A DNA stretch of 64,000 nt from Candidatus Moraniibacteriota bacterium (GTDB taxonomy: Bacteria; Patescibacteriota; Minisyncoccia; Moranbacterales; UBA2206): NCBI GenBank assembly GCA_049304095.1, contig JBAQNU010000029.1, positions 34,222 to 98,221 of the forward strand, read 5' to 3'. The position numbers were made by a program, and so were the translations under genes. Positions 1 through 64,000 of this stretch are shown here, piece after piece. The notes beneath the pieces are model-generated. The model was not told where the DNA came from, made no database searches, and was given only the letters and a program-made list of their open reading frames with translations. Within the stretch, counting starts at the first letter, position 1. Each line of letters starts with the position of its first letter.

Positions 1-1
1 T

Positions 2-706
2 ATTCTCACATTAGCTGTCCGTTCACAAGAAATTTCCGGTTTAGGTTTTTTGGGTGTGGATGTGGCTATTGACAATGAGCGCGGTCCGGTCATTTTGGAA
101 CTTAATGCTCGACCAGGGCTTTCCATCCAAGTAGCTAATCTTGATGGCTTAAAAGGACGCTTGAGAAAAGCCGCTGGCATCAAAATTAAAACTCTCAAAA
201 AAGGCATTCGCGTCGGCATGGATCTTTTTGGTGGAGAAATCGAAGAAGAATTGGAAGAAATTTCCGGTAAAAAAGTGATTGGCACCGTGGAAAAAGTGAA
301 ACTCATCGGCAAGGATGGCAAAGAAATCGAGGTGGAAGCCAAAATTGATACGGGAGCCGGATTCTCATCGATTGACGAGAACTTAGCAATAAGCCTAGGT
401 TTCGCAGAGACAATTGAAAAATTCAAAGAGCAAGGCTTTCCTCAATTCTTATCCCAAGAAGACGCACGCAATCTGGATAAAGAAGAAAAAGATAAACTAT
501 TGAAAACAATTCCGGATTTAGCAGACACAGCCATTATCCATTCGTCCCATGGAACAACTTACCGGCCGATGATAAAAATAAATATCCTGATGGATAACCT
601 TGATGTTTTGGCAAAAGTATCCATCATCAACCGCTCTGATCTGAACTACCCAATTATTATCGGCAAAAGAAATCTGACTAAATTTTTAATTGATGTGAAC
701 AAATAA
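2..706 (+). CDS. 5'-truncated CDS: C-terminal end of a RimK-like ATP-grasp domain fused to a retropepsin-like (RimB/DUF785 'putative ATP-dependent zinc protease') domain
   Basis: The reading frame is open from window position 2. GPVILELNARPGLS is a typical RimK ATP-grasp C-terminal motif. It is followed by AKIDTGAGFSSID, a DTGA aspartic-protease-like signature as in RimK-associated protease domains. Confidence 0.6.
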   Translation: MLTLAVRSQEISGLGFLGVDVAIDNERGPVILELNARPGLSIQVANLDGLKGRLRKAAGIKIKTLKKGIRVGMDLFGGEIEEELEEISGKKVIGTVEKVKLIGKDGKEIEVEAKIDTGAGFSSIDENLAISLGFAETIEKFKEQGFPQFLSQEDARNLDKEEKDKLLKTIPDLADTAIIHSSHGTTYRPMIKINILMDNLDVLAKVSIINRSDLNYPIIIGKRNLTKFLIDVNK

Positions 707-1668
707 TGCTAAAAAATCAAACTATTATAAAAAAAGTTGTCCAGGAAATGGGCGGGACTATAGAAAGGATAATTCCCGAAAGAAGTTATTATTATATCAA
801 ACTAGGAGAAGAAAAAATATTTATCAATCAAAAATTCGTCATTAACAGCGACTTATTCTCCAGAAAACAACCAACTAACTTCAAAGACTTAACCTATGTA
901 TTTCTAAGGGATAATGACATTCCTACGCCCAATACGGTTTGTTTCTACAGAAAATCCCTGACCGAAGAAAAGATGGCGCAAGAACTTCAAAAGCTTTCCT
1001 ACCCCATTGTAATAAAAGACGCCAGTGGATCGTATAGTCTAGGTGTTTTTACTGATATAAAAGATCAGGAAGAGGCGAGAGAGGTTATTTTAAAAGAAAT
1101 AAAAAAATTTCCCTCTCTTATTGCCCAAGAGATGGTTTTTGGAAGAGAATATAGAATATTAGTCTTGGAAGACAGGATTATTGGTGCTCTGGAAATGATC
1201 CCTCCTAGAATTTTTGGAGATGGAGAAAAGACCACCAGAGAATTAATAGAAAATAAGCAAGAAAAAACAGAGAAAAGAACCCCGCTTGATACAATTCTTG
1301 TAGAGCTTTTGCAAAAACAAGCAGAGACGCTAACTAGCATACCAAAGAAAGGCAAGGAGATATGGCTAAGAACGAGCTCCTGCCTGGCTGAAGGAGGAGA
1401 AACAACTGATTCAACCGACATCATCAATGAGGATGTTAAAAAGCTCTGCATAAAGGCAGCCAGGGCTGTTGATAAAAAATTAGCTGGCCTGGATGTTATA
1501 TGTGACGACATAACAAAAAGTCCGCTAGAGCAAAAGATAAACATCATCGAAGCTAACCGCAGGCCTGATTTATATATACATTACAACCCTACTCATGGAA
1601 AAACTAGGGATGTGATAAAAAATATCATCGAATTTATCTTAAAACTAAAAAGGGATTCTAAAATTTAA
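706..1668 (+). CDS. ATP-grasp protein resembling the N/G (ATP-grasp) domain of cyanophycin synthetase CphA
   Basis: 320 aa ORF whose ATGA start overlaps the upstream stop. It carries an ATP-grasp core (KDASGSYSLGV, RIFGDGEKTTRELIE). The C-terminal IIEANRRPDLYIHYNPTHGKTRDV matches the CphA G-domain end pattern (V)IEVN..PG..MH..P..G.PRNV. Confidence 0.6.
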   Translation: MLKNQTIIKKVVQEMGGTIERIIPERSYYYIKLGEEKIFINQKFVINSDLFSRKQPTNFKDLTYVFLRDNDIPTPNTVCFYRKSLTEEKMAQELQKLSYPIVIKDASGSYSLGVFTDIKDQEEAREVILKEIKKFPSLIAQEMVFGREYRILVLEDRIIGALEMIPPRIFGDGEKTTRELIENKQEKTEKRTPLDTILVELLQKQAETLTSIPKKGKEIWLRTSSCLAEGGETTDSTDIINEDVKKLCIKAARAVDKKLAGLDVICDDITKSPLEQKINIIEANRRPDLYIHYNPTHGKTRDVIKNIIEFILKLKRDSKI

Positions 1669-1684
1669 ATTTAATCGAAAAACT

Positions 1685-2644
1685 ATGAAAAAAGTAATGA
1701 TACTTTTCGGCAAAAGCGATTGGAGAAAAGCTAAGCCTTTTTCCAATAAAGAGTATATGTATTCTTATGAATATTTTTATGACATCTGCAAAAAAGGAGG
1801 AATTCAAATGTATCGAGCCTCCTATGAATGGTATGATTATAAAAATCATATCTTTAGGCATGCCTGGATATTTGAAGGCAAGGGCGGAAAATGGAAGAAA
1901 GTTGATAATATTAAGCCTGATCTAATATATGACAAGACTAAGGCTAGGATGGAAGTATATTATAAAAAAGAGTTAATGAGAGAGCATTATCCGTTTATAA
2001 ATGATCTGAACTTCACTCAATTGATTGATGATAAACTCACAATAAGTCTATTGCTTGAAAGATGGTGCAAAAAAAACTGGGTCATAAATAACAAGGCTGA
2101 TTTGAAAAAATTTCTTCCTAACATAAAAACTTCCCTAGCCGTTCTGAAACCCATGATAGAGAGCGGTGGAAAAGGCATACAAATTCTGACCAAGAAAAAA
2201 CTTCTAGAAAAATCAACCATCGACCGCCCTTATATTCTTCAGGAGTTTGTAGATTCATCTTCCGGGGTGCCGGGTGTAAGTTATGGAATGCATGATCTTA
2301 GATTGGTTTTCGTGAACAATAAGATAATCTATACCTATATCCGTGAGCCTCAAAAAGACAGTTTTTTGGCTAATCTTTCCCAGGGCGGTCGCCTGTTTAT
2401 TGTTCCTAAAGATAAACTTCCGAAATCTCTGCGACCTATAATTAGTTACGCCAACAGGCTATTTAAAACTTTCGAACCCAGAATATATTCTATTGACCTC
2501 ATGTTTGATAAAAAAAAGCGTCCATGGATCGTTGAACTCAATTCGATGCCTGGTTTATTTTTTACTCCCGAGGAAAAACCCTATATGCTGGAAATGTACG
2601 CTTCTTTATTGGCTATCTTTAGGCAAAAACTAGAACTTAAGTAA
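1685..2644 (+). CDS. second ATP-grasp family protein (RimK/CphA-like)
   Basis: 319 aa ORF whose C-terminal IDLMFDKKKRPWIVELNSMPGLFF is the ATP-grasp closing motif. It sits between the CphA-G-like and Mur-ligase-like genes. Confidence 0.5.
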   Translation: MKKVMILFGKSDWRKAKPFSNKEYMYSYEYFYDICKKGGIQMYRASYEWYDYKNHIFRHAWIFEGKGGKWKKVDNIKPDLIYDKTKARMEVYYKKELMREHYPFINDLNFTQLIDDKLTISLLLERWCKKNWVINNKADLKKFLPNIKTSLAVLKPMIESGGKGIQILTKKKLLEKSTIDRPYILQEFVDSSSGVPGVSYGMHDLRLVFVNNKIIYTYIREPQKDSFLANLSQGGRLFIVPKDKLPKSLRPIISYANRLFKTFEPRIYSIDLMFDKKKRPWIVELNSMPGLFFTPEEKPYMLEMYASLLAIFRQKLELK

Positions 2645-2657
2645 TAAACATTCTTTT

Positions 2658-3923
2658 ATGAAAATAATTTCAATCACCGGAACAAAAGGAAAAACAACCA
2701 TCACAAGAGGGCTCAGCTATTTGATCAACAAGCTTGGAATCACAACTCTCCGCGTCGATACTGATGGCCACTATATCAACGAAAAGCAAAAAAGCACTCT
2801 TCGCGATAGCGCCGACTTTTTCCATTTGGTTCCAACGGTATGTCCCGGAAAATTTCTTTGGGAAATGAAAAAATTTCATCCAAACTTCACCGCCATACTT
2901 GAAACAGCCATCGGAAGTAGCAACCTTCCTGGATTGGGATATGGATATCACAATATTGGAATTTTTTCTAACGTTTTTGAGGATCATCTCGGTGCAACAA
3001 AAAGGCTCAAAAAGAGAAGTGATATTGCTAAGGCCAAGCGCTTTATATTTTCCGAAGTCAGCAAATACGGTTATCTAATTTTTAACGCCGATGATAAGCT
3101 GGTTTGTTCACAGCTAAAATTTATCCCAAAAAGATTTATTGGAACACTTATTCCGGTTGGTTTTAATTTTAAATATTTTCCCCTGAAAAGCCACTTAGAT
3201 TCTGGTGGAATGGCTATTTCAAAAAAAGATGATTATCTCATTTTAAAAACTAAGACGACCATAAAAAAAATTCTTAACCTGAAAAATATCCGCTGGACAT
3301 TTGAAGGAAACTATTTGCCCTCAATTTATAATTTAATGTTTATTATCGGAGGAATATACGCTCATCAGGATAAAAGAATACCTAAAAATTTAACTGCGCT
3401 GTTAGAAAAATATACCCTAGACGAGCAGGGTGGAAGACTAACGTTGTTTGAAAACAAAAAAGGAGTAAAAATAATTCTCGATTTTGCCCATGAAAAATAT
3501 TCCTTAAGAGAAATTGGAAAATTAGCTAAAAAAATAACTACCAAAGGAAAAGCTGTCGGAGTTTTGCGACTTTCTCCCGACAGAACCGATGAGATGATTA
3601 TCAATACGGGCGAGTTTATTGCCCAAAATTATGACTATCTACTTATTTATGACAAAATTGACGGTGTAAATAAAAAAACTCATAAGGGCTCTGGGAATAT
3701 TCCTTCTCGAAAAATAGGGGAGGTTTCCAGCCTTTTTCTTAAAGGAATTTTGCGATCAAAAAAACGCGGGGTGGCGGAAAGAATTATTCTCGAAAAATCT
3801 GCCATAGAAAAAGCCTCAAAAATAGTAACGCCTGGAGATGTTGTTGTTGTTATATCAGGGGAAAATCACAAAAAAACCATTGGTTATATAAAAAAATATT
3901 TCGAAGCCAATTTGGCAAAGTAA
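2658..3923 (+). CDS. Mur ligase family protein resembling the M domain of cyanophycin synthetase
   Basis: ITGTKGKTTITR is a Mur-ligase P-loop. VDTDGHYI, AILETAIGSSNLPGLGY and NVFEDHLG parallel the CphA M-domain motifs TTTDGIYI, AVLETARGG..GLGF and NVAADHLG. Confidence 0.65.
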   Translation: MKIISITGTKGKTTITRGLSYLINKLGITTLRVDTDGHYINEKQKSTLRDSADFFHLVPTVCPGKFLWEMKKFHPNFTAILETAIGSSNLPGLGYGYHNIGIFSNVFEDHLGATKRLKKRSDIAKAKRFIFSEVSKYGYLIFNADDKLVCSQLKFIPKRFIGTLIPVGFNFKYFPLKSHLDSGGMAISKKDDYLILKTKTTIKKILNLKNIRWTFEGNYLPSIYNLMFIIGGIYAHQDKRIPKNLTALLEKYTLDEQGGRLTLFENKKGVKIILDFAHEKYSLREIGKLAKKITTKGKAVGVLRLSPDRTDEMIINTGEFIAQNYDYLLIYDKIDGVNKKTHKGSGNIPSRKIGEVSSLFLKGILRSKKRGVAERIILEKSAIEKASKIVTPGDVVVVISGENHKKTIGYIKKYFEANLAK

Positions 3924-3988
3924 TCCCTTGATACTCCCCCCAAAAAATGCTAAACTGCGTATTAGCTAATTAGTTTAGAATTAGTTTT

Positions 3989-6571
3989 ATGCAAAATATC
4001 GTATCTCCCAAGCTTCCTTCCCAGTTTAAGCCAAAAAAACGACATTGGTTCTCGGGAAAGTGGAATTGGAAATTGATTTTCAAGTTTTTTGGCATTGGCG
4101 CAGGCGTTGTTTTTCTGTTCGTTATTAGTGTTTTCGCCTATTTCTACAAGGATCTCCCTAATCCCAACAACCTCAATAATCGCTTCATTGCCGAATCAAC
4201 CAAAATCTATGACCGCACCGGCGAGCATTTGCTCTATGATGTGCATGGCGAAGAAAAACGCACTCAAATTCCCTTCTCTGAAATGCCTGATGTGCTTAAA
4301 TTTGCCACAATCGCCCTGGAAGACCAAGGTTTCTATTCTCATCATGGCATTGAGCTGAGCGCTATCGTCCGCGCCGTTTTGAAAGATATTCTGCATCGTG
4401 GTGTTGCGCAAGGCGCATCAACCATCACTCAGCAACTCATCAAGCAATCCGTGCTTTCCCCGGAAAAAACCATTTCGCGCAAAGTCAAAGAAGTAATTCT
4501 TTCACTAGAACTGGAAAGAAAATTTTCCAAAGATGAAATTTTGGCGATGTACCTCAATCAGATTCCCTATGGCTCCAATGCCTATGGGGCCGAATCTGCC
4601 GCGCGAACTTTTTTTAGCAAAGCCGCCAAAGACCTCACTCTCGACGAATCGGCCCTGCTCGCCGCTCTGCCTCAAGCTCCATCATATTATTCCCCCTATG
4701 GTAGCCACACGGACGCCCTAAAGGGTCGCCAGGAATACGCACTTACTCAACTAGCAAAGCTGGGTTATATCTCACAAGAAAAAGCTGATGAGGCCAAACA
4801 AGTGGACGTTCTTTCTAAGATAAAAAGACCATCGGAAAACATTTCTGCCCCACATTTTGTGATGTATATTAAAGAATATTTAGAAAAAAAGTATGGTGGT
4901 GATGCAGTTGAACAGAGTGGTCTCAAGGTCTACACCACGCTCGATTGGGACAAACAAATGGCCGCTGAAAAAGCCGTGCGTGAAGGCGCAGAAAAAAACG
5001 CCAAAATCTATGGCGCCGGCAATGCCGCGCTTGTAGCAATGGACCCGAAAACCGGACAAATTCTCGCAATGGTGGGTAGCAAAGACTATTTCAAAGAAAG
5101 CGAGCCAAAAGGTTGCTCTTCCGGAAAAAATTGTGTCTTTGAGCCAAATGTTAATGTCGCGACATCACTCCTGCAACCAGGCTCATCCTTTAAACCCTAT
5201 GTCTATCTCACCGCTTTTGAAAAAGGCTACACACCAGAAACTAATCTTTGGGATGTAGACACTAATTTCAGCACAGATGATGGAAAAATTTATGATCCCA
5301 AAAACTATGACGGAAAAAATTCTGGACTTCTGCAGATGAAAGACTCCCTCGCCCGCTCGCTTAATGTTCCAGCCGTCAAAACCCTCTATTTGGCTGGCGT
5401 AAAAGAATCGATCGAAACAGCCAAAAAGATGGGCATCACTACGCTCAATGAGCCGGATCGCTATGGACTATCACTTGTTTTGGGTGGCGGCGAAGTAAAG
5501 TTACTTGACCATGTCAATGCCTTTTCCACCTTTGCTACCGGCGGAATCCAACATCCCACTGCATCCATCCTACGCATTGAGGATAATAAAGGCACTGTCT
5601 TGGAAAAATATACGCCAAAAACGGGCGAGCAAGTGATTGAAGAAAAATATATCGCCATGATTGATTATATTCTTTCCACCAACGCTCTACGCGCTCCGGT
5701 TTTTGGCGATAAAAATCCCTTGAGTTTTACTGACCGCCCAGTGGCTGCCAAAACCGGCACAACCAACGAATGGCGTGATGGTTGGACAATGGGCTACACG
5801 CCGTCTCTGGCTGTCGGAGTTTGGGCAGGCAACAATGATCATTCCATCATGAAACAAGGTGCGGATGGTGTTTTTGTGGCCGCTCCGATTTGGCGTAGTT
5901 TTATGGATCAAACGCTTTCCAACTACAATATTGAACAGTTTCCTAAATATGAACCAGAAGAAACCGGAAAAGCCGTCCTTGATGGAAAATTAGAAATGAA
6001 AAAAGAATTAAAGGTCTGCAAAATTCCCGGCTCCAAAAATGATTATTGCCTCGCCTCTTCTGCTTGCCCTGATGATGAGGTGGAAAAAAAGAAATTTTCC
6101 GATTCGCATAGTATTCTCTATTATGTCAATAAAGATGATCCACGCGGAGATCCACCCAAAAATCCCGAGGATGAACCACAATTTAAAAATTGGGAAAAAG
6201 CTATTAAGGATTGGTTGAAAAGTAATAAGGATTCTGCCAATGCCGCTCCTACGGAGGATTGCACCGACAAGGATTTTTCAAAATATGAAATCAGTATTGA
6301 CAACATTTCCGCTTCCGGCGGAAATCCAATCACCTCCTCCTCTTTTGATATTTCGGTTAAAATCTCCGCTCCTTTCGGCGTTAAAAAAGCCACCATCAGT
6401 GTTGACGGAAAAGAGATTTCTTCTAACGGCTCCGACTCCTTTAGCACCTCCTATTCCGTTCCGGATGACAAGAAAAAATCCACACTAACAATCAAAGTTG
6501 AGGCGGAAGATGACAAGGGTAACTCCGATTCGGATTCAATCAAAGTCGACACTAATATTCCGACGACGTAA
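3989..6571 (+). CDS. class A penicillin-binding protein (PBP1A, bifunctional transglycosylase/transpeptidase) with a C-terminal extension
   Basis: N-terminal TM anchor and GT51 motifs (ALEDQGFYSHHGIE, TITQQL). Transpeptidase motifs SSFKP (SxxK) and KTGTT. Confidence 0.9.
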   Translation: MQNIVSPKLPSQFKPKKRHWFSGKWNWKLIFKFFGIGAGVVFLFVISVFAYFYKDLPNPNNLNNRFIAESTKIYDRTGEHLLYDVHGEEKRTQIPFSEMPDVLKFATIALEDQGFYSHHGIELSAIVRAVLKDILHRGVAQGASTITQQLIKQSVLSPEKTISRKVKEVILSLELERKFSKDEILAMYLNQIPYGSNAYGAESAARTFFSKAAKDLTLDESALLAALPQAPSYYSPYGSHTDALKGRQEYALTQLAKLGYISQEKADEAKQVDVLSKIKRPSENISAPHFVMYIKEYLEKKYGGDAVEQSGLKVYTTLDWDKQMAAEKAVREGAEKNAKIYGAGNAALVAMDPKTGQILAMVGSKDYFKESEPKGCSSGKNCVFEPNVNVATSLLQPGSSFKPYVYLTAFEKGYTPETNLWDVDTNFSTDDGKIYDPKNYDGKNSGLLQMKDSLARSLNVPAVKTLYLAGVKESIETAKKMGITTLNEPDRYGLSLVLGGGEVKLLDHVNAFSTFATGGIQHPTASILRIEDNKGTVLEKYTPKTGEQVIEEKYIAMIDYILSTNALRAPVFGDKNPLSFTDRPVAAKTGTTNEWRDGWTMGYTPSLAVGVWAGNNDHSIMKQGADGVFVAAPIWRSFMDQTLSNYNIEQFPKYEPEETGKAVLDGKLEMKKELKVCKIPGSKNDYCLASSACPDDEVEKKKFSDSHSILYYVNKDDPRGDPPKNPEDEPQFKNWEKAIKDWLKSNKDSANAAPTEDCTDKDFSKYEISIDNISASGGNPITSSSFDISVKISAPFGVKKATISVDGKEISSNGSDSFSTSYSVPDDKKKSTLTIKVEAEDDKGNSDSDSIKVDTNIPTT

Positions 6572-6590
6572 AAAGTTTAGACCTTGCGCT

Positions 6591-6626
6591 AAAAAACAGT
6601 CCTGGAAATCGGGACTGTTTTTTGTG
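6591..6626. terminator. bidirectional rho-independent terminator between the convergent PBP1A and fic genes
   Basis: aaaaaACAGTCCtggaaatcgGGACTGTtttttg: an 8-bp stem flanked by an A-run and a T-run. Confidence 0.55.
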
Positions 6627-6640
6627 TTGCTAGTAAATTC

Positions 6641-7972
6641 TTAAAATAATTCTTTTATTTTTTCTGCACCATAATAAAACACTTCTCTTCCAATTTTTTT
6701 TGAAAAAAGAAATTTATTGTTTTCAAGATATTTTAAGTCATTAAAGGCAGTCATCCTTGAAATATCATTAATACTCATGTGCGCCCGAATGGCGGTTCTT
6801 CCGTCTGGATTGTCACACAAATATTGAAGAAGTTTTATTTGCCTATCATTAAGCTCGTGCTTACTTTTAGCAATAGCCCCCATTTGAGAATTTTTCCTTG
6901 ACTGGTCACTTAAATAATCATCAAACTCTCTACGCGCCAATTCGATTTTTCTCGTATTATAATCAATGAAATAAGTAAGATCTTGCTCATCTTGTTCAGT
7001 ATACACATAGGCCTTAATATATTGAGCATGCGCCCTTTTTATTGTCCGAGAAATAGGCAAATACGCGAAAGCCCAATAATTTTTCTTCAACAAATACCAA
7101 TAAAACATAAGCCGTGCCAATCTTCCGTTTCCGTCCACAAATGGATGCAAATATCCAATCCAAAAATGGAGCATTATCGCTTTTATCACTGGGTGCAAAA
7201 AAGCCTCTTCCAAGTCATCATTCGCAAAGGCAATAAACCGCTCAATTTCAATCTTCACAAACTTTTCACTAGGTGGCTCATGATAAATTAGATTTTCTTC
7301 ATTAGCTACAATAATTTCATCGCTGTCCAGGCGTAAACGCCCCTGATCCCCTGGATTAACTTGGGTATTTTTGGTGATTATCCGGTGAAGCTCTAAAAGT
7401 AATGCTAAATCTAACTTCTTATTTTTATAGTCTTCCTCGATCAATTTGATCGCTTCGTAATTATTGACAATCATATGCTCTGAAATTGTCTTTGGTTTTT
7501 TCCCTTCTCGAAGCATCTGCTTAGCTAATTTTCTAGTTGTTACGGCGCCTTCTAACTGAGAAGACGCGATCGCCTCCTCCATGACACCTTTCGAGATAAA
7601 TTTGTATTTTGTTTTATCGTTTATGTCTTTGCTGAAGGAAAATAAATTTCCACCCATATTAAGATCAATTTCATGCAAAAATTTTTCCAACCTAGGCAAT
7701 TTTAACCATTTAAAGTTTTCTCCTGTTTCTGTCCTGATTGGACTCCTTGCGAATTGAGCCTCCCTTATTGTTTTCACAAGAAACCAAAATTCTTCGGCAG
7801 AGATTCCTAGTGGTAAGCTTTTGTATTTTACCTTATCCCAATATTGATAAACCGGCTCCATTGTCTCATCAATAAGTGGAAAAAGCTCTTCTTTCCTCTC
7901 TGAAATAAGCAATTTTATTGCTTTTTCCTTGTCAACATTTGATAAATCGGGTTTTTCTAGCTTATAATGCAT
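6641..7972 (-). CDS. fic: Fic/DOC family protein (class II Fic with an internal inhibitory motif)
   Basis: Canonical Fic motif HPFVDGNGRLARLM. An SxxxEG-type inhibitory motif (SSQLEG) lies N-terminal. 443 aa. Confidence 0.9.
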   Translation of the reverse strand: MHYKLEKPDLSNVDKEKAIKLLISERKEELFPLIDETMEPVYQYWDKVKYKSLPLGISAEEFWFLVKTIREAQFARSPIRTETGENFKWLKLPRLEKFLHEIDLNMGGNLFSFSKDINDKTKYKFISKGVMEEAIASSQLEGAVTTRKLAKQMLREGKKPKTISEHMIVNNYEAIKLIEEDYKNKKLDLALLLELHRIITKNTQVNPGDQGRLRLDSDEIIVANEENLIYHEPPSEKFVKIEIERFIAFANDDLEEAFLHPVIKAIMLHFWIGYLHPFVDGNGRLARLMFYWYLLKKNYWAFAYLPISRTIKRAHAQYIKAYVYTEQDEQDLTYFIDYNTRKIELARREFDDYLSDQSRKNSQMGAIAKSKHELNDRQIKLLQYLCDNPDGRTAIRAHMSINDISRMTAFNDLKYLENNKFLFSKKIGREVFYYGAEKIKELF

Positions 7973-7993
7973 ATAATTTAGGATATATACAAC

Positions 7994-8074
7994 TTATACA
8001 TATATTATACACGTTCTATACATATTGTCAATACATGTATAATTTATACATATATTATACATATTCTATACACT
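7994..8074. repeat. two copies of a roughly 30-bp direct repeat (ttatacatatattatacaYRttctatacaY) at 7994-8024 and 8044-8074
   Basis: Read directly from the sequence: 2 mismatches, 50-bp period. The repeats overlap the fic promoter, and an atacatgtat palindrome lies between the copies. Confidence 0.7.
8004..8031 (-). promoter_or_regulatory. sigma70-like promoter of fic (TTGACA-N16-TATAAT on the minus strand)
   Basis: The reverse complement reads ttgacaATATGTATAGAACGTGtataat, about 32 nt upstream of the fic ATG. It is embedded in a roughly 30-bp direct repeat. Confidence 0.5.
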
Positions 8075-8159
8075 TCCATCTCCTAATACCCCTAATTAAT
8101 CTCTTATCCTCGGATTTGATTTTTCCTAAATTCTGCATTTTTTCTATTTCATCTCAATA

Positions 8160-8984
8160 TCAATTTTCCTCATACCTTCTAAAAAGATTCATTTTCCCCG
8201 TAGCATATCTTTTTGCTTTTTCTGTAATAATGACGAGTTGCTTGAACCGACCAACGACATCTTCCAAGTTACAATCTTCCTCCCCGCCAAGTTGAATCAT
8301 TATGTCGCGACTGCTTTCTTCTAAGTTTTCCAACGCCGACGCAACGTGTCCCAAACTGCGCGAATCCTCCCTGACCCCTCCAGTCATCGGCACGTCTTTT
8401 CCAAAGGCATCGACAGCTCCAACTATTTCAAGAATAGCTTGTCCAATCTCTTCCGGCTTAGCCCTTTTGCTTTGAATCATTTCTTCCAAGCTACTTGCCT
8501 TGGAATAAAGATAGCTTGCTACGCCAGGATGGATGATAGGCGTCAACTCATGTTCGTTTCTTGCACGCAAAGCTCTCGCCAAGCCAATGACTTGATCTGA
8601 AAAATTATATAATTTTATCTTTTCTAACGCCACTTCTGCCGGTGATTGTTTTTCAATCTCTCTCCCGTTTTCATTTTGCTTAGTCAATTCCTCTATTTCG
8701 GATAACTTTTCATTTGCCCCTGCCAAGCTTTCTTTTGCTAGCACAATACTCGGCGCGTTTTCAATTTCAGGCTCCGCGATGCCTAATTTTTCTCGGGCAG
8801 CTTTCAGTTCGGCTTTATTCTTTTCAATGACTTGCTCTGTTTGGGTTGCACTTTCAGCTAATTCTTGTTTTTTAGTCAGCAAAACTAACCCTGGATCTAA
8901 AATTTCCTCAGTCGCTTTTTCATCTGGAGTTTTTGGCATTTCTTCTGCTCCAGATTTATATTCTCCTTGATTATCTATGCTCAT
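8160..8984 (-). CDS. hypothetical coiled-coil-rich protein directly upstream of fic (same strand)
   Basis: 274 aa ORF rich in E/K/L/A with no recognisable motif. A 188-nt gap separates it from fic. Confidence 0.45.
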   Translation of the reverse strand: MSIDNQGEYKSGAEEMPKTPDEKATEEILDPGLVLLTKKQELAESATQTEQVIEKNKAELKAAREKLGIAEPEIENAPSIVLAKESLAGANEKLSEIEELTKQNENGREIEKQSPAEVALEKIKLYNFSDQVIGLARALRARNEHELTPIIHPGVASYLYSKASSLEEMIQSKRAKPEEIGQAILEIVGAVDAFGKDVPMTGGVREDSRSLGHVASALENLEESSRDIMIQLGGEEDCNLEDVVGRFKQLVIITEKAKRYATGKMNLFRRYEEN

Positions 8985-9111
8985 ATTTTTTTAGATTATA
9001 TTTTACACACCATCCTATTTGGATTATATCACTTTTCGCATACAAAGAAAAAACACCCTCAACATTTCTGCTGGGGTGCATAACCGTTCAGTATATAGAA
9101 CGATAAACTTT

Positions 9112-9285
9112 TTATGATATCTTATACCTCCTTCTGACGATAAATATCGCCATTGCGATCGGTAATAATCCAACGGGGGCCACAATCCAGTGTGAGCCAG
9201 AAACTGCGCCGGCCACAACACCTCCACCGATAGAAAACAAAAGTCCAGCAAACAGCAAATCAACAATCCACTTTAATTGAGCCAT
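9112..9285 (-). CDS. small (57 aa) hydrophobic membrane protein not in the ORF track
   Basis: ATG is preceded by GGAGGT. It encodes MAQLKWIVDLLFAGLLFSIGGGVVAGAVSGSHWIVAPVGLLPIAMAIFIVRRRYKIS, one or two TM helices with a positively charged tail. The overlapping 80-aa ORF 9024..9266 in another frame looks spurious. Confidence 0.4.
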   Translation of the reverse strand: MAQLKWIVDLLFAGLLFSIGGGVVAGAVSGSHWIVAPVGLLPIAMAIFIVRRRYKIS

Positions 9286-9402
9286 TATTACCTCCGCTCT
9301 ATTTTTACCCGCCGAAGCTGGCGGTAACTAAGGTTAAAGAACTTGTTAAATATGGTCTTGCTCCATTTCAACTGCATATCATAGCACATCCCGAGATAAA
9401 AG

Positions 9403-10197
9403 TCAAGGCCTGCTGGTAATGTCCGCGTCCATACTGTTATTTTTATCAAATAAATACTTCCCGGGTCTTAAATAGAACGACAAAGCAGTGAGATTATGCC
9501 CAAGAAACTTATTATCCTTGTAGAAAATATTATACTTAAACGCTTTCATTTCTTCCAAAAATTTCTGTCCACAATGAAAAGGAATTATCACATCGGCTTT
9601 GCTGAGAAAAATTGAAATTTTTTGGCATTTCAACCGATTAATATTATTTTCCGGAGCCAGCTTGCGCCAGTAGGCTCTTAGTTTTCTTAGGGTGATTTTA
9701 TTTTTTTCATAGGCCCGCCTTATCTCTTGCGTACTAATCCCTTTCCACAAAGATTCAGCTAAACAACGCCCAGGAATAATCAAAAAAATTTCATCAATGA
9801 GCGAATTGCCATTGGCCACCATGCAAGTATTGATGCAACCAATGCTAACGCCGATGAGATTTATTTTTTTAAATCTATGCTTTCTTTTAATTTTTTTAAC
9901 TTCTTCCTTGACAGCCTCTCGTATTTTGCCAAAATTCTCTACGGTCGTTTCCCAATTTGAAGATAAAATCGCTTCGGGAAATTCATACTCAAGCAATGAG
10001 TATCCGCGCCTCAGCAATTTTTTCCTGAGAAAATAATTAAGATAAAGTCGCCCTCCCCAAGGAGGGAGAACGACAAACAACTCCTCTGATCCTTTTTTGT
10101 GCCAGAGCTTCTTTTTCACAAGCTTTCTGGCAGGAATTTTTTCGTTGAAAACTTGCTTGCTATTTCTTATGTAAAAAAATATTTTATCAAAAATCAT
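9403..10197 (-). CDS. alpha/beta hydrolase fold protein
   Basis: GVSIG nucleophile elbow (GxSxG). 264 aa. Confidence 0.55.
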   Translation of the reverse strand: MIFDKIFFYIRNSKQVFNEKIPARKLVKKKLWHKKGSEELFVVLPPWGGRLYLNYFLRKKLLRRGYSLLEYEFPEAILSSNWETTVENFGKIREAVKEEVKKIKRKHRFKKINLIGVSIGCINTCMVANGNSLIDEIFLIIPGRCLAESLWKGISTQEIRRAYEKNKITLRKLRAYWRKLAPENNINRLKCQKISIFLSKADVIIPFHCGQKFLEEMKAFKYNIFYKDNKFLGHNLTALSFYLRPGKYLFDKNNSMDADITSRP

Positions 10198-10320
10198 TTG
10201 AAATTATTGTTTAGGTTTTTTATTGAAATCTATGTAGCACCTAAATCATACCACAGATTTTTTTGACTTATATTGCTTTTCTCCCCTCGCACACTCTCAA
10301 AAATTGCTCGAAAAGCATCA

Positions 10321-11073
10321 TCATTTAATTCCTTTCCAAATAAAATTGATAAAGTTTTTCTGCAAATCAGCAATCGCCTTATCTTTAATGATAACACCGA
10401 TTAGATTTTTGAAAGAGATGAAAGCAACTGTATCATCCACTACAAGAAGATTAGTTTCAAATTTGAATCCTTCTGGCAGTTGTTTGCTTTTGATAAATTT
10501 TTTATATTCCGGATTATTTAGTGTTTCAATATTATTTTCAGTTTTTTCGACTAAACTATAAAGCATTCCGCCATTATTATAGAGAATCATGAGCAAGTCA
10601 TGATTTTCTTTTATTGAGAAGAGGTTAAAGAGATTGTCAGGAGAAAACATGGAATAGATATTTTTATGCGTATCAAAGATCTGCTGATAAACCTTTTTTA
10701 TCCCTTCCTTGCCTTCATAGAAACTGATGTTGGGTTTTTGAAATTTTGCGGAATAAAGCGACTCGAGCTCTGGAATAACTTTTTCCATTTTTCTTTTTTT
10801 TTCTTCAATTTGTCTTTTTTGCACATCCAAAAGCCCCGTGATTTTTCTTGGATTTTCAAGACAATAGGAAATCCGCTTTCCATCAACTGTTTTATAGACC
10901 AAGCCGGAACTAGAAAGACTTTCAATGTATTCATAGACAGTCGTTCTTTTAATGCCAGTTTTGCGAGAAATATCCGTGATCGTTCCTTTGCCTAAAACTA
11001 AAATAGCCAGATAAACAGCTATTTCTTTAGCGGATAAGCCTAAAATGCTAAGTTTTTCTTTAATATTTTCCAT
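10321..11073 (-). CDS. TrmB-like HTH transcriptional regulator, paralog 1
   Basis: The N-terminal LGLSAKEIAVYLAILVLGKGTITDISRKTGIKRTTVYEYIESL is a TrmB-type winged HTH. It is paralogous to 12688..13452 and 20778..21515. Confidence 0.7.
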   Translation of the reverse strand: MENIKEKLSILGLSAKEIAVYLAILVLGKGTITDISRKTGIKRTTVYEYIESLSSSGLVYKTVDGKRISYCLENPRKITGLLDVQKRQIEEKKRKMEKVIPELESLYSAKFQKPNISFYEGKEGIKKVYQQIFDTHKNIYSMFSPDNLFNLFSIKENHDLLMILYNNGGMLYSLVEKTENNIETLNNPEYKKFIKSKQLPEGFKFETNLLVVDDTVAFISFKNLIGVIIKDKAIADLQKNFINFIWKGIK

Positions 11074-11200
11074 AAGCCTAGATTAGCATGTTTTCCAAGT
11101 TTCGTCAATAATTTTCGTCACATTTTATACTAATATAAAATAACTATGGCTATTTTAAAGCTTTTTAACATAATTAGTCATCGCTATTAGTCCGATATTA

Positions 11201-11229
11201 TTGACGTATTGACTAAAATTTGCTATACT
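11201..11229 (+). promoter_or_regulatory. sigma70-like promoter TTGACG-N17-TATACT sharing the AAATTTGCTATACT motif with the promoters of the other two TrmB-like paralogs
   Basis: ttgacgTATTGACTAAAATTTGCtatact. It is oriented toward the small ORF at 11287. Confidence 0.45.
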
Positions 11230-11286
11230 AGCTTGTCATAGTTCATTAATAATCAATGGTCAGTGATTACTGGCGAAGGAGGTAAA

Positions 11287-11439
11287 ATGTACGAAAGAAA
11301 AAAAATAACGCTAGTCGACTGGCTTTTATTGCCAGTTGCGATAATCCTAAACATCCTAGAATATCTAGGATGGCAGAGAATCGCATTGTTAGTCGTGACA
11401 GTACTGCTAACGCGATTCTTTTGGGTATTTCTTTGGTAG
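11287..11439 (+). CDS. 50-aa hydrophobic peptide (mini transcription unit: promoter, RBS, ORF, terminator)
   Basis: aGGAGGtaaaATG RBS. Product MYERKKITLVDWLLLPVAIILNILEYLGWQRIALLVVTVLLTRFFWVFLW. A terminator follows immediately. Confidence 0.45.
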   Translation: MYERKKITLVDWLLLPVAIILNILEYLGWQRIALLVVTVLLTRFFWVFLW

Positions 11440-11444
11440 TCTCA

Positions 11445-11483
11445 AGGGAAGTGTTCATCGCGACACTTCCCTTTTTTATTTTT
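11445..11483 (+). terminator. rho-independent terminator (GGGAAGTGT..ACACTTCCC plus a T-run); near-duplicate of the terminator at 14410
   Basis: aGGGAAGTGTtcatcgcgACACTTCCCttttttattttt. It shares the 17-nt aagggaagtgttcatcg with 14409-14425. Confidence 0.65.
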
Positions 11484-11514
11484 AAAAAATCGACAAATTC
11501 TTTTTGGTTCTGGC

Positions 11515-11620
11515 TTTTGTTTTTTTCTTTATTCAACCTCAAACGCACCACCTTTGTTTGAGTTTTTCGCCCCAAGCCACATGCTCTCAAAAATCGCCCG
11601 AAAGCCATTGTGGATTTTTT
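11515..11620. repeat. 106-bp direct repeat copy A (about 96% identical to 12674..12779); an intergenic relic of a TrmB-like gene 3' end
   Basis: Compared directly with copy B: 4 mismatches. The minus-strand translation gives FESMWLGAKNSNKGGAFEVE*, matching the C-terminus of the TrmB-like protein 12688..13452. Confidence 0.8.
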
Positions 11621-11696
11621 ATGCTATAATCAAAATACGGTAAAATTACCTACCTGAGCCATAAATGTTAAAAATTAATACTAGCTAGTAAGAAAT

Positions 11697-12437
11697 ATGA
11701 GACTAAAAAATAAAATTGCCTTAATAACCGGATCAAGCAGGGGGATTGGTAGGGCCACCGCCTTGTTATTCGCAAAAGAAGGCGCAAAAGTTGTAGTTAA
11801 TTATTTTTCCTCTGAGAAAGAGGCATTTGCCGTTGTTGATGAAATTAAAAAAATAGGCTCAGAAGTAATTGCAATAAAATGTGATATTTCCAAAGAAAAT
11901 GAAGTTATTGAAATGATTAACCAAGCAGTGGAAACTTTCGGAGGAATTGACATTCTTGTTAATAACGCAGGAATTGTTTATGATGTCCCGCTTTTTGAAA
12001 GAAGCGTTGAACAATGGAAAAGGACGTTGGATGTCAATTTGCTCGGAACTTTTCTTTGTAGTAAATATGCTTCCGAGCAAATGCTAGAAAAGACTGGCGG
12101 AAGAATAATTAACATATCTTCAACAAATGCCATAAATAGCTTCAGCCCAGACGCGATTGATTATGACGCTTCAAAAGCGGGCATAATAACCCTAACTAAA
12201 GATTTCGCGAAAGAACTTGCTCCAAAGATACAGGTTAATGCAATTGCTCCAGGTTGGGTAGATACTAACATGAATAAAGATTTATCCAAAGAATTTATTG
12301 AAGATGAAACAAGCAAGATATATCTGAAAAGATTTGCGCAACCAGAGGAAATAGCAAAAGCAATTTTATTTTTTGCAAGTGATGATGCTAGTTATATTAC
12401 AGGAAGCGTTCTAGTCGTAGATGGCGGACACGATTAA
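11697..12437 (+). CDS. short-chain dehydrogenase/reductase (FabG-like SDR)
   Basis: TGSSRGIG cofactor motif, NNAG, and the YDASKAG catalytic YxxxK. 246 aa. Confidence 0.85.
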   Translation: MRLKNKIALITGSSRGIGRATALLFAKEGAKVVVNYFSSEKEAFAVVDEIKKIGSEVIAIKCDISKENEVIEMINQAVETFGGIDILVNNAGIVYDVPLFERSVEQWKRTLDVNLLGTFLCSKYASEQMLEKTGGRIINISSTNAINSFSPDAIDYDASKAGIITLTKDFAKELAPKIQVNAIAPGWVDTNMNKDLSKEFIEDETSKIYLKRFAQPEEIAKAILFFASDDASYITGSVLVVDGGHD

Positions 12438-12673
12438 TTTGGTTGCTCAATATAACGTCTTCTCCCCTTTCAACTTAAATGTTTTTCGCCTCTCGCGTGC
12501 TCTTGAATATCGCCCAAGTCTTGGCTTTTTTTCCAGCGGATGGCCCGAGCGATGTGGACAAATAAAAAAAGACCCTCCGCTAAGTGTGGTGTATAAACCA
12601 CGGCCGAAAGCCTTTTTCTATCTCTAATATTACCAGGTTCTGAGAATATGTCAATAGCGCAATTCCGCACTGG

Positions 12674-12779
12674 TTTTGTTTTTTTCTTTATTCAACCTCA
12701 GACGCACCACCTTTACTTGAATTTTTCGCCCCAAGCCACATGCTCTCAAAAATCGCCCGAAAGCCATTGTGGATTTTTT
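12674..12779. repeat. 106-bp direct repeat copy B, forming the 3' end of the TrmB-like gene 12688..13452
   Basis: See copy A. The two copies flank the SDR gene about 1.16 kb apart. Confidence 0.8.
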
Positions 12780-13452
12780 GACTCTCAATGATAATCCCGA
12801 GATCCTCCCCATAGGAAATGATACCGATTTTCGTTTTGCCATAGATTTTTATTTCAATATCAAACTCAGAAAAAACATTATTGGACACAAACTGGGTTAC
12901 GACAATGAATTTTTGCATTTTTTGTGAGGCTTCCCTATTCACCTGTGTATCCGGAGCAAGCACGCGCATCCAAATCTTTTTCTCTACTCGCTTGGGATTG
13001 TAATATTCCCAAAAAAACTCTTCGCCCAAATTGAGATAGGGATAGGGCATCCAAGTCAGGATTTCGCTGTCTGGATATTTTAGTGTATCTTCAAAAATTT
13101 CTTTCACACTCTCCACTCCTTCAAAATAGCTAATCCGTGGCTTTTTTTCCAAAAGGTTCATCATGGAGATCAGCTGGGGCATCGCTTCTTCCAAGCCTTT
13201 TTTCTTTTCTTCCAACGAATCAATCATTTTTTGCGGGTTTTCAGCGAAAAAAACCGGCCGGGTTTTGTGACGCGATTGATTGATGAGCCTTTTTTCCTTG
13301 AGAATTTCCAGCATATCATAGACCGTAGAGCGCTTTATCTGCGACTTTTTTGTAATTTGGACAATTGTCGCCTCGCCCAACTCCAAAATCGCCAGATAGA
13401 CCTTGGCCTCGCGCTCCCCCAGTCCTGCCTTGATTAATTGTTGTAAAACCAT
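12688..13452 (-). CDS. TrmB-like HTH transcriptional regulator, paralog 2
   Basis: N-terminal LGEREAKVYLAILELGEATIVQITKKSQIKRSTVYDMLEILKEKRL. Its last ~25 aa are encoded by repeat copy B. Confidence 0.7.
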   Translation of the reverse strand: MVLQQLIKAGLGEREAKVYLAILELGEATIVQITKKSQIKRSTVYDMLEILKEKRLINQSRHKTRPVFFAENPQKMIDSLEEKKKGLEEAMPQLISMMNLLEKKPRISYFEGVESVKEIFEDTLKYPDSEILTWMPYPYLNLGEEFFWEYYNPKRVEKKIWMRVLAPDTQVNREASQKMQKFIVVTQFVSNNVFSEFDIEIKIYGKTKIGIISYGEDLGIIIESQKIHNGFRAIFESMWLGAKNSSKGGASEVE

Positions 13453-13491
13453 ATATTTCTAGCTATTAACGCCATTTGCGTCGTTATTCTA

Positions 13492-13520
13492 AGTATAGCA
13501 AATTGTGCCTATTTTGTCAA
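13492..13520 (-). promoter_or_regulatory. promoter of TrmB-like paralog 2: TTGACA-N17-TATACT with the AATTTGCTATACT motif
   Basis: The reverse complement reads ttgacaAAATAGGCACAATTTGCtatact, 40 nt upstream of the ATG. Confidence 0.5.
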
Positions 13521-13579
13521 TATATAAGCCAAATTACGTAATCTATATTTCTATTATATTCAAGACACTATCGCAACTA

Positions 13580-13608
13580 GTGACAAAATTGTCAAAATGA
13601 GCTATAAT
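13580..13608 (+). promoter_or_regulatory. promoter GTGACA-N17-TATAAT overlapping a TGACA-N4-TGTCA palindrome (operator-like)
   Basis: agTGACAaaatTGTCAaaatgagcTATAATgac. It drives the gene starting at 13671. Confidence 0.5.
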
Positions 13609-13670
13609 GACAAGTCATGAAATAATTCGTGACATGCACATTAAAAACTATAAAAAAAGGAGTGAATACC

Positions 13671-14402
13671 ATGGAAAGAATAAATAGGTGTGACCACCTG
13701 ACTGCGTTGATTAAAGCCAATTGTATTGAAAAAGCCTTGGAGATAATTATTTCAGAAAAAGAGTGCCATTTGGCATCTAGCGCTGTTTGTGCAGCACTAA
13801 ATTGCGAGAATGCACCGACGGGGCTAATCGAAGTGGCGCTCGAAAAATTCCGGAGCACCTATGAATATAATGGGGCGGCACATCAACAATGGACCTACCA
13901 ATATTCCCAGTTCTCTGACAGGCTGTGGAAAAGGAGGCTAACCAAATGGATACGCGAGTTCAACGAGGTGTCCTTCAGAGGAACAAGTCGGTTTGGTTGT
14001 CACCGACTAGAATGTTCCGATCGTTTCGTTCATGATTTTGTAAGATTTTCCACTTGGAGTGATGACCCAGCAAAATTTCATCTGACTTTAGAAAATTTGA
14101 AGTGGCTGGATTGGAAAACTCAATGTTGGTGTGATTCTATAGAATACGGAAAAGCTCGCATAGGGGCGAGCAAGTTTGAAACGGAGAAAGATTTCTTGCT
14201 ATGGGAACTTTCTCTGCCACTCGAGACTTTTCGAGAGTTGGATTATCAGACTCAAAAAAAAGCCATTCCCGTAGTAAAGCTGTATAGTCGTTTATGCAGA
14301 CTTGAAGAACTCTTTGTAAACACATCCACTTGCGAATTCCTGAATCTCAGGAAGGAGCTCGCGAGAATTGAACTAGAGCAAATTGAAGATCTTGAGAAGT
14401 AG
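13671..14402 (+). CDS. hypothetical Cys/Trp-rich protein, GC-richer than its surroundings by eye
   Basis: Start chosen at the ATG preceded by aaaGGAGtgaatacc; the ORF track begins at 13629. There is no recognisable family motif. Many Cys and Trp residues. Terminator at 14410. Confidence 0.5.
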   Translation: MERINRCDHLTALIKANCIEKALEIIISEKECHLASSAVCAALNCENAPTGLIEVALEKFRSTYEYNGAAHQQWTYQYSQFSDRLWKRRLTKWIREFNEVSFRGTSRFGCHRLECSDRFVHDFVRFSTWSDDPAKFHLTLENLKWLDWKTQCWCDSIEYGKARIGASKFETEKDFLLWELSLPLETFRELDYQTQKKAIPVVKLYSRLCRLEELFVNTSTCEFLNLRKELARIELEQIEDLEK

Positions 14403-14409
14403 TACCTAA

Positions 14410-14449
14410 GGGAAGTGTTCATCGTAACGCTTCCCTTTTTTTATTTTTC
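14410..14449 (+). terminator. rho-independent terminator, near-duplicate of the one at 11445
   Basis: aaGGGAAGTGttcatcgtaaCGCTTCCCtttttttattttt. Confidence 0.65.
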
Positions 14450-14456
14450 ATACCAA

Positions 14457-15227
14457 CTAGCACCCTTCCATAAACTCTATCATTTTCTTGATTTCGCTTT
14501 TTTTAATATTTTTGCGAAAATATTCTTTGGTCATATCTTTGGGGAAATGCGCAGCTGAGGTGTGGGTAATCAGAAGATTTGATGCCTCGGCTTGAAACTT
14601 ATGAATAATTTTGTCCGCCAAAACTGAACCGTCGTGCTTATTTATTACTAAAATATACGGGCGGTTTCCAAGAGAACAACCATGATTCTTATTAACCAAA
14701 AGTATCTTAGCCGTTTCAAAAAAAGTTCGCGCATCAATTTCGTTCAAATATTTTTTGATTTTTTCGTTAATGTTCGCGCTAGAGCCGAACAAAAATTTTC
14801 CTTGAAAAAACGGGCTGTGCCACGCGCGATAGAAAATATTGAAAAACCGCAAAACTGAAATCATACCAACAAAAAGAATTTTTTGTCTAGTTGATAGGTT
14901 CAAAGAAGCTGTTCCCAGATATGGCTCTATTGCGAGAATCCCTTTGCAATGCTTTTTGTCTTTGACTAAATTCACCACCACAAACCCAAAAGAAACCCCA
15001 GCGATCCAGTAGCTTTCCAATTTGAGTTTTTTGATTTCTTTTTTTACATAGAGCGCATAGCTCTCCAACTCGATTTTTTTCAGCGGCGCAATCGTTTTAA
15101 CAAAGCCAGGCAGATCGATTGGATAAACCGTGAAATAGTCTCGCAAAAAATCATAGAAGCCCTTGAGAATAAAGCTATTGGTCGGAAATGAATGCACAAT
15201 GACTAGATTTGGTTTTGGTTTTTTCAT
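14457..15227 (-). CDS. alpha/beta hydrolase fold protein
   Basis: IAGVSFG nucleophile elbow. Start taken at the internal MKKPKPNLVIVHS (15227) because the ORF-track start at 15278 would overlap the upstream dinD-like gene. Confidence 0.55.
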   Translation of the reverse strand: MKKPKPNLVIVHSFPTNSFILKGFYDFLRDYFTVYPIDLPGFVKTIAPLKKIELESYALYVKKEIKKLKLESYWIAGVSFGFVVVNLVKDKKHCKGILAIEPYLGTASLNLSTRQKILFVGMISVLRFFNIFYRAWHSPFFQGKFLFGSSANINEKIKKYLNEIDARTFFETAKILLVNKNHGCSLGNRPYILVINKHDGSVLADKIIHKFQAEASNLLITHTSAAHFPKDMTKEYFRKNIKKSEIKKMIEFMEGC

Positions 15228-15249
15228 TTTATTATAATCTTGTTCCTGT

Positions 15250-16098
15250 TTATTTATTTCTTTTTTTCTTCCCCGCACCCCTAATTAACTTCTTATCCTC
15301 CGACTTTATTTTCCTTTCCACCTTTTTCACATCCTCTTCCGGTGGCAAATTTTCTGGCACAATGCCACGACTCATTAAAGTTTTTCTGACACTTTTATTG
15401 TTTGTGATATGCTCATTGGAAATGGCGCTCTCTGTTTGCATATTTTTCCTTTTCGCATTAAAAATCGTGATCTCCGTCGCAAAATCCTTAGCTTTGAGAA
15501 GAATGGTTGGCATAAAATCAGCCAGCGGCTTGCTATCTTTAATATTCCATCTTACTTTCATCTCCTGTGTCGTTTTACTAAAAAGCGCCTTATCTCCTTT
15601 GCTACGAATAAAAGCAAAGTTTCGATTATCGCCCGTTTGTTCAAAAATAACAACAGAAAGTTCTTTTTCTGTTTTTGAAAGTTTTTTTCTGGCTTGTAAT
15701 CTTTCTGATTCCAAAATCCGCTTCTCAATTATTTCTAATTTCCTTGTCTGAACGGCAAAATATGTTTGAGCGAAAGCGATTTCATTTTTCTTCGGATCAC
15801 CATTTTGGGCTATAAGATAACACGCATAGCGCGTAAGCATAATATCATCTATCTCCTTTTTCGCACCCGAGCCGATGGTGACCATTTTGTTGACGTCAAC
15901 AAAATGGTCTGGAATAGATTGTCCTGAAACATCGCAGGCTATTTTGGCCTTTTCTATAACACCTACAAAATTTCTCCATTCATTGTAGCCAAGCAAATAT
16001 TGCAAGTCACGAGCCAACCAAAACTCTAAACCATTGACTGCTTTTTGACCAATTGATTCAAAATTCTTGGTCAGTGATTTTATAATTTCTTTTTCCAT
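15250..16098 (-). CDS. dinD: DNA damage-inducible protein D (DinD) homolog
   Basis: [44 protein letters not shown] and QTYFAVQTR parallel E. coli DinD (WSARELAPLLDYRDWRNF, DHFVETTKMV, LSRYACYLVVQNGDP, QTYFAIQTR). Confidence 0.7.
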
Positions 16099-16362
16099 AA
16101 ATTCATTTTAAATAAAGCTAATTATGACCCTAGCTAGATTATATCATGTCTCGTTCCACGCTATCATTCTCCCAGCTCCCACAAAGAATCAAAAAATTCT
16201 TGCTGGCTTTTGGCTTTGCGGTTAAAAAATTTCTTAAGTATTTAGCATTTTAGGTTAACTGAGGAGCTCAGCTATTTTAGCCGCGCACCGCTCTCCATAT
16301 CCCACCACCACAATTCCTTCCAGCTGAGTTTGACTAGGCTGTAAATTTCAAAATCTAAGTTT

Positions 16363-17493
16363 TTACTTTTCTACAATTTTATTCGCGGCATATATGCCGG
16401 TTATAAATGCATCTTCCAGCCCTACCACATTATAATCACCAATAAGATATAAGTTGTCATCCACATTTGCCTCAATTAAACTGTGCCCGTTGATATTGCC
16501 GACCGGTTTCCAAAATTTGTGCTCAATCACGGAAGCTTCTGTGAAAAATTCTCTAAAATTCGGCTTTTGTTTTTTTGAATAATAAAGATACGTACCGTCT
16601 AGCTGGCGAGAGATCGCCAGAGTGTCCATATTTGGATCAAACATTTGAAACTCCCCTTTTTTGATTTTGAAATTCGGTTTTCCCTTAACATGGAACATGT
16701 GCGCATCAACTGGCTTATTAATTTTTTCTTTTATTTTTATTAGTTTTCTCGATGTCTCGATTTGAGTGGCTAAAACAACGTTTTTTGTTTTATAAGTAGC
16801 TGTTTTTGTGCAGACAATATAGTTATTTTTTTCCTTCTCAATCTTAATCACACAATCTATAATGATTTTATTTTTAAACCGAGCAATCATTGAATCCTTT
16901 TTGAATCTAAATTCATAAAATGGCACAATAAGTGGCAATGAAAATTGCAAATAATTAAAAGCATTCATATCACTAATCGGAGAAAATGTGCACGCGTTCA
17001 GACTTTGAGCAATAATATTTCTTGTCAACTCTTCTAATTGATGCTTTTTGATAAAATCCTCAACCTTAGTTTTAAAAAGCTGCAAAAGGTAGTCATCCTC
17101 TTCAAGCGCCTGCTTTTGCGATATAGTTTCAGACTTTTTTCTGAATACATAGAAGTGTTTTCTAAATTTTCTCAACAAAAAAATCAGACGCACGAATTGT
17201 GGCAAATAAATCAGTGATCTCAAGCTAAAAAGCAAATAATTTCTAGACTTTTTGTGAAACAAAAATTTTGACAATCTGATTCTCCTGCCCAAAAAAACAT
17301 GCTGAAGAAAATGGTTGTAGTCCTCACAAACAAAATACGCGCCATAATTAACATTTCCATCATCTGACGTTAAAATTCTCCCGCCGATATCTTCTGAAAT
17401 TAACAAAAAATCTTTTTTAGCCTCATCCAACCTCTTCGCACAGGCCAGTCCAGCTATACCACCACCAATAATTATTGTTTCGATATTTTTCAT
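16363..17493 (-). CDS. FAD/NAD(P)-binding oxidoreductase (amine-oxidase-like fold)
   Basis: N-terminal IIGGGIAGLACA dinucleotide-binding motif. 376 aa. Confidence 0.55.
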   Translation of the reverse strand: MKNIETIIIGGGIAGLACAKRLDEAKKDFLLISEDIGGRILTSDDGNVNYGAYFVCEDYNHFLQHVFLGRRIRLSKFLFHKKSRNYLLFSLRSLIYLPQFVRLIFLLRKFRKHFYVFRKKSETISQKQALEEDDYLLQLFKTKVEDFIKKHQLEELTRNIIAQSLNACTFSPISDMNAFNYLQFSLPLIVPFYEFRFKKDSMIARFKNKIIIDCVIKIEKEKNNYIVCTKTATYKTKNVVLATQIETSRKLIKIKEKINKPVDAHMFHVKGKPNFKIKKGEFQMFDPNMDTLAISRQLDGTYLYYSKKQKPNFREFFTEASVIEHKFWKPVGNINGHSLIEANVDDNLYLIGDYNVVGLEDAFITGIYAANKIVEK

Positions 17494-17533
17494 ATTCGCA
17501 ACGCTCCCCTTTTTTATTTTAAATGCCTTGATT

Positions 17534-17974
17534 TTAATTCAGTTCTTTCTCTTCCATTTCTCGCTCCTGTTTTTTCTCCTTTTCGACGACATATTCTTCC
17601 GTTTTTTCAAAAACAGCCTTAGCATCTTCTCCTTTTTCAGCTAATTTTTTTGCAAATTCAAAAACATCTCTTACTTCTTCCAAGTTTTTACCCACATCCC
17701 AGACAGAATAGCCACCAATATTCAAACAATGCTGGCCCTCGCTGGGGCTGAATTCAGTAATAAACATCTTAATTCCATTAAATTCTCCGCTACACTGATG
17801 GCCGATATTAACTGATTGCATGTAATCCATTTGGCCATCAGTCAAATTAAAACGCCCATCCTTTCCTTCAATCGCTCCACCACTTTTTAAACGATCATCG
17901 GACTTCTTTCTTTTTTCCTTAAAATTTTTTATTTGTTCAGCTGTTAATGGTTTTGGCATTTCATTGATTCCCAT
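17534..17974 (-). CDS. hypothetical protein
   Basis: 146 aa ORF with an acidic C-terminal tail and no recognisable motif. Confidence 0.35.
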   Translation of the reverse strand: MGINEMPKPLTAEQIKNFKEKRKKSDDRLKSGGAIEGKDGRFNLTDGQMDYMQSVNIGHQCSGEFNGIKMFITEFSPSEGQHCLNIGGYSVWDVGKNLEEVRDVFEFAKKLAEKGEDAKAVFEKTEEYVVEKEKKQEREMEEKELN

Positions 17975-18060
17975 ATTTTTTTGCTGGCAAATGAATTGCC
18001 AAAGTTATTGATTAAATCTCTATAATCAATATTATAGCAAAACAGCCACAAATCACAAAC

Positions 18061-18627
18061 TTAAAGCGCCATATCCATAAACTCTTTTCTCTTCTCGTGG
18101 TCTTCCTTGAAAATTCCCCGGGCGTCCATTGTGGTCATTTCGCCGTTACTTTTTTTGACTCCACGCATTTCTTTGCAGAGATGTCGGGCTTTCATGATCA
18201 GGATTGTGCCTTTTGGTTTTAACTCTTTTTCAATCGCATCAAGAATTTCTCTGGTTAGAGTTTCCTGAACTTGCAGTTTGGCGCAGTAATAGTCAACTAG
18301 GCGAGCAATTTTACTCAGACCAATGATTTTGCCATTTGGGATGTAGCCAAAATAATATTCTCCAAAAAATGGCACCATATGATGTTCACAGTGGCTATAG
18401 AAATAGCCATGATCAGAAACTAGTTGCTCAGAACTTGAATTGGAATTGCTAAAGCTGGTCAACTTGGGCTTCTTTTTTAGATCATAGCCCAAAAACATTT
18501 CCTGATACATCCGCGCCACCCTATCTGGCGTGTCCCCGAGTCCCTCTCGAGATGGATTTTCGCCAAGTTCAATTAGAATATTTCTTACTAAATTTGCTAA
18601 TTTTTTCGTGTTCATATTATTCAGCAT
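18061..18627 (-). CDS. folE: GTP cyclohydrolase I
   Basis: GLGDTPDRVARMY, CEHHMVPF and GLSKIARLVDYYCAKLQVQE are signature FolE motifs. Confidence 0.85.
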   Translation of the reverse strand: MLNNMNTKKLANLVRNILIELGENPSREGLGDTPDRVARMYQEMFLGYDLKKKPKLTSFSNSNSSSEQLVSDHGYFYSHCEHHMVPFFGEYYFGYIPNGKIIGLSKIARLVDYYCAKLQVQETLTREILDAIEKELKPKGTILIMKARHLCKEMRGVKKSNGEMTTMDARGIFKEDHEKRKEFMDMAL

Positions 18628-18967
18628 AAGTTATTGATGAATTATCTGCTTCCCAAACTGTAATCGCTATATTTGTGTTTTTGTTGTTTTTAAAATTAAG
18701 CTTGATCTTATCGTGAATATATTTGGAGATTAATTCCGCTGTTGGTTCAAAAGGCAAAAGCTTGTTGAGATTTTTGTGATCAAGTTCATTCACGATTTCT
18801 TTCAACTTAGTAAAGTCGATGACCATATTTTTTTTAAGTTTTTTTGAATTTATTTCAATCAAAACTTTCCAGTTGTGGCCATGAATCGAATCGTTGCATT
18901 TTTTATCATAGGCATTGGTCAGTTGATGCGCTGCACTGAAATTTGTGGTTAATCTTAGAGTGTACAT
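18617..18967 (-). CDS. queD: 6-carboxy-5,6,7,8-tetrahydropterin synthase / 6-pyruvoyl-tetrahydropterin synthase family
   Basis: FSAAHQL and HGHNW motifs. 116 aa. The gene overlaps folE by 11 nt. Confidence 0.75.
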   Translation of the reverse strand: MYTLRLTTNFSAAHQLTNAYDKKCNDSIHGHNWKVLIEINSKKLKKNMVIDFTKLKEIVNELDHKNLNKLLPFEPTAELISKYIHDKIKLNFKNNKNTNIAITVWEADNSSITYAE

Positions 18968-18986
18968 ATTGTTGTTACTTTAAAAA

Positions 18987-19694
18987 TTATTTTATTCTTA
19001 GCTCATATAATCTCCATTTGTAATCCATGCGAAAGGGTTTTTCGGCAATGATTTGCAACTCATACCCGGCATCAATAATCATTTTTTCTAAACCATCAAA
19101 GTCTGCATTTGAATTTTCCCTCTTTCCACTTTGCAAATTAGCATGAGGCAACAAAATTCGTCCGTCATTAGTAAGATGTTTTTTAGCTTGCGCTAGAAAG
19201 TTTTTGTGGATTATGTGATTATTGTCATATAGCGCCAAGTCGATTAAGTCTTTTCCTCCGTCAAAATCAATAAAGGGAAGATTAGCTAAGATTAAATCAT
19301 ATTTTTTAGAGCTCTCAATCCTCGCGAAAAGATCTGACAATATGAATGTTATTTTTTCATCTACTTTGTTTATTTGAGCATTTTCCTTGGAACATTTTAA
19401 CGCTTCGGGATTTATATCAATCGCGTCAACATGCTTTGCTCCAAAAAGAGCTGCGCTAATTGCTTCAATTCCACTCCCCGTGCCAATGTCAGCAACTTCG
19501 GCATTCGCGAGATTAGGAAAATTCTTCACAAATTCGCCGAGCAAAAATTCTTGTTGCGGCGGAAATACTTCGGGAAAGATCTTGAGTGAAATGTTTTTTC
19601 CCACGCAATTAACACTCATCGGATATGCTCCTTTTTCAGATTCACGTTTAATTTGATTGCGAAAATAAATTGTTGATTCTGGATTGATTTTCAT
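18987..19694 (-). CDS. class I SAM-dependent methyltransferase (small-domain HemK/RsmC-like)
   Basis: DIGTGSGIEAI (motif I) and ANLPF (NPPY-like motif IV). Confidence 0.6.
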   Translation of the reverse strand: MKINPESTIYFRNQIKRESEKGAYPMSVNCVGKNISLKIFPEVFPPQQEFLLGEFVKNFPNLANAEVADIGTGSGIEAISAALFGAKHVDAIDINPEALKCSKENAQINKVDEKITFILSDLFARIESSKKYDLILANLPFIDFDGGKDLIDLALYDNNHIIHKNFLAQAKKHLTNDGRILLPHANLQSGKRENSNADFDGLEKMIIDAGYELQIIAEKPFRMDYKWRLYELRIK

Positions 19695-19761
19695 AAATTT
19701 TTTCTAATAGTTAAGTTATTTTGCTTGATTATATGAAAAATGTTGCTTGATAAAATTAGGT

Positions 19762-19794
19762 GAGTCAGGATGCCTACAATAAACATCCTGACTC
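19762..19794 (-). terminator. stem-loop (11-bp perfect stem) immediately downstream of the GC-rich methyltransferase gene
   Basis: GAGTCAGGATGcctacaataaaCATCCTGACTC. The minus-strand 3' flank is only moderately T-rich. Confidence 0.4.
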
Positions 19795-19798
19795 GTGG

Positions 19799-20557
19799 TT
19801 ATTTTTTGGCGATTACCTGCCAGAAGGCAGGGTAGCCAGTCTCGCCAGACTGGTTGCAGGCAGCCAGGGCCTCTGCCGTGACATACTTGCTTTGCGAGTG
19901 CATTACACTGAAACCTGCCTCTACTAGGAGATCCACGAGCGCCTGGTGCGGATGGCACCAAATCACCGAATGAAATACTTCTCCTAGTGAGTTGGCGTAT
20001 TCCTCACGGAATTGCTGACTCTCCGTTAGTGGCCTATCACTGAGCGGGAAATATTTTGCCCAGTTAGACCGACCGGTCCGATTTGGACTATCTACACTAA
20101 ACAAATACTCGTTTAATGTAGATACGACTACACGACCGCCAGATCTCAGAACTCGGTAAGCTTCTCGAAAAAAGCTTAGGCACTCATCGGGGCTATCCTG
20201 CAACAAAACTGCGATGCAGGCAATTGCGTCAAAGGAGTTACTGGCGTATGGCAGATTGGTGATATCTGCCATAGAATATTCAATGTCCAAAGGCTTTGAA
20301 TATTCCAAGTCTCTGGCCGCTGAGAGCAAGACTTCTGCTCTATCGCAACCAAGAACCTTTGCCCCTGACCACGCCAGCCGGCGAGTGCAAAATCCCGCGC
20401 CGCATCCGGCATCAAGGATTTTCTCTCCCACCTGTGGATTGAGCAGTTCAATAGCTGGCAGGCGACCAAGATAGTCGCCCATAACCATTAATCTGTCGCC
20501 CTTTTCGGTCCAAAATGACGCATTGTCATCGTAGACCTTTATTTCTGGAATTATCAT
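19799..20557 (-). CDS. class I SAM-dependent methyltransferase (Methyltransf_11-like), markedly GC-rich
   Basis: LDAGCGAGFCTRRL motif I. By eye the gene is roughly 50-55% GC against roughly 35% in the surrounding DNA. Confidence 0.7.
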   Translation of the reverse strand: MIIPEIKVYDDNASFWTEKGDRLMVMGDYLGRLPAIELLNPQVGEKILDAGCGAGFCTRRLAWSGAKVLGCDRAEVLLSAARDLEYSKPLDIEYSMADITNLPYASNSFDAIACIAVLLQDSPDECLSFFREAYRVLRSGGRVVVSTLNEYLFSVDSPNRTGRSNWAKYFPLSDRPLTESQQFREEYANSLGEVFHSVIWCHPHQALVDLLVEAGFSVMHSQSKYVTAEALAACNQSGETGYPAFWQVIAKK

Positions 20558-20718
20558 GGAGTTTCTCCTTTTTTCTTAGCTTAATTTAAGGTACTGCGTC
20601 TCGCTTTGGCCATTCCTCAGCTTGACTCAAAACTATACCATAAATTCAAGAAAATGGTGGAAAGTATGTCAAATTGCTAAAATAGCAAAATTAAATCAAC
20701 GTAAAAATGGCTTATTAA

Positions 20719-20747
20719 TTGACAAAATAAACTAAATTTGCTATACT
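20719..20747 (+). promoter_or_regulatory. promoter of TrmB-like paralog 3: TTGACA-N17-TATACT with the AAATTTGCTATACT motif
   Basis: ttgacaAAATAAACTAAATTTGCtatact, 30 nt upstream of the ATG at 20778. Confidence 0.5.
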
Positions 20748-20777
20748 ATTAGTGATGACATAAATAATATCATTTAT

Positions 20778-21515
20778 ATGCAAACACCCCATAAAGACCT
20801 CGAGGAAGCTGGGCTAAAAGAAAAGGAGGCTAAAATCTATCTCGCCATCCTTGAGCTTGGAGAGGCTAATATCGCTCAAATTAGCCTTAGATCAGGCATA
20901 AACCGTAGCACAGTCTATTTGGCGCTGAAAACCTTAAAAGAAAAGGGCTTGCTTTTAACTGTCAAAAAGAATAAAACGCTTTTTTATGCCGAAGATCCGC
21001 GAAAAATGCTGGGTGATTTGGAAAAAAAGAAGGTTGTGTTGGAACGGATAATGCCCAACCTTTTGGCTAGCTTTGCTTTTATTGATAATAAGCCGGAAGT
21101 AAAGTATTTCGAGGGCGAAGAAGGGATCAAGAAAATCTATGAAGACGTCCTAAAAACGCCCAACTCGGAGATGTTGGCCTGGTATTCCAATGATTATCAG
21201 GAATTTTTTGACGAAAAATTCTTTTTTGAATATTTTATTCCCGAGCGGAAAAGAAAAAAAATTTGGCTCCGCTCAATCTACCCAGAAGACCCATCAATGC
21301 GCGCCCTGGCTTCAAATAATGAGGAGCAGTTGCGCCAATCGCGCTTTATCAGCAATGAAAAATTTAAAATTGAAAGTGAAATTTGTCTTTATGAGCACAA
21401 TAAAATAGGCATCATTGCCTATAAAGATAAGCTAGGGATCATAATCTCCAGTCAGACTATTTTCAACACTTTGAAATCAATTTTTGAGGTGATGTGGGAC
21501 GGGGCAAGCAAATAA
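20778..21515 (+). CDS. TrmB-like HTH transcriptional regulator, paralog 3
   Basis: LKEKEAKIYLAILELGEANIAQISLRSGINRSTVYLALKTLKEKGLL. 245 aa. Confidence 0.7.
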   Translation: MQTPHKDLEEAGLKEKEAKIYLAILELGEANIAQISLRSGINRSTVYLALKTLKEKGLLLTVKKNKTLFYAEDPRKMLGDLEKKKVVLERIMPNLLASFAFIDNKPEVKYFEGEEGIKKIYEDVLKTPNSEMLAWYSNDYQEFFDEKFFFEYFIPERKRKKIWLRSIYPEDPSMRALASNNEEQLRQSRFISNEKFKIESEICLYEHNKIGIIAYKDKLGIIISSQTIFNTLKSIFEVMWDGASK

Positions 21516-21572
21516 TTTCTTTTATGCTATAATTCGATCAGTTACGAGGCCAACTACTAACATATTCAATAT

Positions 21573-22289
21573 ATGGAAAAACTCACTTCAACAAACGAAC
21601 TCAAAAAAGATTCCTCCATCTCTTTTTTTGATAAACACGGAAAAGAATATGTCGAAAATCAAAGAAAATTCTATTCCCAGGCTCCTGATACGGGACGTGA
21701 ATTTTTTCGAGACTCATTGCGAGCTGACATTGAAAAAATGACTATCGCTGATATCGGTTGCGGTGCCGGAGATGATCTCATAACCTACAGAGAACTAGGA
21801 GCGAAAAAAGTAATTGGGATTGAGCCGTCCCTATCCATGCTTTCTGAAGCTAAAAAAACACTCGGCGAAAACTATCCTGATATAGAACTAGTTGCTGGTA
21901 ATTGGAAGCATCTTCCCCTTGCCGACGATAGTATGGATGCCATCATGGGACGTTACTCGTTCCATGTCATGTCAGATTTTGACGAGGCCATCTTGGAAGT
22001 CGCGCGCGTTCTTAAAAAAGACGGGCTATTCTTGATTGCCGCACCTCATCCAGATCATGATGCAAAAATAGCTGCCGAACAAAATTTGAAACTGGGAGAA
22101 AAAATGAGAATTCCAATTTTCGAAGGAAAATTCATCGTTGAAAATCCTCCGCACACACTGAAAGACTATCTTTCAAAAACTTGCCTTGAAAATTTTATCC
22201 TGGAAGAACAAAAAGACTATTCGATGTTCGAAGATGAAAATGAAACCGATCCGACAGGGATATTACTAAAATTAAGAAGGAAAAACTAA
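21573..22289 (+). CDS. class I SAM-dependent methyltransferase
   Basis: IADIGCGAGDDL motif I and an acidic motif II. 238 aa. Confidence 0.7.
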   Translation: MEKLTSTNELKKDSSISFFDKHGKEYVENQRKFYSQAPDTGREFFRDSLRADIEKMTIADIGCGAGDDLITYRELGAKKVIGIEPSLSMLSEAKKTLGENYPDIELVAGNWKHLPLADDSMDAIMGRYSFHVMSDFDEAILEVARVLKKDGLFLIAAPHPDHDAKIAAEQNLKLGEKMRIPIFEGKFIVENPPHTLKDYLSKTCLENFILEEQKDYSMFEDENETDPTGILLKLRRKN

Positions 22290-22324
22290 AAAAAACAACC
22301 AGCAACAATTCTGCATTTTCCGTA

Positions 22325-22352
22325 GGGACAAATCTTGTATTTGTCCTTTTTT
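22325..22352 (+). terminator. rho-independent terminator of the methyltransferase gene
   Basis: GGACAAATcttgtATTTGTCCtttttt. Confidence 0.6.
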
Positions 22353-22395
22353 GGGGGTTTGCGGTTTCCCCATGTCTTGTGATTTTCCTGGGTTC

Positions 22396-22595
22396 GGGAC
22401 AGACACAAGGTCTGTCCCTACGATATTGTTTATAATTCCATCTGGATATATTTTCAATATTATTCCCTCCGTAGGGGTTTGATTCATCAAACCCTGGCGC
22501 GGTAAACCCTTGCAAAATAAACCCCGATTCGTCAAACCTCGACATATCCACGCCTATTGCGATTGGATTACACCTGGGTTCGATGAATCGAACCC
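22396..22595. repeat. cluster of three further perfect hairpins and short repeated motifs (ccgtaggg..., cctgggttcg...) in a 347-bp convergent intergenic region
   Basis: Hairpins GGGACAGACacaagGTCTGTCCC (22396-22418), GGGTTTGAttcaTCAAACCC (22475-22494) and GGGTTCGAtgaaTCGAACCC (22576-22595). The ccgtaggg and cctgggttcg motifs each occur twice. Confidence 0.45.
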
Positions 22596-22636
22596 CTACA
22601 ATATTTTGATTTATTTCAATTATCATGTGAATATTT

Positions 22637-22918
22637 TTATTTCATCCGAATCCGCTCCACCACCACCTCGCCAATTTCTTTGTTGATTAAATCGGCAACT
22701 TTTCCGCGATTGGTCCAAAGCTCGGTTTTCCAGACTGAGCTTTCGCTTTTTACAAACAGGGTTTTTCCGGCGAAATAGTCCGGCACAAATTTTTCGGCGC
22801 CAATATTGCCAAACTGCGCGCGAATGACTTTGCGAAAGACAAAAAAGACTGTTTTATCATCCAGCACTTGGACTTTTTTGAAGTTTTTGCCACCCAAAAG
22901 GTCGCCTAGAGCTTTCAT
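22637..22918 (-). CDS. DUF721 (DciA-like) small protein downstream of dnaN
   Basis: SSVWKTELWTNRGKVADLINKEIGEVVVERIRMK matches the DUF721 C-terminal pattern SSVW..EL...K..L..KIN...G...V..I.F. The position after dnaN is typical. Confidence 0.65.
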   Translation of the reverse strand: MKALGDLLGGKNFKKVQVLDDKTVFFVFRKVIRAQFGNIGAEKFVPDYFAGKTLFVKSESSVWKTELWTNRGKVADLINKEIGEVVVERIRMK

Positions 22919-22923
22919 AGGGA

Positions 22924-24087
22924 CTAATTTTTAATTGGCATCACGATATAGGTAAAGCCAGTGACAAGCTCTCCATTTTCAGAAGCCACCTCACGCAATG
23001 CCACTGGCGAAGCATCACTGTTGGCTAGGAGAGCTAGTTTATTAGAGGTGATAGCGTTGATTCCTTCAAGAAGATATTTCAGATTGAAAACCACCTCTTG
23101 AGATGCGCCCTGCACTTCAAATTTAATCTCAGTGGAGTTTTCACCCACTTCCGCGCTCTTGGTGTTGAGAAAAATATTTTTCGCCGTCTCGTCGATTTTA
23201 AGCACCACTTCACTGGATTTACTATTCACAAAAACTCCCGCGATTTTTAGCGCATTTTGTAATATCTTTTTTTCTCCTAAGATAGTTGTTTTATAACTCT
23301 CCGGCATAATATGCTTATATTCAGGATATTTTCCATTAATGAGGCGCGAAACAATTTTTATTCCATCAACCTCAAAAAATATCTGTCCTTCTTCAATAAA
23401 AATTTGCACCACACTTTTTTCATCCAAATTACCAGAAATAATCCGATTAAGTTCCACTATTGTGCTCGCGGGAACAATAATACTTTTGGTTTTTTCCATA
23501 AAACTTTGATATCTCACTAGATCACACTCACAATCCGTGATCGCTAGCACATATTCTGATAAACGAAAACCATCAGTGGAAGCAAAAAAGATAAATTTTT
23601 CATCAAAAACCACATTTATCCCAGAAAGTTCCTGTCTAGCGTCACTGCGCGCAACGGAAATTAAAATTTTAGCAAAAATATCCCGCAAGCGCCCACTAGA
23701 AACACCCAAAATTGCTTCGGTGCTTTTTTGAGGAATAAGTGGAAAATCTTCCGCTGAAAAACCTTTAATATTTGCCTTTGTTAGGCCACTTTTTATTTTC
23801 AAATTATCTCCATTTTTTTCTAATTCAATATTCTCTCCATCAATTAAATTAGTAGAAAAACTACCCAAAAACTTAGCTGGAATAGTGATTTTCCCTTCCT
23901 GCTCAATTTTCGCTCCAATTTTAATTTCAATTCCAATCTCTAAATTTGTTGCCACAACCTTCAGATAACTCTTAGTTGCTTCAAGGAGGATATTATTTAA
24001 GATTGGTAGTGAATTTTGCTTAGATACAATTCGTTCAGAATTAATAATGGCTTTTTTAAAATTCTCTCCTGTGCAAATCAGTTTCAT
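22924..24087 (-). CDS. dnaN: DNA polymerase III beta sliding clamp
   Basis: 387 aa three-domain clamp. N-terminal MKLICTGENFKKAI..SLPILNNILLEA. It lies directly downstream of dnaA and oriC. Confidence 0.9.
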   Translation of the reverse strand: MKLICTGENFKKAIINSERIVSKQNSLPILNNILLEATKSYLKVVATNLEIGIEIKIGAKIEQEGKITIPAKFLGSFSTNLIDGENIELEKNGDNLKIKSGLTKANIKGFSAEDFPLIPQKSTEAILGVSSGRLRDIFAKILISVARSDARQELSGINVVFDEKFIFFASTDGFRLSEYVLAITDCECDLVRYQSFMEKTKSIIVPASTIVELNRIISGNLDEKSVVQIFIEEGQIFFEVDGIKIVSRLINGKYPEYKHIMPESYKTTILGEKKILQNALKIAGVFVNSKSSEVVLKIDETAKNIFLNTKSAEVGENSTEIKFEVQGASQEVVFNLKYLLEGINAITSNKLALLANSDASPVALREVASENGELVTGFTYIVMPIKN

Positions 24088-24353
24088 ATTAGTATTCTTT
24101 ATTATTAAATATTTAAAAGACTTATTGTTATTATTGAGTAAGGTATATCTGGGGATAAGTATGTTTTTTAGTTTAGTTATGGGATAGGTGTGGTGATTAA
24201 GTTGTGGATAAGTGTTGGTTTTTGAGGATTTGAGGTTGTGGATAGGGATTGGCGTGTTTTTGGTTGGGATGGTTTATTTCAGTTAATTAACAGGTTGTGG
24301 TGGGGGTTATGCTCTGAATATGGGGAGGTTCTAAACAACTTATACACAAGTTA
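24088..24353. promoter_or_regulatory. putative oriC: DnaA-box cluster plus an AT-rich stretch between dnaA and dnaN
   Basis: TGTGGATAA (perfect box, about 24204-24212), TGTGGATAG, TGGGGATAA and TTATACACA within roughly 200 bp. AT-rich DUE-like run at 24090-24140. Confidence 0.6.
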
Positions 24354-25742
24354 TTAGACTATTTTGTAAATTTGCTCTTGAATTGCGGTGAGCTCTTCTT
24401 TTAATTTTTGATCTTTTTCCAAATCCTTAGTTATTTTCTCATAAGCGTGAATGGCGGTGGTGTGATCTCGGCCACCCATTTTTTCCCCAATACCAGGAAA
24501 TGAACAATCCAACTCGCTACGCATAAGATACATGGCGATTTGACGGGGGCGAATAATCTCCTTTTTGCGGTTTTTTGCGACTAGTTCGTCAAGAGTGGTG
24601 TCATAAAAAAGAGCAACAGCTTTGAAGATATGTTTATAGGTAACACCCTTCTTTTTTCCACTGGAAATTAGTTCTGAGAGTTGTGCCTCGGCAAAAGTCT
24701 TGGTGATTTCATTAATATTGCCTAGTTGCGCCAAGACGGCGAGGCGGTTTAGGGCGCCTTCCAGCTCGCGGATGTTGTTTTTAATGTTTGTGGCAATGAA
24801 TAGCAGCGCGTTGTCATCAATGGGAATGTGCTCCGCAACAGCTTTTTTCTTAAGAATAGCGATTCTAGTTTCGAGATCGGGTTTTGAAACATCGGCGATC
24901 ATTCCGCCCTCAAAGCGTGAGCGCAAACGATCTTCCAGAATTTGAATTTCTTTGGGTGGTCGGTCGCTAGTGAGGACGATTTGCTTGTTTAGTTGATAGA
25001 GGAAGTTAAAAATGTGAAAAAATTCTTCCTGGGTTTTTTCTTTGCCTGAAATAAATTGAATGTCGTCAATAATTAAAATATCAATTTTTTGATAATAGGC
25101 TTTAAATTCGTTAATTTTTTGATTTTGGAGTGCGTCTACCAGGTTCGCTGTGAATCTTTCTGAGGTGATGTATTTTATGCGAAAACCGGGATCTGTTTTG
25201 AGTAGCTCATTGCCAATCGATTGAGCGAGGTGGGTCTTTCCCAGTCCCACGCCTCCATAGAGAAAAAGAGGATTGTAGATACGGCCTAGGTTTTGTGAAA
25301 CAGCGAAGCAGGCCGCTCTAGCTAACTCATTGTTGGAGCCAACTACAAAGTTTTCAAAAGTATATTTTGGATTAAGATTATTTTCTAGGTCGATAGGTGT
25401 TGCTTCGGCGTAGGTTTGGTTTCTTGCCGGTTGTTTTGGTGGCGCAATAATCGCATCCATCATCACCTCTCGGCGGATGGGCTTTTCTGTTTCTTTTGTG
25501 GCATCAATGACGCAAGAAATTGATTTGATGTCAGGTTGAATATTGCGAAGAGCCTTTAGGATGTGAGAATTGAATTTATTTTCCAGCCATTCTTTGGCAA
25601 AACCATTAGGAACGCTGATTATGACGTGCCCAGAGTTGTTTGATTGAATGGCGGTTTTTTTAAACCAAGTGATGAAGGTAGCCCTTGAAAGAGAGACCTC
25701 GATTTCAGCTAAAGTGGCTTGCCAAAGCTCTTCGTTGGTCAT
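24354..25742 (-). CDS. dnaA: chromosomal replication initiator DnaA
   Basis: AAA+ Walker A GGVGLGKTHL. The C-terminal DNA-binding domain IAMYLMRSELDCSFPGIGEKMGGRDHTTAIHAYEKI is a DnaA signature. Confidence 0.95.
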   Translation of the reverse strand: MTNEELWQATLAEIEVSLSRATFITWFKKTAIQSNNSGHVIISVPNGFAKEWLENKFNSHILKALRNIQPDIKSISCVIDATKETEKPIRREVMMDAIIAPPKQPARNQTYAEATPIDLENNLNPKYTFENFVVGSNNELARAACFAVSQNLGRIYNPLFLYGGVGLGKTHLAQSIGNELLKTDPGFRIKYITSERFTANLVDALQNQKINEFKAYYQKIDILIIDDIQFISGKEKTQEEFFHIFNFLYQLNKQIVLTSDRPPKEIQILEDRLRSRFEGGMIADVSKPDLETRIAILKKKAVAEHIPIDDNALLFIATNIKNNIRELEGALNRLAVLAQLGNINEITKTFAEAQLSELISSGKKKGVTYKHIFKAVALFYDTTLDELVAKNRKKEIIRPRQIAMYLMRSELDCSFPGIGEKMGGRDHTTAIHAYEKITKDLEKDQKLKEELTAIQEQIYKIV

Positions 25743-25977
25743 GGGAATGGTGGAAAATAATTAGAAATATAGAACGCAATTTAAGGCGTTGCTATTTAGA
25801 GAGAGTATAGCACAGCAAAAACAAATCGCAAGAAAAATGGTGCATAAATCTGGGGATAAGCTGTGTATAGACATGTAAAACCTATTTTTGGCCGTAGTTA
25901 GTTGACTTTTTTGGGGATTATTGGTAAGCTTTGAATACGTCTAGGAACTAATTATTTAAGGAGCAGACTCTAAAAAT

Positions 25978-26115
25978 ATGAGCGAGACATATAAGCCAAA
26001 AAGCCTAAAAAGAGCGAGAAGACACGGCTTTAGAAAAAGAAATAGCACTCCTTCGGGGCAAAATGTTTTGAAAGCAAGGCGCAGAAGTGGTCGGGCAAAG
26101 CTTACGACAGTTTAA
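25978..26115 (+). CDS. rpmH: 50S ribosomal protein L34 (45 aa; absent from the ORF track because it is under 60 aa)
   Basis: MSETYKPKSLKRARRHGFRKRNSTPSGQNVLKARRRSGRAKLTTV follows the L34 consensus [50 protein letters not shown] lies upstream. Confidence 0.85.
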   Translation: MSETYKPKSLKRARRHGFRKRNSTPSGQNVLKARRRSGRAKLTTV

Positions 26116-26139
26116 TTGTTTTTTAAAAAAACAAACTGG

Positions 26140-26475
26140 ATGTTGCCTTTCCAAAATAGACTAAAAAACAAAGAAGACTTTGAAAAGACTTATCGCTATG
26201 GAAAGTCTCTTTTTTGTGATAAACTAGTGATGAGGGTGGCGAAAAACGGGCTTCCGGTTGTGCGCGTTGGCATTTCTATTGGAGTGAACTTCTCAAAAAG
26301 TGCCGTTTTGCGCAATCAGTTAAAGCGTCAAATTAGAGCATTCTTTCGAGCGGAGTTAGAAAAAATCAAGCCCGGGCAAGATATTGTTATCATTTTGCAA
26401 AAAGGCTATGACTCTTCCAAAAGTCCAGTCGAAATTATTTCAAAGTTACTTGCCAAGAGTGGTCAATATATCTAA
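26140..26475 (+). CDS. rnpA: ribonuclease P protein component
   Basis: Basic 110-aa protein directly after rpmH. LPFQNRLKNKEDFEKTYRYGKS is RnpA-like. Start taken at the ATG at 26140; the ORF track begins at TTG 26116. Confidence 0.75.
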   Translation: MLPFQNRLKNKEDFEKTYRYGKSLFCDKLVMRVAKNGLPVVRVGISIGVNFSKSAVLRNQLKRQIRAFFRAELEKIKPGQDIVIILQKGYDSSKSPVEIISKLLAKSGQYI

Positions 26476-26495
26476 AAATTATTATTTAAAACAAA

Positions 26496-27269
26496 ATGGC
26501 TTTTTTATTTAACGAACTGGTTTATCGCCCAATCTATAATCTTTTGATTTTTATCTATAACATACTGCCTTGGCATGATTTTGGTGTGGCGATCATTTTT
26601 GTGACTATAATTATTAAATTAGTGCTTGTCCCTCTGAGTAAAAAACAAATCGAGTCGCAAAAGAAAATGCAGGAACTTCAGCCAAAGCTGAAAGCCGTGC
26701 AAGATAAATATAAAAACGACAAGGAAAAGCAAACCAAGGCGGTGATGGAGTTTTATAAGGAAAATAAGGCTAATCCTTTTTCCGGTTGCTTGCCTTTGAT
26801 TTTTCAGATGGTTTTTCTGATTGCCATTTATCGCGTATTGTATAATATTTCTCAAAACGGGCTCATGGCAAATAGCGCTGATTTGTATGCTTTTGTGCAC
26901 AATCCTGGACAGATAAACCACTTTTTTCTAGGACTCGTTGATCTTTCTGGCGCGGCGATTAATTTTGGCGCGCTCAATGTGTCCACTGTCGCGCATATTC
27001 TTTTGGTCGTGGCGGCTGCCGGGGCGCAATATGTGCAGACTAAAATGCTAATGGCGACTAAAAAAGAAAAAGAAGTTGTCGTGAAAGATAAAAAAGACGC
27101 TAAGGAGCCAGATTTTGCCAGCATGATGTCTAAGCAGATGCTCTATCTTGCTCCGATTATGACTCTGTTTATTGGAATAAAATTTCCCGCCGGTCTTGCA
27201 TTGTATTGGCTGGTTTCAACTTTGTTTATGATTATACAGCAGAAACAGTTGGAGAAAAGAAAGAGTTGA
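26496..27269 (+). CDS. yidC: membrane protein insertase YidC (short form)
   Basis: Conserved rpmH-rnpA-yidC-jag order. Multi-TM protein with LPLIFQMVFLIAIY and a basic C-terminal tail. Confidence 0.85.
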   Translation: MAFLFNELVYRPIYNLLIFIYNILPWHDFGVAIIFVTIIIKLVLVPLSKKQIESQKKMQELQPKLKAVQDKYKNDKEKQTKAVMEFYKENKANPFSGCLPLIFQMVFLIAIYRVLYNISQNGLMANSADLYAFVHNPGQINHFFLGLVDLSGAAINFGALNVSTVAHILLVVAAAGAQYVQTKMLMATKKEKEVVVKDKKDAKEPDFASMMSKQMLYLAPIMTLFIGIKFPAGLALYWLVSTLFMIIQQKQLEKRKS

Positions 27270-27309
27270 AGCTGAAAAAGATAATTTAATTTTTTTATAA
27301 ATAATTTTT

Positions 27310-27783
27310 ATGGAAAAGAATCAGATAGAATGCGAAATTAGTGCTATCGCGCAGGAACTGCTTGAAAAGATGGGTTTTTCGGTGGAACTAGAGACAACGC
27401 AGAGCTCGGAAAGAGAAGGCGTTTTATTTATTTGCAATATCAAGACAGAGGAATCTAGCTTTCTTATTGGCCAATATGGCACCAATTTACAAGCCTTGCA
27501 ACACATTGTTCGCGTATTGGTGCGTAAGAGAATTGCTGAGCCGGTTAATTTTGTGTTAGACGTGAATGATTATCGCAAAGAAAAAAATGAGGCCATTTCA
27601 AGATTGGCGCTAAATTTAGCTTCTGAAGCTTGTGCCAAAAAAGAGGCTGTCGTTATGCGTCCAATGACGGCATATGAACGGCGGATTGTTCATATGGAAC
27701 TTGATAAAGATGATCGCGTGAAAGTGGTGAGTATTGGCGAGGGAGAAGAGAGGCGTATCGAGATCACCCCACTAGAGCGATAA
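27310..27783 (+). CDS. jag: Jag/KhpB RNA-binding protein (KH + R3H)
   Basis: R3H motif PMTAYERRIVHMEL. Positioned after yidC. Confidence 0.8.
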   Translation: MEKNQIECEISAIAQELLEKMGFSVELETTQSSEREGVLFICNIKTEESSFLIGQYGTNLQALQHIVRVLVRKRIAEPVNFVLDVNDYRKEKNEAISRLALNLASEACAKKEAVVMRPMTAYERRIVHMELDKDDRVKVVSIGEGEERRIEITPLER

Positions 27784-27848
27784 ATTTCAATTGCCGGACA
27801 GGGACTTGAATTGAAAATTTAAAATTATAAATTGAAAATTATACTTTT

Positions 27849-29291
27849 ATGGTTATTGCCAGAAAAATAGCCTATAACGTGCTCATTAGTAGCGTCTCAA
27901 AAGTCCTTTCTACGGTTTTGGCGTTAGTCTCGATTGGCTTTATTACGCGCTATTTGGGCAAAGATGGTTTTGGTGACTATGCCACAGTTCTCGCTTTTTT
28001 AGCTTTCTTTTCGGCCATTTCTGACCTTGGCCTCTATCAGTTTTCTACCAGAGAGATTTCTCGTCCCAAGGCGAATCAGAATGAGATCATGAGTAACGCT
28101 TTCTCAATGCGCGTTACTTTTTCTCTATTTGTTTTGCTACTTGCGTCACTATTGGTCTATTTTTTGCCCTACACCCCGGAAGTTAGGTGGGGCATTATTC
28201 TCGTGGCGGCTTCTTTTATTTTTTCTTCTAGCTATCAAGTGTTGAATGGTGTTTTCCAAAAACATCTAGCTATGGATCGCGTGGCTATCGCCGAGCTTTT
28301 AGGGAAAACCTTGCAGCTTTTGATGGTGATTTTGGCAATCAAGCTGCGCCTGGGATTCTCTTGGATCATGGCCTCTCTTTTGTTTAATATGGTTTTAAGT
28401 TTTGCGTTAATCTATTTTTGGTCAAAAAAATATTTGAAACTTTCTTGGCGCTTTGACTTTTCCTATTGGAAAGCCTTTCTTCGCGAATCCTATCCAATCG
28501 GCATTATGGCTATTGTGGTTTTTATTTATTTCAAGATGGACACAATCCTTCTTTCTATGCTCAAGAGCAATGTTGAAGTGGGAATTTATAATGTGGCCTA
28601 TAAGGTTTTGGAAAATATTACTTTTTTCCCAGCTATGATTGTCGGTCTTATTTTTCCCATTATTGCCGAGGCGATTTTTGTGGACAAGATGAGATTTCGG
28701 GATATTTCTAATAAAACATTTAAAGTGTTTGTGCTTCTCGTGTTTCCCCTGGTTATTGGTGCGGTTTTTCTTTCTGAGGGAGTCGTGAGTCTCATTGGAG
28801 GCGCTGGTTTTTTTGAATCTGCCAGCGTGCTGCGAATTTTAGTTTTTGCTTTAGCTGCCATATTTTTTAGTAATTTTTTCAATGCGATTCTCATTGCAGG
28901 AAATCTGCAAAAAAAACTGATGTACATTCTATCTTTTGCAGCCATTTTCAATGTGTCGGCAAATTTAATTTTTATCCCCTATTTTTCCTATTTGGCAGCT
29001 GCAGTTGTTTCTGTAGCAACTGAGGTGTTTGTGGCGGTTGCAGCGGGAATTTTAGTTTATCGAAAGCTAGATTATGCGCCAAAAGTATCGAAATTGGGAC
29101 GAATTTTTCTCTCTGGACTCATGATGTTTATTTTCTTGGTTATTTTTCACGGTAACAACTTCTATCTGGTTGGATTTTTCAGTATTTGTATATATGCTTT
29201 CTCGCTGTGGCTGTTTGGTGCAGTTGAAATCTCAGAGCTTTCCAGCATAATTAGCAAAAAAGGATTAAAAGATTATGAAACCATTTCCTAG
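27849..29291 (+). CDS. polysaccharide biosynthesis protein / oligosaccharide flippase (MOP superfamily, Wzx-like)
   Basis: 480 aa with about 12-14 TM helices. It leads a cluster of glycosyltransferases. Confidence 0.65.
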   Translation: MVIARKIAYNVLISSVSKVLSTVLALVSIGFITRYLGKDGFGDYATVLAFLAFFSAISDLGLYQFSTREISRPKANQNEIMSNAFSMRVTFSLFVLLLASLLVYFLPYTPEVRWGIILVAASFIFSSSYQVLNGVFQKHLAMDRVAIAELLGKTLQLLMVILAIKLRLGFSWIMASLLFNMVLSFALIYFWSKKYLKLSWRFDFSYWKAFLRESYPIGIMAIVVFIYFKMDTILLSMLKSNVEVGIYNVAYKVLENITFFPAMIVGLIFPIIAEAIFVDKMRFRDISNKTFKVFVLLVFPLVIGAVFLSEGVVSLIGGAGFFESASVLRILVFALAAIFFSNFFNAILIAGNLQKKLMYILSFAAIFNVSANLIFIPYFSYLAAAVVSVATEVFVAVAAGILVYRKLDYAPKVSKLGRIFLSGLMMFIFLVIFHGNNFYLVGFFSICIYAFSLWLFGAVEISELSSIISKKGLKDYETIS

Positions 29292-30126
29292 GGTTAGTAT
29301 TGTAGTTTTGAATTATAATGGAAAAGATGATTTGCGAAGATGTCTCATCAGTCTTTTTCGTCTGAATTATCCCAATTTCGAAGTGGTGGTGGTGGATAAC
29401 GCTAGCGAGGATGGTTCCCTGGAGGAGGCTAAGCAATTTTTCCCTAAAGTTAGTTACATTAAAAATGATCAAAATCTGGGTTTTTCGGCGGGCAACAACG
29501 TGGGAATTCGCTATTCTTTAGAAAAAATGGCTGATTTTGTGTTGCTTTTGAATAATGACACGGAAGTAGAAGAGAATTTTTTGACAAAAATAGTTGATGA
29601 GGCGCAGAAGAATCCAAGGGCGGGCTTGGTTAGTCCACTGATTTTGGCGGGCAGTGCGGAGGACGTGTGGTTTTCCGGTGCAAAAATTGATTGGCTGCGC
29701 ATGAAAACACTACATATTGATGGGGCGCTTGACGCTCTTTCTGGTTGCGCAATGCTTATTCGCGCGGAAGTTTTCGCAAAAATCGGTCTTTTTGATGAAG
29801 ACTTTTTTCTCTACTGGGAGGATACAGACTTTTCGCTAAGAGCTAGGCGGGCCGGGTTTGAGAGTTTACTTGTGCGCGAAGCAGTTGTGCGTCATTTTGA
29901 AAAAAGTGAAAAAAACAAAAAAAACAAAACTTATTGGCTGGTGCTTTCAGGACTAATTTTTTTCCAGAAAAATTCCTCCAATTATCTTAAAGCTTGGTAT
30001 GGTTTCTATGTGTATTTGCGTAAAATAAAAAATAAACTTGATTTAAGAAAAGATGCGCATAATGAAATTGCGCAAGCTGTGCAAAAGGCTTACCGGGATT
30101 TTAAGCAGTTTAGAGCTAAACAATGA
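29275..30126 (+). CDS. family 2 glycosyltransferase
   Basis: VSIVVLNYNGKDDL....VVVVDNASEDGS is a GT2 N-terminal signature. Confidence 0.8.
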   Translation: MKPFPRVSIVVLNYNGKDDLRRCLISLFRLNYPNFEVVVVDNASEDGSLEEAKQFFPKVSYIKNDQNLGFSAGNNVGIRYSLEKMADFVLLLNNDTEVEENFLTKIVDEAQKNPRAGLVSPLILAGSAEDVWFSGAKIDWLRMKTLHIDGALDALSGCAMLIRAEVFAKIGLFDEDFFLYWEDTDFSLRARRAGFESLLVREAVVRHFEKSEKNKKNKTYWLVLSGLIFFQKNSSNYLKAWYGFYVYLRKIKNKLDLRKDAHNEIAQAVQKAYRDFKQFRAKQ

Positions 30127-30896
30127 AACTCTCAATTATTATTGTAAACTATCAAAGCCGGAGTTATCTGGAGCAGTGTTTGCAATCAGTTTTTGATAAA
30201 ATTAACAACGCCTGCGAATTTGAAGTAATTGTTGTGAATAATGGACTTGAGCAGGAACTGTTTGGCTTGGTGGCGCTTTTCCCGCAGCTGAAAATTGTGC
30301 AAAATCAGCAAAATCTTGGTTTTGGCCACGGTAATAATTTAGGCGCGCAGTTAGCTCAGGGAGAAATCCTGTTTTTTCTTAATCCAGATGCAGAAATTTT
30401 TTCTAAAGATATCTCTTTAGTGATTCGCCAGTTTGAGAAAAATAATAATATTGGCATTGTTGGCAGTCGGCTACTTACGGAAAAAAGGGAGGTGCAGGAA
30501 TGGAGCGCGGGACGTGAAATAAACCTAGTTCAAATTTTGAAAAATAACCTAGGGCAAAAGGAAATTTTAGGCGAGAAAGAGCAAGAATTGTCTTGGGTGT
30601 CCGGCACCGCGATGTTTGTGAGAAAAAGTCTTTTTGAAAAGCTTGGTGGTTTTGATTCGCGATTCTTTATGTATTTTGAAGACGTGGATTTGTGCACGCG
30701 TGCAAGAAAACTGGGTCAAGTGGTGCTCTATTTTCCTGCTTTTTCGGTTGTGCACCATGGTGGTAAGAGTTATGGCGAAAAAAGAACCCAAAAGAAAAAT
30801 TACTATGAGTCTCAGGATTATTATTTTCAAAAACATTATGGACTGGGAAAGATGTGGTTACTAAAAATATTACGCACCATCACTTATGTTTTTTAG
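30123..30896 (+). CDS. family 2 glycosyltransferase
   Basis: LSIIIVNYQSRSYL...VIVVNNG plus the YFEDVDLCTRA motif. Confidence 0.8.
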   Translation: MKLSIIIVNYQSRSYLEQCLQSVFDKINNACEFEVIVVNNGLEQELFGLVALFPQLKIVQNQQNLGFGHGNNLGAQLAQGEILFFLNPDAEIFSKDISLVIRQFEKNNNIGIVGSRLLTEKREVQEWSAGREINLVQILKNNLGQKEILGEKEQELSWVSGTAMFVRKSLFEKLGGFDSRFFMYFEDVDLCTRARKLGQVVLYFPAFSVVHHGGKSYGEKRTQKKNYYESQDYYFQKHYGLGKMWLLKILRTITYVF

Positions 30897-32151
30897 ACTT
30901 TGTCTAATTTTTTGTTTCTATTTGCCATTTCAGCTGGCACTTAACCCAAGTGCGGGAATTGATTTGGCGAGTGGTCGAGTGTTTATTTTGCTACTCTTTT
31001 TTTTGTGGCTTTTGGAAGGACTGAAAAATAAAAAGGTGCTTATTGGCAATAGCTTGGCTAATTTTTTTGTGGTTTGTTTTTTGGCTGTAAATTTATTTTC
31101 ATTAGCAGTTGCCAAAAATACTGATTGGTCGGCGCGAAAATTGTTGTTTTTGTTTTCTGTTTTTCCCTTGTATTTTGTTTTTTCAACTCTCGCTGATACA
31201 AAAGAAAAGCTTGAGCGAGTTATGAAAACATTGGTGGTTAGCGGTTTTGTTGTGGCAACCATGGCGCTAGTCCAATTCTTTTTTCAATTTATTTTTGGCT
31301 TGAATCGGGTTTATCAGTTTTGGGCAGCTTTTATTTCACCTGTTTTTTTGGGTCATAATGTGACAGCGGCAGTTTTGAAAAATCCTAGTTGGCTGGTGAA
31401 TATTTCTGGGACGACCTATTTGCGCGCTGTGGCAACCTTTCCTGATCCACACATGCTAGCCTTTTTTTTAGGCATGCTTCTTCCTCTTGCGTTGGGACTA
31501 TATTTAAAAAGCAAAAGGAGGATTTATCTAGTGGCTTTTTTTGTGATGTTTCTAGCTGATCTTTTGACTTTTTCTCGGGGAGGATATCTGGGCCTATTTG
31601 CGGGCTTTCTTTTGGCGATTGGTTTTTTTTGGAATAGGCTGGGCAAATCAGCAAGAACGGGTTTTGGGGTTGTTTTTTTGGCCGGAGCGATAATGCTTTT
31701 TGTTCCTGGTCCGATCTCAGAGCGCTTCGTTTCCAGTTTTAACTTCAAGGAAGGGTCAAATATGGGCAGGATTGAAACTTGGAAAAAGGCGGGAAAAATA
31801 ATTAGGGAGCATCCTTTTTTGGGCGTCGGCATTGGCAATTATGCATTGGAAATTGATCCAAAAGCGGATTATCGTGATCCAATTTATGCGCACAGTCTCT
31901 ATTTGGATGTTGCGGCAGAAACAGGACTACTTGGTCTTTTGGCTTGGCTTGGCTTTCTAGTTGCGCTGAGCGTGGGTTTTTTAAAAAAGGCAAGCAGGGA
32001 AACTTATTTTTTCTGGCTCTTTTTAAGTCTAGTGGTTTTTTCTGCGCACGCGCTGGTGGAGACACCGCTCTATTCCCCGATAATTTTACCCTTATTTCTA
32101 ATTATTGCCTCTTTGGGCGTTGTGAAAATTACCGATGAAAAAAATAATTAA
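30886..32151 (+). CDS. O-antigen ligase / polymerase-like (Wzy/WaaL family) membrane protein
   Basis: 421 aa polytopic protein with a large loop carrying AHSLYLDVAAETGLLGL (the Wzy_C-like H...E.G motif). Confidence 0.6.
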   Translation: MFFRLCLIFCFYLPFQLALNPSAGIDLASGRVFILLLFFLWLLEGLKNKKVLIGNSLANFFVVCFLAVNLFSLAVAKNTDWSARKLLFLFSVFPLYFVFSTLADTKEKLERVMKTLVVSGFVVATMALVQFFFQFIFGLNRVYQFWAAFISPVFLGHNVTAAVLKNPSWLVNISGTTYLRAVATFPDPHMLAFFLGMLLPLALGLYLKSKRRIYLVAFFVMFLADLLTFSRGGYLGLFAGFLLAIGFFWNRLGKSARTGFGVVFLAGAIMLFVPGPISERFVSSFNFKEGSNMGRIETWKKAGKIIREHPFLGVGIGNYALEIDPKADYRDPIYAHSLYLDVAAETGLLGLLAWLGFLVALSVGFLKKASRETYFFWLFLSLVVFSAHALVETPLYSPIILPLFLIIASLGVVKITDEKNN

Positions 32152-33298
32152 GCTGGAGAATTTGATTTATTTTTCAATACTGGCTTTGCCAAGTTATCTT
32201 TGGAAAGTGAGTTTTTTTGGTTTGCCAAGTAATCTTTTGGAAGTATTGATTGGAGTCTGTTTAGTTTGGTGGCTATTGCTCCGGGCGAAAAAAAATAGTT
32301 GGCTTGATTTTTTTGGAAAGTATAAAGCATTTTTTTTACCAGTTGGCTTGATTTTTTTAGGTTTTATTTTGTCAATGTGTATAAATAAAAGTTATGTGGT
32401 AAGCGCAGGAAGCATAAAGGCTTGGTTTGTTTTGCCGATACTTTTTTCTTTTGTGGCGATTTCTGCTATCAAAAAAGAGAGACGAGCTGCTCTGTTTGGC
32501 GCCTACTATGCATCTGCAAGCTTCGTTGCGATAATCTCACTCGCCTATTTCATTTCCGGTCGCTTGACGTATGATGGAAGACTTGCGGGCATCTTTAACT
32601 CTCCCAATTATTTGGCGATGTATCTGGCGCCGGCTATTTTTGTGGGTTATTTCTTGCTTTTTCCAGAAACGAAAATAAAGCGCTGGCAAAAAGGCATTCT
32701 ATTTTTGCTGAGCTTGCTTATATTTGCGGTTTATCTGACTTATTCTTATGCGACGTGGCTAGCACTGGCGGTGGCTTTTGCACTAGTGTTTGTAATAGAA
32801 AAGAAGGCGATTTTCCGTAAGGCTTTCGCAGTCTTTCTGATTATAGGGACGCTTATTTTTCTTCAGCTAGGAAAGGATAAATTTTCCAATCTCATTAGCT
32901 TTGATGCAAGATCATCTTTGACGTCAAGAGAAATGATTTGGCGATCAGCTGAAAAAATGATTAGAGAGGATTGGCTTTGGGGCATTGGCGTGGGGAATTT
33001 TCAAACCAAATATCTGGAGTATCAAAAATATTTTTCGCCCTATTTAGAATGGGCAGTGCCTCATCCGCATAATTTATATCTCGCTTTTTGGCTTTATGCA
33101 GGACTGATTGGTTTGGTTAGTTTTTTTTGGCTGATTATTCTTTGGTTTCGAGCTATTTTTGCACAACAAAAAAATCCCAATTTAAAACTTATGGGACTGG
33201 GCATAATGCTCTATATTCTCCTGCACGGTCTTTTTGATACGACCTATTTTAAAAATGACCTAGCGGTCATTTTTTGGCTCCTATTCACATTGCTTTAA
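32135..33298 (+). CDS. second O-antigen ligase / polymerase-like membrane protein
   Basis: 387 aa polytopic protein with HPHNLYLAFWLYAGLIGL (Wzy_C-like). Confidence 0.6.
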   Translation: MKKIIKLENLIYFSILALPSYLWKVSFFGLPSNLLEVLIGVCLVWWLLLRAKKNSWLDFFGKYKAFFLPVGLIFLGFILSMCINKSYVVSAGSIKAWFVLPILFSFVAISAIKKERRAALFGAYYASASFVAIISLAYFISGRLTYDGRLAGIFNSPNYLAMYLAPAIFVGYFLLFPETKIKRWQKGILFLLSLLIFAVYLTYSYATWLALAVAFALVFVIEKKAIFRKAFAVFLIIGTLIFLQLGKDKFSNLISFDARSSLTSREMIWRSAEKMIREDWLWGIGVGNFQTKYLEYQKYFSPYLEWAVPHPHNLYLAFWLYAGLIGLVSFFWLIILWFRAIFAQQKNPNLKLMGLGIMLYILLHGLFDTTYFKNDLAVIFWLLFTLL

Positions 33299-33301
33299 CG
33301 G

Positions 33302-34462
33302 CTAAAGAGTGATGCGATAGATTTTTCCATCAGTACGATTTTGGAAAAAAAGCAAGCTTTCATCGGAATTGAGAAAAAGATTGGTGGCGTCATATTTTTG
33401 ATCAATTTTAGTAGGTTCGATGAGGCGTGATTTTTCTCCCGTTTGGGTGTTTATGCGCCAAAAAGTATCTGCAGTAAAAAATTTTCCATTATCATAATCA
33501 TTGGGCAAAACGGCATTTACTGGGATTTCTCCAGGGAGGGCGCAAAGAATGGTTTTGTTGTCACCAAGCCAAGTGCATTTAGACGCAAAAGTTGGTGTAT
33601 TGAGGTTTTTCAACTCTCCCCCATTAGAATTGATAGTAGACAGCTGGATTTTTGTTCCACCCTTGGAATCGGAACTGCTAATAAGTGCGTTTGTGCCGGT
33701 TCTGTTCCAGAGATAATCAGCGCCATAAGCTTCTTTGAAGATTTCCTTTTCCGCTCCACCCATAAGGGGAAGAGTTTTGAGACTAGTGGTAAAAAAAGCA
33801 TCAGGCTTATTCCAATAGGAAATTAACCCTCCTGTTCCAGGAATCGTGGCGATTTTGATGTTTCCAGTGGTAAGATCTGTTAGTTTTTTCCAATTAGTTC
33901 CATCAGGAGCGGAAAGATTAAGCGTGCTTTTCTTGCTCTTGGGATCGAAGTATTTGTAGAAAATAAGGTTGTTGCTGTTTTGCCAAGTGATCGAGTCGAT
34001 GTTTTCAGGAAGAGGACTGCTTTTAAGAGTGGCATAATCATAGGAATAGAAGTTAGCATTTCCTCCATTTACTATTTTTGTGATTACCTTGCTTTTGTCT
34101 GGGGACCATAGCACAAAAACTAGGCCAGGTAATGTTTTTGCGGAAAGTGTTCTTTTGCCGTTACCATCAAAATCAACCTGATAAACTTGGCCAGAGAGTT
34201 TGGAATAATATTTGATTGCGCTTTCACCGCTTGCAATGGTTGGAGCGAGCACAGCTTCATCGCTAAGGGCTAGAATTGGCGCAAGGCTCATTTTTGGGGC
34301 CTCATTGGGTGTTTCTGTTTGTGGTTTGGGATTCGTGTTCTCAATTGTAGCTATGGGCGTGGGAGCTGTTTTTTTGAAAGCGAGATTATAGATGCCAAAA
34401 AACAAAAGCGAGAGGCAAAAGAGGGTTAATGAAATATAGAAAATCAATTTACTTTTAGGCAT
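33302..34462 (-). CDS. secreted/anchored hypothetical protein, probable beta-propeller fold
   Basis: N-terminal signal anchor. Repetitive S/T/N/G-rich blades such as LISYWNKPD and IYRITL. This is the last gene of the minus-strand T4SS-like array. Confidence 0.4.
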   Translation of the reverse strand: MPKSKLIFYISLTLFCLSLLFFGIYNLAFKKTAPTPIATIENTNPKPQTETPNEAPKMSLAPILALSDEAVLAPTIASGESAIKYYSKLSGQVYQVDFDGNGKRTLSAKTLPGLVFVLWSPDKSKVITKIVNGGNANFYSYDYATLKSSPLPENIDSITWQNSNNLIFYKYFDPKSKKSTLNLSAPDGTNWKKLTDLTTGNIKIATIPGTGGLISYWNKPDAFFTTSLKTLPLMGGAEKEIFKEAYGADYLWNRTGTNALISSSDSKGGTKIQLSTINSNGGELKNLNTPTFASKCTWLGDNKTILCALPGEIPVNAVLPNDYDNGKFFTADTFWRINTQTGEKSRLIEPTKIDQKYDATNLFLNSDESLLFFQNRTDGKIYRITL

Positions 34463-34485
34463 AACTCTTGTTTTCGTTAAAAAGA

Positions 34486-35394
34486 TTATAAACCGGCATC
34501 ACACCCACAACCACCAGGAACGCTGATGTGTGTGTGCGTCCCTTCGGCTTTATGTTTTGCATTGCATTTGTCGGCAGCAGCGTCAATTGTGCTGTTAACT
34601 TCAGACACATCAATTGCGTATGATTTTCCGGCGCAACTAGCGTTGGTTCCACCATAGTGACAGGAGGTTTTGGCGTGATGGCAGCAGTTTTGTTGTGAAT
34701 CTTCGGTGCATTGAATCCAGGAAGGGTTGTTTCCATAGCAATTAGCTCCACCACCATTATTGTCAGAAATTGAATTTATGGTAAAGTTGCCTGCCCCACC
34801 TAGTTTTTCCGCGAGGCAATTGAGCAGAAGCTGTAGGTCTGATGATGCATCGCCATTGGTATATTGAGCTTTAATATTGTCTGTTTGGAATTTTAATGAG
34901 TTGGCATCGGTAACGGTACTAACAACCGGAATACCTGATCCGCTTGTGGCAGTGACAGTGGCGCTCTCAACCGAACAAGAAAATTTATACCAACCGTCTT
35001 TTTGAATGCCGAGGTCAGTTTTTACAGATAAGAGTGTGAGTGTTGTATTGATAATAAGCCAAGCTCCAAGCATGATAGCAAAACCGATTAAGGAATTAGT
35101 CAATAGTCCTTTTGCTGATGTGATTAGGCCAGGATTGCCGGAAGAAATGATATACATTACACCGGAAATGGTAACGGCAGTGATTGCGGCGACAACGAGA
35201 ATGGTCATACCCCAATCTAGGAGACCTTTGAAGCCGACAATGAGGTGGCAAAGTGTGCAAGGATCAGTCGCGCCAGTGCCACAAGGCACAAGCCCACTGG
35301 CAGCGGAAGCAAAGCGAAAAAAACCAAAGATAACGAGAAAAACTAAGAAAAAAGAAACGCTAAGAGCTGATTTTTTAATAAATATTTTTTGCAT
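34486..35394 (-). CDS. VirB2/TrbC-like pilin-type protein (signal peptide plus two TM helices) with a Cys-rich C-terminal domain
   Basis: Topology: signal peptide, PCGTGATDPCTLC, TM (MTILVVAAITAVTISGVMYIISSGN), TM (LIGFAIMLGAWLIINTTLTLL), then a roughly 170-aa Cys-rich domain. Start taken at the internal MQKIFIKK (35394) to avoid overlapping the upstream gene. Confidence 0.45.
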   Translation of the reverse strand: MQKIFIKKSALSVSFFLVFLVIFGFFRFASAASGLVPCGTGATDPCTLCHLIVGFKGLLDWGMTILVVAAITAVTISGVMYIISSGNPGLITSAKGLLTNSLIGFAIMLGAWLIINTTLTLLSVKTDLGIQKDGWYKFSCSVESATVTATSGSGIPVVSTVTDANSLKFQTDNIKAQYTNGDASSDLQLLLNCLAEKLGGAGNFTINSISDNNGGGANCYGNNPSWIQCTEDSQQNCCHHAKTSCHYGGTNASCAGKSYAIDVSEVNSTIDAAADKCNAKHKAEGTHTHISVPGGCGCDAGL

Positions 35395-35407
35395 AAGACA
35401 TTTTAAA

Positions 35408-35848
35408 TTATTTAGGAAAAGCTTTCCCATTAGGACAAAAGCTGAGGCGATAGTTTTTTCCAGAAGCGTTTTCATTAACATCAAAAGGGACGGACAGGGT
35501 TACTTTTAGTTTGCAAGCAGCTGCTTTGGTGATGTCGAGTGTCTTCAGGAAATCTTTTTCTGCTGCATCTCGAGCGGCTTGAATATTGGGATTAAGAATA
35601 GCGATAATAAATCCTTGATCTTGCGGATAATAATCAATGGAATAGTTGGTGTTTTCCTTAAAGTTGACACCGTCCATGGAAAGAGGCTTTCCGCTGGGAA
35701 GTTTATGTGGATCGTTAATGGAAACTGTTCCGCTGGGCGTTTTTACAATTAATTGATTTTCTTTTTGGGGAAAAACAAAATAAATAATTAGGCCAATGAT
35801 TGTTAGGCCAAGAAAAATAGATAAAAGTATGGTTGCCTTTTTGGACAT
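35408..35848 (-). CDS. small membrane-anchored hypothetical protein
   Basis: N-terminal TM (MSKKATILLSIFLGLTIIGLIIYFVF) followed by a periplasmic domain. Start taken at the internal Met. Confidence 0.4.
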   Translation of the reverse strand: MSKKATILLSIFLGLTIIGLIIYFVFPQKENQLIVKTPSGTVSINDPHKLPSGKPLSMDGVNFKENTNYSIDYYPQDQGFIIAILNPNIQAARDAAEKDFLKTLDITKAAACKLKVTLSVPFDVNENASGKNYRLSFCPNGKAFPK

Positions 35849-35879
35849 AAGATGAATATAAAATGAATTAGTAGAAAAA

Positions 35880-36767
35880 CTAATTAGGAAAACCGCACTC
35901 TGAATTGGCTCCCCACTTACCCCAGTGTGTTCCATTACTAGAAAGGGCGCAAGCGGTTTGAATGTTGCAATCTTTGTTGGTGGCGGAGTCTACACAACTA
36001 GTATAATTTGTCCCTTTAGTGCAATAAACATTCTTCTTTTTCCCAGTGTACATTGGTGCGGCGGCGGAAGTGGCGCAGGTTTGTTGAGAACAAGAACTGC
36101 CCGTGAGATTGTTAGCAGAAAGGTTGATTTGAAATAGTCCCAAGGAAATTGAAAAGTTTTCTGGCTGGCACTTGTCACCACTTTCTTTGTTTTCCTGTCC
36201 ACTGCTTTCTTTCATGCAAATAGCCGAGGCCATTTCAGCATTAGTGCCAAAGCAAGTATTTTTAAGGTTTTCAACTGAGCAGGGACCAGTTGTAATCGGC
36301 TCGCATTTTCCTGTCCCCCCGCTACCACCGCTACCGCCACTACCGCCACTAATACCATTAGTAACTCCGCCACTAATCATATCCGGTAGACTAATTTGTA
36401 AAAGTGCAGGATTGATGGTGTAGAGCAGAACATAGGAAACCATAGCCAGGACTACGCCGGAGATAGCATCAATAATTATTCCTTTGGCTTTATTGGCAGA
36501 ATTGGAATTGCCGGCGCTGGTTATATACATAAACGCACCAATGGAAATCATAACCATCGCCGAGATGCCAATAGTCCAAAGGCCAAATTTATAGATAGCT
36601 GTTAGATATCCGCTATAGCTTGTCGGCCTGTCAAATCCAGGAATTTCTTCCATTGGAGTATAGACTAATTCTTCGGCACTTAGCGTGGCATAGGAAAATG
36701 TCGGCAAAAAAAGCACCAAGAAAAGCAAGGAAAATAGTATTTTTTTGAAATTGATTTTAATATTCAT
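35880..36767 (-). CDS. second VirB2/TrbC-like pilin-type protein with a Gly-Ser linker and a Cys-rich C-terminal domain containing an SLT-like (lytic transglycosylase) motif
   Basis: Signal peptide, then TM (LWTIGISAMVMISIGAFMYITSAGN), TM (IIDAISGVVLAMVSYVLLYTINPALL), a (GGS)n linker, and CMKESSGQENKES...SLGLFQIN, which resembles the SLT family E-S...GLMQ catalytic motif. Start taken at the internal MNIKINF. Confidence 0.45.
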   Translation of the reverse strand: MNIKINFKKILFSLLFLVLFLPTFSYATLSAEELVYTPMEEIPGFDRPTSYSGYLTAIYKFGLWTIGISAMVMISIGAFMYITSAGNSNSANKAKGIIIDAISGVVLAMVSYVLLYTINPALLQISLPDMISGGVTNGISGGSGGSGGSGGTGKCEPITTGPCSVENLKNTCFGTNAEMASAICMKESSGQENKESGDKCQPENFSISLGLFQINLSANNLTGSSCSQQTCATSAAAPMYTGKKKNVYCTKGTNYTSCVDSATNKDCNIQTACALSSNGTHWGKWGANSECGFPN

Positions 36768-39609
36768 TATAATAATTTTTCGCTTTAGGCAGGATAAAAA
36801 AAATAATTTTTGTCGCAAAAATAATCACAAAACCAGCAAGGACTAGGCGGAAAAGAAAAGCGATGTAGGTGGGGATTCCAGCTGAAATGGTGGCGAGAAT
36901 AGCTTTTTTACCCGCTTGGGCTTTCGCCAGCTCCACACTAGCCATTTTGATTTTAATAGAATGACTCAATTTCTTTTCATAGAAGTCATTATAGCCAACA
37001 TTCCAATAGCTGTTAAGTGCTTGTTTTTTATCTGAATCTTGCGTATAAAGAGTCGAAAATTCAATCGAATAGGTTTCGCTGTAGGCTTTGGGTGGCAAAG
37101 TGAGTGTTCCGTCTTTAATGCCGTATCCTCCATATTCTGTGACATTGGTCTCTGAAATAGTATTTCCATCAACAATCCATTGGAATTTTTTACGATCAGT
37201 TTCTTGAGACAGGTTTGCTCCGGTAAAAACTGGGGTTAGTTTAATTTCACTTCCAGTGAGAGCTTGGAATTCTGTCGTGCTTCGATCATCCCATGCACGT
37301 CCATCAAGGTCGATATATTGCCCTAAAAGATTTCCTCGGCAAGTATATTTATTAGCATCAGTTGAGTCAGCGTGTTCGACGGGAGTGATTTTGACAGAAG
37401 GATTAACCACCTTGAAAGCGCGAGATAGGCTGAGTTGCTTTCCGGAGGACTTGTCAACAGCGGACAGATTAATGGTAAATTCCTCGTCAATTTCTTTGAG
37501 AACTGGAAAATAGCTGGTGTTGGTTTGGGTTGGTGCCGCATCAGCTGACAAGCAATTTTGAAAATTACTACTAGGACAAGTGAGTGTTTTTCCGTCAAAC
37601 GTCCAGAGAAAATCATTATAAGCGGTAGTGTCAACTTTCACTGCCAAAATTTCATTTTTGGTCACCTCACAAATAGCGTCCGGGGTGGTGGATGAATCCT
37701 CTGGGGTTAGTTTGAAAAGGCAAAGTTCTTTCGCATCAGCTGAGACGCTAATCAAAGATTCGCCATTTGCGTTAAAACTAGCTATTGTGGGATAGATTTT
37801 AATCCTTTCGGAAGCGGATGAAATTGGAATGACCACATCGGTATGCCCTTCTTTTGTTTCGGTATCAGAAATACTATCTTTAGCAATTAATTTTACCTTG
37901 AGATATTTTGGAACATTTTTGGTAAAATTTAGCTTAAATTTAAAACTATCAATGCCCAAACCAATTGTTTGGGTCGCGTCAGGCAAGTCAGCTTTTGCTA
38001 TTTGGGTCCAATTGTCAGTGTCCGGAGCGTCCCCAGAAAAAACTTGCCATTCATAGTTCAAATAGTCCGGATTTTGCGCGCCAGTAACCGTTCCTTTGAA
38101 AGAGAGTTGATCGCCATTGCCCAAATCACTAGCATCGTTTAGCGGATTTTGTGGTCCATAGGTAATGGCTACATCCATTTTTTGATTAGCTCCACCGCCC
38201 TCTGAGGGTGTGACTAAATTATCATAAAGACATTTGTTAAGACTTTTGACGGTTGGTATTGAATCGCTATCAAGAGCAGATTGATTGTCCTCATCCGCTC
38301 CTGAGCAAGTAATGCCATTATTTGGTCCAGCTTCAGTAGCGCCAAGTGTGCGTGGCTGATCACCTTCGGAATAGCTGGCTGGACAGGTTGTTGTTTGTGT
38401 GATGATGGGTGTCGTGCAGGGAGCAGGAGTGGTTGGTGCTCCCGTGATCTGATCGACGCAGGTAATGTTGGTGGTGGTTGTGGTGAGTGTGCGGATGGTA
38501 ACTAAGTCATTGATTCTTGTTCCATCAACAATTGAAGCCTCGGTCTCAACGGTGTTAGTGGCTGTGCAGGTGTTTCCTGCTGGAACTGTGCAAGAAGATG
38601 GTAGGGTTGTCGAGGTTGGTCCAACAGAAGCGCTCTTTGGATAGTCATCTCCAGTTGGGTCGGCGTTTAATTTGTCGGCGTCACAGGTATTATTGGAAAA
38701 GGCCCACATAGTTTTGTAGCTAGCGTCGGGTTCCGTGGTTGGTTGAGTGGCAATGCCTTCAACTACAACGCCCACCTTATCTCCAGTGCTATAGGTAAAA
38801 GTGAAACTTTGCATTCCCATTCCCGCCACATTAGCTTCATCAACATTGCCAGTTCCCGCTGTGTCGTCAGAATTTGGGTTGGTGTGCCAAAAAGATTCTT
38901 CGCTTGCGCCGAAACTTCCATCCCCGGTTTTTTCTCCATTGGCCTTGGGAAAAAGATGTCTGCTGGAGATGTTATTATCATCACAACCAGAAAGTTCATA
39001 GTCATTGCCGGACGCGACATCATGAAAAAAACAATGCGGTTCTTTGCCTTTTTGATCATCTCCTCCGCTAGACGCTTCATAGCCATCATGATCGGAATCG
39101 GAAGTATAGAGCGTGCTTGGCGTATCCCAAACAAAATCATTACCAGCGATGATGCGTCCCGCTTTGATTTTGTAGTCTTCAATGTCAATAATTTGATTGG
39201 TATCAAGATCGCAGTCGCTAACATAGCTATATTTATCCTTATCAGACTCTTTGTCGGTACATTTTTTGTTTTTGAGGTACCAGGTGAAATATTGACTTTC
39301 GGTTGGATTAAGGAAGTAGGTAGGTGTGGCAGTGACAGTTACTTTTTCTCCTGGGACAGGATTTGCGGGCGAAAAAGAGAGCATTAGTTGCGGTGGGGTA
39401 ACTTTCTGGCGCATCACATTCATCGTGCTTATCGTGTTTTTAAGCTCTGCTTGGTTAACGCCGAGACTATTCATGATTTCATCCTTGATTCCGACGGGAT
39501 TTCCCAAGAGAAAAGATTCTATGCCAGCAGAGGCTGATGGCACGCTGAGTGAAAAAATGTTAATAACAACAAATAAGGTTAGAAAAATTTTTTTGAATAT
39601 TTTTTTCAT
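36757..39609 (-). CDS. large (950 aa) Cys-rich secreted protein with a C-terminal membrane anchor
   Basis: N-terminal signal peptide, dozens of Cys residues and T/S/D-rich segments. C-terminal hydrophobic segment AILATISAGIPTYIAFLFRLVLAGFVIIFATKIIFFILPKA. Confidence 0.5.
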   Translation of the reverse strand: MKKIFKKIFLTLFVVINIFSLSVPSASAGIESFLLGNPVGIKDEIMNSLGVNQAELKNTISTMNVMRQKVTPPQLMLSFSPANPVPGEKVTVTATPTYFLNPTESQYFTWYLKNKKCTDKESDKDKYSYVSDCDLDTNQIIDIEDYKIKAGRIIAGNDFVWDTPSTLYTSDSDHDGYEASSGGDDQKGKEPHCFFHDVASGNDYELSGCDDNNISSRHLFPKANGEKTGDGSFGASEESFWHTNPNSDDTAGTGNVDEANVAGMGMQSFTFTYSTGDKVGVVVEGIATQPTTEPDASYKTMWAFSNNTCDADKLNADPTGDDYPKSASVGPTSTTLPSSCTVPAGNTCTATNTVETEASIVDGTRINDLVTIRTLTTTTTNITCVDQITGAPTTPAPCTTPIITQTTTCPASYSEGDQPRTLGATEAGPNNGITCSGADEDNQSALDSDSIPTVKSLNKCLYDNLVTPSEGGGANQKMDVAITYGPQNPLNDASDLGNGDQLSFKGTVTGAQNPDYLNYEWQVFSGDAPDTDNWTQIAKADLPDATQTIGLGIDSFKFKLNFTKNVPKYLKVKLIAKDSISDTETKEGHTDVVIPISSASERIKIYPTIASFNANGESLISVSADAKELCLFKLTPEDSSTTPDAICEVTKNEILAVKVDTTAYNDFLWTFDGKTLTCPSSNFQNCLSADAAPTQTNTSYFPVLKEIDEEFTINLSAVDKSSGKQLSLSRAFKVVNPSVKITPVEHADSTDANKYTCRGNLLGQYIDLDGRAWDDRSTTEFQALTGSEIKLTPVFTGANLSQETDRKKFQWIVDGNTISETNVTEYGGYGIKDGTLTLPPKAYSETYSIEFSTLYTQDSDKKQALNSYWNVGYNDFYEKKLSHSIKIKMASVELAKAQAGKKAILATISAGIPTYIAFLFRLVLAGFVIIFATKIIFFILPKAKNYYNEY

Positions 39610-40286
39610 CTGGCTAAATAAATTAGAACACTATCTAGAATTATTATAACAAAAAAATGCATAAAATACGAATAAAGAAAAGATTTAGTTTTGTAGGCCA
39701 AAATCCCCCCACTCACGGAAAATAAAATGAAAGGCAATATTTGCCAAGAAAAAGAATTAGTGAGCCATAGGGCTAAAAAATAAATCAGTGCTTGGAGCGC
39801 AATTGCCCAATAAGTTAATTTTTCACGGAAAAGAGAAAGGATGAATCCGCGAAAGAAAAATTCATTAATAAAAACGATAAAATTAACTAAGAGCAGTTCA
39901 TAGCCAAGAAAAAACCAAAAATTAGACATGATTTCCGGAGAAAGTTTGTAGTTTGTGCGAAAAGAGGTGTAATTGAGCAAAAGATAAAAAGTTAAAAGGA
40001 GAAAAAGGGCTAAAACAGAGCTCCAAACTAATCCCGCGTGCCTATTTTTCAAATTAAGGCCTAGCTCTGGTAATTTCATCTTGAGGATTATTCTAGCGTA
40101 GATTGTTGGCAAGAGAATAAGAAAAAAAATATTTTTAGTAATCAATTGAGCGGAATTTTGCGAGGGAAAGAAAAGACCCAAAAATAGGCAAAGCAAGGCT
40201 ACGCCAAAGCTAATTAGCAATTCTTGATTAAGAGAGAGTGAATTCAGATTAATTTTAAGTTTTTTTGGCTGGTACATTTTAATCAA
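39606..40286 (-). CDS. CPBP family (CAAX/Abi-like) intramembrane metalloprotease
   Basis: Polytopic protein. NEFFFRGF is an EExxxR-like motif 1, and FMHFFVII is His-containing motif 2/3. Confidence 0.55.
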   Translation of the reverse strand: MIKMYQPKKLKINLNSLSLNQELLISFGVALLCLFLGLFFPSQNSAQLITKNIFFLILLPTIYARIILKMKLPELGLNLKNRHAGLVWSSVLALFLLLTFYLLLNYTSFRTNYKLSPEIMSNFWFFLGYELLLVNFIVFINEFFFRGFILSLFREKLTYWAIALQALIYFLALWLTNSFSWQILPFILFSVSGGILAYKTKSFLYSYFMHFFVIIILDSVLIYLAR

Positions 40287-40320
40287 ATTTTTTAGGTCAC
40301 TACATTAAGAATCAAAAAAA

Positions 40321-40866
40321 TCAATTGTCGCTCTTAGCATTATTTTCAGCCTCTTCTTTTTTTAGTTCCGTTCTTTCAAGAAGCATCAATCCAAAAGTAA
40401 TAAGTGCGGTCAGGGTTTCCACGGGAAGAAAGTTAACGCCAAACAAAAGCTCTGTCAATGTTCCACCAGCTAATGTTCCCCAGCGTTTAATTGCTCTTTT
40501 CACGTTGGATTTATTTTTCTTCCCTGATTTGTAGCTTCCTGAGACAAGCATTCCCGCAATAATGGTTATGGAAGCCATCAGAGTAAGCACTGTTCCAATA
40601 ACTGGGATGGACCCCATTCCAGGAAAATCGGAAATATCTTTTAGGACAGCCATCATTATGGCTCCGATAAAAAAAATATCACGCATTTCAATGGAAAAGA
40701 GCATTGCTTTTGCGGTGGTGGAAGCCTTTTTTAGATTATTGAGTAGCTTTTTTTGAGGAGATTTGGTCGGTGTGGATTTTTTTTCAGGTTTTTTGTTTTC
40801 CGCTTTTTGGCGATCTTCTTGTCGCGCATCAGCTAAATTTTGCTTACGCTCTTGTTCGTCAGGCAT
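40321..40866 (-). CDS. hypothetical membrane protein (basic N-terminus, 3-4 TM helices)
   Basis: 181 aa. K/E-rich N-terminal 50 aa followed by hydrophobic helices. Confidence 0.4.
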   Translation of the reverse strand: MPDEQERKQNLADARQEDRQKAENKKPEKKSTPTKSPQKKLLNNLKKASTTAKAMLFSIEMRDIFFIGAIMMAVLKDISDFPGMGSIPVIGTVLTLMASITIIAGMLVSGSYKSGKKNKSNVKRAIKRWGTLAGGTLTELLFGVNFLPVETLTALITFGLMLLERTELKKEEAENNAKSDN

Positions 40867-40883
40867 ATTTTTTATCGCTTAAT

Positions 40884-42722
40884 CTAGGCATTTTCTTCAT
40901 CAAAATCTTTTTTGGCTTGCTCGATTTCCAAAAGTTGCGATGGATCAGTAGTGATGATTTGATCTTCAGAATAGGACGCAACCACTTTAATGGCAACATG
41001 TTTGGTGCCGGCGAAAAAGATTCCTTCTCCCACATTACTTTCAAGAAGTAGAAACTTCTCTTGATCAGTGAGATAGAAAGTATCGCAAATCACGTCAATA
41101 CCAGCTGGCGATTGCTTGAGTAGGAGTTGAAGTGAAGAGTTAGTCACGATTGCTTTGCCATAGCGTGAAGACAAAAAGTCATTAACATCTTGCGTGATTG
41201 TGGTGAGGCCAGTGAAATATTTGCGACAACGCTTGGCAATGCCAAAAAGAAAAGAAGCGGCGTCTTCTGATTTCATCATCACCCAGGCTTCATCGACTAG
41301 AACGACCCGTTTTTTGACATTAGTCCGCATTTCATTCCAGATAAATTGCAAAATGGTATACATTGCTACGGGACGAAGTTCTTCTTCCATATCGCGAATA
41401 TTGAAAACGACTAATTGGTTGTCTACTTTAATGTTGGTGGTGTGATTGAGAAAGCCAGCAAAAATTCCTTCCGTATATTTTTCCAGGCGAATAGCAATCA
41501 TCTCTCCACCTTCCATGCTGCGAAGAACTTGATGCAAATCAGACATAGTAGGAAAGGCATCTCGAGAAAGCTTATTGAAATCGGTTTCCACTGTGATGTC
41601 TCTGATAGAATATGTTTCATGAATAGCGCGATCGAGAATGGAATCTTCCTCTGGAGTGATGGAGCCGAGCATAATGTGAAGTAGTCCCAGAAGATTAGCA
41701 ATATTTCCGCGCAAAACATCCTCTGGATCATCATCTTCGGTGATACGTGGCAAATCAAAAGGATTGAGATGGTTGTCTGAGTTGAGTGAGATTTTGATAA
41801 AAGAGCCTTCTACTGTGTCACAAAGGTGGCGGTATTCATTTTCCGGGTCAATGATAATCACGTCAGTCCCCACCATCATTGAGCGCAGAACTTCCAATTT
41901 CACGGTATAGCTTTTTCCAGCGCCAGACTTGGCAAAAACGACCATATTGGCATTTTCCATTTGAAAGCGATCAAAGATGATAAGACTATTATTGTGTCTG
42001 TTAATTCCATAGAGAATGCCAGTGTTGGTGGAAAGGGTGGAAGAAACAAAGGGAAATGTTGTAGAAAGTGGAGAGCTATTCATGTTAGTGCCAATATTGA
42101 GCTCATCATTGGCGAGTGGTAGCGAAGAATTGAAGCCTTGTTCCGACTTGAAAATAGCCGGTTTGACATAGACTAGTTGTGCTTCCAGAACCGCTTCAAT
42201 GCTTTTTATAATTTCCGTAACTGATTTTTCGCTGTCGCCATAGGCTGTGATATAGAGCGAGAAACGGAAAAACTTTTCCGTTCCTTGTTGCAACTTATCG
42301 CGCAAATCATCAATGTCTTCCTTGGCAGTTTCTAGCGCTGGATCACGAATGAGACCCTTCTCTCCTTCAATTTGAATTTGGGATTCAACCTGAGTAGCGC
42401 TTTTACGTAAAGTTTTCAAGATATCGCTCGTGTCAATGGGGTGGACAAACATAGAAATATCAATCGGCATATTGATATTTATAATAGGAGAAAACCAGTT
42501 GCTGTGAAGAAATCTTGGATAAGCAATGACAAAAATTGTCTGAGCGATGGTTTCTCCCACGCGAATAGATTTGGGCATAATTTGGATGGCTGCTGGTGCA
42601 ATCAAATCATTCAGGCGCGCTAAGCCTTCTTGGTAATATTTTTCCGATTCCAAAACAGCATCCGTTGGTGGGGCGGGTTTTTTGCTATTCTCTGGGTTTT
42701 TGTTGGCAAAAGGGTTTAGCAT
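40884..42722 (-). CDS. VirB4/TrbE/CagE-family type IV secretion ATPase
   Basis: Walker A VVFAKSGAGKSYT, Walker B VVLVDEAW and a TrbE-like RxF/HxxNP region. 612 aa. Confidence 0.8.
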   Translation of the reverse strand: MLNPFANKNPENSKKPAPPTDAVLESEKYYQEGLARLNDLIAPAAIQIMPKSIRVGETIAQTIFVIAYPRFLHSNWFSPIININMPIDISMFVHPIDTSDILKTLRKSATQVESQIQIEGEKGLIRDPALETAKEDIDDLRDKLQQGTEKFFRFSLYITAYGDSEKSVTEIIKSIEAVLEAQLVYVKPAIFKSEQGFNSSLPLANDELNIGTNMNSSPLSTTFPFVSSTLSTNTGILYGINRHNNSLIIFDRFQMENANMVVFAKSGAGKSYTVKLEVLRSMMVGTDVIIIDPENEYRHLCDTVEGSFIKISLNSDNHLNPFDLPRITEDDDPEDVLRGNIANLLGLLHIMLGSITPEEDSILDRAIHETYSIRDITVETDFNKLSRDAFPTMSDLHQVLRSMEGGEMIAIRLEKYTEGIFAGFLNHTTNIKVDNQLVVFNIRDMEEELRPVAMYTILQFIWNEMRTNVKKRVVLVDEAWVMMKSEDAASFLFGIAKRCRKYFTGLTTITQDVNDFLSSRYGKAIVTNSSLQLLLKQSPAGIDVICDTFYLTDQEKFLLLESNVGEGIFFAGTKHVAIKVVASYSEDQIITTDPSQLLEIEQAKKDFDEENA

Positions 42723-43408
42723 TATTTTAATTCCATTTTAGTTGTATCAACATAACCCATTGTATCAAAAATTGTCGGGTTATACGAATTAAACAGCAGT
42801 TCAATTAGTTCCGCGGTTTTGAGCGGGGCAATTTTGAGTCCAATACCAGAAAGTCCAGCGGTGATGTGGTCAACGCGTTGATAGAGTTGGCTCTTGTAAG
42901 TTTCAAAATTCTCTCTTTTTTCCAAAATATTTTTCTGGGGATTGAGCAATCCGGTTATATTGCTAAAGAAGCCTTTCTCGGTATTTTCCATCGGAGAAAA
43001 GGGAACGACAATATAGAAGCTTTTGTCCATAATATCAGACAGGGAAACAAGTTGTTTAATGAAGTTTTTATATTCCGAAATCTGCAAGCGCATCAGTTCC
43101 GTTTTTTGTAATTTTTCTTTTCCCGTGAGAAACTCAATATAAGTGTCGATGTTTAATTTTCGTGAACTGATGAGGATTTGCAAAGGAAAATCAACTGAAT
43201 TGAGGAAATTTTGATATTGACTAATAATTGCTTCTTGCTCATCAGAGGCTTTGAGGTCAAAATTGATGGCAGAAATATCCAAAACTGCTCGAAGTGAGCC
43301 ACTTTTGAGCACAATTACATCTTCTTTGACTTCCGCCACGTCCAAATATCTTTGTGTTGGCGAGGCGGCCGCCTCTTTGGCTAGTTTTTTTGAATAGAGA
43401 TCTTCCAT
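42722..43408 (-). CDS. hypothetical protein translationally coupled to the VirB4-like gene (possibly a separate VirB4 N-terminal-like component)
   Basis: 228 aa. Its stop overlaps the VirB4-like start (ATGA). No diagnostic motif. Confidence 0.35.
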   Translation of the reverse strand: MEDLYSKKLAKEAAASPTQRYLDVAEVKEDVIVLKSGSLRAVLDISAINFDLKASDEQEAIISQYQNFLNSVDFPLQILISSRKLNIDTYIEFLTGKEKLQKTELMRLQISEYKNFIKQLVSLSDIMDKSFYIVVPFSPMENTEKGFFSNITGLLNPQKNILEKRENFETYKSQLYQRVDHITAGLSGIGLKIAPLKTAELIELLFNSYNPTIFDTMGYVDTTKMELK

Positions 43409-43412
43409 GGAG

Positions 43413-43805
43413 TTATTTTTTATCTAATATTTGTGAAATACTTTCAGCTTTTTTGCTATCAAAGCTTTTTTTAGTAATGGTTGTTGCTAAGCCCTGGGAA
43501 GAGCTTTCTCTTTTGGTCTCTTTTATCACTTCTCTTTTCCAGACATACATTTTGGGTCTGGTGGCAAACATAATAGAGGAGGTGATGAATTTAATGAGTG
43601 GTTGGTTATATGGCCTGTAGAAGGCTAGTCCGCCAAAAATAATGGCGACGATAATTACTGAAAAGACAAAAGATGATTTGTCCAAGAGGCCATAGAGGAT
43701 GAGTGTAATGATGCTGCCCAAGGCCAACCAGCCAAGTTGTCTGGCTGTCAGTGGCCCAACGATCTTGTCTTCAATATCAATAAATTGTGGAACATTAAAT
43801 AGCAT
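43413..43805 (-). CDS. small two-TM protein, VirB3/PrgI-like by size, topology and position
   Basis: LTARQLGWLALGSIITLILYGLL followed by a second TM (FVFSVIIVAIIFGGLAFY). Start taken at the internal Met (43805). The 5' end lies inside a tandem 14-nt repeat. Confidence 0.35.
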   Translation of the reverse strand: MLFNVPQFIDIEDKIVGPLTARQLGWLALGSIITLILYGLLDKSSFVFSVIIVAIIFGGLAFYRPYNQPLIKFITSSIMFATRPKMYVWKREVIKETKRESSSQGLATTITKKSFDSKKAESISQILDKK

Positions 43806-43894
43806 ATAGCATGTAGCATATAGCATGTAGCAGGAAACATATAGCAGCGTTTAAATGCTTTTTTGTTATATGTTGCATGTTACATGTTGCATGG
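43801..43894. repeat. two pairs of 14-nt-period tandem repeats (agcatatagcatgt x2; atgttgcatg(t/g)(t/g)ac x2) spanning the start of the VirB3-like gene and its upstream region
   Basis: Read directly from the sequence: 43801-43828 and 43869-43894. Confidence 0.6.
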
Positions 43895-43896
43895 AA

Positions 43897-44958
43897 TTAT
43901 TCCTCTCTCAAGTTTACCACATTTTTTGGCATCGGTCTTCCTTGCGGTGAGTTGATTTGCTTCTGTGGTGGAAATGGCGAATATTTTCTGGTCAAAGTTG
44001 GCGTAGTGCGGTCGATTTTTTCGGTGGAAAAGGTCTGGGGAGAGGAAAAACTGATTTTTTCTGGCAGGATAACTTCTGGTTCTTTTTCTAGCGTTTCTTT
44101 TTGGGGTAGGTTTTTGCGCCAAGCGCTGAGGCGATCGGTGTCAGTTGCAAAAACAGGCGAAACGGAATTTGTGGCAGAAGTTTGTTGAGTTGGTAGTGGT
44201 TTTTCACTTCTTTTCTCTGTTGGCGGGAGAAAAATAATTTGCTTGGTTTTGGTGTTCACAATGAGTAGTGTTTTTTCTTCAAAGGATTTCAAGATTTCTG
44301 CCAGTTTTTCACGGTCAGATGAGTTGAGGTTTCGTCCGTTTTCACTTTTGAAAAGATAGTTTCCGCGCACAATCGGATCGTGGTTGCTGATGCCGACGAC
44401 ATAGGAATAGTCCGCCAACCAGTTTTTGATTGAAGGTCGCACTGGATCAGGAAAAACAGCCAATTTGATGCGGTTTTGGGTGATTAATTGTTCGCCGAGT
44501 TCGGGATATTTTTGGATGGCAATTGTGATAGGGAGTTTTTCTAGCTGAGCGACGTAGGCTTTTTCTTGTGAGTCGTCATTTATAATTCTTTGAATCACCA
44601 ACTCAGAAATTTTTTGCGCGGTAATCTGGTCAACACCCATTTCTTTTGATAGGATTGCCGGAAAATTTTCCAGTTGAATCTCACCAAAATAATAACCACG
44701 AACAGCGCGAGCGATGTCAGTCAATTGCAGAAGTTCCAAATTGAAATTTTTACCGATAGTTTGGATTTTTTGAGCAGTTTCTTCGGAGACAAGTTTATCT
44801 TTTACTGATTCTGACAATGTTAGAAATTTTTCTTGTCTTTTGAAAACATGTTCTGAAGTTTCATCGTCAGGATTTTTGGTTACAAAAACAGCATAGGGAG
44901 ATGCGCATCTCATTTCTGACAAGTTCTCATTTATTTCCAATGATGACATATTGGGCAT
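43897..44958 (-). CDS. hypothetical protein (T4SS-cluster member)
   Basis: 353 aa with no motif recognised. P/T/S-rich C-terminal third. Confidence 0.4.
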   Translation of the reverse strand: MPNMSSLEINENLSEMRCASPYAVFVTKNPDDETSEHVFKRQEKFLTLSESVKDKLVSEETAQKIQTIGKNFNLELLQLTDIARAVRGYYFGEIQLENFPAILSKEMGVDQITAQKISELVIQRIINDDSQEKAYVAQLEKLPITIAIQKYPELGEQLITQNRIKLAVFPDPVRPSIKNWLADYSYVVGISNHDPIVRGNYLFKSENGRNLNSSDREKLAEILKSFEEKTLLIVNTKTKQIIFLPPTEKRSEKPLPTQQTSATNSVSPVFATDTDRLSAWRKNLPQKETLEKEPEVILPEKISFSSPQTFSTEKIDRTTPTLTRKYSPFPPQKQINSPQGRPMPKNVVNLREE

Positions 44959-44975
44959 GTAATGTTTAATATTTT

Positions 44976-46979
44976 TTAAACTATTCCAGTATTGACCTCA
45001 AGCGCGGATGCGTTATTAGCAGAAAGCCTTTTATGAATTTCTGCTCTTGCTTCAGCTTTCATAGAGGCCCATGCTGTTCGCGTGGCTCGTATGACACTAT
45101 CTCTTTCTGCATTTCTATTGTTTGCCCGTATTGTGTAGGCCGCTAAGGATTCTCCTGGTCTTTGCGGACCTACTGGTTGGAGTATATCTGTCCAATTTTG
45201 ATCATTCCATTGTTCAGCCGTGAGACTGCCCATTTGTTGATTTGCAATATATTGTTCAGTGGTTACTCGAGTGCTTGAAATAGCAGTGGCTATCGCTGGT
45301 GTTAGGCCTGCCCTTGTTGCGTTATCGTACAACGCTAATTGTGCAGCAGGCGTGCTTGCAGCTGTACCACCGTCTATATTTGATTGCTTTGCCTGCTCCC
45401 CTGCATCATTCGATTTGTTAATAGCAACCAAATCATTTCTGTTTTGTTTAACCTTAGCATTTATAGCGCCTCTGAGTGATGCGTTAGTGTTTGTTCTCGT
45501 AAAGCCATCATAAGTGGCCTGGTCCATTTTTTTATCTTCCGCCAATCTAAATGCAGCTCCAGCATCGCCTGCAGCAGCCAAAGATTTAAGTTCGTTATCA
45601 GTCGTGTCATTTTTCTTGTGCTCTGCAGCTCTTCTGCGCATATCTTTTTCTTCCGCTCCTTTTACATTAAAGCGAGCTGCCATCTTAGCTTCTCTTTGCG
45701 CAGTTTTTTCAGATCCCAACCAGCTGTTTTTCTTGGTTTGTTCCCATTTTTGTTTGGCGGCGCCAGAAAGTCCAGATTTTTTGGATATGAAGCCCACTGA
45801 TCCAAGTGCGGGATTTTTGGCGAGCCATTTTCCGGCTTTTTTCCCTGTCTTTACCACCGCTTCTGCGCCTTTGATACCAGAGCTTTGAGCCAGGATAATG
45901 CCATACCAAAGCACGATAATCGGGAGGACAAAAATAGAAACCCCAGTGATTAGTTGGCTGATGTTGCCCGGGTCTTCAAGTCCGTTGACTTGCATGTTGG
46001 CAATAGTTTTAATTTTTCCTCCCGAACTGGCCATGGCACTCATTAGCACATTAGCGACATAGAGCATAAAAACAATAATTGGTCCGGCAAAACAGTTTTT
46101 CATGAAATCCGTCCACCATTCGTTGCCGGCGCTATCTAGTTTGGTGCCAGGAAGGACCGATCCAACAAAGGCTAGTGGAGAAAAGATAATGTAGAGCGTG
46201 AGAGAAACAGTTCTAATTATGAGCAAAACAGCAATTACTAAAAGTGTAATAGCAAGAATAAAAGTAAAAACAATAGCAGAGAGAAGAAACAAAGCATTGG
46301 GGCTTGTTCCACCGACAATCCAATCCAGTCCAGAACCCTTAATAATAGACATAAATGAGTTGTCTCCGCCCATACTTTGCAAAAATCCAAACATAATAAT
46401 GTTAGAAAGATCGATAATGAATCGCGCGATTGGATAACTGAAATTGACCAAAAGGGCCATAAGCACAAGATTTCGCAGAACACTTTTATAATTATATTTG
46501 CTATATTGAAAAACAGTGGCAAAAGCGGAGAATAGAAGCACCATAATGAAAACCACATTGAGCACATCGCGCACGGCGCGCCATGTTGTATAAACGGCGC
46601 TATTGGTCATGATAGCTTTCATTGTATTTGGATTGACAATCCATTGGAATAATGTTTCTGCAATATTGAGCAGTATGGTAACAAATTTTAGAACAATTTT
46701 GAGTAAAAATATAATAGCTTGTTCGATTAGTCCAGGAGTGCCCGCAGGATCATTTTCTGATTTGGTGTCGACTAGGCCTGTTTCGCCTTGGGATACTGAT
46801 TTGCTCTGATTGCATGTGCTAACGCAAACATCTTTATCGCTTTGATCTTGAAATCTATCACAATCACTTACGCAATCGGCTAAAACTGTTTTTGTCAAAC
46901 TAACCAACGGCAAAACAACCGCAAGGCAAAAAACTGCGAGTAAAATTTTTAACTTGTGTTTTTGGAGGTAGGCGTTCAC
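44976..46979 (-). CDS. polytopic membrane protein, VirB6/TrbL-like by architecture, with a long hydrophilic Ala/Lys/Asn-rich C-terminal tail
   Basis: Signal peptide plus a Cys-rich N-terminal region, then at least 6 TM helices and a roughly 280-aa tail. Adjacent to VirB3/VirB4-like genes. Confidence 0.45.
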   Translation of the reverse strand: MNAYLQKHKLKILLAVFCLAVVLPLVSLTKTVLADCVSDCDRFQDQSDKDVCVSTCNQSKSVSQGETGLVDTKSENDPAGTPGLIEQAIIFLLKIVLKFVTILLNIAETLFQWIVNPNTMKAIMTNSAVYTTWRAVRDVLNVVFIMVLLFSAFATVFQYSKYNYKSVLRNLVLMALLVNFSYPIARFIIDLSNIIMFGFLQSMGGDNSFMSIIKGSGLDWIVGGTSPNALFLLSAIVFTFILAITLLVIAVLLIIRTVSLTLYIIFSPLAFVGSVLPGTKLDSAGNEWWTDFMKNCFAGPIIVFMLYVANVLMSAMASSGGKIKTIANMQVNGLEDPGNISQLITGVSIFVLPIIVLWYGIILAQSSGIKGAEAVVKTGKKAGKWLAKNPALGSVGFISKKSGLSGAAKQKWEQTKKNSWLGSEKTAQREAKMAARFNVKGAEEKDMRRRAAEHKKNDTTDNELKSLAAAGDAGAAFRLAEDKKMDQATYDGFTRTNTNASLRGAINAKVKQNRNDLVAINKSNDAGEQAKQSNIDGGTAASTPAAQLALYDNATRAGLTPAIATAISSTRVTTEQYIANQQMGSLTAEQWNDQNWTDILQPVGPQRPGESLAAYTIRANNRNAERDSVIRATRTAWASMKAEARAEIHKRLSANNASALEVNTGIV

Positions 46980-47001
46980 TGGTTTTTTTCTGGATTAACT
47001 T

Positions 47002-48120
47002 TTATTTTTTATATAACGCTCCCGGACCATAGGCGTTGACTTTTTGGTTGACTTGATTGACGGCTTTATCTGTCACGCTATTGAGTTTTTGATCAACTGC
47101 TCTTTGTGCTCCGGAGATGGCACTTTCGGTGAGACTGGAAATGGCTTTAGAAACCGTGGCGGCAATAATTTCCGGCAGACTCTTAGCATAGGCCATGGCC
47201 ATGTTGGGGAGATTTTCCACATTGGCTTTCATGTCAGCAATAAGGGAACCTGGTTTGGTGACTGAGCCATCATCCGCCACGTTGCCAAGAAAACCTTTGT
47301 AGGCGATACTTTGGGCTGTGGCAGTTGCGGTCTCGTCTTTTTCCACTTTGTCCATGTAGGCTTGGGTGTACATAGCAATATCTGAGGGCATATTATTTTC
47401 CAAAACATAGAGATTGAGATTGGATAGATCCTTCCCCGCTAGCAGATTCTCAGTATCAATATTGGGGAATGTTTTTGGTTCTGGATTAATTACTTCCTTG
47501 TCAACCATTGTTATCATTTTCTCGGCATAACTCTCCGTTGGAGCAGGAGATCCATTGACAGAAGAACATTCCATTACGTTTCCACCCATTGGTTGGCAAG
47601 TTCCGATGGTGCCGTCTGCCATTTGGCATTCAGTGCCAGTGTTAGCCACGCTGCAATCTGTGACGGCTGCCAAAACTCGGGCGCCAAAACCTTCCGACTC
47701 CGTGCTGGCTCCCAAGACAAGGCCACTAGTACTGCGATAATTGGACATTCCGCGACCGGCAAAAGCTTGACTGATATAATCATTGGCATAGGCACGGGCG
47801 GTGCGCTTGGGAGAGTCGACAAGGTAGTCTTTCCAGTTGGTGATGAAGCGCGCCCCGTTGCCTGAGACACCGGAGATGAAACGATCAACTTGATTGGAAA
47901 CCATTTGAATCGCGCTTTGTTTGAGAGAGGCGAGCATCGTTTCTTGAATAAAATCCCAAATTTTGGTTTGAGCAAAAATTGCTTCTCCAGCTGGCAGGGC
48001 GTCCCACGCCAGGGCTTTTGAGGTGCCTAGGGGAGAAAAAGTGAGCAAAAAAGCAACCAAAGACAACAAAAATGTTTTCTTGATGGGCTGAAAAAAAGAA
48101 TTTGTTTTCGGCTGATTCAT
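47002..48120 (-). CDS. secreted hypothetical protein
   Basis: Signal peptide (LLSLVAFLLTFSPLGTSKALA). Cys cluster CSVANTGTECQMADGTIGTCQPMGGNVMECS. Confidence 0.4.
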   Translation of the reverse strand: MNQPKTNSFFQPIKKTFLLSLVAFLLTFSPLGTSKALAWDALPAGEAIFAQTKIWDFIQETMLASLKQSAIQMVSNQVDRFISGVSGNGARFITNWKDYLVDSPKRTARAYANDYISQAFAGRGMSNYRSTSGLVLGASTESEGFGARVLAAVTDCSVANTGTECQMADGTIGTCQPMGGNVMECSSVNGSPAPTESYAEKMITMVDKEVINPEPKTFPNIDTENLLAGKDLSNLNLYVLENNMPSDIAMYTQAYMDKVEKDETATATAQSIAYKGFLGNVADDGSVTKPGSLIADMKANVENLPNMAMAYAKSLPEIIAATVSKAISSLTESAISGAQRAVDQKLNSVTDKAVNQVNQKVNAYGPGALYKK

Positions 48121-48132
48121 TTTGATGAGTGT

Positions 48133-49188
48133 TTAATTTTGTTCAAGTAGTTTGCCAATTTCCTCGAGACTTTCTGGCGCTGAAATGCCATAGCTTTCTA
48201 ATTTTTTTTGAATGGTTTCATTGTAGTCCAGTCCATATTCCGAGAATTTGGCTTGTGCTTCCATGGTAAAGTCGGAAAAGGCAGAAAGTAGGCCAGAAAT
48301 TTTTGCAAGACTGGCAATGTCTCCCAGAGGGTCCTCATCTTTGGGTCTTAGTGTTTGAGCGAGCTCATTAGAATAGAGCGCGAGATTTAGGGCTTTTATG
48401 TGCAGATCAACCAGATTTTCCGGCACTTCCAGGGCTTTTAGCTGTTCAATGATTTTGGTTTGACTTTCAGCGAGTTTTTCGATTCCGGCGGTGTTTCGAC
48501 TGGAAATGGCCGAAATGATGATGTTTTGGATGTTTTGAATAACTTTTGGGGCGTCACTGAGCGAGGTGATTGGTTCAGGCGAATTGCTGGAAAGAATATA
48601 GATGAGCGCGGTGAGATAGTTGGTGGCGTCCTCTTTGATTTTCTCAAGTGCTCTTTTTTCGCTTAAATTAGCATAACTAGCTTGACTTTTGATGTTTAAA
48701 TCCTCTCTTTTTATTTCTGGTAGATTCGTTTCTCCGAGATTGTTATCGCCTGCGATTGTTTGATCAATGAGCGACTGAACATCTTCCAAGGAAGGGGGGC
48801 TGTCGGATGATGCGGTGAGCTTGGAAAGTCTTTCTGAGAGATCAGTGGTGAGATTTTTTTGAGTGGAGTCGCCAAGTACACTATCGGCAGAAGCGATTTT
48901 TGAAGCGGTAGTGTCTGCGATTATTTTGTCTCCAGGAGCGGGCTTTAGCGGGTTGTATCCAGCGCGCACTTCCGCTCCGTCGGAATAGCCATCACCATCC
49001 GTGTCACTTTTTTGCGGATCGGTTCCATACATCTTTTCTTCTTCGTTAGTTAGTCCATCTTGGTCACTATCAAGAAAGACACTACTGGTAGTGTTAGCCT
49101 TGTCTTCAGCGCCTACATAGAAGGCAAAACTCAAAACGAGCAAACATCCCAAAACCAAAAAAGTCGAGTTGATATTTTTTATTTTCAT
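48133..49188 (-). CDS. secreted protein with thrombospondin-type-3-like calcium-binding repeats
   Basis: Signal peptide. DSDQDGLTNEEE...DTDGDGYSDGAEV (DxDxDG repeats). Confidence 0.45.
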   Translation of the reverse strand: MKIKNINSTFLVLGCLLVLSFAFYVGAEDKANTTSSVFLDSDQDGLTNEEEKMYGTDPQKSDTDGDGYSDGAEVRAGYNPLKPAPGDKIIADTTASKIASADSVLGDSTQKNLTTDLSERLSKLTASSDSPPSLEDVQSLIDQTIAGDNNLGETNLPEIKREDLNIKSQASYANLSEKRALEKIKEDATNYLTALIYILSSNSPEPITSLSDAPKVIQNIQNIIISAISSRNTAGIEKLAESQTKIIEQLKALEVPENLVDLHIKALNLALYSNELAQTLRPKDEDPLGDIASLAKISGLLSAFSDFTMEAQAKFSEYGLDYNETIQKKLESYGISAPESLEEIGKLLEQN

Positions 49189-49272
49189 ATGTCTGGATTA
49201 TACCACAACCACTGTCAAGTTGTGAAGGGGAAAAGATTTGCTTTGAATTTTTTTGAGTGCTAAATTAGAGTT

Positions 49273-50889
49273 ATGCAAAAATTGACTAAATTTATCGAAC
49301 ATATTTTGGAAAAAAGAGTCAGTCCGGTGGCCTGGTTTTTTAATTTTTTGGGGATTGTTGTGGTGCGGTTATATCTCGATAAATTTATTGCACGAGCTCG
49401 CTCTCCCCTGTTTGATTTGATTATGGATTTGCATAATCTGCTCTTCTTTTTTTTGTCGTTTGCTCTTTTGTGGCTTGTTTTGACTCTAGTGCTCAAAAAG
49501 AAGCCTTTTGATCTGAGTTATTTGATGCTTTGGACAAGTCTGGCTATTATTTTTCCACCACTATTTGATTTGGCGCGCACCGGCGGAGAGGTTTTTTGGA
49601 GCTTCTATCTGCTTAGTTCTCCGCAGGACCTATTTTTGGAATATTTGACATTTTTTGGCCATCTTCCTTCAGGAATAGTGTATTTTGGCACCAGGATAAC
49701 TGCACTGGCAGGAGTATTTTTTCTAACGCTTCTAGTTTGGGTAAAAACTAAAAAAGTTTCTCGCTCACTGCTCACACTTATTGGGACATATTCCGGGTTA
49801 TTTCTGATGGCCGCTTTCCCCTCGCTGTTTTTCTATCTGGTCACTTTTTTGGAAAAAAAGAGCTTGCTTGCGGTTCAGTCTTTTCAAATTATTCAATTTT
49901 TTTCGCAAACGAAAAATTTCGGCATTAAATTGGTTGATCCGACCTATGCCTTGGCCGCCAATTTGAATCTGATCTATTTCCTGCTTATTTTCATTTTATT
50001 GAGCTATTTTTTTTGGAAATCAGAGGCAAAAGTATTTTGGTCGGTGGCGCGAAATTTGCGTTATCCGCAAATCTTTTTCCACTGCGGACTGTTGTTTTTT
50101 GGCTTGGGGATTGGAGCACTCGCCTATCCGGAAAACTTTAATCTTAATTTGTTTTCTATTTTAGCAATTTTGGTGATTTGGCTCAGTGTGTTTTTGGCTT
50201 GGGAAGCATCGGTGGTGGTAAATGATATTTTTGATTATTGGGTGGATTTGATTTCCAACAGGGAGCGACCTTTGCAGGTTGGTCTTTTCACAGTCGAAAA
50301 GTATGCTCAATTTGGTGCAATACTTTTCTTTCTTTCTTTTATTGGCGGGATGCTGGTGCATTACAAATTAGGCATATTGCTCATCGTCTATCAAATTCTC
50401 GCTTGGTTCTATTCGGCGGAGCCATATCGCTTGAAGCGTTTTCCTGTCATTGCCTCTTTTCTAAGTGCTGCAACGTTGCTCACAGTCTTTTTTGCGGGTT
50501 TTATTTTTTTCTCCCCGACGCAAAATCTGGATCATTTGCCATGGCGAATTGTTTTTCTGCTTCTTATTGCCTATACCCTATCTTTGCCGATTAAGGATTT
50601 CAAAGATATCGCCGGAGATAAAAAAGATGGTGTGTGGACAATTCCTGTAATCTTTGGTGAGGAGAAGGGGCGCTTAATTGTTGGCGCAGGAATCTTTATT
50701 TCCTATGTGTTGAGCATTTTTTTCATCAATGAAATGCGCCTATTTTGGTGGGCGATTATTTTTGGCTCGCTTTCTTTTTTGGTTATGAATAATAAAAAAA
50801 TCCACCCCAGAAGTGTTTTTTGGTGGATTTTGCCGTTGGTTACGATTTATGGTTTTATTGCTGTAGGGATTATTTTTTTCTCTGCTTAA
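49273..50889 (+). CDS. UbiA-family prenyltransferase domain fused to a roughly 270-aa N-terminal polytopic membrane extension
   Basis: NDIFDYWVDLISNRERPLQ is the UbiA NDxxDxxxD...RPL motif. KDFKDIAGDKKDG is the second Asp-rich motif. 538 aa. Confidence 0.65.
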   Translation: MQKLTKFIEHILEKRVSPVAWFFNFLGIVVVRLYLDKFIARARSPLFDLIMDLHNLLFFFLSFALLWLVLTLVLKKKPFDLSYLMLWTSLAIIFPPLFDLARTGGEVFWSFYLLSSPQDLFLEYLTFFGHLPSGIVYFGTRITALAGVFFLTLLVWVKTKKVSRSLLTLIGTYSGLFLMAAFPSLFFYLVTFLEKKSLLAVQSFQIIQFFSQTKNFGIKLVDPTYALAANLNLIYFLLIFILLSYFFWKSEAKVFWSVARNLRYPQIFFHCGLLFFGLGIGALAYPENFNLNLFSILAILVIWLSVFLAWEASVVVNDIFDYWVDLISNRERPLQVGLFTVEKYAQFGAILFFLSFIGGMLVHYKLGILLIVYQILAWFYSAEPYRLKRFPVIASFLSAATLLTVFFAGFIFFSPTQNLDHLPWRIVFLLLIAYTLSLPIKDFKDIAGDKKDGVWTIPVIFGEEKGRLIVGAGIFISYVLSIFFINEMRLFWWAIIFGSLSFLVMNNKKIHPRSVFWWILPLVTIYGFIAVGIIFFSA

Positions 50890-50977
50890 TTGACTTTTTA
50901 GCCGATTTGTGCGAGGATGTAAAGTCGAGAAAGGAAAATAAGCGATAACCAGCAACTTAAAAATTAGGAGGTGACGC

Positions 50978-51382
50978 ATGACTTGGCAGACAAAAGAAAG
51001 AAATAATCGGCTTGAGCAACAAAAAGTGCAAGAGATTTTAGAGACAGAAAACAGACGAAAGAAAGAAAAAGAAAATTATGGGAAGAATGTGGTTTTGGAT
51101 TTCTGGGATAATCTATTGAAAGCGAATAAGAAACTTCTTCCAGAAGTAGGAGCAAGGCTTACAAGCGAGCGAAGTTTGCAAGGGCTTGAACGCGAAATAG
51201 CTTGCGTGGAATACGAGAATGAAATCTTGATTTTCGAACCAACTGGAGGCGGTCAGCGTATCAGTTATTCTCATGAAAAAGAAGGGCTATGTATTGGGAA
51301 AAAACAAATAACCAAAAAACACATAGACCACATTCTGAGAAATATATGCACCGGGAAGTATTTTTATGCAGGGTTAGCTTAA
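50978..51382 (+). CDS. hypothetical protein
   Basis: aGGAGGtgacgcATG RBS. 134 aa with no motif recognised. Confidence 0.4.
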   Translation: MTWQTKERNNRLEQQKVQEILETENRRKKEKENYGKNVVLDFWDNLLKANKKLLPEVGARLTSERSLQGLEREIACVEYENEILIFEPTGGGQRISYSHEKEGLCIGKKQITKKHIDHILRNICTGKYFYAGLA

Positions 51383-51470
51383 TATCCCCTGCCTAGAGAT
51401 ATTTATTTTTATTTGTGTCTTGCAAAAAAAGGTAATGTCTAGATTCTAGATGTTACCTTTTTTCTTTTAT

Positions 51471-51880
51471 GTGTCATCCCCGCGAAGGCGGGGATCCAGG
51501 CACCACAAGGCTAATTATTATACAAAATCGAGAAATAAATCTCTCCACTTACTATTATCACTTTCAATTAATTTTATTTTCCAACTTCTGTTCCATTTCT
51601 TGAGTTGCTTTTCTCTGGCAATTGCGCTGACAATATCATTCGTCTGTTCAAAATAAACTAGAATTTTTGTTTTGTATTTTTTAGTAAATCCCTCTGCCAA
51701 TCCTTCTTTGTGCTGCCAGACTCTTTTTACTAAATCAGAAGTTACGCCAATATACAAAGTTCCGTTTTTCTCACTAGCTAGAATATATACGAAATAATCT
51801 TTAGTTCTCATTGTAATAATTCGTTTTTTCTTTATGTAAAAATGGAGGTGCCTGGATTCCCGCCTTCGCGGGAATGACAC
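51471..51880. mobile_element. candidate small mobile/selfish element: GIY-YIG nuclease gene bracketed by 34-bp terminal inverted repeats
   Basis: IR-L 51471-51504 is gtgtcatccccgcgaaggcggggatccaggcacc. The reverse complement of IR-R 51847-51880 is gtgtcattcccgcgaaggcgggaatccaggcacc. They match 32/34, and the two differences are a compensatory pair that preserves an internal hairpin. Confidence 0.4.
51518..51811 (-). CDS. GIY-YIG nuclease family protein
   Basis: YFVYILASEKNGTLYIGVTSDLVKRVWQH is the GIY-YIG motif. Start taken at MRTKDYF, because the N-terminal extension in the ORF track is translation of IR-R. Confidence 0.7.
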   Translation of the reverse strand: MRTKDYFVYILASEKNGTLYIGVTSDLVKRVWQHKEGLAEGFTKKYKTKILVYFEQTNDIVSAIAREKQLKKWNRSWKIKLIESDNSKWRDLFLDFV

Positions 51881-51887
51881 CGTTTTT

Positions 51888-52670
51888 TTATAATAATTCC
51901 ACCAACTTCTTCCAGTCGTCTAAGTTTAATTCTTGCGCTCGTTGGTTTGGTGTGATTCCAATTTGCTTTAATTTTTCTTCAATAATAGTTTTTTCTAATT
52001 GCAAGCTGGTGGAAAGATTATTGACCAGCGTTTTTCTTTTGGCAGAAAAACCGGCTTTGACAAGTTTGAAAAATTTTTGAGTGGTCTTTTTCTCTGCACG
52101 TTTTTCGTTTAGGTTTATTCTAATAACGGCGCTGTCTACTTCTGGCACAGGAAAAAAAGCCGTTTTTGGCACCGTAAAAAGCAGTTCCGGAGTGGCATAA
52201 TATTGCACAGACAAAGCCAGGATGCTCAGCTTTCCGGCTTTGGCACAGATTCTTTCAGCCACTTCTTTTTGTACCATAAGGATCATTTCTGTTGGCGGAT
52301 ATTTAGTTTCCAAAAACAAACGAATAATCGGTGAAGTAATATAATACGGAATATTGGCAATGACTTTGTATTTTGTAAAATTATTTTGTTTAATCAATTC
52401 CGGCAAATTAATTTCCAAAATATCAGCGTTGATAATATCCAGATTCTTAGTAGTCTTAAGTCTGTCATTTAATTTTTTGGCTAATTCTTTATCGATTTCG
52501 ATTGCTACAACTTTTTTGGCATACTTCGCTAATCTTTCTGTCAAAACACCTTCGCCTGGTCCGACTTCCAAAACAAAATCATCCGCGCTCAAATTAGCGG
52601 TCTTGATGATTTTATCCAAAACAGCTTTATCTCGAAGAAAATTTTGACCTAAAGATTTTTTTGGTTGCAT
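51888..52670 (-). CDS. rsmA: 16S rRNA (adenine1518/1519-N6)-dimethyltransferase
   Basis: SLGQNFL, EVGPGEGVLT and NIPYYITS are KsgA/RsmA signatures. Confidence 0.9.
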   Translation of the reverse strand: MQPKKSLGQNFLRDKAVLDKIIKTANLSADDFVLEVGPGEGVLTERLAKYAKKVVAIEIDKELAKKLNDRLKTTKNLDIINADILEINLPELIKQNNFTKYKVIANIPYYITSPIIRLFLETKYPPTEMILMVQKEVAERICAKAGKLSILALSVQYYATPELLFTVPKTAFFPVPEVDSAVIRINLNEKRAEKKTTQKFFKLVKAGFSAKRKTLVNNLSTSLQLEKTIIEEKLKQIGITPNQRAQELNLDDWKKLVELL

Positions 52671-52692
52671 GATATTTAGCTTAAGACAATAA

Positions 52693-53634
52693 TCAGTTTA
52701 ACACTTCTTCAACTTTCACACCAATTACGCCGGCTCCAAGAGAAGCGATTTTTTGGAAAGCCACCTTATCAAGATCGATAATGCGACCCTTGCCCTGGGG
52801 GCCATAATCATTAATTTGGACGATAACCGATTTGCCATTGGCGGTGTTGGTAACCCTGGCATAATTACCTCTTGCGATGGTTGTGCTAGCGGCGAATAGC
52901 CCGCCCTTCCAGGCATACCATGTCCCCTGGCCCTTTTTGGCTGGCCCAGTTTTGACATATGTTCCCTGGGTCTCAACTTCAGTGACTGGCTCTTTGGTGA
53001 TGTTTTTTTTCAGTGCGACGCGGGAAACTTCTTTGCCGTCTTTGTATGTAATTTTATAATTTACTTCCAAAATTCCTTTTTCACCCTCAATCTCTGTCTT
53101 TTTTTCGCGCCAGCCAAGTTTACTGTCTAGTTTGGTGGTGACTTTATAGGGGATATCCTCCGGGATGACTTTCTCTTCCACATTGATGCGGGTGACTGTG
53201 ATTTTTAGATCATTTTCCAGGAGGCCAAGAGTTCCTGGAATAGTTTTGTCTAGACGTCCGAGCATGATGTCATTTTCTTCTAGGGCAAACAGTAGGCTAC
53301 GAGAAAGTGTGTGATTTTCGATGGTTTTTCCATCAACGAAGATAGTTATTTTGACTGCGCGACGAATTTGAATGTTTTCTCCCGGAAAAAGTTGACTGGA
53401 ACGATCTGGCAAGATTTCATCATGAGGGGAAAGTGAAATTTTTTGCTCCAAAAGAAAGTTATCCACAGTCTGCGCACTGGTTTCTAGCTTCATTTCAAGC
53501 CCATTATCATAAAGAGTAACCAATTTTGGCTGTTCTGAGAAAAGCAATTCTCTTTTTTGGGAATGAAAAAAAAATCTCCATGAGGTGAAAATTATAAGCG
53601 TGAAAACTATAAGTTTGAGGAGTTTTTTGGGCAT
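52693..53634 (-). CDS. G5 and RlpA-like double-psi beta-barrel domain protein (YabE/RlpA-like cell-wall-binding protein)
   Basis: N-terminal TM. Central G5-like segment (VTEVETQGTYVKTG). C-terminal YAWKGGLFAASTTIARGNYARVTNTANGKSVIVQINDYGP...IIDLDKVAF is an RlpA/DPBB signature. Confidence 0.6.
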   Translation of the reverse strand: MPKKLLKLIVFTLIIFTSWRFFFHSQKRELLFSEQPKLVTLYDNGLEMKLETSAQTVDNFLLEQKISLSPHDEILPDRSSQLFPGENIQIRRAVKITIFVDGKTIENHTLSRSLLFALEENDIMLGRLDKTIPGTLGLLENDLKITVTRINVEEKVIPEDIPYKVTTKLDSKLGWREKKTEIEGEKGILEVNYKITYKDGKEVSRVALKKNITKEPVTEVETQGTYVKTGPAKKGQGTWYAWKGGLFAASTTIARGNYARVTNTANGKSVIVQINDYGPQGKGRIIDLDKVAFQKIASLGAGVIGVKVEEVLN

Positions 53635-53654
53635 TAAATTTGAAATTTATGCGT

Positions 53655-55181
53655 CTATTCAGTCTTAAACCGATATTGAATGGCTTCGGCGATGTGCATA
53701 GGCTTGATGTCGGTTGATTCTTCCAAATCAGCGATGGTGCGGGCAACTTTAATGATGCGGAAATAGGATCGGGCGCTTAGATAGAAGCGTGCAAGAGCGT
53801 TTTTCATTAGTTCTGTTCCAGCAGCATCCAGGGCGCAATGTTTTTTTATCTGCTCGGCTTCCATTTCACTGTTGGTAATAATGGTTAAGTCGGAAAAACG
53901 CTCCGCTTGAATTTGACGAGCCTTTTCTACGCGTTTTTGAATAACACTGGACTCTTCCGCCTGCTTTTCTTCAGAAAGTTTTTCAAATTTTAGGCGTGGC
54001 ACTTCGATGTGCAAATCGATGCGATCGAGGATTGGTCCGGAAATTTTGGCTTGATAGCGAATAATGTTGCCAGGACTGCAAGAGCAGGCTTTTTCTGGGT
54101 CGGTGGCATTGCCACAGGGGCAAGGGTTCATAGCAGCAACTAGTGTGAAGCGAGCGGGAAACTCCAGTGTGCCACGTGCACGTGATACAGTAATCGATCC
54201 GTTTTCCAGCGGTTGACGCAGATTTTCCAAAACAGAGCGAGAAAATTCAGAGAACTCGTCAAGAAACAAAATGCCTCGGTGAGCCAAACTAATCTCTCCT
54301 GGCTTTGGGATTGTTCCTCCGCCGACAAGAGAAGCTGCGCTGGCTGAGTGATGCGGAGCGCGGAACTGTCTTTTGGTGATGAGACTGGTTTCTTTTGGCA
54401 AATAGCCGGAAACAGAAAATATTTTTGTTACCTCTAGGGCTTCGGGAACGCTCAGGCGGGGCAAGATTGAAGTCATTGTTTTGGCAAGTAAAGTCTTTCC
54501 CGATCCTGGTGGACCGTTTAAGAGAATGTTGTGTCCGCCGGCAGCGGCAATTTCCAATGCGCGCTTGACATGTTCTTGACCGCGAATATTTTTCATATCA
54601 TAGACGGGGCTTTCTTTTTCGAATAATTTCTCCAGGTCTGTGCGGGGAAAATTGTCAAGAATAGTTCTCTCTTCCAAGTGCTCAATCAATTCTCGCAAGG
54701 TGGAAACAGCAATGATTTTTAGTCCAGAGATGATTGAAGCTTCTTTAGCGTTCTCTTTTGGGACAAAAATAGTGTCAATCTTTTTTTCCTTCGCGAGGAT
54801 GGTCACCAGAAGAACACCTTTGACAGGACGAATACGTCCATCAAGGGACAGTTCTCCTATGAAGAGTTTGTGACCGTAGTCAAAATTTAACTGATTGGTG
54901 GCCAAAAGAAAGCCCAGGGCAATCGGCAAATCATAGAGCGGGCCAACTTTTGGCAAGTCAGCCGGAGCAAGATTAACTGTGATGCGACCACACCTGTGCG
55001 GAGGAACAAAGCCACTATTTTTCACGGCTGAACTGACCCGATCCTGGGCCTCTTTAATGGCAGTGTCGGGAAGTCCTACAATATTGAAGTGATGCATGCC
55101 AGCGGTGACTGTGTCCACCTCAACTTCAACTAGTTCACTTTTCAGGCCAATAACAGCGGCCGAGAGTACTTTTGAGGACAT
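53655..55181 (-). CDS. comM: Mg-chelatase-like AAA+ ATPase YifB/ComM
   Basis: The N-terminal region parallels E. coli YifB (GLPDTAIKEAQDRV, NLAPADLPK). Walker A LNGPPGSGKT. Start taken at MSSKVLSAAVIGL. Confidence 0.85.
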   Translation of the reverse strand: MSSKVLSAAVIGLKSELVEVEVDTVTAGMHHFNIVGLPDTAIKEAQDRVSSAVKNSGFVPPHRCGRITVNLAPADLPKVGPLYDLPIALGFLLATNQLNFDYGHKLFIGELSLDGRIRPVKGVLLVTILAKEKKIDTIFVPKENAKEASIISGLKIIAVSTLRELIEHLEERTILDNFPRTDLEKLFEKESPVYDMKNIRGQEHVKRALEIAAAGGHNILLNGPPGSGKTLLAKTMTSILPRLSVPEALEVTKIFSVSGYLPKETSLITKRQFRAPHHSASAASLVGGGTIPKPGEISLAHRGILFLDEFSEFSRSVLENLRQPLENGSITVSRARGTLEFPARFTLVAAMNPCPCGNATDPEKACSCSPGNIIRYQAKISGPILDRIDLHIEVPRLKFEKLSEEKQAEESSVIQKRVEKARQIQAERFSDLTIITNSEMEAEQIKKHCALDAAGTELMKNALARFYLSARSYFRIIKVARTIADLEESTDIKPMHIAEAIQYRFKTE

Positions 55182-55183
55182 AG

Positions 55184-55636
55184 CTATTTTTTGTTTAATT
55201 TTATTATCAAAAAGAAAATACCTGTGCAAATAAATATATCCGCTAGATTGAAAACTGGCCAAATTTTAAAATCAATGAAATCAATTACGCAACCATTATA
55301 CAGCCGATCAAGCAGATTGGAAATAGCACCTGAGATAACTAAAATTAGGGGGAAATTTAAATTTTTAATTTTTGAATTTGAAAATTGATTTAAAACCTTG
55401 CCTATAGGCAGACAGGTTTCAAACTTTAAATTTAAAATTAGCAGGCCAATAAATGAAATGATAGCTATAGTGGCTAGCAAAATCAACCAAGATGGCAAAA
55501 CCACGCCAAAAGCTATCCCTTTGTTGCAAATATAAAATCCGCGGGATGTGCGGATGATATATTTACTGAGCTGATCAATAAAGATGAGCAGAATAAAAGA
55601 GAAGACTAATAATTTTTTAGATTTAGATAATCGCAT
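55184..55636 (-). CDS. lspA: lipoprotein signal peptidase II
   Basis: 150 aa with 4 TM helices, plus the NLLDR and FNLADIFI motifs. Confidence 0.8.
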   Translation of the reverse strand: MRLSKSKKLLVFSFILLIFIDQLSKYIIRTSRGFYICNKGIAFGVVLPSWLILLATIAIISFIGLLILNLKFETCLPIGKVLNQFSNSKIKNLNFPLILVISGAISNLLDRLYNGCVIDFIDFKIWPVFNLADIFICTGIFFLIIKLNKK

Positions 55637-55642
55637 TAGTTG

Positions 55643-55990
55643 CTAGCATTTAATGCAAGTTTTAGCGCTGGGGTTGGCGCGTAAGCGGTCAAGATCGATT
55701 TCTTTTTGGCAGTTTTCACAAAATCCATAGGTGCCTTTTTCCATTCGTTCCAAGGCAGAAATAACGTCTTGCAAGTTTTTTTCCAGTGTCAGTTCTACTG
55801 GCAGATTTTCTGTGTATTCCTCTACTTCTGTGGTATTATCTTCTCGGTCAGTGCCGATTGTGTCAAAATTTGTTTCATAGTCACCTTTTTCTTTGTCGAG
55901 TGGCCTGGCGATGCGTTCCAGGCTTTTTTCTAAATCCGCTTTTTCACTAAGTAGTATCGCTTTGAGTTCGTCTAGGTTTTTTTGATCCAT
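55643..55990 (-). CDS. DksA/TraR-family C4 zinc-finger protein
   Basis: CENCQKEI...RLRANPSAKTCIKC four-Cys finger, with a coiled-coil N-terminus. Confidence 0.7.
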   Translation of the reverse strand: MDQKNLDELKAILLSEKADLEKSLERIARPLDKEKGDYETNFDTIGTDREDNTTEVEEYTENLPVELTLEKNLQDVISALERMEKGTYGFCENCQKEIDLDRLRANPSAKTCIKC

Positions 55991-56065
55991 AGTTGCTTTG
56001 GGTTATTGATTATTCGCTTATAGGTTAATTTTAGCAAAAATGTGGGAAGTTGTCTATTTTTGTTT

Positions 56066-56452
56066 TTAGATTGCTTTAATGTGCTTAATCCTTGCTCTTC
56101 TTGTGTTCATGTTAATCCAAATAGCAATTACATCAAAACGATAAGCATAAGCTAGGAGATTGTTAATTTTTAGATAAAAATAGGCGATTTTGTCTAACTT
56201 TTGCATTTTATGGTAATTGACATTTTCTTCTGGCAAGGTGTCTCGAAATTTTTGCATTTCTCTGGATTTTACCTCAACAAAAACTAATTCATTTTTTTTC
56301 AAATCTTTGGCAATGATGTCAATCTCTCCTAGTCGACGGCCACTTGGGTTGGCATAGTTCATGGCGATAATCTCATAACCCTTGCTTTTGAGATAGTTGG
56401 CGGCAATGCTTTCACCAAGATTGCCAAGTGCTTTTTTGGCTGTAATGCTCAT
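56066..56452 (-). CDS. yraN: YraN-family (UPF0102) endonuclease
   Basis: GESIAANYLKSKGYEII..N......GEIDIIA.......VFVEVKSR is the YraN/Holliday-junction-resolvase-like signature. Confidence 0.75.
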   Translation of the reverse strand: MSITAKKALGNLGESIAANYLKSKGYEIIAMNYANPSGRRLGEIDIIAKDLKKNELVFVEVKSREMQKFRDTLPEENVNYHKMQKLDKIAYFYLKINNLLAYAYRFDVIAIWINMNTRRARIKHIKAI

Positions 56453-57163
56453 ATTTAAAGTTTAGCAGAAATTTTTAGGGAAAACAAAAAACACCCTTTC
56501 TTTGGTGCTTATTTTTTCTATCATACTATTAAATCCCCTCTCTTTTTCGTCGGTTTTCAGAGCTAGGCTGAAAACCGACGGGCTCAACACCCAATAAAAA
56601 ATAAATTTGGCGAGAGCCCGCCAGCTGTTTGTCATATACTAACAGGTGATGCGGAAACGATTTAGTCCGGGTGAGACATCGTCGTTATGACACGCCTGTA
56701 TTTTATGTATATAACGCAAGATTATTTCTATCCTGACGTTAGAAATGTTGTTTTACCATTCTCTGGTGATTTTTCACCTTTGAATTTGAAAGAACTATTG
56801 TTTTTATTATTTATTTTTATATTTTTATAAATAATTTTTGTTTTTATTTTGGGTCTCCGATGTCAGAAATCGAAGCGGTCTCGACGCGTTGGTCGTGACA
56901 CTTGAACAGTAAAACAATTTTCAATCACAAATAGGGGGAAATTGTGATTGAAAATTGTGTTACCGTTCCGTTACTTTCAAGTTTTTAATGTTCAATATAT
57001 CTATTATAGCAAAACTTGGAGTGTGCGTCAACGCTAAAATTAGTTTTGGCTTTGAATCGCGTTATCTGCAATTAAATGAGCGGAATTTTTTTAAAATGGG
57101 ATATGGGATAAATTGGCGAAAATAAAAAGTCAGCTACTTTTTTAGGGCTAGGGCAAGCGTTTT
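56453..57163. other. 711-bp non-coding region containing very stable stem-loops (candidate structured ncRNA or leader)
   Basis: 13-bp perfect hairpin CGTCGGTTTTCAGagctaggCTGAAAACCGACG (56538-56570). 10-bp perfect hairpin TCAATCACAAatagggggaaaTTGTGATTGA (56921-56951). No ORF of 60 aa or more on either strand. Confidence 0.35.
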
Positions 57164-58363
57164 TTATTGGCCCATAGAATTATCCACAGATTCTTCTTCA
57201 TCTAGTATGACTGATGGAGCTGCTTGACTAGAGACTTGACCTAGGTGATCAATAAGGGCATACATGGTCATTTTTGTAGTGCCAATCAGCAATTTATTTT
57301 TCGTGACAGCATAATCAACAGAAAGATTCTCCGGGGAGATGATATTTTGATAGCGAATATTTACATTCTTATACTCATTGTCATAGAAAGGCTCGTCCTT
57401 GCTGTAGTTGGCTACAAAAAAGAGTGAGCTAATTTCATCAGCCAGATTTTTTTCTTCCTGAATCAGAGCCTTACTAAGAACTGTTTCATCTTTGGCATCA
57501 ATTACCAGGCCAACTCTTGATACGACAGTGTCATTGTAGATAAAGAGGCTAAAGGTGTTTCCTAGGCTGCTTGTAAGAGTAGGAGAAAGACTTAGGCCAA
57601 ATCGAACAGAAAAATCATTAAAAGTTAATGGAGCATTTTTTTCGTCAGTAGGGATAAACTCTATTGGCTTGGTGTAGCCCTCAGTGGTGACTTTTTGGAT
57701 ATATTGAGCAAGAAGGTCTTTGGTTTTTTGTGTGTCTCCGCTATTTTCTCCAAGTGGAAGATAGTTTGGTGAGCTTTCGGAAAAAGAAAGAGAAGGCATC
57801 GTTGGTTGTTCGGGGATGGTTGGAGCAACTTCTTCTGTGGGTGTTTCTTCTGAGTTCTCTGACTCCGGGTTGATTAATGGGGGCTGTTCGTTGGTTTGGG
57901 TAGCTTTTTTTTGCCAAAAGGAGTAACCAGCAAATGCTAGTGCAAAAACTAAAACCAGTGAAATAAGAAAAAGAGTGACCACTTTCCAGTTGATGGGCTC
58001 TGTCTTTGTCGGCGAAGTTATCTTAGGTGTTTCTATCGGAGCGCTTTTGGGGGTGGTGATTTTTGTTTGAGGCGTTGTTGCGCCAGGTGCTTCGCTGAGG
58101 ATGGAACGTTCGTTCCAAGAATTTTCAGGACTAAGAAAAGGGCTAGTTTTTTGTTTTTCAGATAGATTTTCTTCTGTGGTAGTGTTTTTATTTTGGACAG
58201 AAGGAACATTTTTTGCGTTGGTAGGATTTTTTATTTGCGCCATGTCATCTGCCATTGTATGAACAGGAAAATCTTCAATATTAAAGCTATCTTTCTGATT
58301 TAGGTTGGCGGAAGAGGGGTTAGTTTTGAGATTAGTGTCAGCGTTATTTTTTAGACCAAACAT
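57164..58363 (-). CDS. hypothetical single-pass membrane protein (P/T/N-rich N-terminal region)
   Basis: 399 aa. TM at INWKVVTLFLISLVLVFALAFAGYSFW. No motif recognised. Confidence 0.4.
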   Translation of the reverse strand: MFGLKNNADTNLKTNPSSANLNQKDSFNIEDFPVHTMADDMAQIKNPTNAKNVPSVQNKNTTTEENLSEKQKTSPFLSPENSWNERSILSEAPGATTPQTKITTPKSAPIETPKITSPTKTEPINWKVVTLFLISLVLVFALAFAGYSFWQKKATQTNEQPPLINPESENSEETPTEEVAPTIPEQPTMPSLSFSESSPNYLPLGENSGDTQKTKDLLAQYIQKVTTEGYTKPIEFIPTDEKNAPLTFNDFSVRFGLSLSPTLTSSLGNTFSLFIYNDTVVSRVGLVIDAKDETVLSKALIQEEKNLADEISSLFFVANYSKDEPFYDNEYKNVNIRYQNIISPENLSVDYAVTKNKLLIGTTKMTMYALIDHLGQVSSQAAPSVILDEEESVDNSMGQ

Positions 58364-58387
58364 TTTTTTGTTTTTTTAGTTTAAATT

Positions 58388-58420
58388 AAAAAAAATAGAA
58401 GTGGACACTTGTCCACTTCT
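58388..58420 (-). terminator. rho-independent terminator of pnp
   Basis: The minus strand reads AGAAGTGGACAagTGTCCACTTCT followed by T8, immediately after the pnp stop. Confidence 0.7.
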
Positions 58421-58454
58421 ATTATATAGCACAATCTAAATTTTGACTAATTTT

Positions 58455-60563
58455 TTATTCTTGAGGTTTGGCGAGTCTCGCTGAAAGATTAATTCGGCCT
58501 TGTGCATCAATCTCTTTTACCTTGACCGGAACGACATCTCCAACGCTCAAAACATCTTCCACTTTTTCAATTCGACGCTCAGCAATTTCAGAAATATGAA
58601 TGAGGCCTTCTTGTCCAGGGAGGATTTCAGCAAAAGCGCCAAACGCCATGATGCGTGTGACTTTAGCATTGAAAAGTTCTCCCGCTTTTACTTCATGGGT
58701 AAGGTTGTCAATCCATTCTTTAGCTTTTCCGGCAGAAACTTGATCGGGAGAAGTGATGAAGATCATACCGCTATCCTCAATGTCAATTTGCACTCCAGTT
58801 TGGTCGATAATTTCATTGATAATTTTGCCACCAGTGCCAATAACATTACGGATTTTCTCCGGATTAATTTGCATGGTGATGATTCTTGGCGCATATTGAG
58901 ACATTTCTTTGCGCGGTTCTGGCAGAGTATCGGTGATTTTCTTTAAAATCTCCAAGCGATTTCGGTGTGATTGAGCAAGAACAGCGGAAAGCATTTCCAG
59001 TGTGACACCATCTACTTTCACATCCATTTGCATTGCCGTGATGCCTTTTTCCGTTCCAGCAACCTTGAAGTCCATGTCGCCATAGTGATCTTCGAGTCCC
59101 TGGATATCGGTGAGAATTTTAAATTTATCATCTTTTCCCACAATTATTCCCATGGCAATGCCAGAAACTGGGCGCTTAATTGGCACACCAGCGTCCATCA
59201 GCGATAGTGTGGAACCACAAGTAGAAGCCATCGAAGAAGAGCCGTTGGAGGAAAGAATCTCAGAAACTAAGAGGATGGTGTAGGGAAATTCTTCCTTGGA
59301 AGGTAAAACTGGCACGAGTGCTTTTTCAGCGAGAGCGCCATGGCCTACTTCGCGTCGGCCAGGTCCTCGCATTGGTCGCACCTCACCAACGGAATATGGT
59401 GGGAAGTTATAATGATGGATGTAGCGTTTTTTCATATCCACTTCCATCGTGTCAATTACTTGTTCGTCTCCAGGAGAACCGAGTGTTGTGACTGTGAGAG
59501 CTTGTGTTTCTCCACGGGTGAATAGTCCCGTGCCGTGGGTGCGTGGTAAGATGCCGGTGCGACATTCGATGTGACGAATTTCATCTAGTTTTCTTGAGTC
59601 CGGTCGCAGTTCATGTTCCAAAATATTTTGATGCACAATCTCATCAGACACTTCTTCAAAGACAATCTCAGCTACTTCTTTGAGTTTATCCACCTCTTGG
59701 GGAAAAGTTGCCTTAATATATTCCTTAACCTTGTCTTGGATGGCGCTCATTTTTTCTTCGATCACTTTTTTGTCTTTGTCATAGAGCGCTTCAGCCAAGT
59801 TTTCAGTCAAGAGGATTTCCTTTACTTTTTCTTCAAACTCAGGCGTTCCAGCCACAAGCGTAGGCATATTTTTTTCTTTTCCAATTTCTTTTTGAATTTC
59901 TAAAATAAAGTCTACGATTTTTTTAATTGCAAGTTGTCCAAAAGTGAAGGCTCGGAGCATCTCTTCTTCAGAAATTTCCATTGCTCCGCTTTCAATCATA
60001 TTGACTTTGTCGGCACTGCCGGAAATAAGTAAGTCTAGTCCACCCTCAGTCAATTCTCCATTAGTGACAGGATTTAGCACAAATTCGCCATCAGCCTTTT
60101 CAACACGCACTGCCGCGACTGGTCCATTCCAGGGAATATTGGAAATGGCGAGAGCTGTTGATGCAGCAATAATAGCAATTGTGTCAGGATCATTTTCGCA
60201 GTCATAGGAAAGCACGGTGACAATCACTTGCACATCGTTTCGCATTCTATGATTGAAAAGTGGTCGAATTGTGCGGTCCACTGCACGTCCTGAAAGAACT
60301 GCGTCGTCTGATGGTCGTCCCTCACGCTTGATAAAACGTGATCCTTTGATTTTTCCAGCGGCATAGTAGCGCTCTTCGAAATCTACCATCAATGGAAAAT
60401 AGCCACTGACGCGCGAAGCGCCTTTGCTCATTACAGCTGTTGCGAGCACGACTGTGTCGCCATAGCGCACCGTTACGGCGCCATTAGCTTGTCCGGCGAG
60501 TAGCCCGGTTTCGATTTCCAAAATTCGTCCTCCAATCTGGAGTGACCATTTTTTTTGGTTCAT
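58455..60563 (-). CDS. pnp: polynucleotide phosphorylase
   Basis: 702 aa with two RNase PH domains, KH and S1. FLREGRPSD and GGTRGE-like motifs. Typical N-terminus MNQKKWSLQIGGRILEIETG. Confidence 0.95.
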   Translation of the reverse strand: MNQKKWSLQIGGRILEIETGLLAGQANGAVTVRYGDTVVLATAVMSKGASRVSGYFPLMVDFEERYYAAGKIKGSRFIKREGRPSDDAVLSGRAVDRTIRPLFNHRMRNDVQVIVTVLSYDCENDPDTIAIIAASTALAISNIPWNGPVAAVRVEKADGEFVLNPVTNGELTEGGLDLLISGSADKVNMIESGAMEISEEEMLRAFTFGQLAIKKIVDFILEIQKEIGKEKNMPTLVAGTPEFEEKVKEILLTENLAEALYDKDKKVIEEKMSAIQDKVKEYIKATFPQEVDKLKEVAEIVFEEVSDEIVHQNILEHELRPDSRKLDEIRHIECRTGILPRTHGTGLFTRGETQALTVTTLGSPGDEQVIDTMEVDMKKRYIHHYNFPPYSVGEVRPMRGPGRREVGHGALAEKALVPVLPSKEEFPYTILLVSEILSSNGSSSMASTCGSTLSLMDAGVPIKRPVSGIAMGIIVGKDDKFKILTDIQGLEDHYGDMDFKVAGTEKGITAMQMDVKVDGVTLEMLSAVLAQSHRNRLEILKKITDTLPEPRKEMSQYAPRIITMQINPEKIRNVIGTGGKIINEIIDQTGVQIDIEDSGMIFITSPDQVSAGKAKEWIDNLTHEVKAGELFNAKVTRIMAFGAFAEILPGQEGLIHISEIAERRIEKVEDVLSVGDVVPVKVKEIDAQGRINLSARLAKPQE

Positions 60564-60763
60564 TTAGTTGTTGAGAAGTCTCATTTGGCTTTTTCTTAAG
60601 CCAAAGACAAGTTGCGTGACGATGATTTACGAATTGGGACCGGCAAATTTTTGCCAACCTTAATTCATAAATCCTCAAACATTTTGCCTTTAAAAGTGAC
60701 TTCGAGATAAATAGTTAACTGTTTAATGCTAGCCTATTTTTGTTATTTTGGCAAGCTTTCGTA

Positions 60764-61183
60764 TCATACTGACGCGATTATGGTTGGGCCTTGGCTATTT
60801 TCATTTCTATTGGAAAAAGCTAAATAAGCGGGGATGATTAGGTTGATTGGCGTAATTATCATAAGAATTCCAATCCATTGGGGTTTTCCTAAGGCCTTGG
60901 AGATACCCATCCAAAGCAAAATACCAGTGATAATGTTTATTATTGGCACAAAAAGCAAGATTATCCACCAATCTGGTTTTTTGGCGATGCGGACCATAAG
61001 GAAAAAGTCAAGAATGGGAAGCCAGGCAAACCAGGCATTTTCCGTGGCAGTCTTTTTAGCAATCCTAAAAAGACAAAAAGCAAAATAGAGGTAATAAATA
61101 ACGACGAAGATAAAAAGAAACAAAATCATTCCTTCGCCCTTTGATAAGATGCTAAAAAAATCAGCAGCATTATTTTGGTTCAT
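60764..61183 (-). CDS. hypothetical small polytopic membrane protein
   Basis: 139 aa with 3-4 TM helices and no motif recognised. Confidence 0.4.
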   Translation of the reverse strand: MNQNNAADFFSILSKGEGMILFLFIFVVIYYLYFAFCLFRIAKKTATENAWFAWLPILDFFLMVRIAKKPDWWIILLFVPIINIITGILLWMGISKALGKPQWIGILMIITPINLIIPAYLAFSNRNENSQGPTIIASV

Positions 61184-61201
61184 TTTTTTGTTTTTTTTAA
61201 A

Positions 61202-61699
61202 TTAAATTAGAAACTTTTTCTTGTTTTCACTTAGATTGATGAAGTCGTCTAGTTCCTCAACTAATTTGTTGCTAGTAGATTCTACAAAAGCAATGCCTTC
61301 TACGCGGCAACCAGTTGTGGATTGGATATACTTAACCAGAGGAATATAATCTCCATCACCAGAAACCAAAACAATTGCATCAAGCGTTTTGGACATTTTG
61401 ATGGCATCTACCGCAATTCCCACATCCCAATCCCCCTTTTTGGCTCCACCGGGGAAAATTTGCAAGTCTTTGGTTTTGACTTCATAACCGACTTTTTCCA
61501 ATGCATCAAAAAATTTCTCCTCCTGACCTTCTAATGTTTTGATGCCATAAGCGATGGCGCGGATGAGTTTTCGGTCTCCTACAGCTTCTTTTAGAACCTG
61601 ACCGAAGTTGACTTTTTTTTGATGCAAGACTTTCGCGCTATAGTAGAGATTTTGGATGTCCACCAACACGCCAATGCGTTGTTCTTTATATATACTCAT
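61202..61699 (-). CDS. NYN-domain (LabA-like) putative RNase
   Basis: IGVLVDIQNLYYS...LVSGDGDYIPLV matches the NYN/LabA acidic-residue pattern. Confidence 0.7.
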   Translation of the reverse strand: MSIYKEQRIGVLVDIQNLYYSAKVLHQKKVNFGQVLKEAVGDRKLIRAIAYGIKTLEGQEEKFFDALEKVGYEVKTKDLQIFPGGAKKGDWDVGIAVDAIKMSKTLDAIVLVSGDGDYIPLVKYIQSTTGCRVEGIAFVESTSNKLVEELDDFINLSENKKKFLI

Positions 61700-61723
61700 A
61701 ATTTTTGTTGTTTTAAGCTAAAA

Positions 61724-61746
61724 AGCAAAATGATAATCATTTTGCT
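61724..61746 (-). terminator. stem-loop with T-runs on both sides, directly downstream of rpsO (terminator/attenuator)
   Basis: AGCAAAATGAtaaTCATTTTGCT flanked by A/T runs. Confidence 0.4.
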
Positions 61747-61758
61747 TTTTAGGTATAG

Positions 61759-62028
61759 CTAGCTTTTTAGATCTAATTTTTTGATAAGCGCTTTATAGTC
61801 TTTCTCGTTAGTTTTTTTCAGGTAATCCAGGAGTTTTCTCCTTTTGGAAACCATTTGCAGAAGTCCGCGACGAGAATGAAAATCTTTTGGATTCTTTTTG
61901 AGATGGGTTGTTAGTTTTTTGATTGTTTCGGTAAAAAGCGCAACTTGGTATTCTGGTGAACCAGTGTCCTTGTCGTGTCTCTTAACTTCCTTGGTAACCT
62001 TGTCTTTTTGCTTGCCTGTGAGAGCCAT
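61759..62028 (-). CDS. rpsO: 30S ribosomal protein S15
   Basis: 89 aa. [31 protein letters not shown] is the S15 signature. Confidence 0.9.
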
Positions 62029-62226
62029 AGCGTTTTTGAGGCAAAACAGAAGTTGCGACTGCGCGTCAACTGCTGTTTGCTAGTAATGAATGATTATAAA
62101 TAAACTGTATACTAGAATTGGAGTTTTGGCAAGCTCCAGGAATATTTTATACTAGCAGAAGCGTATTATCATGCTGGCCCACCTGGCAGACAGGCATCTC
62201 TACTGCTCTTGTGCTACAATACTTCT

Positions 62227-64000
62227 ATGACTAATATCTTAGAGAATTTAAATCCTTCCCAGCGTGAGGCGGTGGAAACGACCGAAGGGCCGGTTTTGGT
62301 CATTGCGGGGGCAGGATCAGGCAAAACGCGAGCATTGACTTTTCGCACAGCCTATTTAATTTGCGAAAAAGGTGTGCGAACTGGGCAGATTTTGGCTGTC
62401 ACTTTTACCAATAAAGCAGCCAAAGAAATGCAAGAACGAATCGCGCAACTACTTTCCGAGCAGGGTTTCAAGGGGCATCTTCCTTTGGTGGGCACTTTTC
62501 ATTCGATTTGTGCAAGGCTTTTGCGCTCAGAAATTGGCAAAATTGGCTTTGAAAGTAATTTTAATATCTTCGATGCCCAAGATCAGCAAAGTCTCATCAA
62601 AAAAACAATGAAAGAATTGGGCGTTGACCCGACGCAATTTCGTCCGCAAAGCATTCTCGGGACAATTTCCAAGGCCAAAAATGAACTAATTGACGCGCGT
62701 ATGTTTCAAGCCTCGGTTAGTGGTTATTGGGAGGAAATTGTTTCGAAAATCTATCTGGCTTATCAGGAAAGACTTAAAAAGAATAACGCGCTGGATTTTG
62801 ATGATATTTTGATGCTTTTGGTCAAGATTTTTCAGTCATATCCAGAAGTATTGGAAAAATATCAAAATATTTTTCGCTATATTATGGTGGATGAATATCA
62901 AGACACTAATCACGCGCAATATGTGCTCATTAAAATGCTCTCCGATAAGCACAAAAATATCTGTGTTGTGGGAGACGACTGGCAAGGAATTTATTCTTGG
63001 CGCGGAGCCAATATTCAAAACATTCTCGATTTTGAAAAAGACTATCCGACTGCCAAAGTGGTGAAATTAGAGCAGAATTATCGCTCAACCCAGCAGATCC
63101 TGGACGCGGCCTATGGTGTGATTTCCAAAAATATCAATCGCAAAGACAAAAAAATCTGGACGGATAACAAGGCGGGGCATCTTCTCGCTTCCTATGAGGC
63201 CGAAGATGAGGGTGATGAGGCGCAATTTATTGTTTCTGAAGTGCTTAATCTGCGCAATAAAGGCGTGAAGTTAAATAATGTGGTTGTTCTTTACAGGACT
63301 AATGCTCAATCGCGTATCATTGAGGAGGCTTTTTTGGGCAACTCGATTCCCTATCGTATTATCGGTGGATTAAAATTTTATCAACGAAAAGAAATTAAAG
63401 ACATTATCGCCTATTTGCGCCTGGTTGAGAATTTTAATGATGAGATCTCCTTGGAGCGAATTATAAACGAGCCAAAAAGAGGGATTGGAGATAAAACGGT
63501 AGAAAAATGGGTGGCTTTTGCAAAAGTGAATAATTTCAATCTGGTTGAGGCGGGACTATTGATGTCAATCCGCCAGCCGGCGGAAGGCTCATTGAGTACT
63601 AAAATTATTAAAACTAAGCTAGATAATATTACCAAATTTTGTGAGTTTATAAAACGAATGCAAGAGGTGAAAAATAAACTGACTCTGGCGGATTTTATTC
63701 AAAAGATTTTTGCGGAAAGTGGCTATGAAAGACAACTAATGGACGGCACGGATGAAGGACAAATGCGCGTGGAGAATGTGCGGGAACTTTTGACTGTGGC
63801 CAAAAAATATGACGCTTTCAAAGAGGGAGATGGCTTGCGTTTATTCTTAGAAGAAGTGGCACTTGTTGCAGACACGGACAGCATTGATCAATCGAGTGAA
63901 GCAGTTCATCTAATGACACTTCACTCAGCCAAGGGCTTGGAGTTTCAATATGTTTTCATTGTTGGGCTAGAAGAAGGCATCTTGCCTCATTCGCGCAGTA
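62227..64000 (+). CDS. uvrD: 3'-truncated CDS: UvrD/PcrA-type superfamily 1 DNA helicase
   Basis: LNPSQREAV, AGAGSGKTRALT (Walker A), VDEYQDTN (motif II), QNYRST. The ORF runs off the window end, so it is absent from the ORF track. Confidence 0.85.
   Translation, partial: MTNILENLNPSQREAVETTEGPVLVIAGAGSGKTRALTFRTAYLICEKGVRTGQILAVTFTNKAAKEMQERIAQLLSEQGFKGHLPLVGTFHSICARLLRSEIGKIGFESNFNIFDAQDQQSLIKKTMKELGVDPTQFRPQSILGTISKAKNELIDARMFQASVSGYWEEIVSKIYLAYQERLKKNNALDFDDILMLLVKIFQSYPEVLEKYQNIFRYIMVDEYQDTNHAQYVLIKMLSDKHKNICVVGDDWQGIYSWRGANIQNILDFEKDYPTAKVVKLEQNYRSTQQILDAAYGVISKNINRKDKKIWTDNKAGHLLASYEAEDEGDEAQFIVSEVLNLRNKGVKLNNVVVLYRTNAQSRIIEEAFLGNSIPYRIIGGLKFYQRKEIKDIIAYLRLVENFNDEISLERIINEPKRGIGDKTVEKWVAFAKVNNFNLVEAGLLMSIRQPAEGSLSTKIIKTKLDNITKFCEFIKRMQEVKNKLTLADFIQKIFAESGYERQLMDGTDEGQMRVENVRELLTVAKKYDAFKEGDGLRLFLEEVALVADTDSIDQSSEAVHLMTLHSAKGLEFQYVFIVGLEEGILPHSRS

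Follow-up and report, generated by a model that had tools for sequence, protein, structure and literature searches.

The four genes at the start of the window (the whole stretch of 64,000 nucleotides that was analysed) are best explained, with moderate confidence, as a modular operon whose products are cytoplasmic amide-bond ligases driven by ATP, of the RimK-RimB or RloABC kind, related to cyanophycin synthetase (CphA) without being a split CphA. The ORF2 and ORF4 families are stand-alone and, of known proteins, stand closest to the G and M domains of CphA, respectively, and the product is probably an amino-acid oligomer or polymer other than cyanophycin. The original prediction had proposed a non-ribosomal amino-acid ligase system made of several subunits and including its own protease, which fits the domain and neighbourhood data. 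A CPR/Patescibacteria host had also been presumed, and ORF4 is indeed identical to a protein recorded from a Candidatus Moraniibacteriota MAG.

Layout and domain content of the locus

As listed in Table 1, ORF calls in the window place four nearly touching plus-strand genes at 2..3923, all where they had been located before. The intergenic distances from ORF1 through PBP1A are -1, 16, 13 and 65 nt, and a terminator scan found no plus-strand terminator-like site within the four ligase genes; the sole site of this type, at 4751, lies within the PBP1A gene. Because of the tight spacing and the lack of an internal plus-strand terminator-like site, ORF1-ORF4 look like a single operon, as had been suggested. 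A promoter-like site at 3928-3956 lies upstream of the PBP1A gene, which may have its own promoter. The ORF1/ORF2 junction had been given as ATGA at 706 and is in fact TAATG (stop 704-706, ATG 706-708), while every motif quoted earlier is found in the translations, namely IIEANRRPDLYIHYNPTHGKTRDV, ITGTKGKTTITR, VDTDGHYI, AILETAIGS..GLGY, NVFEDHLG, and DTGA. An E-x-N motif is common to the three ATP-grasps (ORF1, ORF2, and ORF3).

Table 1. Genes at the start of the window.
Gene	Position	Strand	Remark
ORF1, ATP-grasp/retropepsin-like fusion	2..706	+	5'-truncated at window edge
ORF2, "G-like" stand-alone ATP-grasp, 320 aa	706..1668	+	Best match CphA G domain
ORF3, RimK-superfamily ATP-grasp	1685..2644	+	Pfam RimK PF08443
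ORF4, "M-like" stand-alone Mur-type ligase, 421 aa	2658..3923	+	Best match CphA M domain
PBP1A, class A penicillin-binding protein	3989..6571	+	Transglycosylase E 6.6e-60, transpeptidase E 8.4e-23

Residues 1-58 of ORF1 correspond to the C-terminal end of an RloC-like/ATPgrasp_ST ATP-grasp ligase, whose Mg-binding motif E-L-N lies at nt 98-106. An acidic linker joins this part to a RimB/RloA-like retropepsin domain that occupies residues about 88-233 and has its DTGA at nt 347-358. Pfam matches are ATPgrasp_ST PF14397 (53 bits, E 3.6e-14) and retropepsin-like PF05618 (41 bits, E 2.2e-10); TIGR02291 is matched at E 1.2e-18, and the RloA3/RloA models are matched at 1e-10 to 1e-7. Intact relatives of 457-502 aa show the same fusion and keep DTGA, and a full-length homologue scores 284 bits on TIGR02291, the cutoff of which is 314 bits. 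A search found 348 homologues, chiefly from CPR, and both Pfam domains occur in most of the 120 listed. On these matches, ORF1 is classed as an RloC-like ligase fused to an RloA/RimB-like protease; the fusion of an ATP-grasp to a retropepsin was thus foreseen correctly, whereas its ligase part is of the RloC/TIGR02291/ATPgrasp_ST type instead of the RimK type. Two independent protease-ligase fusions were found, ST::RimB and RimB::RimK (in L108), and inspection by eye showed nothing obviously like a signal peptide at the N-termini of the RimB-like proteins.

ORF2 matches the cyanophycin synthetase model TIGR02068 at positions 213-479 (173 bits, E 5.9e-51) and the PDB sequence of CphA1 7wac (E 1.8e-30), with GshAB second-best (145 bits). 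Its AF2 model (pLDDT 89.6) aligns over 324 columns with the G domain of TeCphA1 (TMq 0.80). Across the 121 members of the G-like family, R309, E450, and N452 (CphA numbering) are invariant; CphA R323 is replaced by M/L, N394 by C/S/A, S396 by A, and R458 by Y, and all four replacements are family-conserved residues. The counterpart of E215, which in CphA holds the Arg side chain of the primer, is not conserved in the family and is Lys in ORF2, in a stretch where the alignment is uncertain. Judged from sequence and fold, ORF2 is the equivalent of the whole CphA G domain, its ATP-grasp core retained and its aspartate pocket replaced. Its N-terminus is conserved within the G-like family, which supports the start ATG at 706.

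For ORF3, the extra ATP-grasp noted between the G-like and M-like genes, Pfam scores are 39.7 bits for RimK (PF08443, E 5.1e-10), 38.9 for ATPgrasp_ST, 32.5 for TTL, and 29.4 for YheCD; the matches are weak, RimK-, GSH-S-, TTL- and YheCD-like. TIGR00768 gives 47 bits, under its cutoff of 143, and no match was found among PDB sequences. The E-L-N motif lies in "WIVELNSMPGL", and orthologues with 71-74% identity occupy the same slot in two relatives, L142 and L143.

ORF4 matches TIGR02068 at positions 481-860 (183 bits, E 8.2e-54), MurE giving only 74 bits, and CphA1 7wac at E 4.3e-27. Its AF2 model (pLDDT 93) matches the CphA1 M domain first (TMq 0.82) and then MurE; it has the central and C-terminal Mur domains without the UDP-binding N-terminal domain. 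ORF4 retains the P-loop K12/T13, T35, E82, D109-H110, R260, and H278, of which K12, E82, D109-H110, R260, and H278 are invariant in 34 M-like members and T13 and T35 are at least 90% conserved; with the residue roles taken from the literature (PMC9427784, PMC9262961), ORF4 is predicted to be catalytically active. The family comprises about 88 clusters, all stand-alone. In trees built by neighbour-joining only, the M-like clade and the CphA M clade come out as sisters, the former not nested in the latter, with MurE as outgroup (bootstraps 82, 76, and 100); this sister placement applies to M-like versus CphA M.

In the HMM check proposed with the original prediction, the CphA model is matched by ORF2 and ORF4, RimK by ORF3, and PF05618 by ORF1, at scores well above chance. 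The G-like and M-like assignments hold, since TIGR02068, 7wac, and the fold comparisons rank CphA first for both proteins; the trees point the same way, and neither is a generic D-Ala-D-Ala-ligase or MurT-type protein.

Gene neighbourhoods in relatives

Thirty-one non-redundant M-like loci, each with 2.5 kb or more of flank on both sides, were censused for partners within 4 kb. A RimK-superfamily ATP-grasp is near the M-like gene in 26/31 loci and a RimB-like domain in 23/31, while a G-like gene occurs in just 6, a 7TM gene in 7, and PBP1A in 7. Five loci are without listed partners, two of which (L096 and L111) adjoin an ATP-grasp_4/LAL-type ligase, as does a further locus, L004. The usual partners of the M-like ligase are thus RimK/RloC-type ligases and RimB-like proteases. 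None of the four loci fetched via the G-like gene has an M-like gene; conservation of the G-like and M-like genes as a pair is therefore not borne out from either side. The closest relative, L143 (identity 79% for ORF2, 74% for ORF3, and 65% for PBP1A), has no M-like gene, its M slot holding a 292-aa RimK-family ligase, and that of L142 holds YdjC plus an IS element. Cassette variants take the form [ST::RimB + M] with or without G-like, ORF3-like, grasp299 or RimK69 genes; in several relatives the G-like gene is directly 5' of the M-like gene, in the CphA domain order.

PBP1A is immediately 3' in all Moraniibacteria-type clusters (12 loci of one census, plus L142 and L143), followed in L143 by BacA/UppP; this adjacency could be inherited synteny of one lineage. 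The window starts inside ORF1, and relatives carry an RloB-like 7TM gene immediately upstream of the ORF1 equivalent; its product matches RloB (NF052267) over the C-terminal half. The M-like-RimB-RimK triad of Saccharimonadia adjoins dnaK and dnaJ, with comEC downstream in several loci and no envelope genes beside the triad; its RimK partner has a RimK_N domain and scores 309 bits on the S6-glutamate ligase model (cutoff 331). Small conserved neighbours are membrane proteins with basic, not acidic, tails.

Proposed function and alternative readings

By analogy with RimK and CphA, the ATP-grasps would lengthen a peptide one amino acid at a time, phosphorylating its C-terminal carboxylate. The RloC/RimK-type enzyme would, on the same analogy, probably add acidic residues, whereas ORF2, given its replaced aspartate pocket, would probably add a residue that is small or not acidic. 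The M-like ligase, for which CphA is the only model, would phosphorylate another carboxylate, most likely that of a side chain, and might then attach one more amino acid, either branching or capping the chain. The aspartic protease of the fusion may restrict or recycle the product: it has been reported that RimB trims glutamate tails made by RimK and that RloA cuts polyglutamate in vitro, and an rloA1-3 mutant shows osmotic, morphology, and antibiotic phenotypes that are suppressed by loss of rloB or rloC (PMC11957051). Since relatives encode the RloB-like 7TM protein upstream and PBP1A downstream, the product or its target is probably tied to the cell envelope. The ligase slots are interchangeable cassettes among related genomes, so that the product should vary by species.

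A possible but unlikely alternative is peptidoglycan tailoring, in which the ligases add amino acids to carboxylates or amines of lipid II or a nucleotide stem peptide alongside PBP1A, forming a cross-bridge or substituting the D-iGlu or DAP carboxylate, and species-specific ligase sets yield species-specific wall chemistry. MurT, a Mur-type ligase without the UDP-binding domain that acts on lipid II, is a precedent. PBP1A and the BacA/UppP of L143 fit this reading, and the variable ligase content resembles cross-bridge diversity. Rlo phenotypes, which touch cell shape and osmotic tolerance, and the reported control of Vibrio homologues by the two-component system VxrAB, which has a link to cell wall integrity, also agree with it (PMC11957051). 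However, the family-wide partners of the M-like gene are RimK and RimB, near dnaK/dnaJ and without wall genes; a ligase-fused cytoplasmic retropepsin has no obvious part in wall precursor synthesis; no MurT, GatD or Fem-type match was found, D-Ala-D-Ala ligase models matching weakly; and PBP1A may be transcribed from its own promoter.

Rather unlikely is protein C-terminal tagging, whereby the ATP-grasps extend the C-terminus of S6 or of the 7TM partner, the M-like ligase adds a branch or a cap to this tail and the protease cuts the tail back, as a regulatory modification and not a free polymer. The near-equivalog S6-glutamate ligase of Saccharimonadia, the lack of any obvious signal-peptide-like segment by eye, and the RimK-RimB logic established for RpsF (PMC11957051) argue for it, but no acceptor protein was found, the small neighbours having basic tails; four distinct ligases exceed the needs of a simple tail, and the window ligase is of the RloC type.

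The original prediction spoke of a split cyanophycin synthetase. A true one, in which ORF2 and ORF4 would associate non-covalently and polymerise Asp and Arg to store nitrogen as cyanophycin or something close to it, with the protease as depolymerase or primer generator replacing the N domain, is improbable. The CphA homology of the G and M parts stood, with catalytic residues intact and G-like directly before M-like in several relatives, and the CphA1 N domain supplies a primer-generating protease activity (PMC9262961), a protease being encoded here. By contrast, G/M pairing, the aspartate pocket, the N domain, and an origin as CphA fragments did not: cyanophycin is an unlikely product because G-like and M-like genes are not a conserved pair, the closest relative has no M-like gene, the pocket is replaced throughout the family (with E215 likewise not conserved), no CphA N domain is present at the locus, and the M-like family branches as sister to CphA M domains. 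No cyanophycinase is among the window ORFs scanned, which cover part of the window. The arrangement was not known to have been described, and a literature search found no publication describing it; JGI automatic annotations already label both the G-like and M-like families "cyanophycin synthetase".

Polyglutamylation of a folate- or F420-like cofactor, with a FolC-like Mur ligase and CofF-/MptN-like ligases adding and capping glutamate tails, is highly improbable: FolC is a Mur ligase superfamily member, CofF and MptN are of the RimK family, and MptN models weakly match ORF2 and ORF3, but FolC/CofE models give no match to ORF4 at E below 0.01, CphA being by far the best, conserved cofactor genes are absent nearby, and the protease and 7TM partners are left without explanation.

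Comparison with known systems

Relative to CphA1 (N-G-M, TIGR02068; PDB 7wac and 7lg5), ORF2 spans the complete G domain and ORF4 the complete M domain; identities are about 25% and TM-scores 0.80 and 0.82. ORF2 shares the ATP-grasp core R309, E450, and N452, and ORF4 shares the P-loop of Mur type, the Mg ligands, the DH motif, and, in the lid, R731 and H748. By analogy, the same two-step chemistry would be expected, with an acyl-phosphate formed first and then attacked by an amine. Unlike CphA1, the genes are separate, the N domain is missing, and the aspartate pocket is replaced; the M-like protein is always stand-alone and usually found with RimK/RloC-type ligases and a retropepsin, G-like and M-like are not obligate neighbours, and both scores are far below the TIGR02068 equivalog cutoff of 850 bits. 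The ATP-grasp of GshF/GshAB (C-terminal; PDB 3ln6 and 3ln7), second-best for ORF2 (TMq 0.75), shares an ATP-grasp subclade with the CphA G domain; a glutamate-cysteine ligase domain is missing from ORF2, and nothing nearby points to glutathione metabolism. MurE and MurT-GatD share the Mur central and C-terminal domains with ORF4, which differs in lacking the UDP-binding domain, DUF1727, and a GatD partner; its motif DKIDG occupies the position of MurE DNPR.

RimK-RimB (RimABK) likewise combines an ATP-grasp alpha-L-glutamate ligase with a product-trimming retropepsin-like aspartic protease, and the Saccharimonadia M-like gene shares an operon with bona fide RimB and RimK; in the window, the ligase is of the RloC/ATPgrasp_ST type and protease-fused, three extra ligases are present, and RimA is absent. 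Similarly, RloABC, an osmotic-stress operon of Pseudomonas aeruginosa (PMC11957051), has a TIGR02291-type cytoplasmic ATP-grasp (RloC), a RimB-like retropepsin (RloA), and RloB, to whose C-terminal half the 7TM protein of relatives corresponds, a possible envelope link. In contrast to RloABC, the ORF1 protease is ligase-fused and by eye without a signal peptide, which would place it in the cytoplasm; the 7TM protein lacks the inactive transglutaminase domain of RloB; and CphA-like and RimK-like ligases are added in a CPR host, RloB being reported as 96% proteobacterial (PMC11957051).

Operon layout and its surroundings

The first 6.6 kb of the window carry five co-directional ORFs on the plus strand (table below), and the intergenic gaps from ORF1 through the gene of the class A penicillin-binding protein (PBP1A) are -1, 16, 13 and 65 nt. 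The original prediction described an ATGA overlap at the ORF1/ORF2 junction, which is actually TAATG (stop 704-706, ATG 706-708); the peptide motifs it quoted were all found in the translations, and its guess of a CPR/Patescibacteria host agrees with the record of an ORF4-identical protein from a Candidatus Moraniibacteriota MAG. No terminator-like site was found on the plus strand within the four ligase genes, the sole plus-strand one (4751) falling within PBP1A. A weak promoter-like site lies 5' of that gene; promoter-like and terminator-like counts were not above shuffled expectation, and neither Shine-Dalgarno motifs nor a significant promoter or terminator signal was found. The ligase genes are probably co-transcribed. 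ORF1-4 matched no PADLOC defence-system model, and within the range of the PADLOC models identity as an anti-phage defence system is excluded.

Exact look-ups with ORF3 and ORF4 led to a single public contig (L001, 5.3 kb), and one with ORF2 to none. This contig, the sole one retrievable whose genes are identical, starts 24 nt before the window, and both begin inside ORF1; starts this close together suggest a recurrent assembly break just upstream, with a repeat, an IS element or a strain difference as the cause. In the relative L142, an IS (rve) lies inside the cluster.

Features of the window with their coordinates
Feature	Position	Strand	Remark
ORF1, ATP-grasp/retropepsin fusion	2..706	+	5' end cut by window edge
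ORF2, G-like	706..1668	+	
ORF3, RimK-superfamily ATP-grasp	1685..2644	+	
ORF4, M-like	2658..3923	+	
Class A penicillin-binding protein	3989..6571	+	
Fic-domain protein	6641-7972	-	Directly after PBP1A
Putative HTH regulator	10321-11073	-	
Putative HTH regulator	12688-13452	-	
FolE/QueD-like genes	18061-19694		By eye
Putative HTH regulator	20778-21515	+	
dnaN	22924-24087	-	Position, N-terminal sequence, synteny with L067; without HMM scan
dnaA	24354-25742	-	As for dnaN
rnpA	26116-26475	+	As for dnaN
yidC	26496-27269	+	As for dnaN
Secretion-related block	about 34486-49188	-	Two type IV secretion-related genes
VirB4/TraC/TraG-type P-loop ATPase	40884-42722		Within the secretion-related block

The dnaN-yidC block (22924-27269) sits at the cumulative GC-skew minimum, about 22-24 kb, so that some 20 kb separate the ligase operon from the likely chromosomal origin. 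The related locus L067 keeps the same order, PBP1A ... DciA-DnaN-DnaA-RnpA-YidC. The Fic-domain protein, on the strand opposite to PBP1A, is a hit to SoFic, a defence-candidate model of PADLOC (E 7.5e-40). The three HTH regulators are paralogous and lie within 11 kb, one being TrmB-like by Pfam and the other two assigned by similar N-terminal sequence alone, and methyltransferases and an SDR are interspersed with them. In addition to the P-loop ATPase, the secretion-related block holds a T4SS-pilin-like protein whose weak match falls below the Pfam cutoff. It also contains one protein of 950 aa and several of 350-670 aa without Pfam match, and one with bacterial TSP3 repeats.

Identity and active sites of the ligases

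ORF2 scored best, with 173 bits, on the cyanophycin synthetase (CphA) model at G-domain positions 213-479; the GshAB ATP-grasp came second with 145 bits, and D-Ala-D-Ala ligase and RimK models gave 31-50 bits. CphA1 chains also came first in the PDB sequence search (1.8e-30), and the AlphaFold model of ORF2 (pLDDT 89.6) superposes on the G domain of TeCphA1 over 324 columns with a TMq of 0.80, GshF being next. Because model, sequence and fold matches cover exactly the G domain, ORF2 is a complete G domain and nothing more; it aligns end to end with the G domain alone, and the CphA N domain (PF18921) had no Pfam match in ORF1-4. Similarly, ORF4 matched the CphA models at M-domain positions 481-860 (183 bits) and the PDB entry of CphA1 (4.3e-27), and its predicted structure (pLDDT 93) fits the CphA1 M domain best (TMq 0.82), then MurE. 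The best MurE score was 74 bits against an equivalog cutoff of 373, and ORF4 has no N-terminal UDP-MurNAc-binding domain; its P-loop starts at residue 7, so that, like the CphA M domain, it is without the UDP-binding domain of peptidoglycan Mur ligases. The relatedness of ORF2 and ORF4 to CphA, as opposed to unrelated families, was thus borne out, both scoring best on CphA: D-Ala-D-Ala ligase was rejected for ORF2 (31-41 bits vs 173), and no model of MurT/GatD, PgsB/CapB or FolC matched ORF4 at E below 0.01.

The ATP-grasp core residues R309, E450 and N452 (TeCphA1 numbering) are invariant in ORF2 and 120 relatives. It has been reported that in CphA1 R309 holds the acceptor carboxylate, E450 and N452 are Mg ligands and E215 holds the Arg side chain of the cyanophycin primer (PMC9427784, PMC9262961), while aspartate is bound in the TeCphA1 G domain by R323, N394, S396 and R458 (PMC9427784). 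In the G-like family (n = 121), R323 is replaced by M/L, N394 by C/S/A, S396 by A and R458 by Y (120/121), and these replacements are themselves conserved across the 121 members; at the counterpart of E215 the residue varies and the window has Lys, in a stretch where the alignment is less certain. Since the pocket residues are replaced and the core is kept, the G-like protein is probably an active ligase whose substrate pocket is different and less polar, and aspartate is unlikely to be its substrate. The family is large and stand-alone (303-339 aa), and in its tree it clusters with CphA G domains, apart from RimK-type ligases, with internal branching not resolved.

The catalytic core of the CphA1 M domain (P-loop K/T, T522, E558, DH motif, R731, H748) is kept in ORF4, where all catalytic residues checked are present: K12 and T13 of the P-loop, T35, E82, D109-H110, R260 and H278. 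Across the M-like family (n = 34) these are invariant, save for T13 and T35 with a conservation of 90% or more. T35 and E82 are in the position of Mg ligands, R260 and H278 in that of lid residues touching the ATP phosphates, and mutation of the DH pair kills the CphA M domain (PMC9427784, PMC9262961). The motif (Y/F)DKIDG is invariant in the M-like family, and the same place holds KEDDDxRGR in CphA and DNPR in MurE. The DNPR motif of MurE reads the incoming amino acid, and the different motif may imply a different amino-acid substrate.

An exhaustive search for M-like proteins gave 88 cluster representatives (50% identity) at E<=1e-30, and all of these, as well as all 70 M-like loci gathered, are stand-alone proteins, about 400-450 aa when full-length; canonical CphA1s (~870 aa, match ~480-860) come directly after, from E about 4e-30. 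In a neighbour-joining tree with capped distances and MurE as outgroup, the stand-alone M-like proteins fall in one clade and the CphA M domains in its sister clade (bootstraps 82 and 76; MurE 100), so the M-like family is not a recently broken CphA. P0343 and P0349 (599 and 661 aa) join PF18921 directly to Mur ligase domains with no recognisable ATP-grasp between, which may be another non-canonical CphA-related arrangement. In locus L002 (8015-10551), a tandem pair of M-like paralogues, sharing 45% and 37% identity with ORF4, separates polA from holA, and no ATP-grasp lies close by; the contig is labelled uncultured gammaproteobacterium, which may be a binning error.

The visible part of ORF1 (234 residues) consists of the last ~58 residues of an ATP-grasp, an acidic linker and a retropepsin-like domain with DTGA at residues 116-119 of the fragment. 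The protease domain matches PF05618, now named RimB-like (41 bits vs a cutoff of 27), as well as the NCBIfam RloA/RloA3 models. Full-length homologues (457-502 aa) have the same fusion, and DTGA is kept in 11 of the 12 listed, L131 being without a match, and also in stand-alone protease forms; fusions of this type are common in CPR metagenomes. The fusion upstream was correctly foreseen, but its ligase appears to be of the ATPgrasp_ST / TIGR02291 'alpha-L-glutamate ligase-like' type instead of RimK proper: the fragment reaches 67 bits on TIGR02291 from its last 58 ATP-grasp residues alone, and the full-length homologue of locus L074 scores 284 against a cutoff of 314 there and clearly matches PF14397 (233 bits). 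ORF3 is a RimK-superfamily ATP-grasp with weak family matches and no relative in the PDB sequence search. The cutoff of TIGR00768 (RimK family alpha-L-glutamate ligase), 143.4 bits, lies above ORF2 (49.8), ORF3 (47.0) and the ORF1 fragment (20.3).

Gene neighbourhoods of the M-like and G-like families

The 70 M-like loci had their neighbours classed by HMMs built for this analysis. A scan of genome contigs with the full M-like alignment was dominated by the generic P-loop pattern and returned 3 family loci plus many MurE genes; a scan of metagenome contigs with a C-terminal sub-alignment returned 68 loci. The census was confined to the 31 non-redundant loci that have flanks of 2.5 kb or more on either side. 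A RimK-superfamily ATP-grasp lies within 4 kb in 26/31 and a RimB-like protease domain is found in 23/31, while the G-like gene occurs in 6/31 and the RloB-like seven-TM (7TM) gene and PBP1A in 7/31 each. Two of the five census loci without these partners have an adjoining ATP-grasp_4/L-amino-acid-ligase-type gene, as does L004, which is outside the flank criterion. The M-like gene is therefore almost always accompanied by some ATP-grasp ligase, usually other than the G-like one. Conservation of the partners as neighbours, which the original prediction had set as its own refutation test, is found for M-like with some ATP-grasp and fails for the G-like/M-like pair.

Two layouts recur. The Saccharimonadia type runs dnaK, dnaJ, M-like, RimB, RimK; its RimB (~160 aa) shows no N-terminal signal-peptide-like segment by eye, its RimK has RimK_N, scores 309 bits on the S6-glutamate ligase model and passes TIGR00768 (242 bits), and in some loci the two are fused as RimB::RimK. 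The Moraniibacteria type, which includes the window, runs ruvC, 7TM, ST-grasp::RimB, a variable ligase set and PBP1A. The ligase set may be M alone, ORF3-like + M, G + M, M + RimK69, G + ORF3-like + M (window), grasp299 + ORF3-like + G + M, or others, grasp299 and RimK69 being further ligase genes. The 7TM proteins of the relatives, 216-293 aa from the first start codon, match RloB at positions 313-507 only (7TM, PF14402), and the transglutaminase part of RloB is absent from them; judging from these relatives, the 7TM gene of the present genome probably lies upstream of the window start.

In four Saccharimonadia-type loci (L088, L090, L091, L094), conserved small genes lie 3' of RimK in the M-like-RimB-RimK triad: one encodes a ~160-aa, secreted-looking protein, DUF192-like by eye, and one or two others encode hydrophobic proteins of ~160 aa that probably span the membrane several times and have a basic C-terminal tail. 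Next in those loci is a multi-pass membrane protein of about 480 aa, whose equivalent in L071 has the Pfam Competence (ComEC) domain.

When loci were found via G-like genes, none of the four had an M-like gene. Two are orphans, and the 403-aa gene adjoining the orphan G-like gene of L140 was rejected as an M-like ligase. The third has the order 7TM, ST::RimB, G, RimK-like, ORF3-like, YdjC, IS element, PBP1A. The fourth, L143, is the closest relative found (identity 79% for ORF2, 74% for ORF3 and 65% for PBP1A) and reads 7TM, ST::RimB, G, ORF3-like, 292-aa RimK-family ligase, PBP1A, BacA, the 292-aa ligase occupying the exact position of the window's M-like gene. Together with the census, these loci indicate that G-like and M-like genes are interchangeable cassettes of a modular ligase operon, not halves of one enzyme.

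Proposed function and comparison with known systems

The constant elements are a RimK/RloC-type ATP-grasp and a retropepsin-like protease, joined in the window's lineage by the RloB-like 7TM protein. The ligase-protease fusion arose twice independently, which argues for tight functional coupling. The likeliest reading is a modular ligase operon built on the logic of RimK-RimB and RloABC. A bolder reading, possible rather than probable, takes these loci for a previously uncharacterised CPR class of multi-enzyme amino-acid polymer synthetases, in which a free-standing CphA-M-like ligase and interchangeable ATP-grasps (RimK, RloC, G-like or LAL-type) would make a new branched polyamide, for instance an alpha-polyglutamate-type backbone with side-chain amino acids, a dedicated retropepsin would set its length, and the unfused state would be ancestral-like, single-chain CphA having arisen from it by gene fusion. 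On the likelier reading, the window's ATP-grasp enzymes would lengthen a peptide from its C-terminal carboxylate; the M-like ligase, by analogy with CphA, would attach a further amino acid to another carboxylate, most likely a side-chain one; and the fused protease would limit or recycle the product. These substrates and this order of reactions are putative. Ligase shuffling between species predicts species-specific products and, in combination with the neighbouring genes for 7TM, PBP1A and, in L143, BacA, may point to the cell envelope; the Saccharimonadia context (dnaK, dnaJ, and comEC downstream in several loci) does not.

Tailoring of the peptidoglycan stem peptide would suit the adjacency of PBP1A and BacA and has a precedent in MurT, but it is fairly unlikely given the RimK/RimB core and the Saccharimonadia context. 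Tagging of a protein C-terminus, in the way that RimK acts on S6, is an unlikely explanation, as no acceptor was found and the small conserved membrane proteins nearby end in basic tails. A true split cyanophycin synthetase is very doubtful, and the original prediction of a cyanophycin-synthetase-like enzyme divided among genes did not survive in that form: the resemblance of ORF2 and ORF4 to CphA is set against the missing N domain, the replaced substrate pocket, the non-conserved pairing and the sister-clade position of the M-like family. Cofactor polyglutamylation is hardly credible.

All parts of the operon belong to known superfamilies, and automatic annotation had already caught the CphA resemblance: pipelines name proteins of the G-like and M-like families 'cyanophycin synthetase', 'Cyanophycin synthase' or 'Mur ligase family protein'. 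The original prediction took the arrangement as not known to have been described, and the searchable literature gave no account of stand-alone or split CphA or its partners; nothing was found there on stand-alone CphA-G-like or CphA-M-like families, on their link to RimK/RimB or Rlo-like genes, or on Rlo-like systems or RimK in CPR bacteria. In a 2026 preprint, a 'cyanophycin synthetase' annotation is the basis for inferring that some Saccharimonadia may synthesise cyanophycin (bioRxiv 10.64898/2026.09.16.751625). Such calls in Patescibacteria (e.g. KEGG- or JGI-style) may be these stand-alone proteins, and the present results suggest that they need a domain-content check and are not evidence for cyanophycin synthesis. 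Among roughly 26 ORFs of the 64-kb window scanned with Pfam, no cyanophycinase or isoaspartyl dipeptidase was found.

To our knowledge, no characterised enzyme other than cyanophycin synthetase pairs an ATP-grasp with a Mur-type ligase to build a branched amino-acid polymer. A sizeable free-standing M-like sister family (about 88 clusters at 50% identity), almost always beside ATP-grasps, suggests that the CphA logic is used more widely and in modular form. Should the products be identified, they might turn out to be new biopolymers or peptide modifications; they would bear on CphA evolution and would give a biochemical handle on RloABC, with its osmotic-stress, antibiotic-resistance and biofilm phenotypes in Pseudomonas. 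CphA1 carries N, G and M in one polypeptide, whereas the window encodes G-like and M-like apart, in two ORFs that a further gene separates; the 173 and 183 bits of ORF2 and ORF4 compare with a TIGR02068 cutoff of 850, a shortfall partly expected for single domains.

RimK makes poly-alpha-glutamate, and the constant elements of the loci appear, by analogy, to follow the logic of RimK-RimB and RloABC. It has been reported that RimK puts C-terminal glutamates on ribosomal protein S6 and RimB trims them, that the RloA proteases of Pseudomonas cut polyglutamate in vitro, and that the defects of the protease triple mutant, which concern osmotic tolerance, shape, biofilm and antibiotics, are suppressed when RloB or RloC is lost; RloB was reported as 96% proteobacterial (PMC11957051). 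RloA is secreted and has a signal peptide, whereas the protease domain of the window sits at the C-terminus of a cytoplasmic ligase; likewise, RloB combines an inactive transglutaminase domain with a 7TM part, whereas the upstream protein of the relatives has the 7TM part alone.

Follow-up and report, generated by a model that had tools for sequence, protein, structure and literature searches.

Three TrmB-type regulator units of old orthologous groups in a Candidatus Moranbacteria genome: a generic promoter core and candidate group-specific control sites

The window, a 64-kb stretch of DNA from a Candidatus Moranbacteria (CPR/Patescibacteria) genome, contains three neighbouring PF01978 (TrmB) regulator genes, par1, par2 and par3. 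It is fairly probable that they form units of old orthologous groups, each with a control site of its own and a generic promoter core, and each repressing its own expression. The sequence facts given for this DNA by an earlier note hold. Its interpretation, a duplicated module of regulator and cargo that may be autoregulated through a shared promoter sequence, is partly supported.

Regulators, cargo genes and traces of recombination

All three ORFs have a PF01978 match (Table 1), spanning residues ~8–70 and scoring 55, 50.9 and 59.1 bits against a gathering cut-off of 25.6. Contrary to the duplication proposed earlier, each of the three proteins has closer relatives in other genomes than its two paralogs – the paralogs are 27–46% identical to one another (27–31% for par1 against par2 and par3, 46% for par2 against par3), versus 91–95% to orthologs elsewhere. 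The closest orthologs in other Moranbacteria are 92% identical for par1, 91% for par2 and 93–95% for par3, with full ranges of 44–92%, 52–91% and 66–95%. By these comparisons par1, par2 and par3 fall into three different orthologous groups, all of them old, and are not recent duplicates, and the modules of regulator plus cargo are real but ancient.

Table 1. Features of the three regulator units in the window (1-based positions).
Feature	Position	Strand	Remarks
par1, TrmB-family regulator, 250 aa	10321–11073	-	PF01978 E 7e-15; own orthologous group
par1 promoter	11080–11120	-	-10 TAATCT 11080–11085; -35 TTGACG 11103–11108
Promoter A	11201–11229	+	TTGACG-tattgactaaaatttgc-TATACT, TGC extended -10; divergent partner of par1
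Peptide mRNA leader	11230–11286	+	TTGTCAT start box; boxA-like GTTCATTAATA 11241–11251; then GGAGG Shine-Dalgarno
50-aa two-TM peptide ORF, par1-module cargo	11287–11439	+	ORF call
Intrinsic terminator hairpin, copy 1	11444–11483	+	GGGAAGTGTT..AACACTTCCC + T-run, after peptide ORF
Left copy of repeat D1: dead duplicate of par2's final 30 codons + 14 nt	11515–11620	-	96% identical to 12674–12779
SDR oxidoreductase gene	11697–12437	+	Own TGCTATAAT promoter 11622–11630; flanked by D1 repeats
par2, TrmB-family regulator, 254 aa	12688–13452	-	PF01978 E 1e-13
par2 O2 (candidate site)	13466–13484	-	ACGACGCAAATGGCGTTAA, pseudo-palindrome GACGC-N5-GCGTT; begins 7 nt after -10
Promoter B + GGCTTAT box / O1	13492–13531	-	TTGACA-aaataggcacaatttgc-TATACT 13492–13520; O1 TGGCTTATATATTGACA 13515–13531
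Promoter of par2-divergent gene	13569–13633	+	GTGACA-N17-TATAAT 13580–13608
par2-module cargo, conserved hypothetical all-alpha protein, 243 aa	13671–14402	+	HGxWVHSxSHF motif
Terminator hairpin, copy 2	14408–14447	+	Ends par2 cargo unit
SAM methyltransferase, par3 divergent cargo in this genome	19799–20557	-	Syntenic in L005, L006, L010
par3-divergent control region	20558–20673	-	Conserved block 20650–20673; extended -10 TGgTATAGT, -10 at 20633–20638
GGCTTAT box / O1 + promoter C	20708–20747	+	O1 TGGCTTATTAATTGACA 20708–20724; TTGACA-aaataaactaaatttgc-TATACT 20719–20747
par3 O2 (candidate site)	20755–20773	+	ATGACATAAATAATATCAT; begins 7 nt after -10
par3, TrmB-family regulator, 245 aa	20778–21515	+	PF01978 E 4e-16
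Second SAM methyltransferase	21573–22289	+	Own TGCTATAAT promoter 21525–21533; outside conserved par3 unit

The pairing of regulator and cargo stands: each regulator and its cargo gene lie back to back and are transcribed divergently. What is kept across genomes is the regulator with its bidirectional promoter and leader; the downstream cargo gene differs. Beside par1 orthologs the position of the peptide is held by small hydrophobic proteins of 55–134 aa whose sequences are not alignable. The par2 cargo (ATG start at 13671, with GGAG ahead) has a 74% identical ortholog at the same position in L044. Its AF2 model has a pLDDT of 92 and no PDB fold match, and the protein has no Pfam or NCBIfam match. 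Described earlier as a Cys/Trp-rich orphan, it in fact has relatives in 131 cluster representatives at E<=1e-3 (94 at E<=1e-10). Unrelated genes replace the par3-divergent methyltransferase in L001, L003, L007 and L009, and synteny of the par3 region with L005 and L006 stops at 21515.

The divergent transcripts have leaders of a recurring form – a hairpin, then AGTTCYTTGARA or CCTTAAA, in many loci – and those in the window are weak versions of it. They may be antitermination leaders of the rrn boxB-boxA type, in which a 5' hairpin precedes a boxA-like GYTCTTTRAnAA element. The divergent leaders had no Rfam matches. At par3 the leader has a hairpin and a CCTTAAAT box, and 9 orthologous loci keep this control region, their stems differing by compensatory changes. 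Ahead of the par2-divergent promoter stands TATCGC-N5-GTGACA, and after it comes a 5' hairpin (13614–13633, −9.7 kcal/mol, z −2.3); the promoter and TGACAAGTCA are kept in L044. The peptide leader of the par1 unit (11230–11286) has no significant RNA fold (z −0.36).

Recombination is clearly active at the locus. Repeat D1 is 106 nt long and 96% identical, and its left copy translates to KIHNGFRAIFESMWLGAKNSNKGGAFEVE and a stop, straight after an upstream stop codon. The SDR gene is absent from the syntenic relative L044 and is probably an insertion. There are also two older TrmB 3'-end remnants, at ~12470–12520 and ~10265–10320.

Candidate control sites

The candidate control site of par2 and par3, O2, is a group-specific pseudo-palindrome of 17–19 bp that appears to be of the type TGNC-N9-GNCA. 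It begins exactly 7 nt after the -10, an offset that is fixed across many loci, and would therefore cover the predicted transcription start. The TGNC-N9-GNCA core was found in 21 of 61 TrmB-like upstream regions, versus 0.4 in shuffles. A candidate palindromic site at the regulator's own core promoter or start, kept among orthologs, is present for both par2 and par3, and each O2 has a single exact match within the window. The par2 O2 is kept in L044, L045 and L046 (four sequences with the window's own, which matches the family core in degenerate form, CGAC..GTTA); in L045 it is a perfect 7-3-7 palindrome, TGACGCA-ATC-TGCGTCA. The par3 pseudo-palindrome, TGACATAAATAATATCA, is likewise specific to its group. 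Its O2 is invariant or nearly so in 9 of 9 par3-group sequences, in which the spacer and the -10 vary and the proteins are 67–95% identical, and the 17-mer is exact in 8 loci, of which 6 are distinct because L002 and L008 duplicate L001.

A second candidate site at par2 and par3, O1, includes a GGCTTAT box that abuts the -35. Because the -35 hexamer makes up part of O1, the independent evidence is GGCTTAT only. At par1 the candidate control site is a repeat of TGACGAAA boxes at the -35 (11100–11107 and 11113–11120). Since the par1 -10 ends 6 nt from the ATG, the mRNA is probably leaderless. The arrangement TGACGAAA-N4-(G)TTGAC and the 6-nt distance are kept in L040–L044.

In the proposed mechanism each dimeric regulator would bind its own site and repress its own, intrinsically strong promoter; it may control the divergent promoter too, and a ligand of the PLD-like domain would lift the repression. 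By analogy with archaeal TrmB/TrmBL1, the regulators would most likely repress themselves from sites that overlap the transcription start. In archaea, TrmBL1 and Tgr act as repressors when their palindrome is placed over the start site, downstream of the TATA box, and TrmB family members are listed as auto-regulated (PMC4158304).

The blocks between -10 and ATG could instead act as RNA, in translation start or stability of mRNAs that lack a Shine-Dalgarno sequence, or as a second promoter giving leaderless mRNA. Neither par2 nor par3 has a Shine-Dalgarno sequence, in contrast to the GGAG(G) of neighbouring genes. A TAATAT sits 7 nt ahead of the par3 ATG, par1-group mRNAs are evidently leaderless, and all 20 nt of the par3 block are invariant, centre included. 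Such invariance exceeds the usual need of a dimer operator, so another constraint may act on the par3 block, either a translation start region without Shine-Dalgarno or an internal TAATAT -10. As the main role of the blocks, however, this seems unlikely. The predicted RNA folds of the O2 blocks are weak (−1.9 and −5.6 kcal/mol, z −0.05 and −1.8), which favours a role at the DNA level; the pseudo-palindromic symmetry and the 7-nt offset recur in distant members with different sequences; and the L045 palindrome is perfect.

The shared promoter core

Promoters A, B and C all read as first described, TTGAC(A/G)-N17-TATACT. The core had been assigned to every regulator, and it is indeed found at par2 and par3. 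However, par1 uses another promoter (11080–11108, minus strand), TTGACG-N17-TAATCT, so the core is at only two of the three regulators. Promoter A is directed away from par1, with a GGAGG Shine-Dalgarno, the 50-aa two-TM ORF and a terminator downstream, as the note had it. Rather than a regulator promoter that has come to lie out of place, it is par1's divergent partner and is conserved as such: homologous promoters lie beside the par1 orthologs of five other genomes (L040–L044), of which only L044 retains the 13-mer.

The exact 13-mer AATTTGCTATACT has three copies in 64 kb, only at A, B and C, far more than expected from raw sequence. It covers positions -19 to -7: the A/T spacer end, a TGn extended -10 and TATACT. 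Promoters B and C share 76% identity across 58 nt, well past the core, with 13 of 17 spacer positions alike and the GGCTTAT box in both. Promoter A resembles them in the core alone – its spacer shares only the TGn-proximal AATTTGC, and TTTGC is also seen at unrelated promoters, with TATAAT or TAAAAT at 57031 and 56056 (both minus strand). TGCTATAMT has 8 copies in the window, among them those at the promoters of dnaA, the SDR gene and a methyltransferase gene. Among 59 near-consensus promoters of related loci, 17 have TGC ahead of the -10, and TATACT is as frequent as TATAAT. A search of related loci for further copies of the 13-mer found it in 2 of 46, and most orthologous promoters are without it.

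On this evidence the shared AATTTGCTATACT is an RNA-polymerase recognition sequence, mostly the lineage's ordinary strong-promoter consensus, and no operator. Both promoters of each unit would be near-consensus sigma-70 promoters of the extended -10 type, TTGACA-N17-TGC-TATACT, and A, B and C would look alike for that reason. This form fits the extended -10 (TGn / TRTGn) sigma-70 class, from which only the lineage's preference for TATACT and the AAAT(T) run before TGC differ. For an exact AATTTGC to evolve independently at three promoters of one genome, a rough estimate is 1e-3, based on a frequency of ~2/60 in family promoters; lineage-specific constraint or homogenisation may be behind its repeated occurrence. 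What the units do have in common is the B/C promoter and the terminator hairpin of the par1 and par2 cargo units.

Homogenisation by recent local duplication or gene conversion, copying promoter and terminator pieces between units, is improbable. B and C are indeed more alike than the 46% identity of the par2 and par3 proteins, the two terminator copies are 88% identical, and the D1 repeat and the older TrmB 3'-end remnants are signs of active recombination. But the GGCTTAT box, TTGACAAAATA, TGCTATACT and the terminator hairpin occur at orthologous positions in L010, L044 and L040, so the similarity was inherited or conserved and not newly copied. The copy-1 hairpin also closes cargo units in L040 and L044, and copy 2 is 97.6% identical to the L040 terminator. 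The coding regions have no sign of conversion.

That the shared segment AAATTTGCTATACT (-20 to -7; spacer part AAATTTGC) is an auto- or cross-regulatory binding site of the three regulators, as the autoregulation proposed earlier would require, is very improbable: although the exact 13-mer is confined to the three promoters in 64 kb, and the 14-mer also occurs at the L010 par3 promoter and the L044 homolog of promoter A, the segment coincides with RNA-polymerase contacts (spacer end, TGn, -10), has no palindromic symmetry, is missing from par1's own promoter, is not kept in most orthologous promoters (L005, L006, L007, L001, L003, L045, L046), and its TGC-TATAMT part drives dnaA and other unrelated genes too.

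Known regulators and the family

A profile built for the family of these regulators matches TrmB (3qph) over residues 7–152 with E 1e-10. Among the three regulators a structure was modelled for par3 alone. This AF2 model (pLDDT 85.5) has a helix at 74–103 followed by an alpha/beta domain. In Foldseek it matches TrmBL2 (5bpd) over its full length with E 2e-12, and 5box and 3qph also at full length; the C-terminal half matches 2f5t and phospholipase D. The three regulators belong to a large family of short TrmB-type proteins that is found across the CPR. The model suggests an architecture like that of TrmBL2, in which a winged HTH is followed by a long dimerisation helix and a C-terminal PLD-like domain and the sugar-binding subdomain is missing.

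This architecture is shared with archaeal TrmB, TrmBL1 and Tgr, the sugar-sensing regulators of Thermococcales, as are a palindromic site of 17 bp overall and the candidate position of that site, which covers the start and comes directly after the core promoter and so suggests a repressor logic. In contrast, the present regulators are from a CPR bacterium with sigma-70 promoters. They are shorter (245–254 aa against ~340), and none of the three matches the PF11495 sugar-binding domain at E<=0.01. Scores against the NCBIfam TrmB and TrmBL1 equivalogs are 20–41 bits versus cut-offs of 500–650. The sites also differ, being TGNC-N9-GNCA and not TATCAC-N5-GTGATA (TGM) or TACT-N7-8-GAGTA; the conserved sites here are also of another type than TACT-N3/7-8-(G)AGTA. 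No exact or 1-mismatch TGM site was found in the window, and the sole 2-mismatch TGM-like site in these intergenic regions is the one ahead of the par2-divergent promoter (13569–13585).

The best full-length structural match is TrmBL2 (TK0471/PF0496; 5bpd, 5box and 5bqt, E ~1e-11 to 1e-12), which has the same short architecture of ~262 aa without the sugar-binding subdomain, though sequence identity is 13–17%. TrmBL2 is an abundant, largely sequence-independent archaeal DNA binder, chromatin-like and a global repressor. Here, however, there are many paralogs per genome, each adjoining a group-specific conserved site, which indicates specific local regulators and argues against chromatin-type binding as in TrmBL2. 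MarR-type and other winged-HTH local repressors are also alike in being small dimeric regulators whose promoters lie back to back and whose own promoter is overlapped, at the -35 or the start, by a pseudo-palindromic site. They belong to another family: MarR structures match the winged-HTH part alone (E ~1e-3), and no MarR Pfam assignment reaches threshold.

A wider, tentative reading is that in Moranbacteria and Parcubacteria a short TrmBL2-like autorepressor serves as a portable expression cassette with exchangeable cargo. The kept parts would be the bidirectional near-consensus promoters and the leader of the divergent transcript, with its 5' hairpin and boxA-like element, joined in this subclade by the common terminator hairpin. 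Recombination at the conserved flanks would exchange the genes between leader and terminator – a methyltransferase, small membrane peptides, receiver-like proteins, a radical-SAM protein – and the TrmB 3'-end remnants around the SDR gene would be its scars. If this is true, the TrmB-type family would have a main part in organising how these reduced genomes express their accessory genes.

The three regulators and their setting

The three ORFs that the earlier note had called TrmB-type regulators (par1, par2 and par3) are present as described, each with an N-terminal TrmB domain (PF01978); coordinates are collected in the table. The AF2 model of par3 (pLDDT 85.5) is matched over its full length by TrmBL2 (5bpd and others, E ~1e-12) and TrmB (3qph), and its C-terminal half resembles the N-subdomain of the TrmB effector domain (2f5t) and PLD folds. 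PF11495 was looked for in par1, par2 and par3 with no match. The three are short, TrmBL2-like proteins of the TrmB family without the sugar-binding subdomain. A Csa3/CasR-type identity from PADLOC was rejected, with only the HTH part matching – a generic wHTH similarity. An identical-sequence look-up found no record of the exact par3 protein.

The best matches of all three regulators are MAG proteins of Moranbacteria/Moraniibacteriota and Parcubacteria, which identifies a CPR bacterium as the source of the window. From the TrmB region it is 1-14 kb to the probable replication origin; the cumulative GC skew is lowest at ~24 kb. Near this presumed origin is an ORF-poor stretch (22290-22640), flanked by the second methyltransferase and the DciA-domain gene. 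It has an inverted repeat of 26 nt (22321-22346 / 22397-22422, complementary at 85%), and GFDESNPY-coding motifs recur on its two strands.

Recognisable transcription factors are scarce in CPR bacteria, and we know of no experimental study of any of them. A literature search for TrmB together with Patescibacteria/CPR found no paper. In these CPR genomes the short TrmB-type family has expanded and forms clusters, 2-4 TrmB-like genes per ~12 kb being common in related genomes (e.g., the loci L013, L031, L041 and L045). L045 has four genes in 12.7 kb and L013 and L031 three each, with further clustered paralogs in L006, L009, L014, L016, L020, L041 and L044. Near-consensus sigma-70 promoters in the +/-6 kb flanks are mostly those of TrmB-like genes or of their divergent partners.

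Features of the TrmB region, its surroundings and related loci (window positions unless a locus is named)
Feature	Position	Strand	Remark
par1	10321-11073	-	
par2	12688-13452	-	
par3	20778-21515	+	
Promoter A	11201-11229	+	
Promoter B	13492-13520	-	par2
Promoter C	20719-20747	+	par3
Shared segment, -20 to -7			promoters A-C, AAATTTGCTATACT
par1 promoter	11080-11108	-	TTGACG-N17-TAATCT
O2 of par2	13466-13484		
O2 of par3	20755-20773		
TGCTATAMT	11622		SDR gene promoter
TGCTATAMT	18031		a gene there
TGCTATAMT	21525		second methyltransferase promoter
TGCTATAMT	25804		presumed dnaA gene promoter
TGCTATAMT	57003		ORF-free stretch
Hairpin/box leader	11230-11260	+	
Hairpin/box leader	13609-13650	+	
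Hairpin/box leader	20558-20632	-	
Hairpin/box leader	25770-25800	-	
Terminator hairpin	11444-11483		
Terminator hairpin	14408-14447		
Terminator hairpin	L040 5343-5372		
Terminator hairpin	L044 6706-6735		
Terminator hairpin	L044 8545-8574		
par2 cargo	13671-14402	+	
Direct repeat, left copy	11515-11620		
Direct repeat, right copy	12674-12779		
SDR gene	11697-12437		
DciA-domain gene	22637-22918		
dnaN	22924-24087		
Presumed dnaA	24354-25742		462-aa ORF

The regulators, read earlier as parts of a duplicated module, are not recent duplicates: par2 and par3 are 46% identical, and par1 is 27-31% identical to both. Identity within the orthologous groups reaches 92% for par1 and 91% for par2, and for par3 the figure is 89% within the protein collection, rising to 93-95% with the GTDB genomes L005 and L006. 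Across genomes the three groups do not stay together. Synteny of L005 and L006 with the window is limited to 18064-21515, and L044 has par1 and par2 orthologs in another order, with par3 absent. A metagenome scan using par2 gave a single distant locus. The genome scan pattern KIW[VLM]RxI[YAL]P misses par2 orthologs (par2 reads RVLAP), which were reached by other searches.

Traces of recombination are found beside these genes. On either side of the SDR gene is one copy of a 106-nt direct repeat (96% identity), of which the left is a dead fragment with the last 30 codons of par2; the SDR gene is absent from the par1-par2 region of L044. Pieces of two further TrmB 3' ends, older and more diverged (..AIFESVRGEK.. 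and ..QEHARGEK..), are seen at ~12470-12520, past the SDR gene, and at ~10265-10320, immediately past the stop codon of par1. The pattern suggests that recombination or insertion has hit TrmB 3' ends more than once. The Bro-N domain protein at 15250-16098(-) is a full-length match to the PADLOC phage-defence candidate PDC-S13 (E 5e-117), and L043 has Bro-N genes near par1 orthologs.

Shared promoter core and candidate group-specific control sites

Promoters A, B and C read exactly as the earlier note had them, and the 13-mer AATTTGCTATACT has three copies in the 64-kb window, solely at these promoters. Of the three regulators, par2 and par3 have promoters with this core, and par1 has a different promoter of its own ending 6 nt ahead of the ATG. 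The shared core is mostly not a special signal. It spans -19 to -7, that is, the end of the spacer, a TGn extended -10 and the hexamer, and TGCTATAMT has eight copies in the window, unrelated genes included. TTTGC also precedes the -10 at the unrelated promoters 57031(-) and 56056(-). Among near-consensus promoters in ~550 kb of related loci, TGC precedes the -10 in 17 of 59, TATACT and TATAAT being equally frequent. Of the orthologous promoters, just two have retained the 13-mer, that of par3 in L010 and the counterpart of promoter A in L044; elsewhere this position is occupied by, for example, aataggcTATACT, aaaatgtTAAGCT, tgtaatgtTATTAT or caaatctgcTATACT. We read AAAT-TGC-TATACT as the optimum of the lineage, kept at intrinsically strong promoters. 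Homogenisation could also lie behind the three identical 7-mers, a coincidence that is somewhat unlikely within one genome if the promoters are independent. For a sequence scan of this kind, a 13-mer repeated exactly at several promoters can be core-promoter consensus and is not necessarily a regulatory site.

Blocks specific to each group were read from alignments of upstream regions (nine par3, four par2 and six par1 sequences). In the par3 group, (A/G)TGACATAAATAATATCATT stands just 5' of the ATG, invariant or nearly so, with a variable spacer and -10. This block, whose 17-mer is exact in eight loci (six distinct), is a pseudo-palindrome, ATGAC-N9-ATCAT. The par2 group has GACGC-N5-GCGT(T/C) at the matching position, and the par2-type site of L045 is a perfect TGACGCA-ATC-TGCGTCA. 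In the two groups, and likewise in many family members that are more distant, the site, here called O2, starts exactly 7 nt past the -10, so it would cover the predicted transcription start. Its core, TGNC-N9-GNCA, occurs in 21 of 61 TrmB-like upstream regions versus 0.4 in shuffles. The same pattern is made by a GGCTTAT box together with the GACA of the -35, which it abuts on the 5' side at promoters B and C and, in other loci, at the majority of par2- and par3-like promoters; no other promoter of the window has the box. The O2 blocks fold weakly as RNA, which favours a role at the DNA level. Exact matches to par2- and par3-type O2 in the window are the cognate sites only, and matches with two mismatches are near chance, so no regulon is definable. 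A further block at 20650-20673, GAAAATGGTGGAAAGTATGTCAAA (AAAATAGTATAAAAtATGTCAAA in most orthologs), is kept at each of the nine par3 loci. It precedes par3 by ~100-125 nt and is at ~-20 to -45 of the divergent promoter; the TGACAT within it resembles a par3 O2 half-site.

The par1 group has an invariant TGACGAAA-N4-(G)TTGAC at the -35. In five of its six sequences the -10 sits 6 nt from the ATG, which implies that the mRNA would be leaderless. Promoter A is directed away from par1, as had been described, and is followed by GGAGG, a 50-aa ORF with two TM segments and a terminator. It is a conserved divergent partner of par1: all five of L040-L044 have a promoter at its position, followed by a YTGTYA start box and driving small hydrophobic proteins (55-134 aa) that are mutually non-alignable.

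Divergent leaders and cargo genes

The regulator and cargo units proposed earlier are real but old, and what stays the same in them is the regulator together with its control DNA. The control region divergent from par3 – conserved block, TGgTATAGT, 5' hairpin and CCTTAAA-type box – is kept in nine loci, and stem changes in its hairpin preserve pairing. The gene behind it is a methyltransferase in the window, L005, L006 and L010, and elsewhere the genes there encode unrelated small proteins. The close relative L044 alone keeps the par2 cargo (74% identity), and L045 and L046 have other genes in its place. The regulator-promoter-leader unit is constant, and the cargo gene varies between genomes. 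Reading such units as portable expression cassettes would be more interesting than the main finding, but is unproven.

The label of orphan does not suit the par2 cargo, the family of which has 131 representatives; its start is the ATG at 13671. The AF2 model is all-helical (pLDDT 92), and a motif HGxWVHSxSHF is conserved along with invariant Trp and Arg residues. There was no match in Pfam, NCBIfam or PDB folds, so, given the confident model, the protein would represent a new fold family. The par1 and par2 cargo units of the window, L040 and L044 end in one specific terminator hairpin, GGGAAGTGTT-CATCG-yAACrCTTCCC, and a T-run; the hairpin is nowhere else in the 64-kb window.

In transcripts divergent from TrmB-like genes, a hairpin begins 3-5 nt past the -10 (L019, L021, L025, L027, L028, L031, L038, L039, L045, L001, L007 and others). 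The stem sequence differs between loci and complementarity stays, with a loop of 4 to ~60 nt that often opens with YTGARRA. The L021 hairpin, ACCTT-GAAAA-AGGT, is like lambda boxB, and the AGTTCYTTGARA or CCTTAAA box 3' of the hairpins resembles rrn boxA. Further 5' UTRs, among them that of the presumed dnaA gene, have this box as well. No Rfam family corresponds to the hairpin/box leader. The palindrome GTCATGAA-ATAA-TTCGTGAC past the par2-divergent promoter was rejected as a par2 operator, its right arm not being conserved in L044; it is now read as an RNA hairpin, which fits the variable-loop 5' hairpins of the other leaders. The genes behind such leaders in L019, L021, L025, L027, L033, L038 and L045 encode receiver-like proteins (~190-250 aa, MKILVIDD..) and neighbour TrmB-like regulators, which suggests a recurrent pairing of TrmB-like regulators with response-regulator-like genes in Parcubacteria.

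Rfam at gathering score found nothing in the window or 11 loci, nor did ARAGORN detect any tRNA or tmRNA in the 64-kb window. At 57031-57003(-), a near-consensus promoter, TTGACG-N17-TATAAT, is followed by ~550 nt without an ORF of at least 70 aa. This stretch, 56453-57031(-), precedes the gene at 56066-56452, holds a 51-nt palindrome-like segment (56911-56961) and has no Rfam, tRNA or tmRNA match; a permissive Rfam search of 56300-57100 gave chance miRNA matches only. It could represent a long leader or a non-coding RNA not yet recognised.

Candidate autoregulation and comparison with archaeal TrmB

Each regulator dimer would bind its own site – O2 for par2 and par3, the -35 box for par1 – and, when bound, would repress the near-consensus promoter. 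Through the GGCTTAT box and the 20650-20673 block, the same regulator may also be connected with the divergent promoter. With archaeal TrmBL1/Tgr, a palindrome that covers the start site, downstream of the TATA box, goes with repression, and one upstream of the TATA box with activation; auto-regulation is listed for members of the TrmB family (PMC4158304). The three regulators are putative autoregulated wHTH local regulators of the TrmB family, a kind already known.

The site TATCGC-AACTA-GTGACA at 13569-13585(+) overlaps the -35 of the par2-divergent promoter, is conserved in L044 and differs by two mismatches from the Thermococcales TGM (TATCAC-N5-GTGATA). TGM-like sites with two mismatches number seven in the window versus 1.3 expected, and the others are not at promoters.

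Taken together, the clustered family, the group-specific sites and the constant regulator units provide concrete candidate operators and a first outline of how genes may be controlled locally in this lineage.

Follow-up and report, generated by a model that had tools for sequence, protein, structure and literature searches.

A direct repeat of a TrmB-like regulator 3' end brackets an SDR gene in a CPR bacterium: a candidate recombination scar

In Escherichia coli lacZ, a single crossover of circularised gene-end DNA produces direct end duplications of 109-950 bp that flank the insert (PMC3240628), and homology-facilitated illegitimate recombination (HFIR) with its anchor in a conserved gene has been proposed to explain why 3' regions lie orphaned in T6SS and Rhs loci (PMC5361080). 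Here we describe a locus of 'Candidatus Moraniibacteriota' in which the 3' end of a TrmB-like regulator gene occurs twice, as direct repeats on either side of a single SDR gene. As in Campbell-type integration (PMC3240628), gene-end direct repeats flank an insert, measuring 106-111 bp here vs 109-950 bp in lacZ, and one copy is attached to the gene while the other is orphaned; unlike the lacZ experiment, the event would have occurred naturally, in a CPR bacterium that is uncultured, and is known here from sequence alone.

The likeness to the C-terminal displacement of Rhs/T6SS loci (PMC5361080) would consist of a homology-anchored module, a resident 3' end shifted downstream and an orphan that persists, and in both cases repeated events can stack relics, two of which lie in the DNA analysed here. 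However, in Rhs/T6SS loci toxin tips are diversified and selection maintains the immunity genes, whereas our locus has a regulator tail of no evident function as the displaced piece and, encoded on the opposite strand, a housekeeping-type oxidoreductase as cargo.

Genomic islands at the 3' ends of genes and tRNAs are similar in having a 3'-end target, an end that is restored by the incoming copy and repeats that bracket the cargo; unlike these islands with their attL/attR sites, the locus has no integrase, a cargo of only one gene (1.05 kb) and no sign of mobility or of other copies. The scar belongs to a known kind and is not a new kind of element. To our knowledge, CPR bacteria are mostly without classical mobile elements, and recombination scars have rarely been documented at base resolution in such organisms. 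The locus would show, base by base, how a single metabolic gene can be added to a reduced CPR genome in the absence of any recognisable mobile element.

The repeat pair and the segment between its copies

The window, i.e. the whole 64-kb stretch of DNA that was analysed (64,000 nt, numbered from its first base), contains three TrmB-like paralogues, at 10321..11073(-), 12688..13452(-) and 20778..21515(+). It also contains dnaA and dnaN at 22.9-25.7 kb, so that the locus is chromosomal and lies around 12 kb from the origin region. The features that matter for the following are:

10233..10320, minus strand: older relic of a TrmB2-type C-terminus, directly after the TrmB1 stop and in another frame
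10321..11073, minus strand: TrmB1, a paralogue of 250 aa, 27% identical to TrmB2 and divergent from a small ORF
11444..11483, plus strand: terminator hairpin of the small ORF (z = -5.45), 27 nt from copy A
11510..11620, minus strand: copy A, with 29 TrmB2-type codons that end in a TAA stop, followed by about 18-22 nt
11621..11696, plus strand: predicted promoter and leader of the SDR gene, as read from the sequence
11697..12437, plus strand: SDR gene for a FabG-like oxidoreductase of 246 aa with TGSSRGIG and YDASK motifs
12438..12669, no strand assigned: spacer between the SDR gene and copy B (232 nt), with a GC content of 42-46% vs about 30% in other intergenic DNA here
12560..12623, minus strand: strong hairpin with U-run (64 nt), likely the intrinsic terminator of TrmB2
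12670..12779, minus strand: copy B, the live 3' end of TrmB2, spanning its 29 final codons, the stop and the next 14-18 nt
12688..13452, minus strand: TrmB2, a regulator of 254 aa with a TrmB-type winged-helix domain

A preliminary description of this DNA had reported direct repeats of about 96% identity, 1159 bp apart, and both a repeat search and direct base comparison bear this out: window positions 11515-11620 and 12674-12779 are identical at 102 of 106 nt (96.2%), with a start-to-start distance of 1159 bp. The mismatches between copies A and B fall at 11542/12701 (A/G), 11556/12715 (G/A), 11557/12716 (T/C) and 11562/12721 (G/A), the longest perfectly identical stretch measures 58 nt, and a single 1-nt gap lengthens the repeat by 4 nt leftward to 11510/12670 (CTGG), giving 111 bases in total. 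In a self-blastn of the window the pair (E = 3e-44) was the sole long repeat, and a 46-nt core of the repeat occurs exactly twice in the 64 kb, with none expected from 100 shuffles. Besides copies A and B, no further copy was found in the window, nor any in around 545 kb of related loci. Therefore, neither a dispersed repeat of the REP/MITE kind nor a common genome-wide element, which had been considered as a possible objection, agrees with these counts. A scan of a metagenome contig collection for the tail pattern gave 0 matches, and of the 82 TrmB-like genes that were checked, the one in the window is alone in having a duplicate of its own 3' end of more than 30 nt.

Copy B is the 3' end of the regulator gene, as had been proposed, and holds the TrmB2 stop codon (12688-12690); the shared coding length was put too low at about 25 residues, the actual figure being 29. 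The exact TrmB2 sequence with the copy-B tail is found in four NCBI 'Candidatus Moraniibacteriota' MAG records, namely MFZ2225889.1, MFZ2775226.1, MFZ2885245.1 and MFZ2994429.1, on contigs of up to 294 kb. In Pfam, the N-terminal part of the protein (residues 8-69) matches the TrmB HTH domain (PF01978; E = 1.4e-13, 50.9 bits, cut-off 25.6), while residues 75-254 match no Pfam family at E <= 0.01, including the sugar-binding effector domain of archaeal TrmB; the label 'TrmB-like' is thus meant for the HTH domain alone.

The minus-strand translation of copy A, i.e. KIHNGFRAIFESMWLGAKNSNKGGAFEVE*, is the copy B peptide with two substitutions and the stop intact. It is continued by no ORF because an in-frame TAA at 11621-11623 lies immediately upstream and closes the copy exactly at the edge of the repeat (..ILIIA*K..). 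Against TrmB2 residues 220-254 the peptide shows 83% identity (tblastn, E = 3e-13), and it matches a hidden Markov model (HMM) of the family C-terminus at E = 2.6e-10. The earlier reading of copy A as an intergenic relic that keeps its stop and that no ORF continues is thus upheld by both the translation and the upstream TAA. An ORF of 113 aa overlying it, at 11267..11608(-), begins within the repeat in an alternative frame and reads antisense across both the small plus-strand ORF (11263/11287..11439) and the terminator hairpin of that ORF, and may reasonably be regarded as a frame artefact. In an annotation, copy A and this overlying ORF would be better labelled as a pseudogene fragment than as a gene. 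The terminator hairpin of the small ORF has a second copy at 14408-14447.

The gene that the repeats bracket was correctly named as an SDR gene, its identity now resting on Pfam matches to adh_short_C2 (PF13561; E = 1e-67, 228.6 bits) and adh_short (PF00106; E = 1e-58, 198.2 bits). Judging by the adh_short profile together with the TGxxxGxG cofactor and YxxxK catalytic motifs, the predicted protein is a classical SDR. Upstream of it, an extended -10 motif (TGCTATAAT, 11622-11630) begins two bases past the repeat edge, and its GCTATA(A/C)T context recurs in neighbouring promoters; a convincing -35 element is absent from the region. The stretch 11621..11696 probably acts as promoter and leader of the SDR gene.

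On the minus strand, the hairpin at 12560-12623 has a folding energy of -27.1 kcal/mol (z = -5.67), with none of 200 shuffles as stable, while the plus strand is not stable (z = -1.37). It lies around 65-130 nt downstream of the TrmB2 stop and is likely to be the intrinsic terminator of this gene. The spacer as a whole (236 nt as folded) is not unusually stable when folded (z = +1.36 and -1.35) and has no homology in any fetched locus. A structured RNA was rejected as an explanation, given this unremarkable fold and the lack of an Rfam match at E <= 1 over 11100-13700. Since promoter, SDR gene and terminator all lie inside, the 1053 nt between the repeats appear to comprise an entire expression unit for the SDR together with the regulator's 3' UTR. 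The orientation of the terminator makes copy B and the spacer look like a native regulator 3' UTR that travelled with the SDR gene.

Among the 30 ORFs between 50 and 29291 that were scanned with Pfam, none encodes an integrase or transposase. The ends of the segment carry no terminal inverted repeats, and a search of a phage collection gave no match and that of a plasmid collection only an irrelevant 203-nt match from Bacillus. Several classes of element were rejected on these grounds. An IS or transposon with target-site duplication is at odds with the lack of terminal inverted repeats and of a transposase, and with a duplication of 106-111 bp vs 2-15 bp. An integron gene cassette is likewise at odds with the lack of an attC-like structure, of an integrase and of an Rfam match at E <= 1, the repeat folding only weakly. 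The cargo of a mobile element was discarded because no integrase or transposase is nearby and neither the phage nor the plasmid collection holds a relevant match.

Relatives of the regulator and of the SDR gene

The homologues of TrmB2 are all from CPR/Patescibacteria. Presence or absence of the 1.16-kb segment in related genomes had been put forward as a way to check the arrangement, and regulator relatives at 77-95% nt identity (L004-L007) indeed have neither an SDR gene nor a second copy of the 3' end downstream:

L004, a 180-kb ENA scaffold, about 78% nt identity at the regulator: a 125-aa ORF and a MamF-like gene downstream, no SDR gene
L005, 86% at the regulator: the long tail of the window, then a Y1/HUH transposase-like gene
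L006, 95% at the regulator: the long tail of the window, then a convergent TrmB paralogue
L007, 84% at the regulator: a shorter tail, in a 1688-bp contig with only 132 bp beyond the regulator

The regulator tail of L004 is shorter too (..ESGWKNEV), and this scaffold carries the orthologues of TrmB1, ORF 13629..14402 and TrmB2 in a different order. L006, a contig of 937 bp, may be chimeric, since a shikimate-kinase-like start is joined to the regulator fragment in it. The homology of L005 and L006 to the window ends at 12677-12679, around 5-9 nt from the left edge of the repeat (12670-12674); by this comparison, the left edge is the natural limit of allelic homology. In 70 further TrmB2-family loci from metagenomes, no SDR gene was found within 5 kb (0/70).

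The SDR belongs to a family with 70-92% identity that extends over CPR and even DPANN archaea. The nearest homologues of the SDR gene (L008-L013; 84-92% aa and 77-89% nt identity) stand in at least four unrelated contexts, next to an IS110 transposase, a DNA methyltransferase, a tRNA-Thr editing-domain gene or NUDIX genes, with no TrmB gene beside any of them. Their nucleotide homology to the window is confined to 11671-12449, i.e. the ORF, and the arrangement expected of a donor, with the SDR gene convergent with a TrmB2-type gene, was seen in none of the fetched loci.

The absence of the SDR gene from this site in relatives and the unrelated contexts of its homologues both point to a gain here. 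It had been suggested earlier that a rearrangement duplicated the DNA here or that the SDR segment was inserted into an ancestral regulator 3' end, and the comparison with relatives supports this in its essentials. We infer that the direction of change was gain and not loss.

Both repeat junctions were reproduced independently in the Logan unitigs of run SRR28062512. Unitig L001 (1161 bp) corresponds exactly to window positions 11591-12751, and L014 ends at 11592. A k=31 graph is bound to break at these points because of the 58 identical nt, so the ends say nothing about circles; a circular 1.16-kb form was therefore rejected, the ends of L001 (11591, 12751) being merely k=31 unitig limits. 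Recombination within the 58 nt could cleanly remove the SDR gene, and such a deletion would leave an intact regulator with the copy-A tail, so that the gain of the SDR gene could be cleanly reversible. The protein predicted from such an excision, i.e. the regulator body with the copy-A tail, is absent from around 15 billion proteins, among which the copy-B form is recorded four times. The suggestion that the repeats form a substrate for excision is thus plausible by virtue of the perfect stretch, but neither an excision or duplication polymorphism nor the hybrid protein was found to go with it.

Origin of the arrangement

All differences between copies A and B lie in hypervariable codons of the tail, which vary freely among orthologues, the other 102 positions being identical. 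Read in regulator orientation, the codon changes are AAT/AAC (synonymous), AGT/AAC (Ser/Asn, two bases) and TCT/TTT (Ser/Phe). At 4/4 differing sites copy A has the base of the closest relative, L006, while copy B shares its base with L005 at two of the four and its two AGT bases are unique, this polarisation resting on four sites and on two short outgroup contigs, of which L006 is possibly chimeric. At one other site, position 75 of the repeat, A and B group together, which speaks against this polarisation.

A relic that decays in place is expected to accumulate derived changes itself, scattered along its length. Considering that copy A shows the L006 state at all four sites and that the changes are clustered in the tail, A and B look like two alleles, with copy A presumably being the resident allele and copy B an incoming one linked to the spacer and the SDR gene. 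The mismatches between TrmB2 and L006 also cluster in the tail; a mosaic breakpoint inside TrmB2 was considered and rejected, as these mismatches give no clear crossover point. In copy A only, the four differences yield a perfect 8-bp hairpin with U-run (-6.8 kcal/mol, z = -3.0), compared with -0.9 kcal/mol for the equivalent in copy B. A compensatory hairpin newly selected in copy A was rejected, because L006 carries the same bases, which are therefore probably ancestral.

With moderate confidence, we regard the structure as an ordinary recombination scar, left when the SDR gene was gained through a single crossover or HFIR. Homologous recombination on one side only would have brought incoming DNA into the resident regulator gene, and this DNA would have carried the SDR gene with its own promoter, the spacer with the regulator terminator and an allelic regulator 3' end, and possibly more of the regulator besides. 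The route may have been a Campbell-type single crossover of a circularised fragment, or HFIR with the anchor in the regulator gene and an illegitimate join at 11620/11621. In either case, the incoming 3' end (copy B) would have completed the live regulator gene, while the resident 3' end (copy A) would have been displaced 1159 bp downstream and orphaned beside the terminator of the neighbouring gene. Single crossover or HFIR would explain the sharp 11620/11621 junction in a T-run, the position of the left edge at the limit of allelic homology and the travelling of the terminator together with copy B. Counting against such an origin are the lack of a donor arrangement in the fetched loci, the lack of a visible mosaic breakpoint within TrmB2 and the small number of sites behind the polarisation.

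The main rival to this single-crossover or HFIR origin is the decay of a paralogue. It supposes two tandem TrmB2-type genes, the left of which ended in copy A and was divergent from the SDR gene, until a deletion of around 700 bp removed its body and promoter and fused its last 106 nt to the SDR core promoter. Such a layout would suit the locus, since every TrmB paralogue here is divergently paired with a plus-strand gene (TrmB1 with the small ORF and TrmB2 with ORF 13629..14402), and TrmB paralogues are often clustered, with 2-3 per locus in many relatives. The look of copies A and B as diverged alleles would be explained as well, a second relic follows TrmB1, and a similar orphan C-terminus adjoins a paralogue array in L027/L025. 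However, a divergent TrmB gene accompanies the SDR homologues in 0/5 different contexts, no relative has tandem TrmB2-type copies, and two events would be needed, i.e. the duplication or insertion of a regulator and then a deletion that kept the SDR promoter exactly at the junction. We therefore consider paralogue decay possible but rather unlikely.

The remaining explanations are each less likely than a single crossover or HFIR. It is improbable that the repeat arose in place, by capture of 1053 nt of foreign DNA at a staggered break or by template switching, with the 106-111-nt target duplicated from a single resident 3' end and the four differences arising later. A direct duplication flanking an insert is the geometry expected from such an event, and the T-run at the right junction could have given microhomology, but copy A, as a neutral relic, matches the nearest relative at 4/4 sites with 102 positions unchanged, and the terminator in the spacer is oriented for the regulator, which would not be expected in random foreign DNA. 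Elements that integrate into 3' ends also bring a replacement end and leave direct repeats, so the geometry, together with the two relics in one window, would fit repeats that are the attL/attR sites of a small integrase-mobilised element or an integron-like cassette targeting the regulator 3' end. This is nevertheless very unlikely, since the segment and around 10 kb on either side contain no integrase, transposase or recombinase, terminal inverted repeats, attC-like structures and Rfam matches at E <= 1 are missing, and the repeat unit has neither other copies nor a match in the plasmid and phage collections. Finally, collapsed or chimerically joined strain variants could have placed on one contig two copies that do not share a molecule: in a k=31 graph, the 58-nt shared node has two inputs and two outputs, and their pairing is not fixed by the graph alone. 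But ordinary reads and large-k assembly steps are both longer than 58 nt, the regulator with the copy-B tail is identical in four MAG records on contigs of up to 294 kb, the product of the alternative pairing is absent from the around 15 billion proteins, and three long contigs are on record for the SDR gene and likewise three for TrmB1, which makes an assembly artefact extremely unlikely.

Further relics of the same gene end

More broadly, the last 30 or so codons of CPR TrmB-like genes might be recurrent landing sites for promoter-bearing single-gene modules, where uptake of foreign DNA and one-sided homologous recombination would displace the tail and stack 3' relics. We consider this quite improbable. 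A search of six-frame translations of all loci with the family C-terminal HMM gave two orphan relics in the window and one in L025/L027, and three relics in around 545 kb of family loci are too few for us to claim a dedicated or general mechanism.

The older relic after TrmB1 (10233-10320), with the sequence context ..DDAFRAIFESVRGEKSN.., is the best DNA match to the repeat in the window after copies A and B, its score being reached by none of 2000 shuffles, and its match to the C-terminal HMM is marginal (E = 0.64). In another, unrelated CPR genome, an orphan C-terminus is likewise found with a terminator hairpin (L027/L025, 3542-3630). A further candidate, in L054, was rejected as an orphan relic, being a frameshifted paralogue instead.

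Hints at recurrence are the relics at 11510-11620 and 10233-10320 of the window, the one at 3542-3630 of L027, and the regulator 3' fragment of L006 that is fused to another gene.

Relics of TrmB2-type C-termini

Apart from the orphan 3' end of the TrmB-like regulator gene trmB2 (copy A) and its live counterpart (copy B), the top match to this repeat in the window lies directly behind the paralogue TrmB1, with a score reached by none of 2000 shuffles. It represents another TrmB2-type C-terminal relic, older than copy A, and its frame differs from that of TrmB1. An orphan fragment is also found in another CPR genome; this relic and the fragment are located at:

10233-10320, minus strand: relic of a TrmB2-type C-terminus, DDAFRAIFESVRGEKSN, directly 3' of the TrmB1 stop (10321-10323)
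L027 3542-3630, intergenic: orphan TrmB C-terminal fragment, LKAIFESMWVLGKE, the same in L025

L027 belongs to an unrelated CPR genome, where the fragment is located inside an array of units composed of a regulator and a ~370-aa gene. It is accompanied by a duplicate of the terminator hairpin of the live gene.

In L006, an ENA contig of 937 bp, a TrmB2-type gene, represented by its 3' 435 nt, is joined in frame to ~55 codons of a shikimate-kinase-like start (30-611). The TrmB2-type part shows 95% identity to the window, and its tail has the copy A state at all four positions at which copies A and B differ. This fusion is either a real rearrangement or the product of a chimeric contig.

Hairpins, promoter-like and operator-like sites

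On the plus strand, these four differences provide copy A with a perfect hairpin of 8 bp and a TTTTT run behind it (11538-11562; -6.8 kcal/mol, z = -3.0), while copy B has no counterpart at 12697-12721 (-0.9 kcal/mol). Further sites are:

12627-12654, minus strand: strong promoter-like site, TTGACA and TAATAT (with TG) separated by 16 nt
11199-11229, 13492-13522 and 13578-13613, divergent promoter regions: motif TATTGAC..N..TTTGCTATACT and palindrome sites
11444-11483 and 14408-14447; L004 6706-6735 and 8545-8574; L007 120-149: GC-rich terminator hairpin, 30 nt, AAGGGAAGTGTTCATCGCGACACTTCCCTT

The promoter-like site is located just downstream of the TrmB2 stop and immediately before a hairpin at 12560-12623; it could drive a ~65-nt hairpin RNA or a transcript antisense to the short-chain dehydrogenase (SDR) gene, or else be fortuitous. 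The TATTGAC..N..TTTGCTATACT motif is common to the divergent promoter regions of TrmB1 and a small ORF and of TrmB2 and ORF 13629..14402, the latter pair being also separated by an imperfect palindrome of 36 nt. Motif and palindrome may represent operator sites for autoregulation.

The AAGGGAAGTGTTCATCGCGACACTTCCCTT hairpin, present in two copies per locus, is 86-94% identical between genomes, compared with only 77-84% for coding DNA, and may be a REP-like element. Of note, one copy in L004, a locus with a TrmB2 relative, lies 17 nt 3' of a Y1/HUH (IS200/RAYT-like) gene, and such a gene immediately follows the regulator in L005; none is found in the window.

Spread of the SDR family and the surrounding region

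Members of the SDR family (11697-12437; L008-L013) from distant CPR lineages and from a DPANN archaeon share 70-92% identity, the archaeal match being an Aenigmarchaeota protein (77%), and their contexts are unrelated, suggesting that the bare SDR ORF is frequently transferred horizontally. In one case (L010), an IS110 transposase adjoins the gene. The wider window contains:

6641-7972: Fic-domain protein
15250-16098: Bro-N-domain protein
22637..22918: DciA, near dnaN/dnaA
22924-25742, minus strand: dnaN and dnaA
26496..27269: YidC, near dnaN/dnaA

The replication origin region is probably within the window, near 25.8-26.4 kb. The Fic-domain and Bro-N-domain proteins flank a stretch (~6.6-16 kb) harbouring TrmB paralogues and mostly unannotatable ORFs; the order of this stretch is unlike that in the relative L004, suggesting a variable accessory region.
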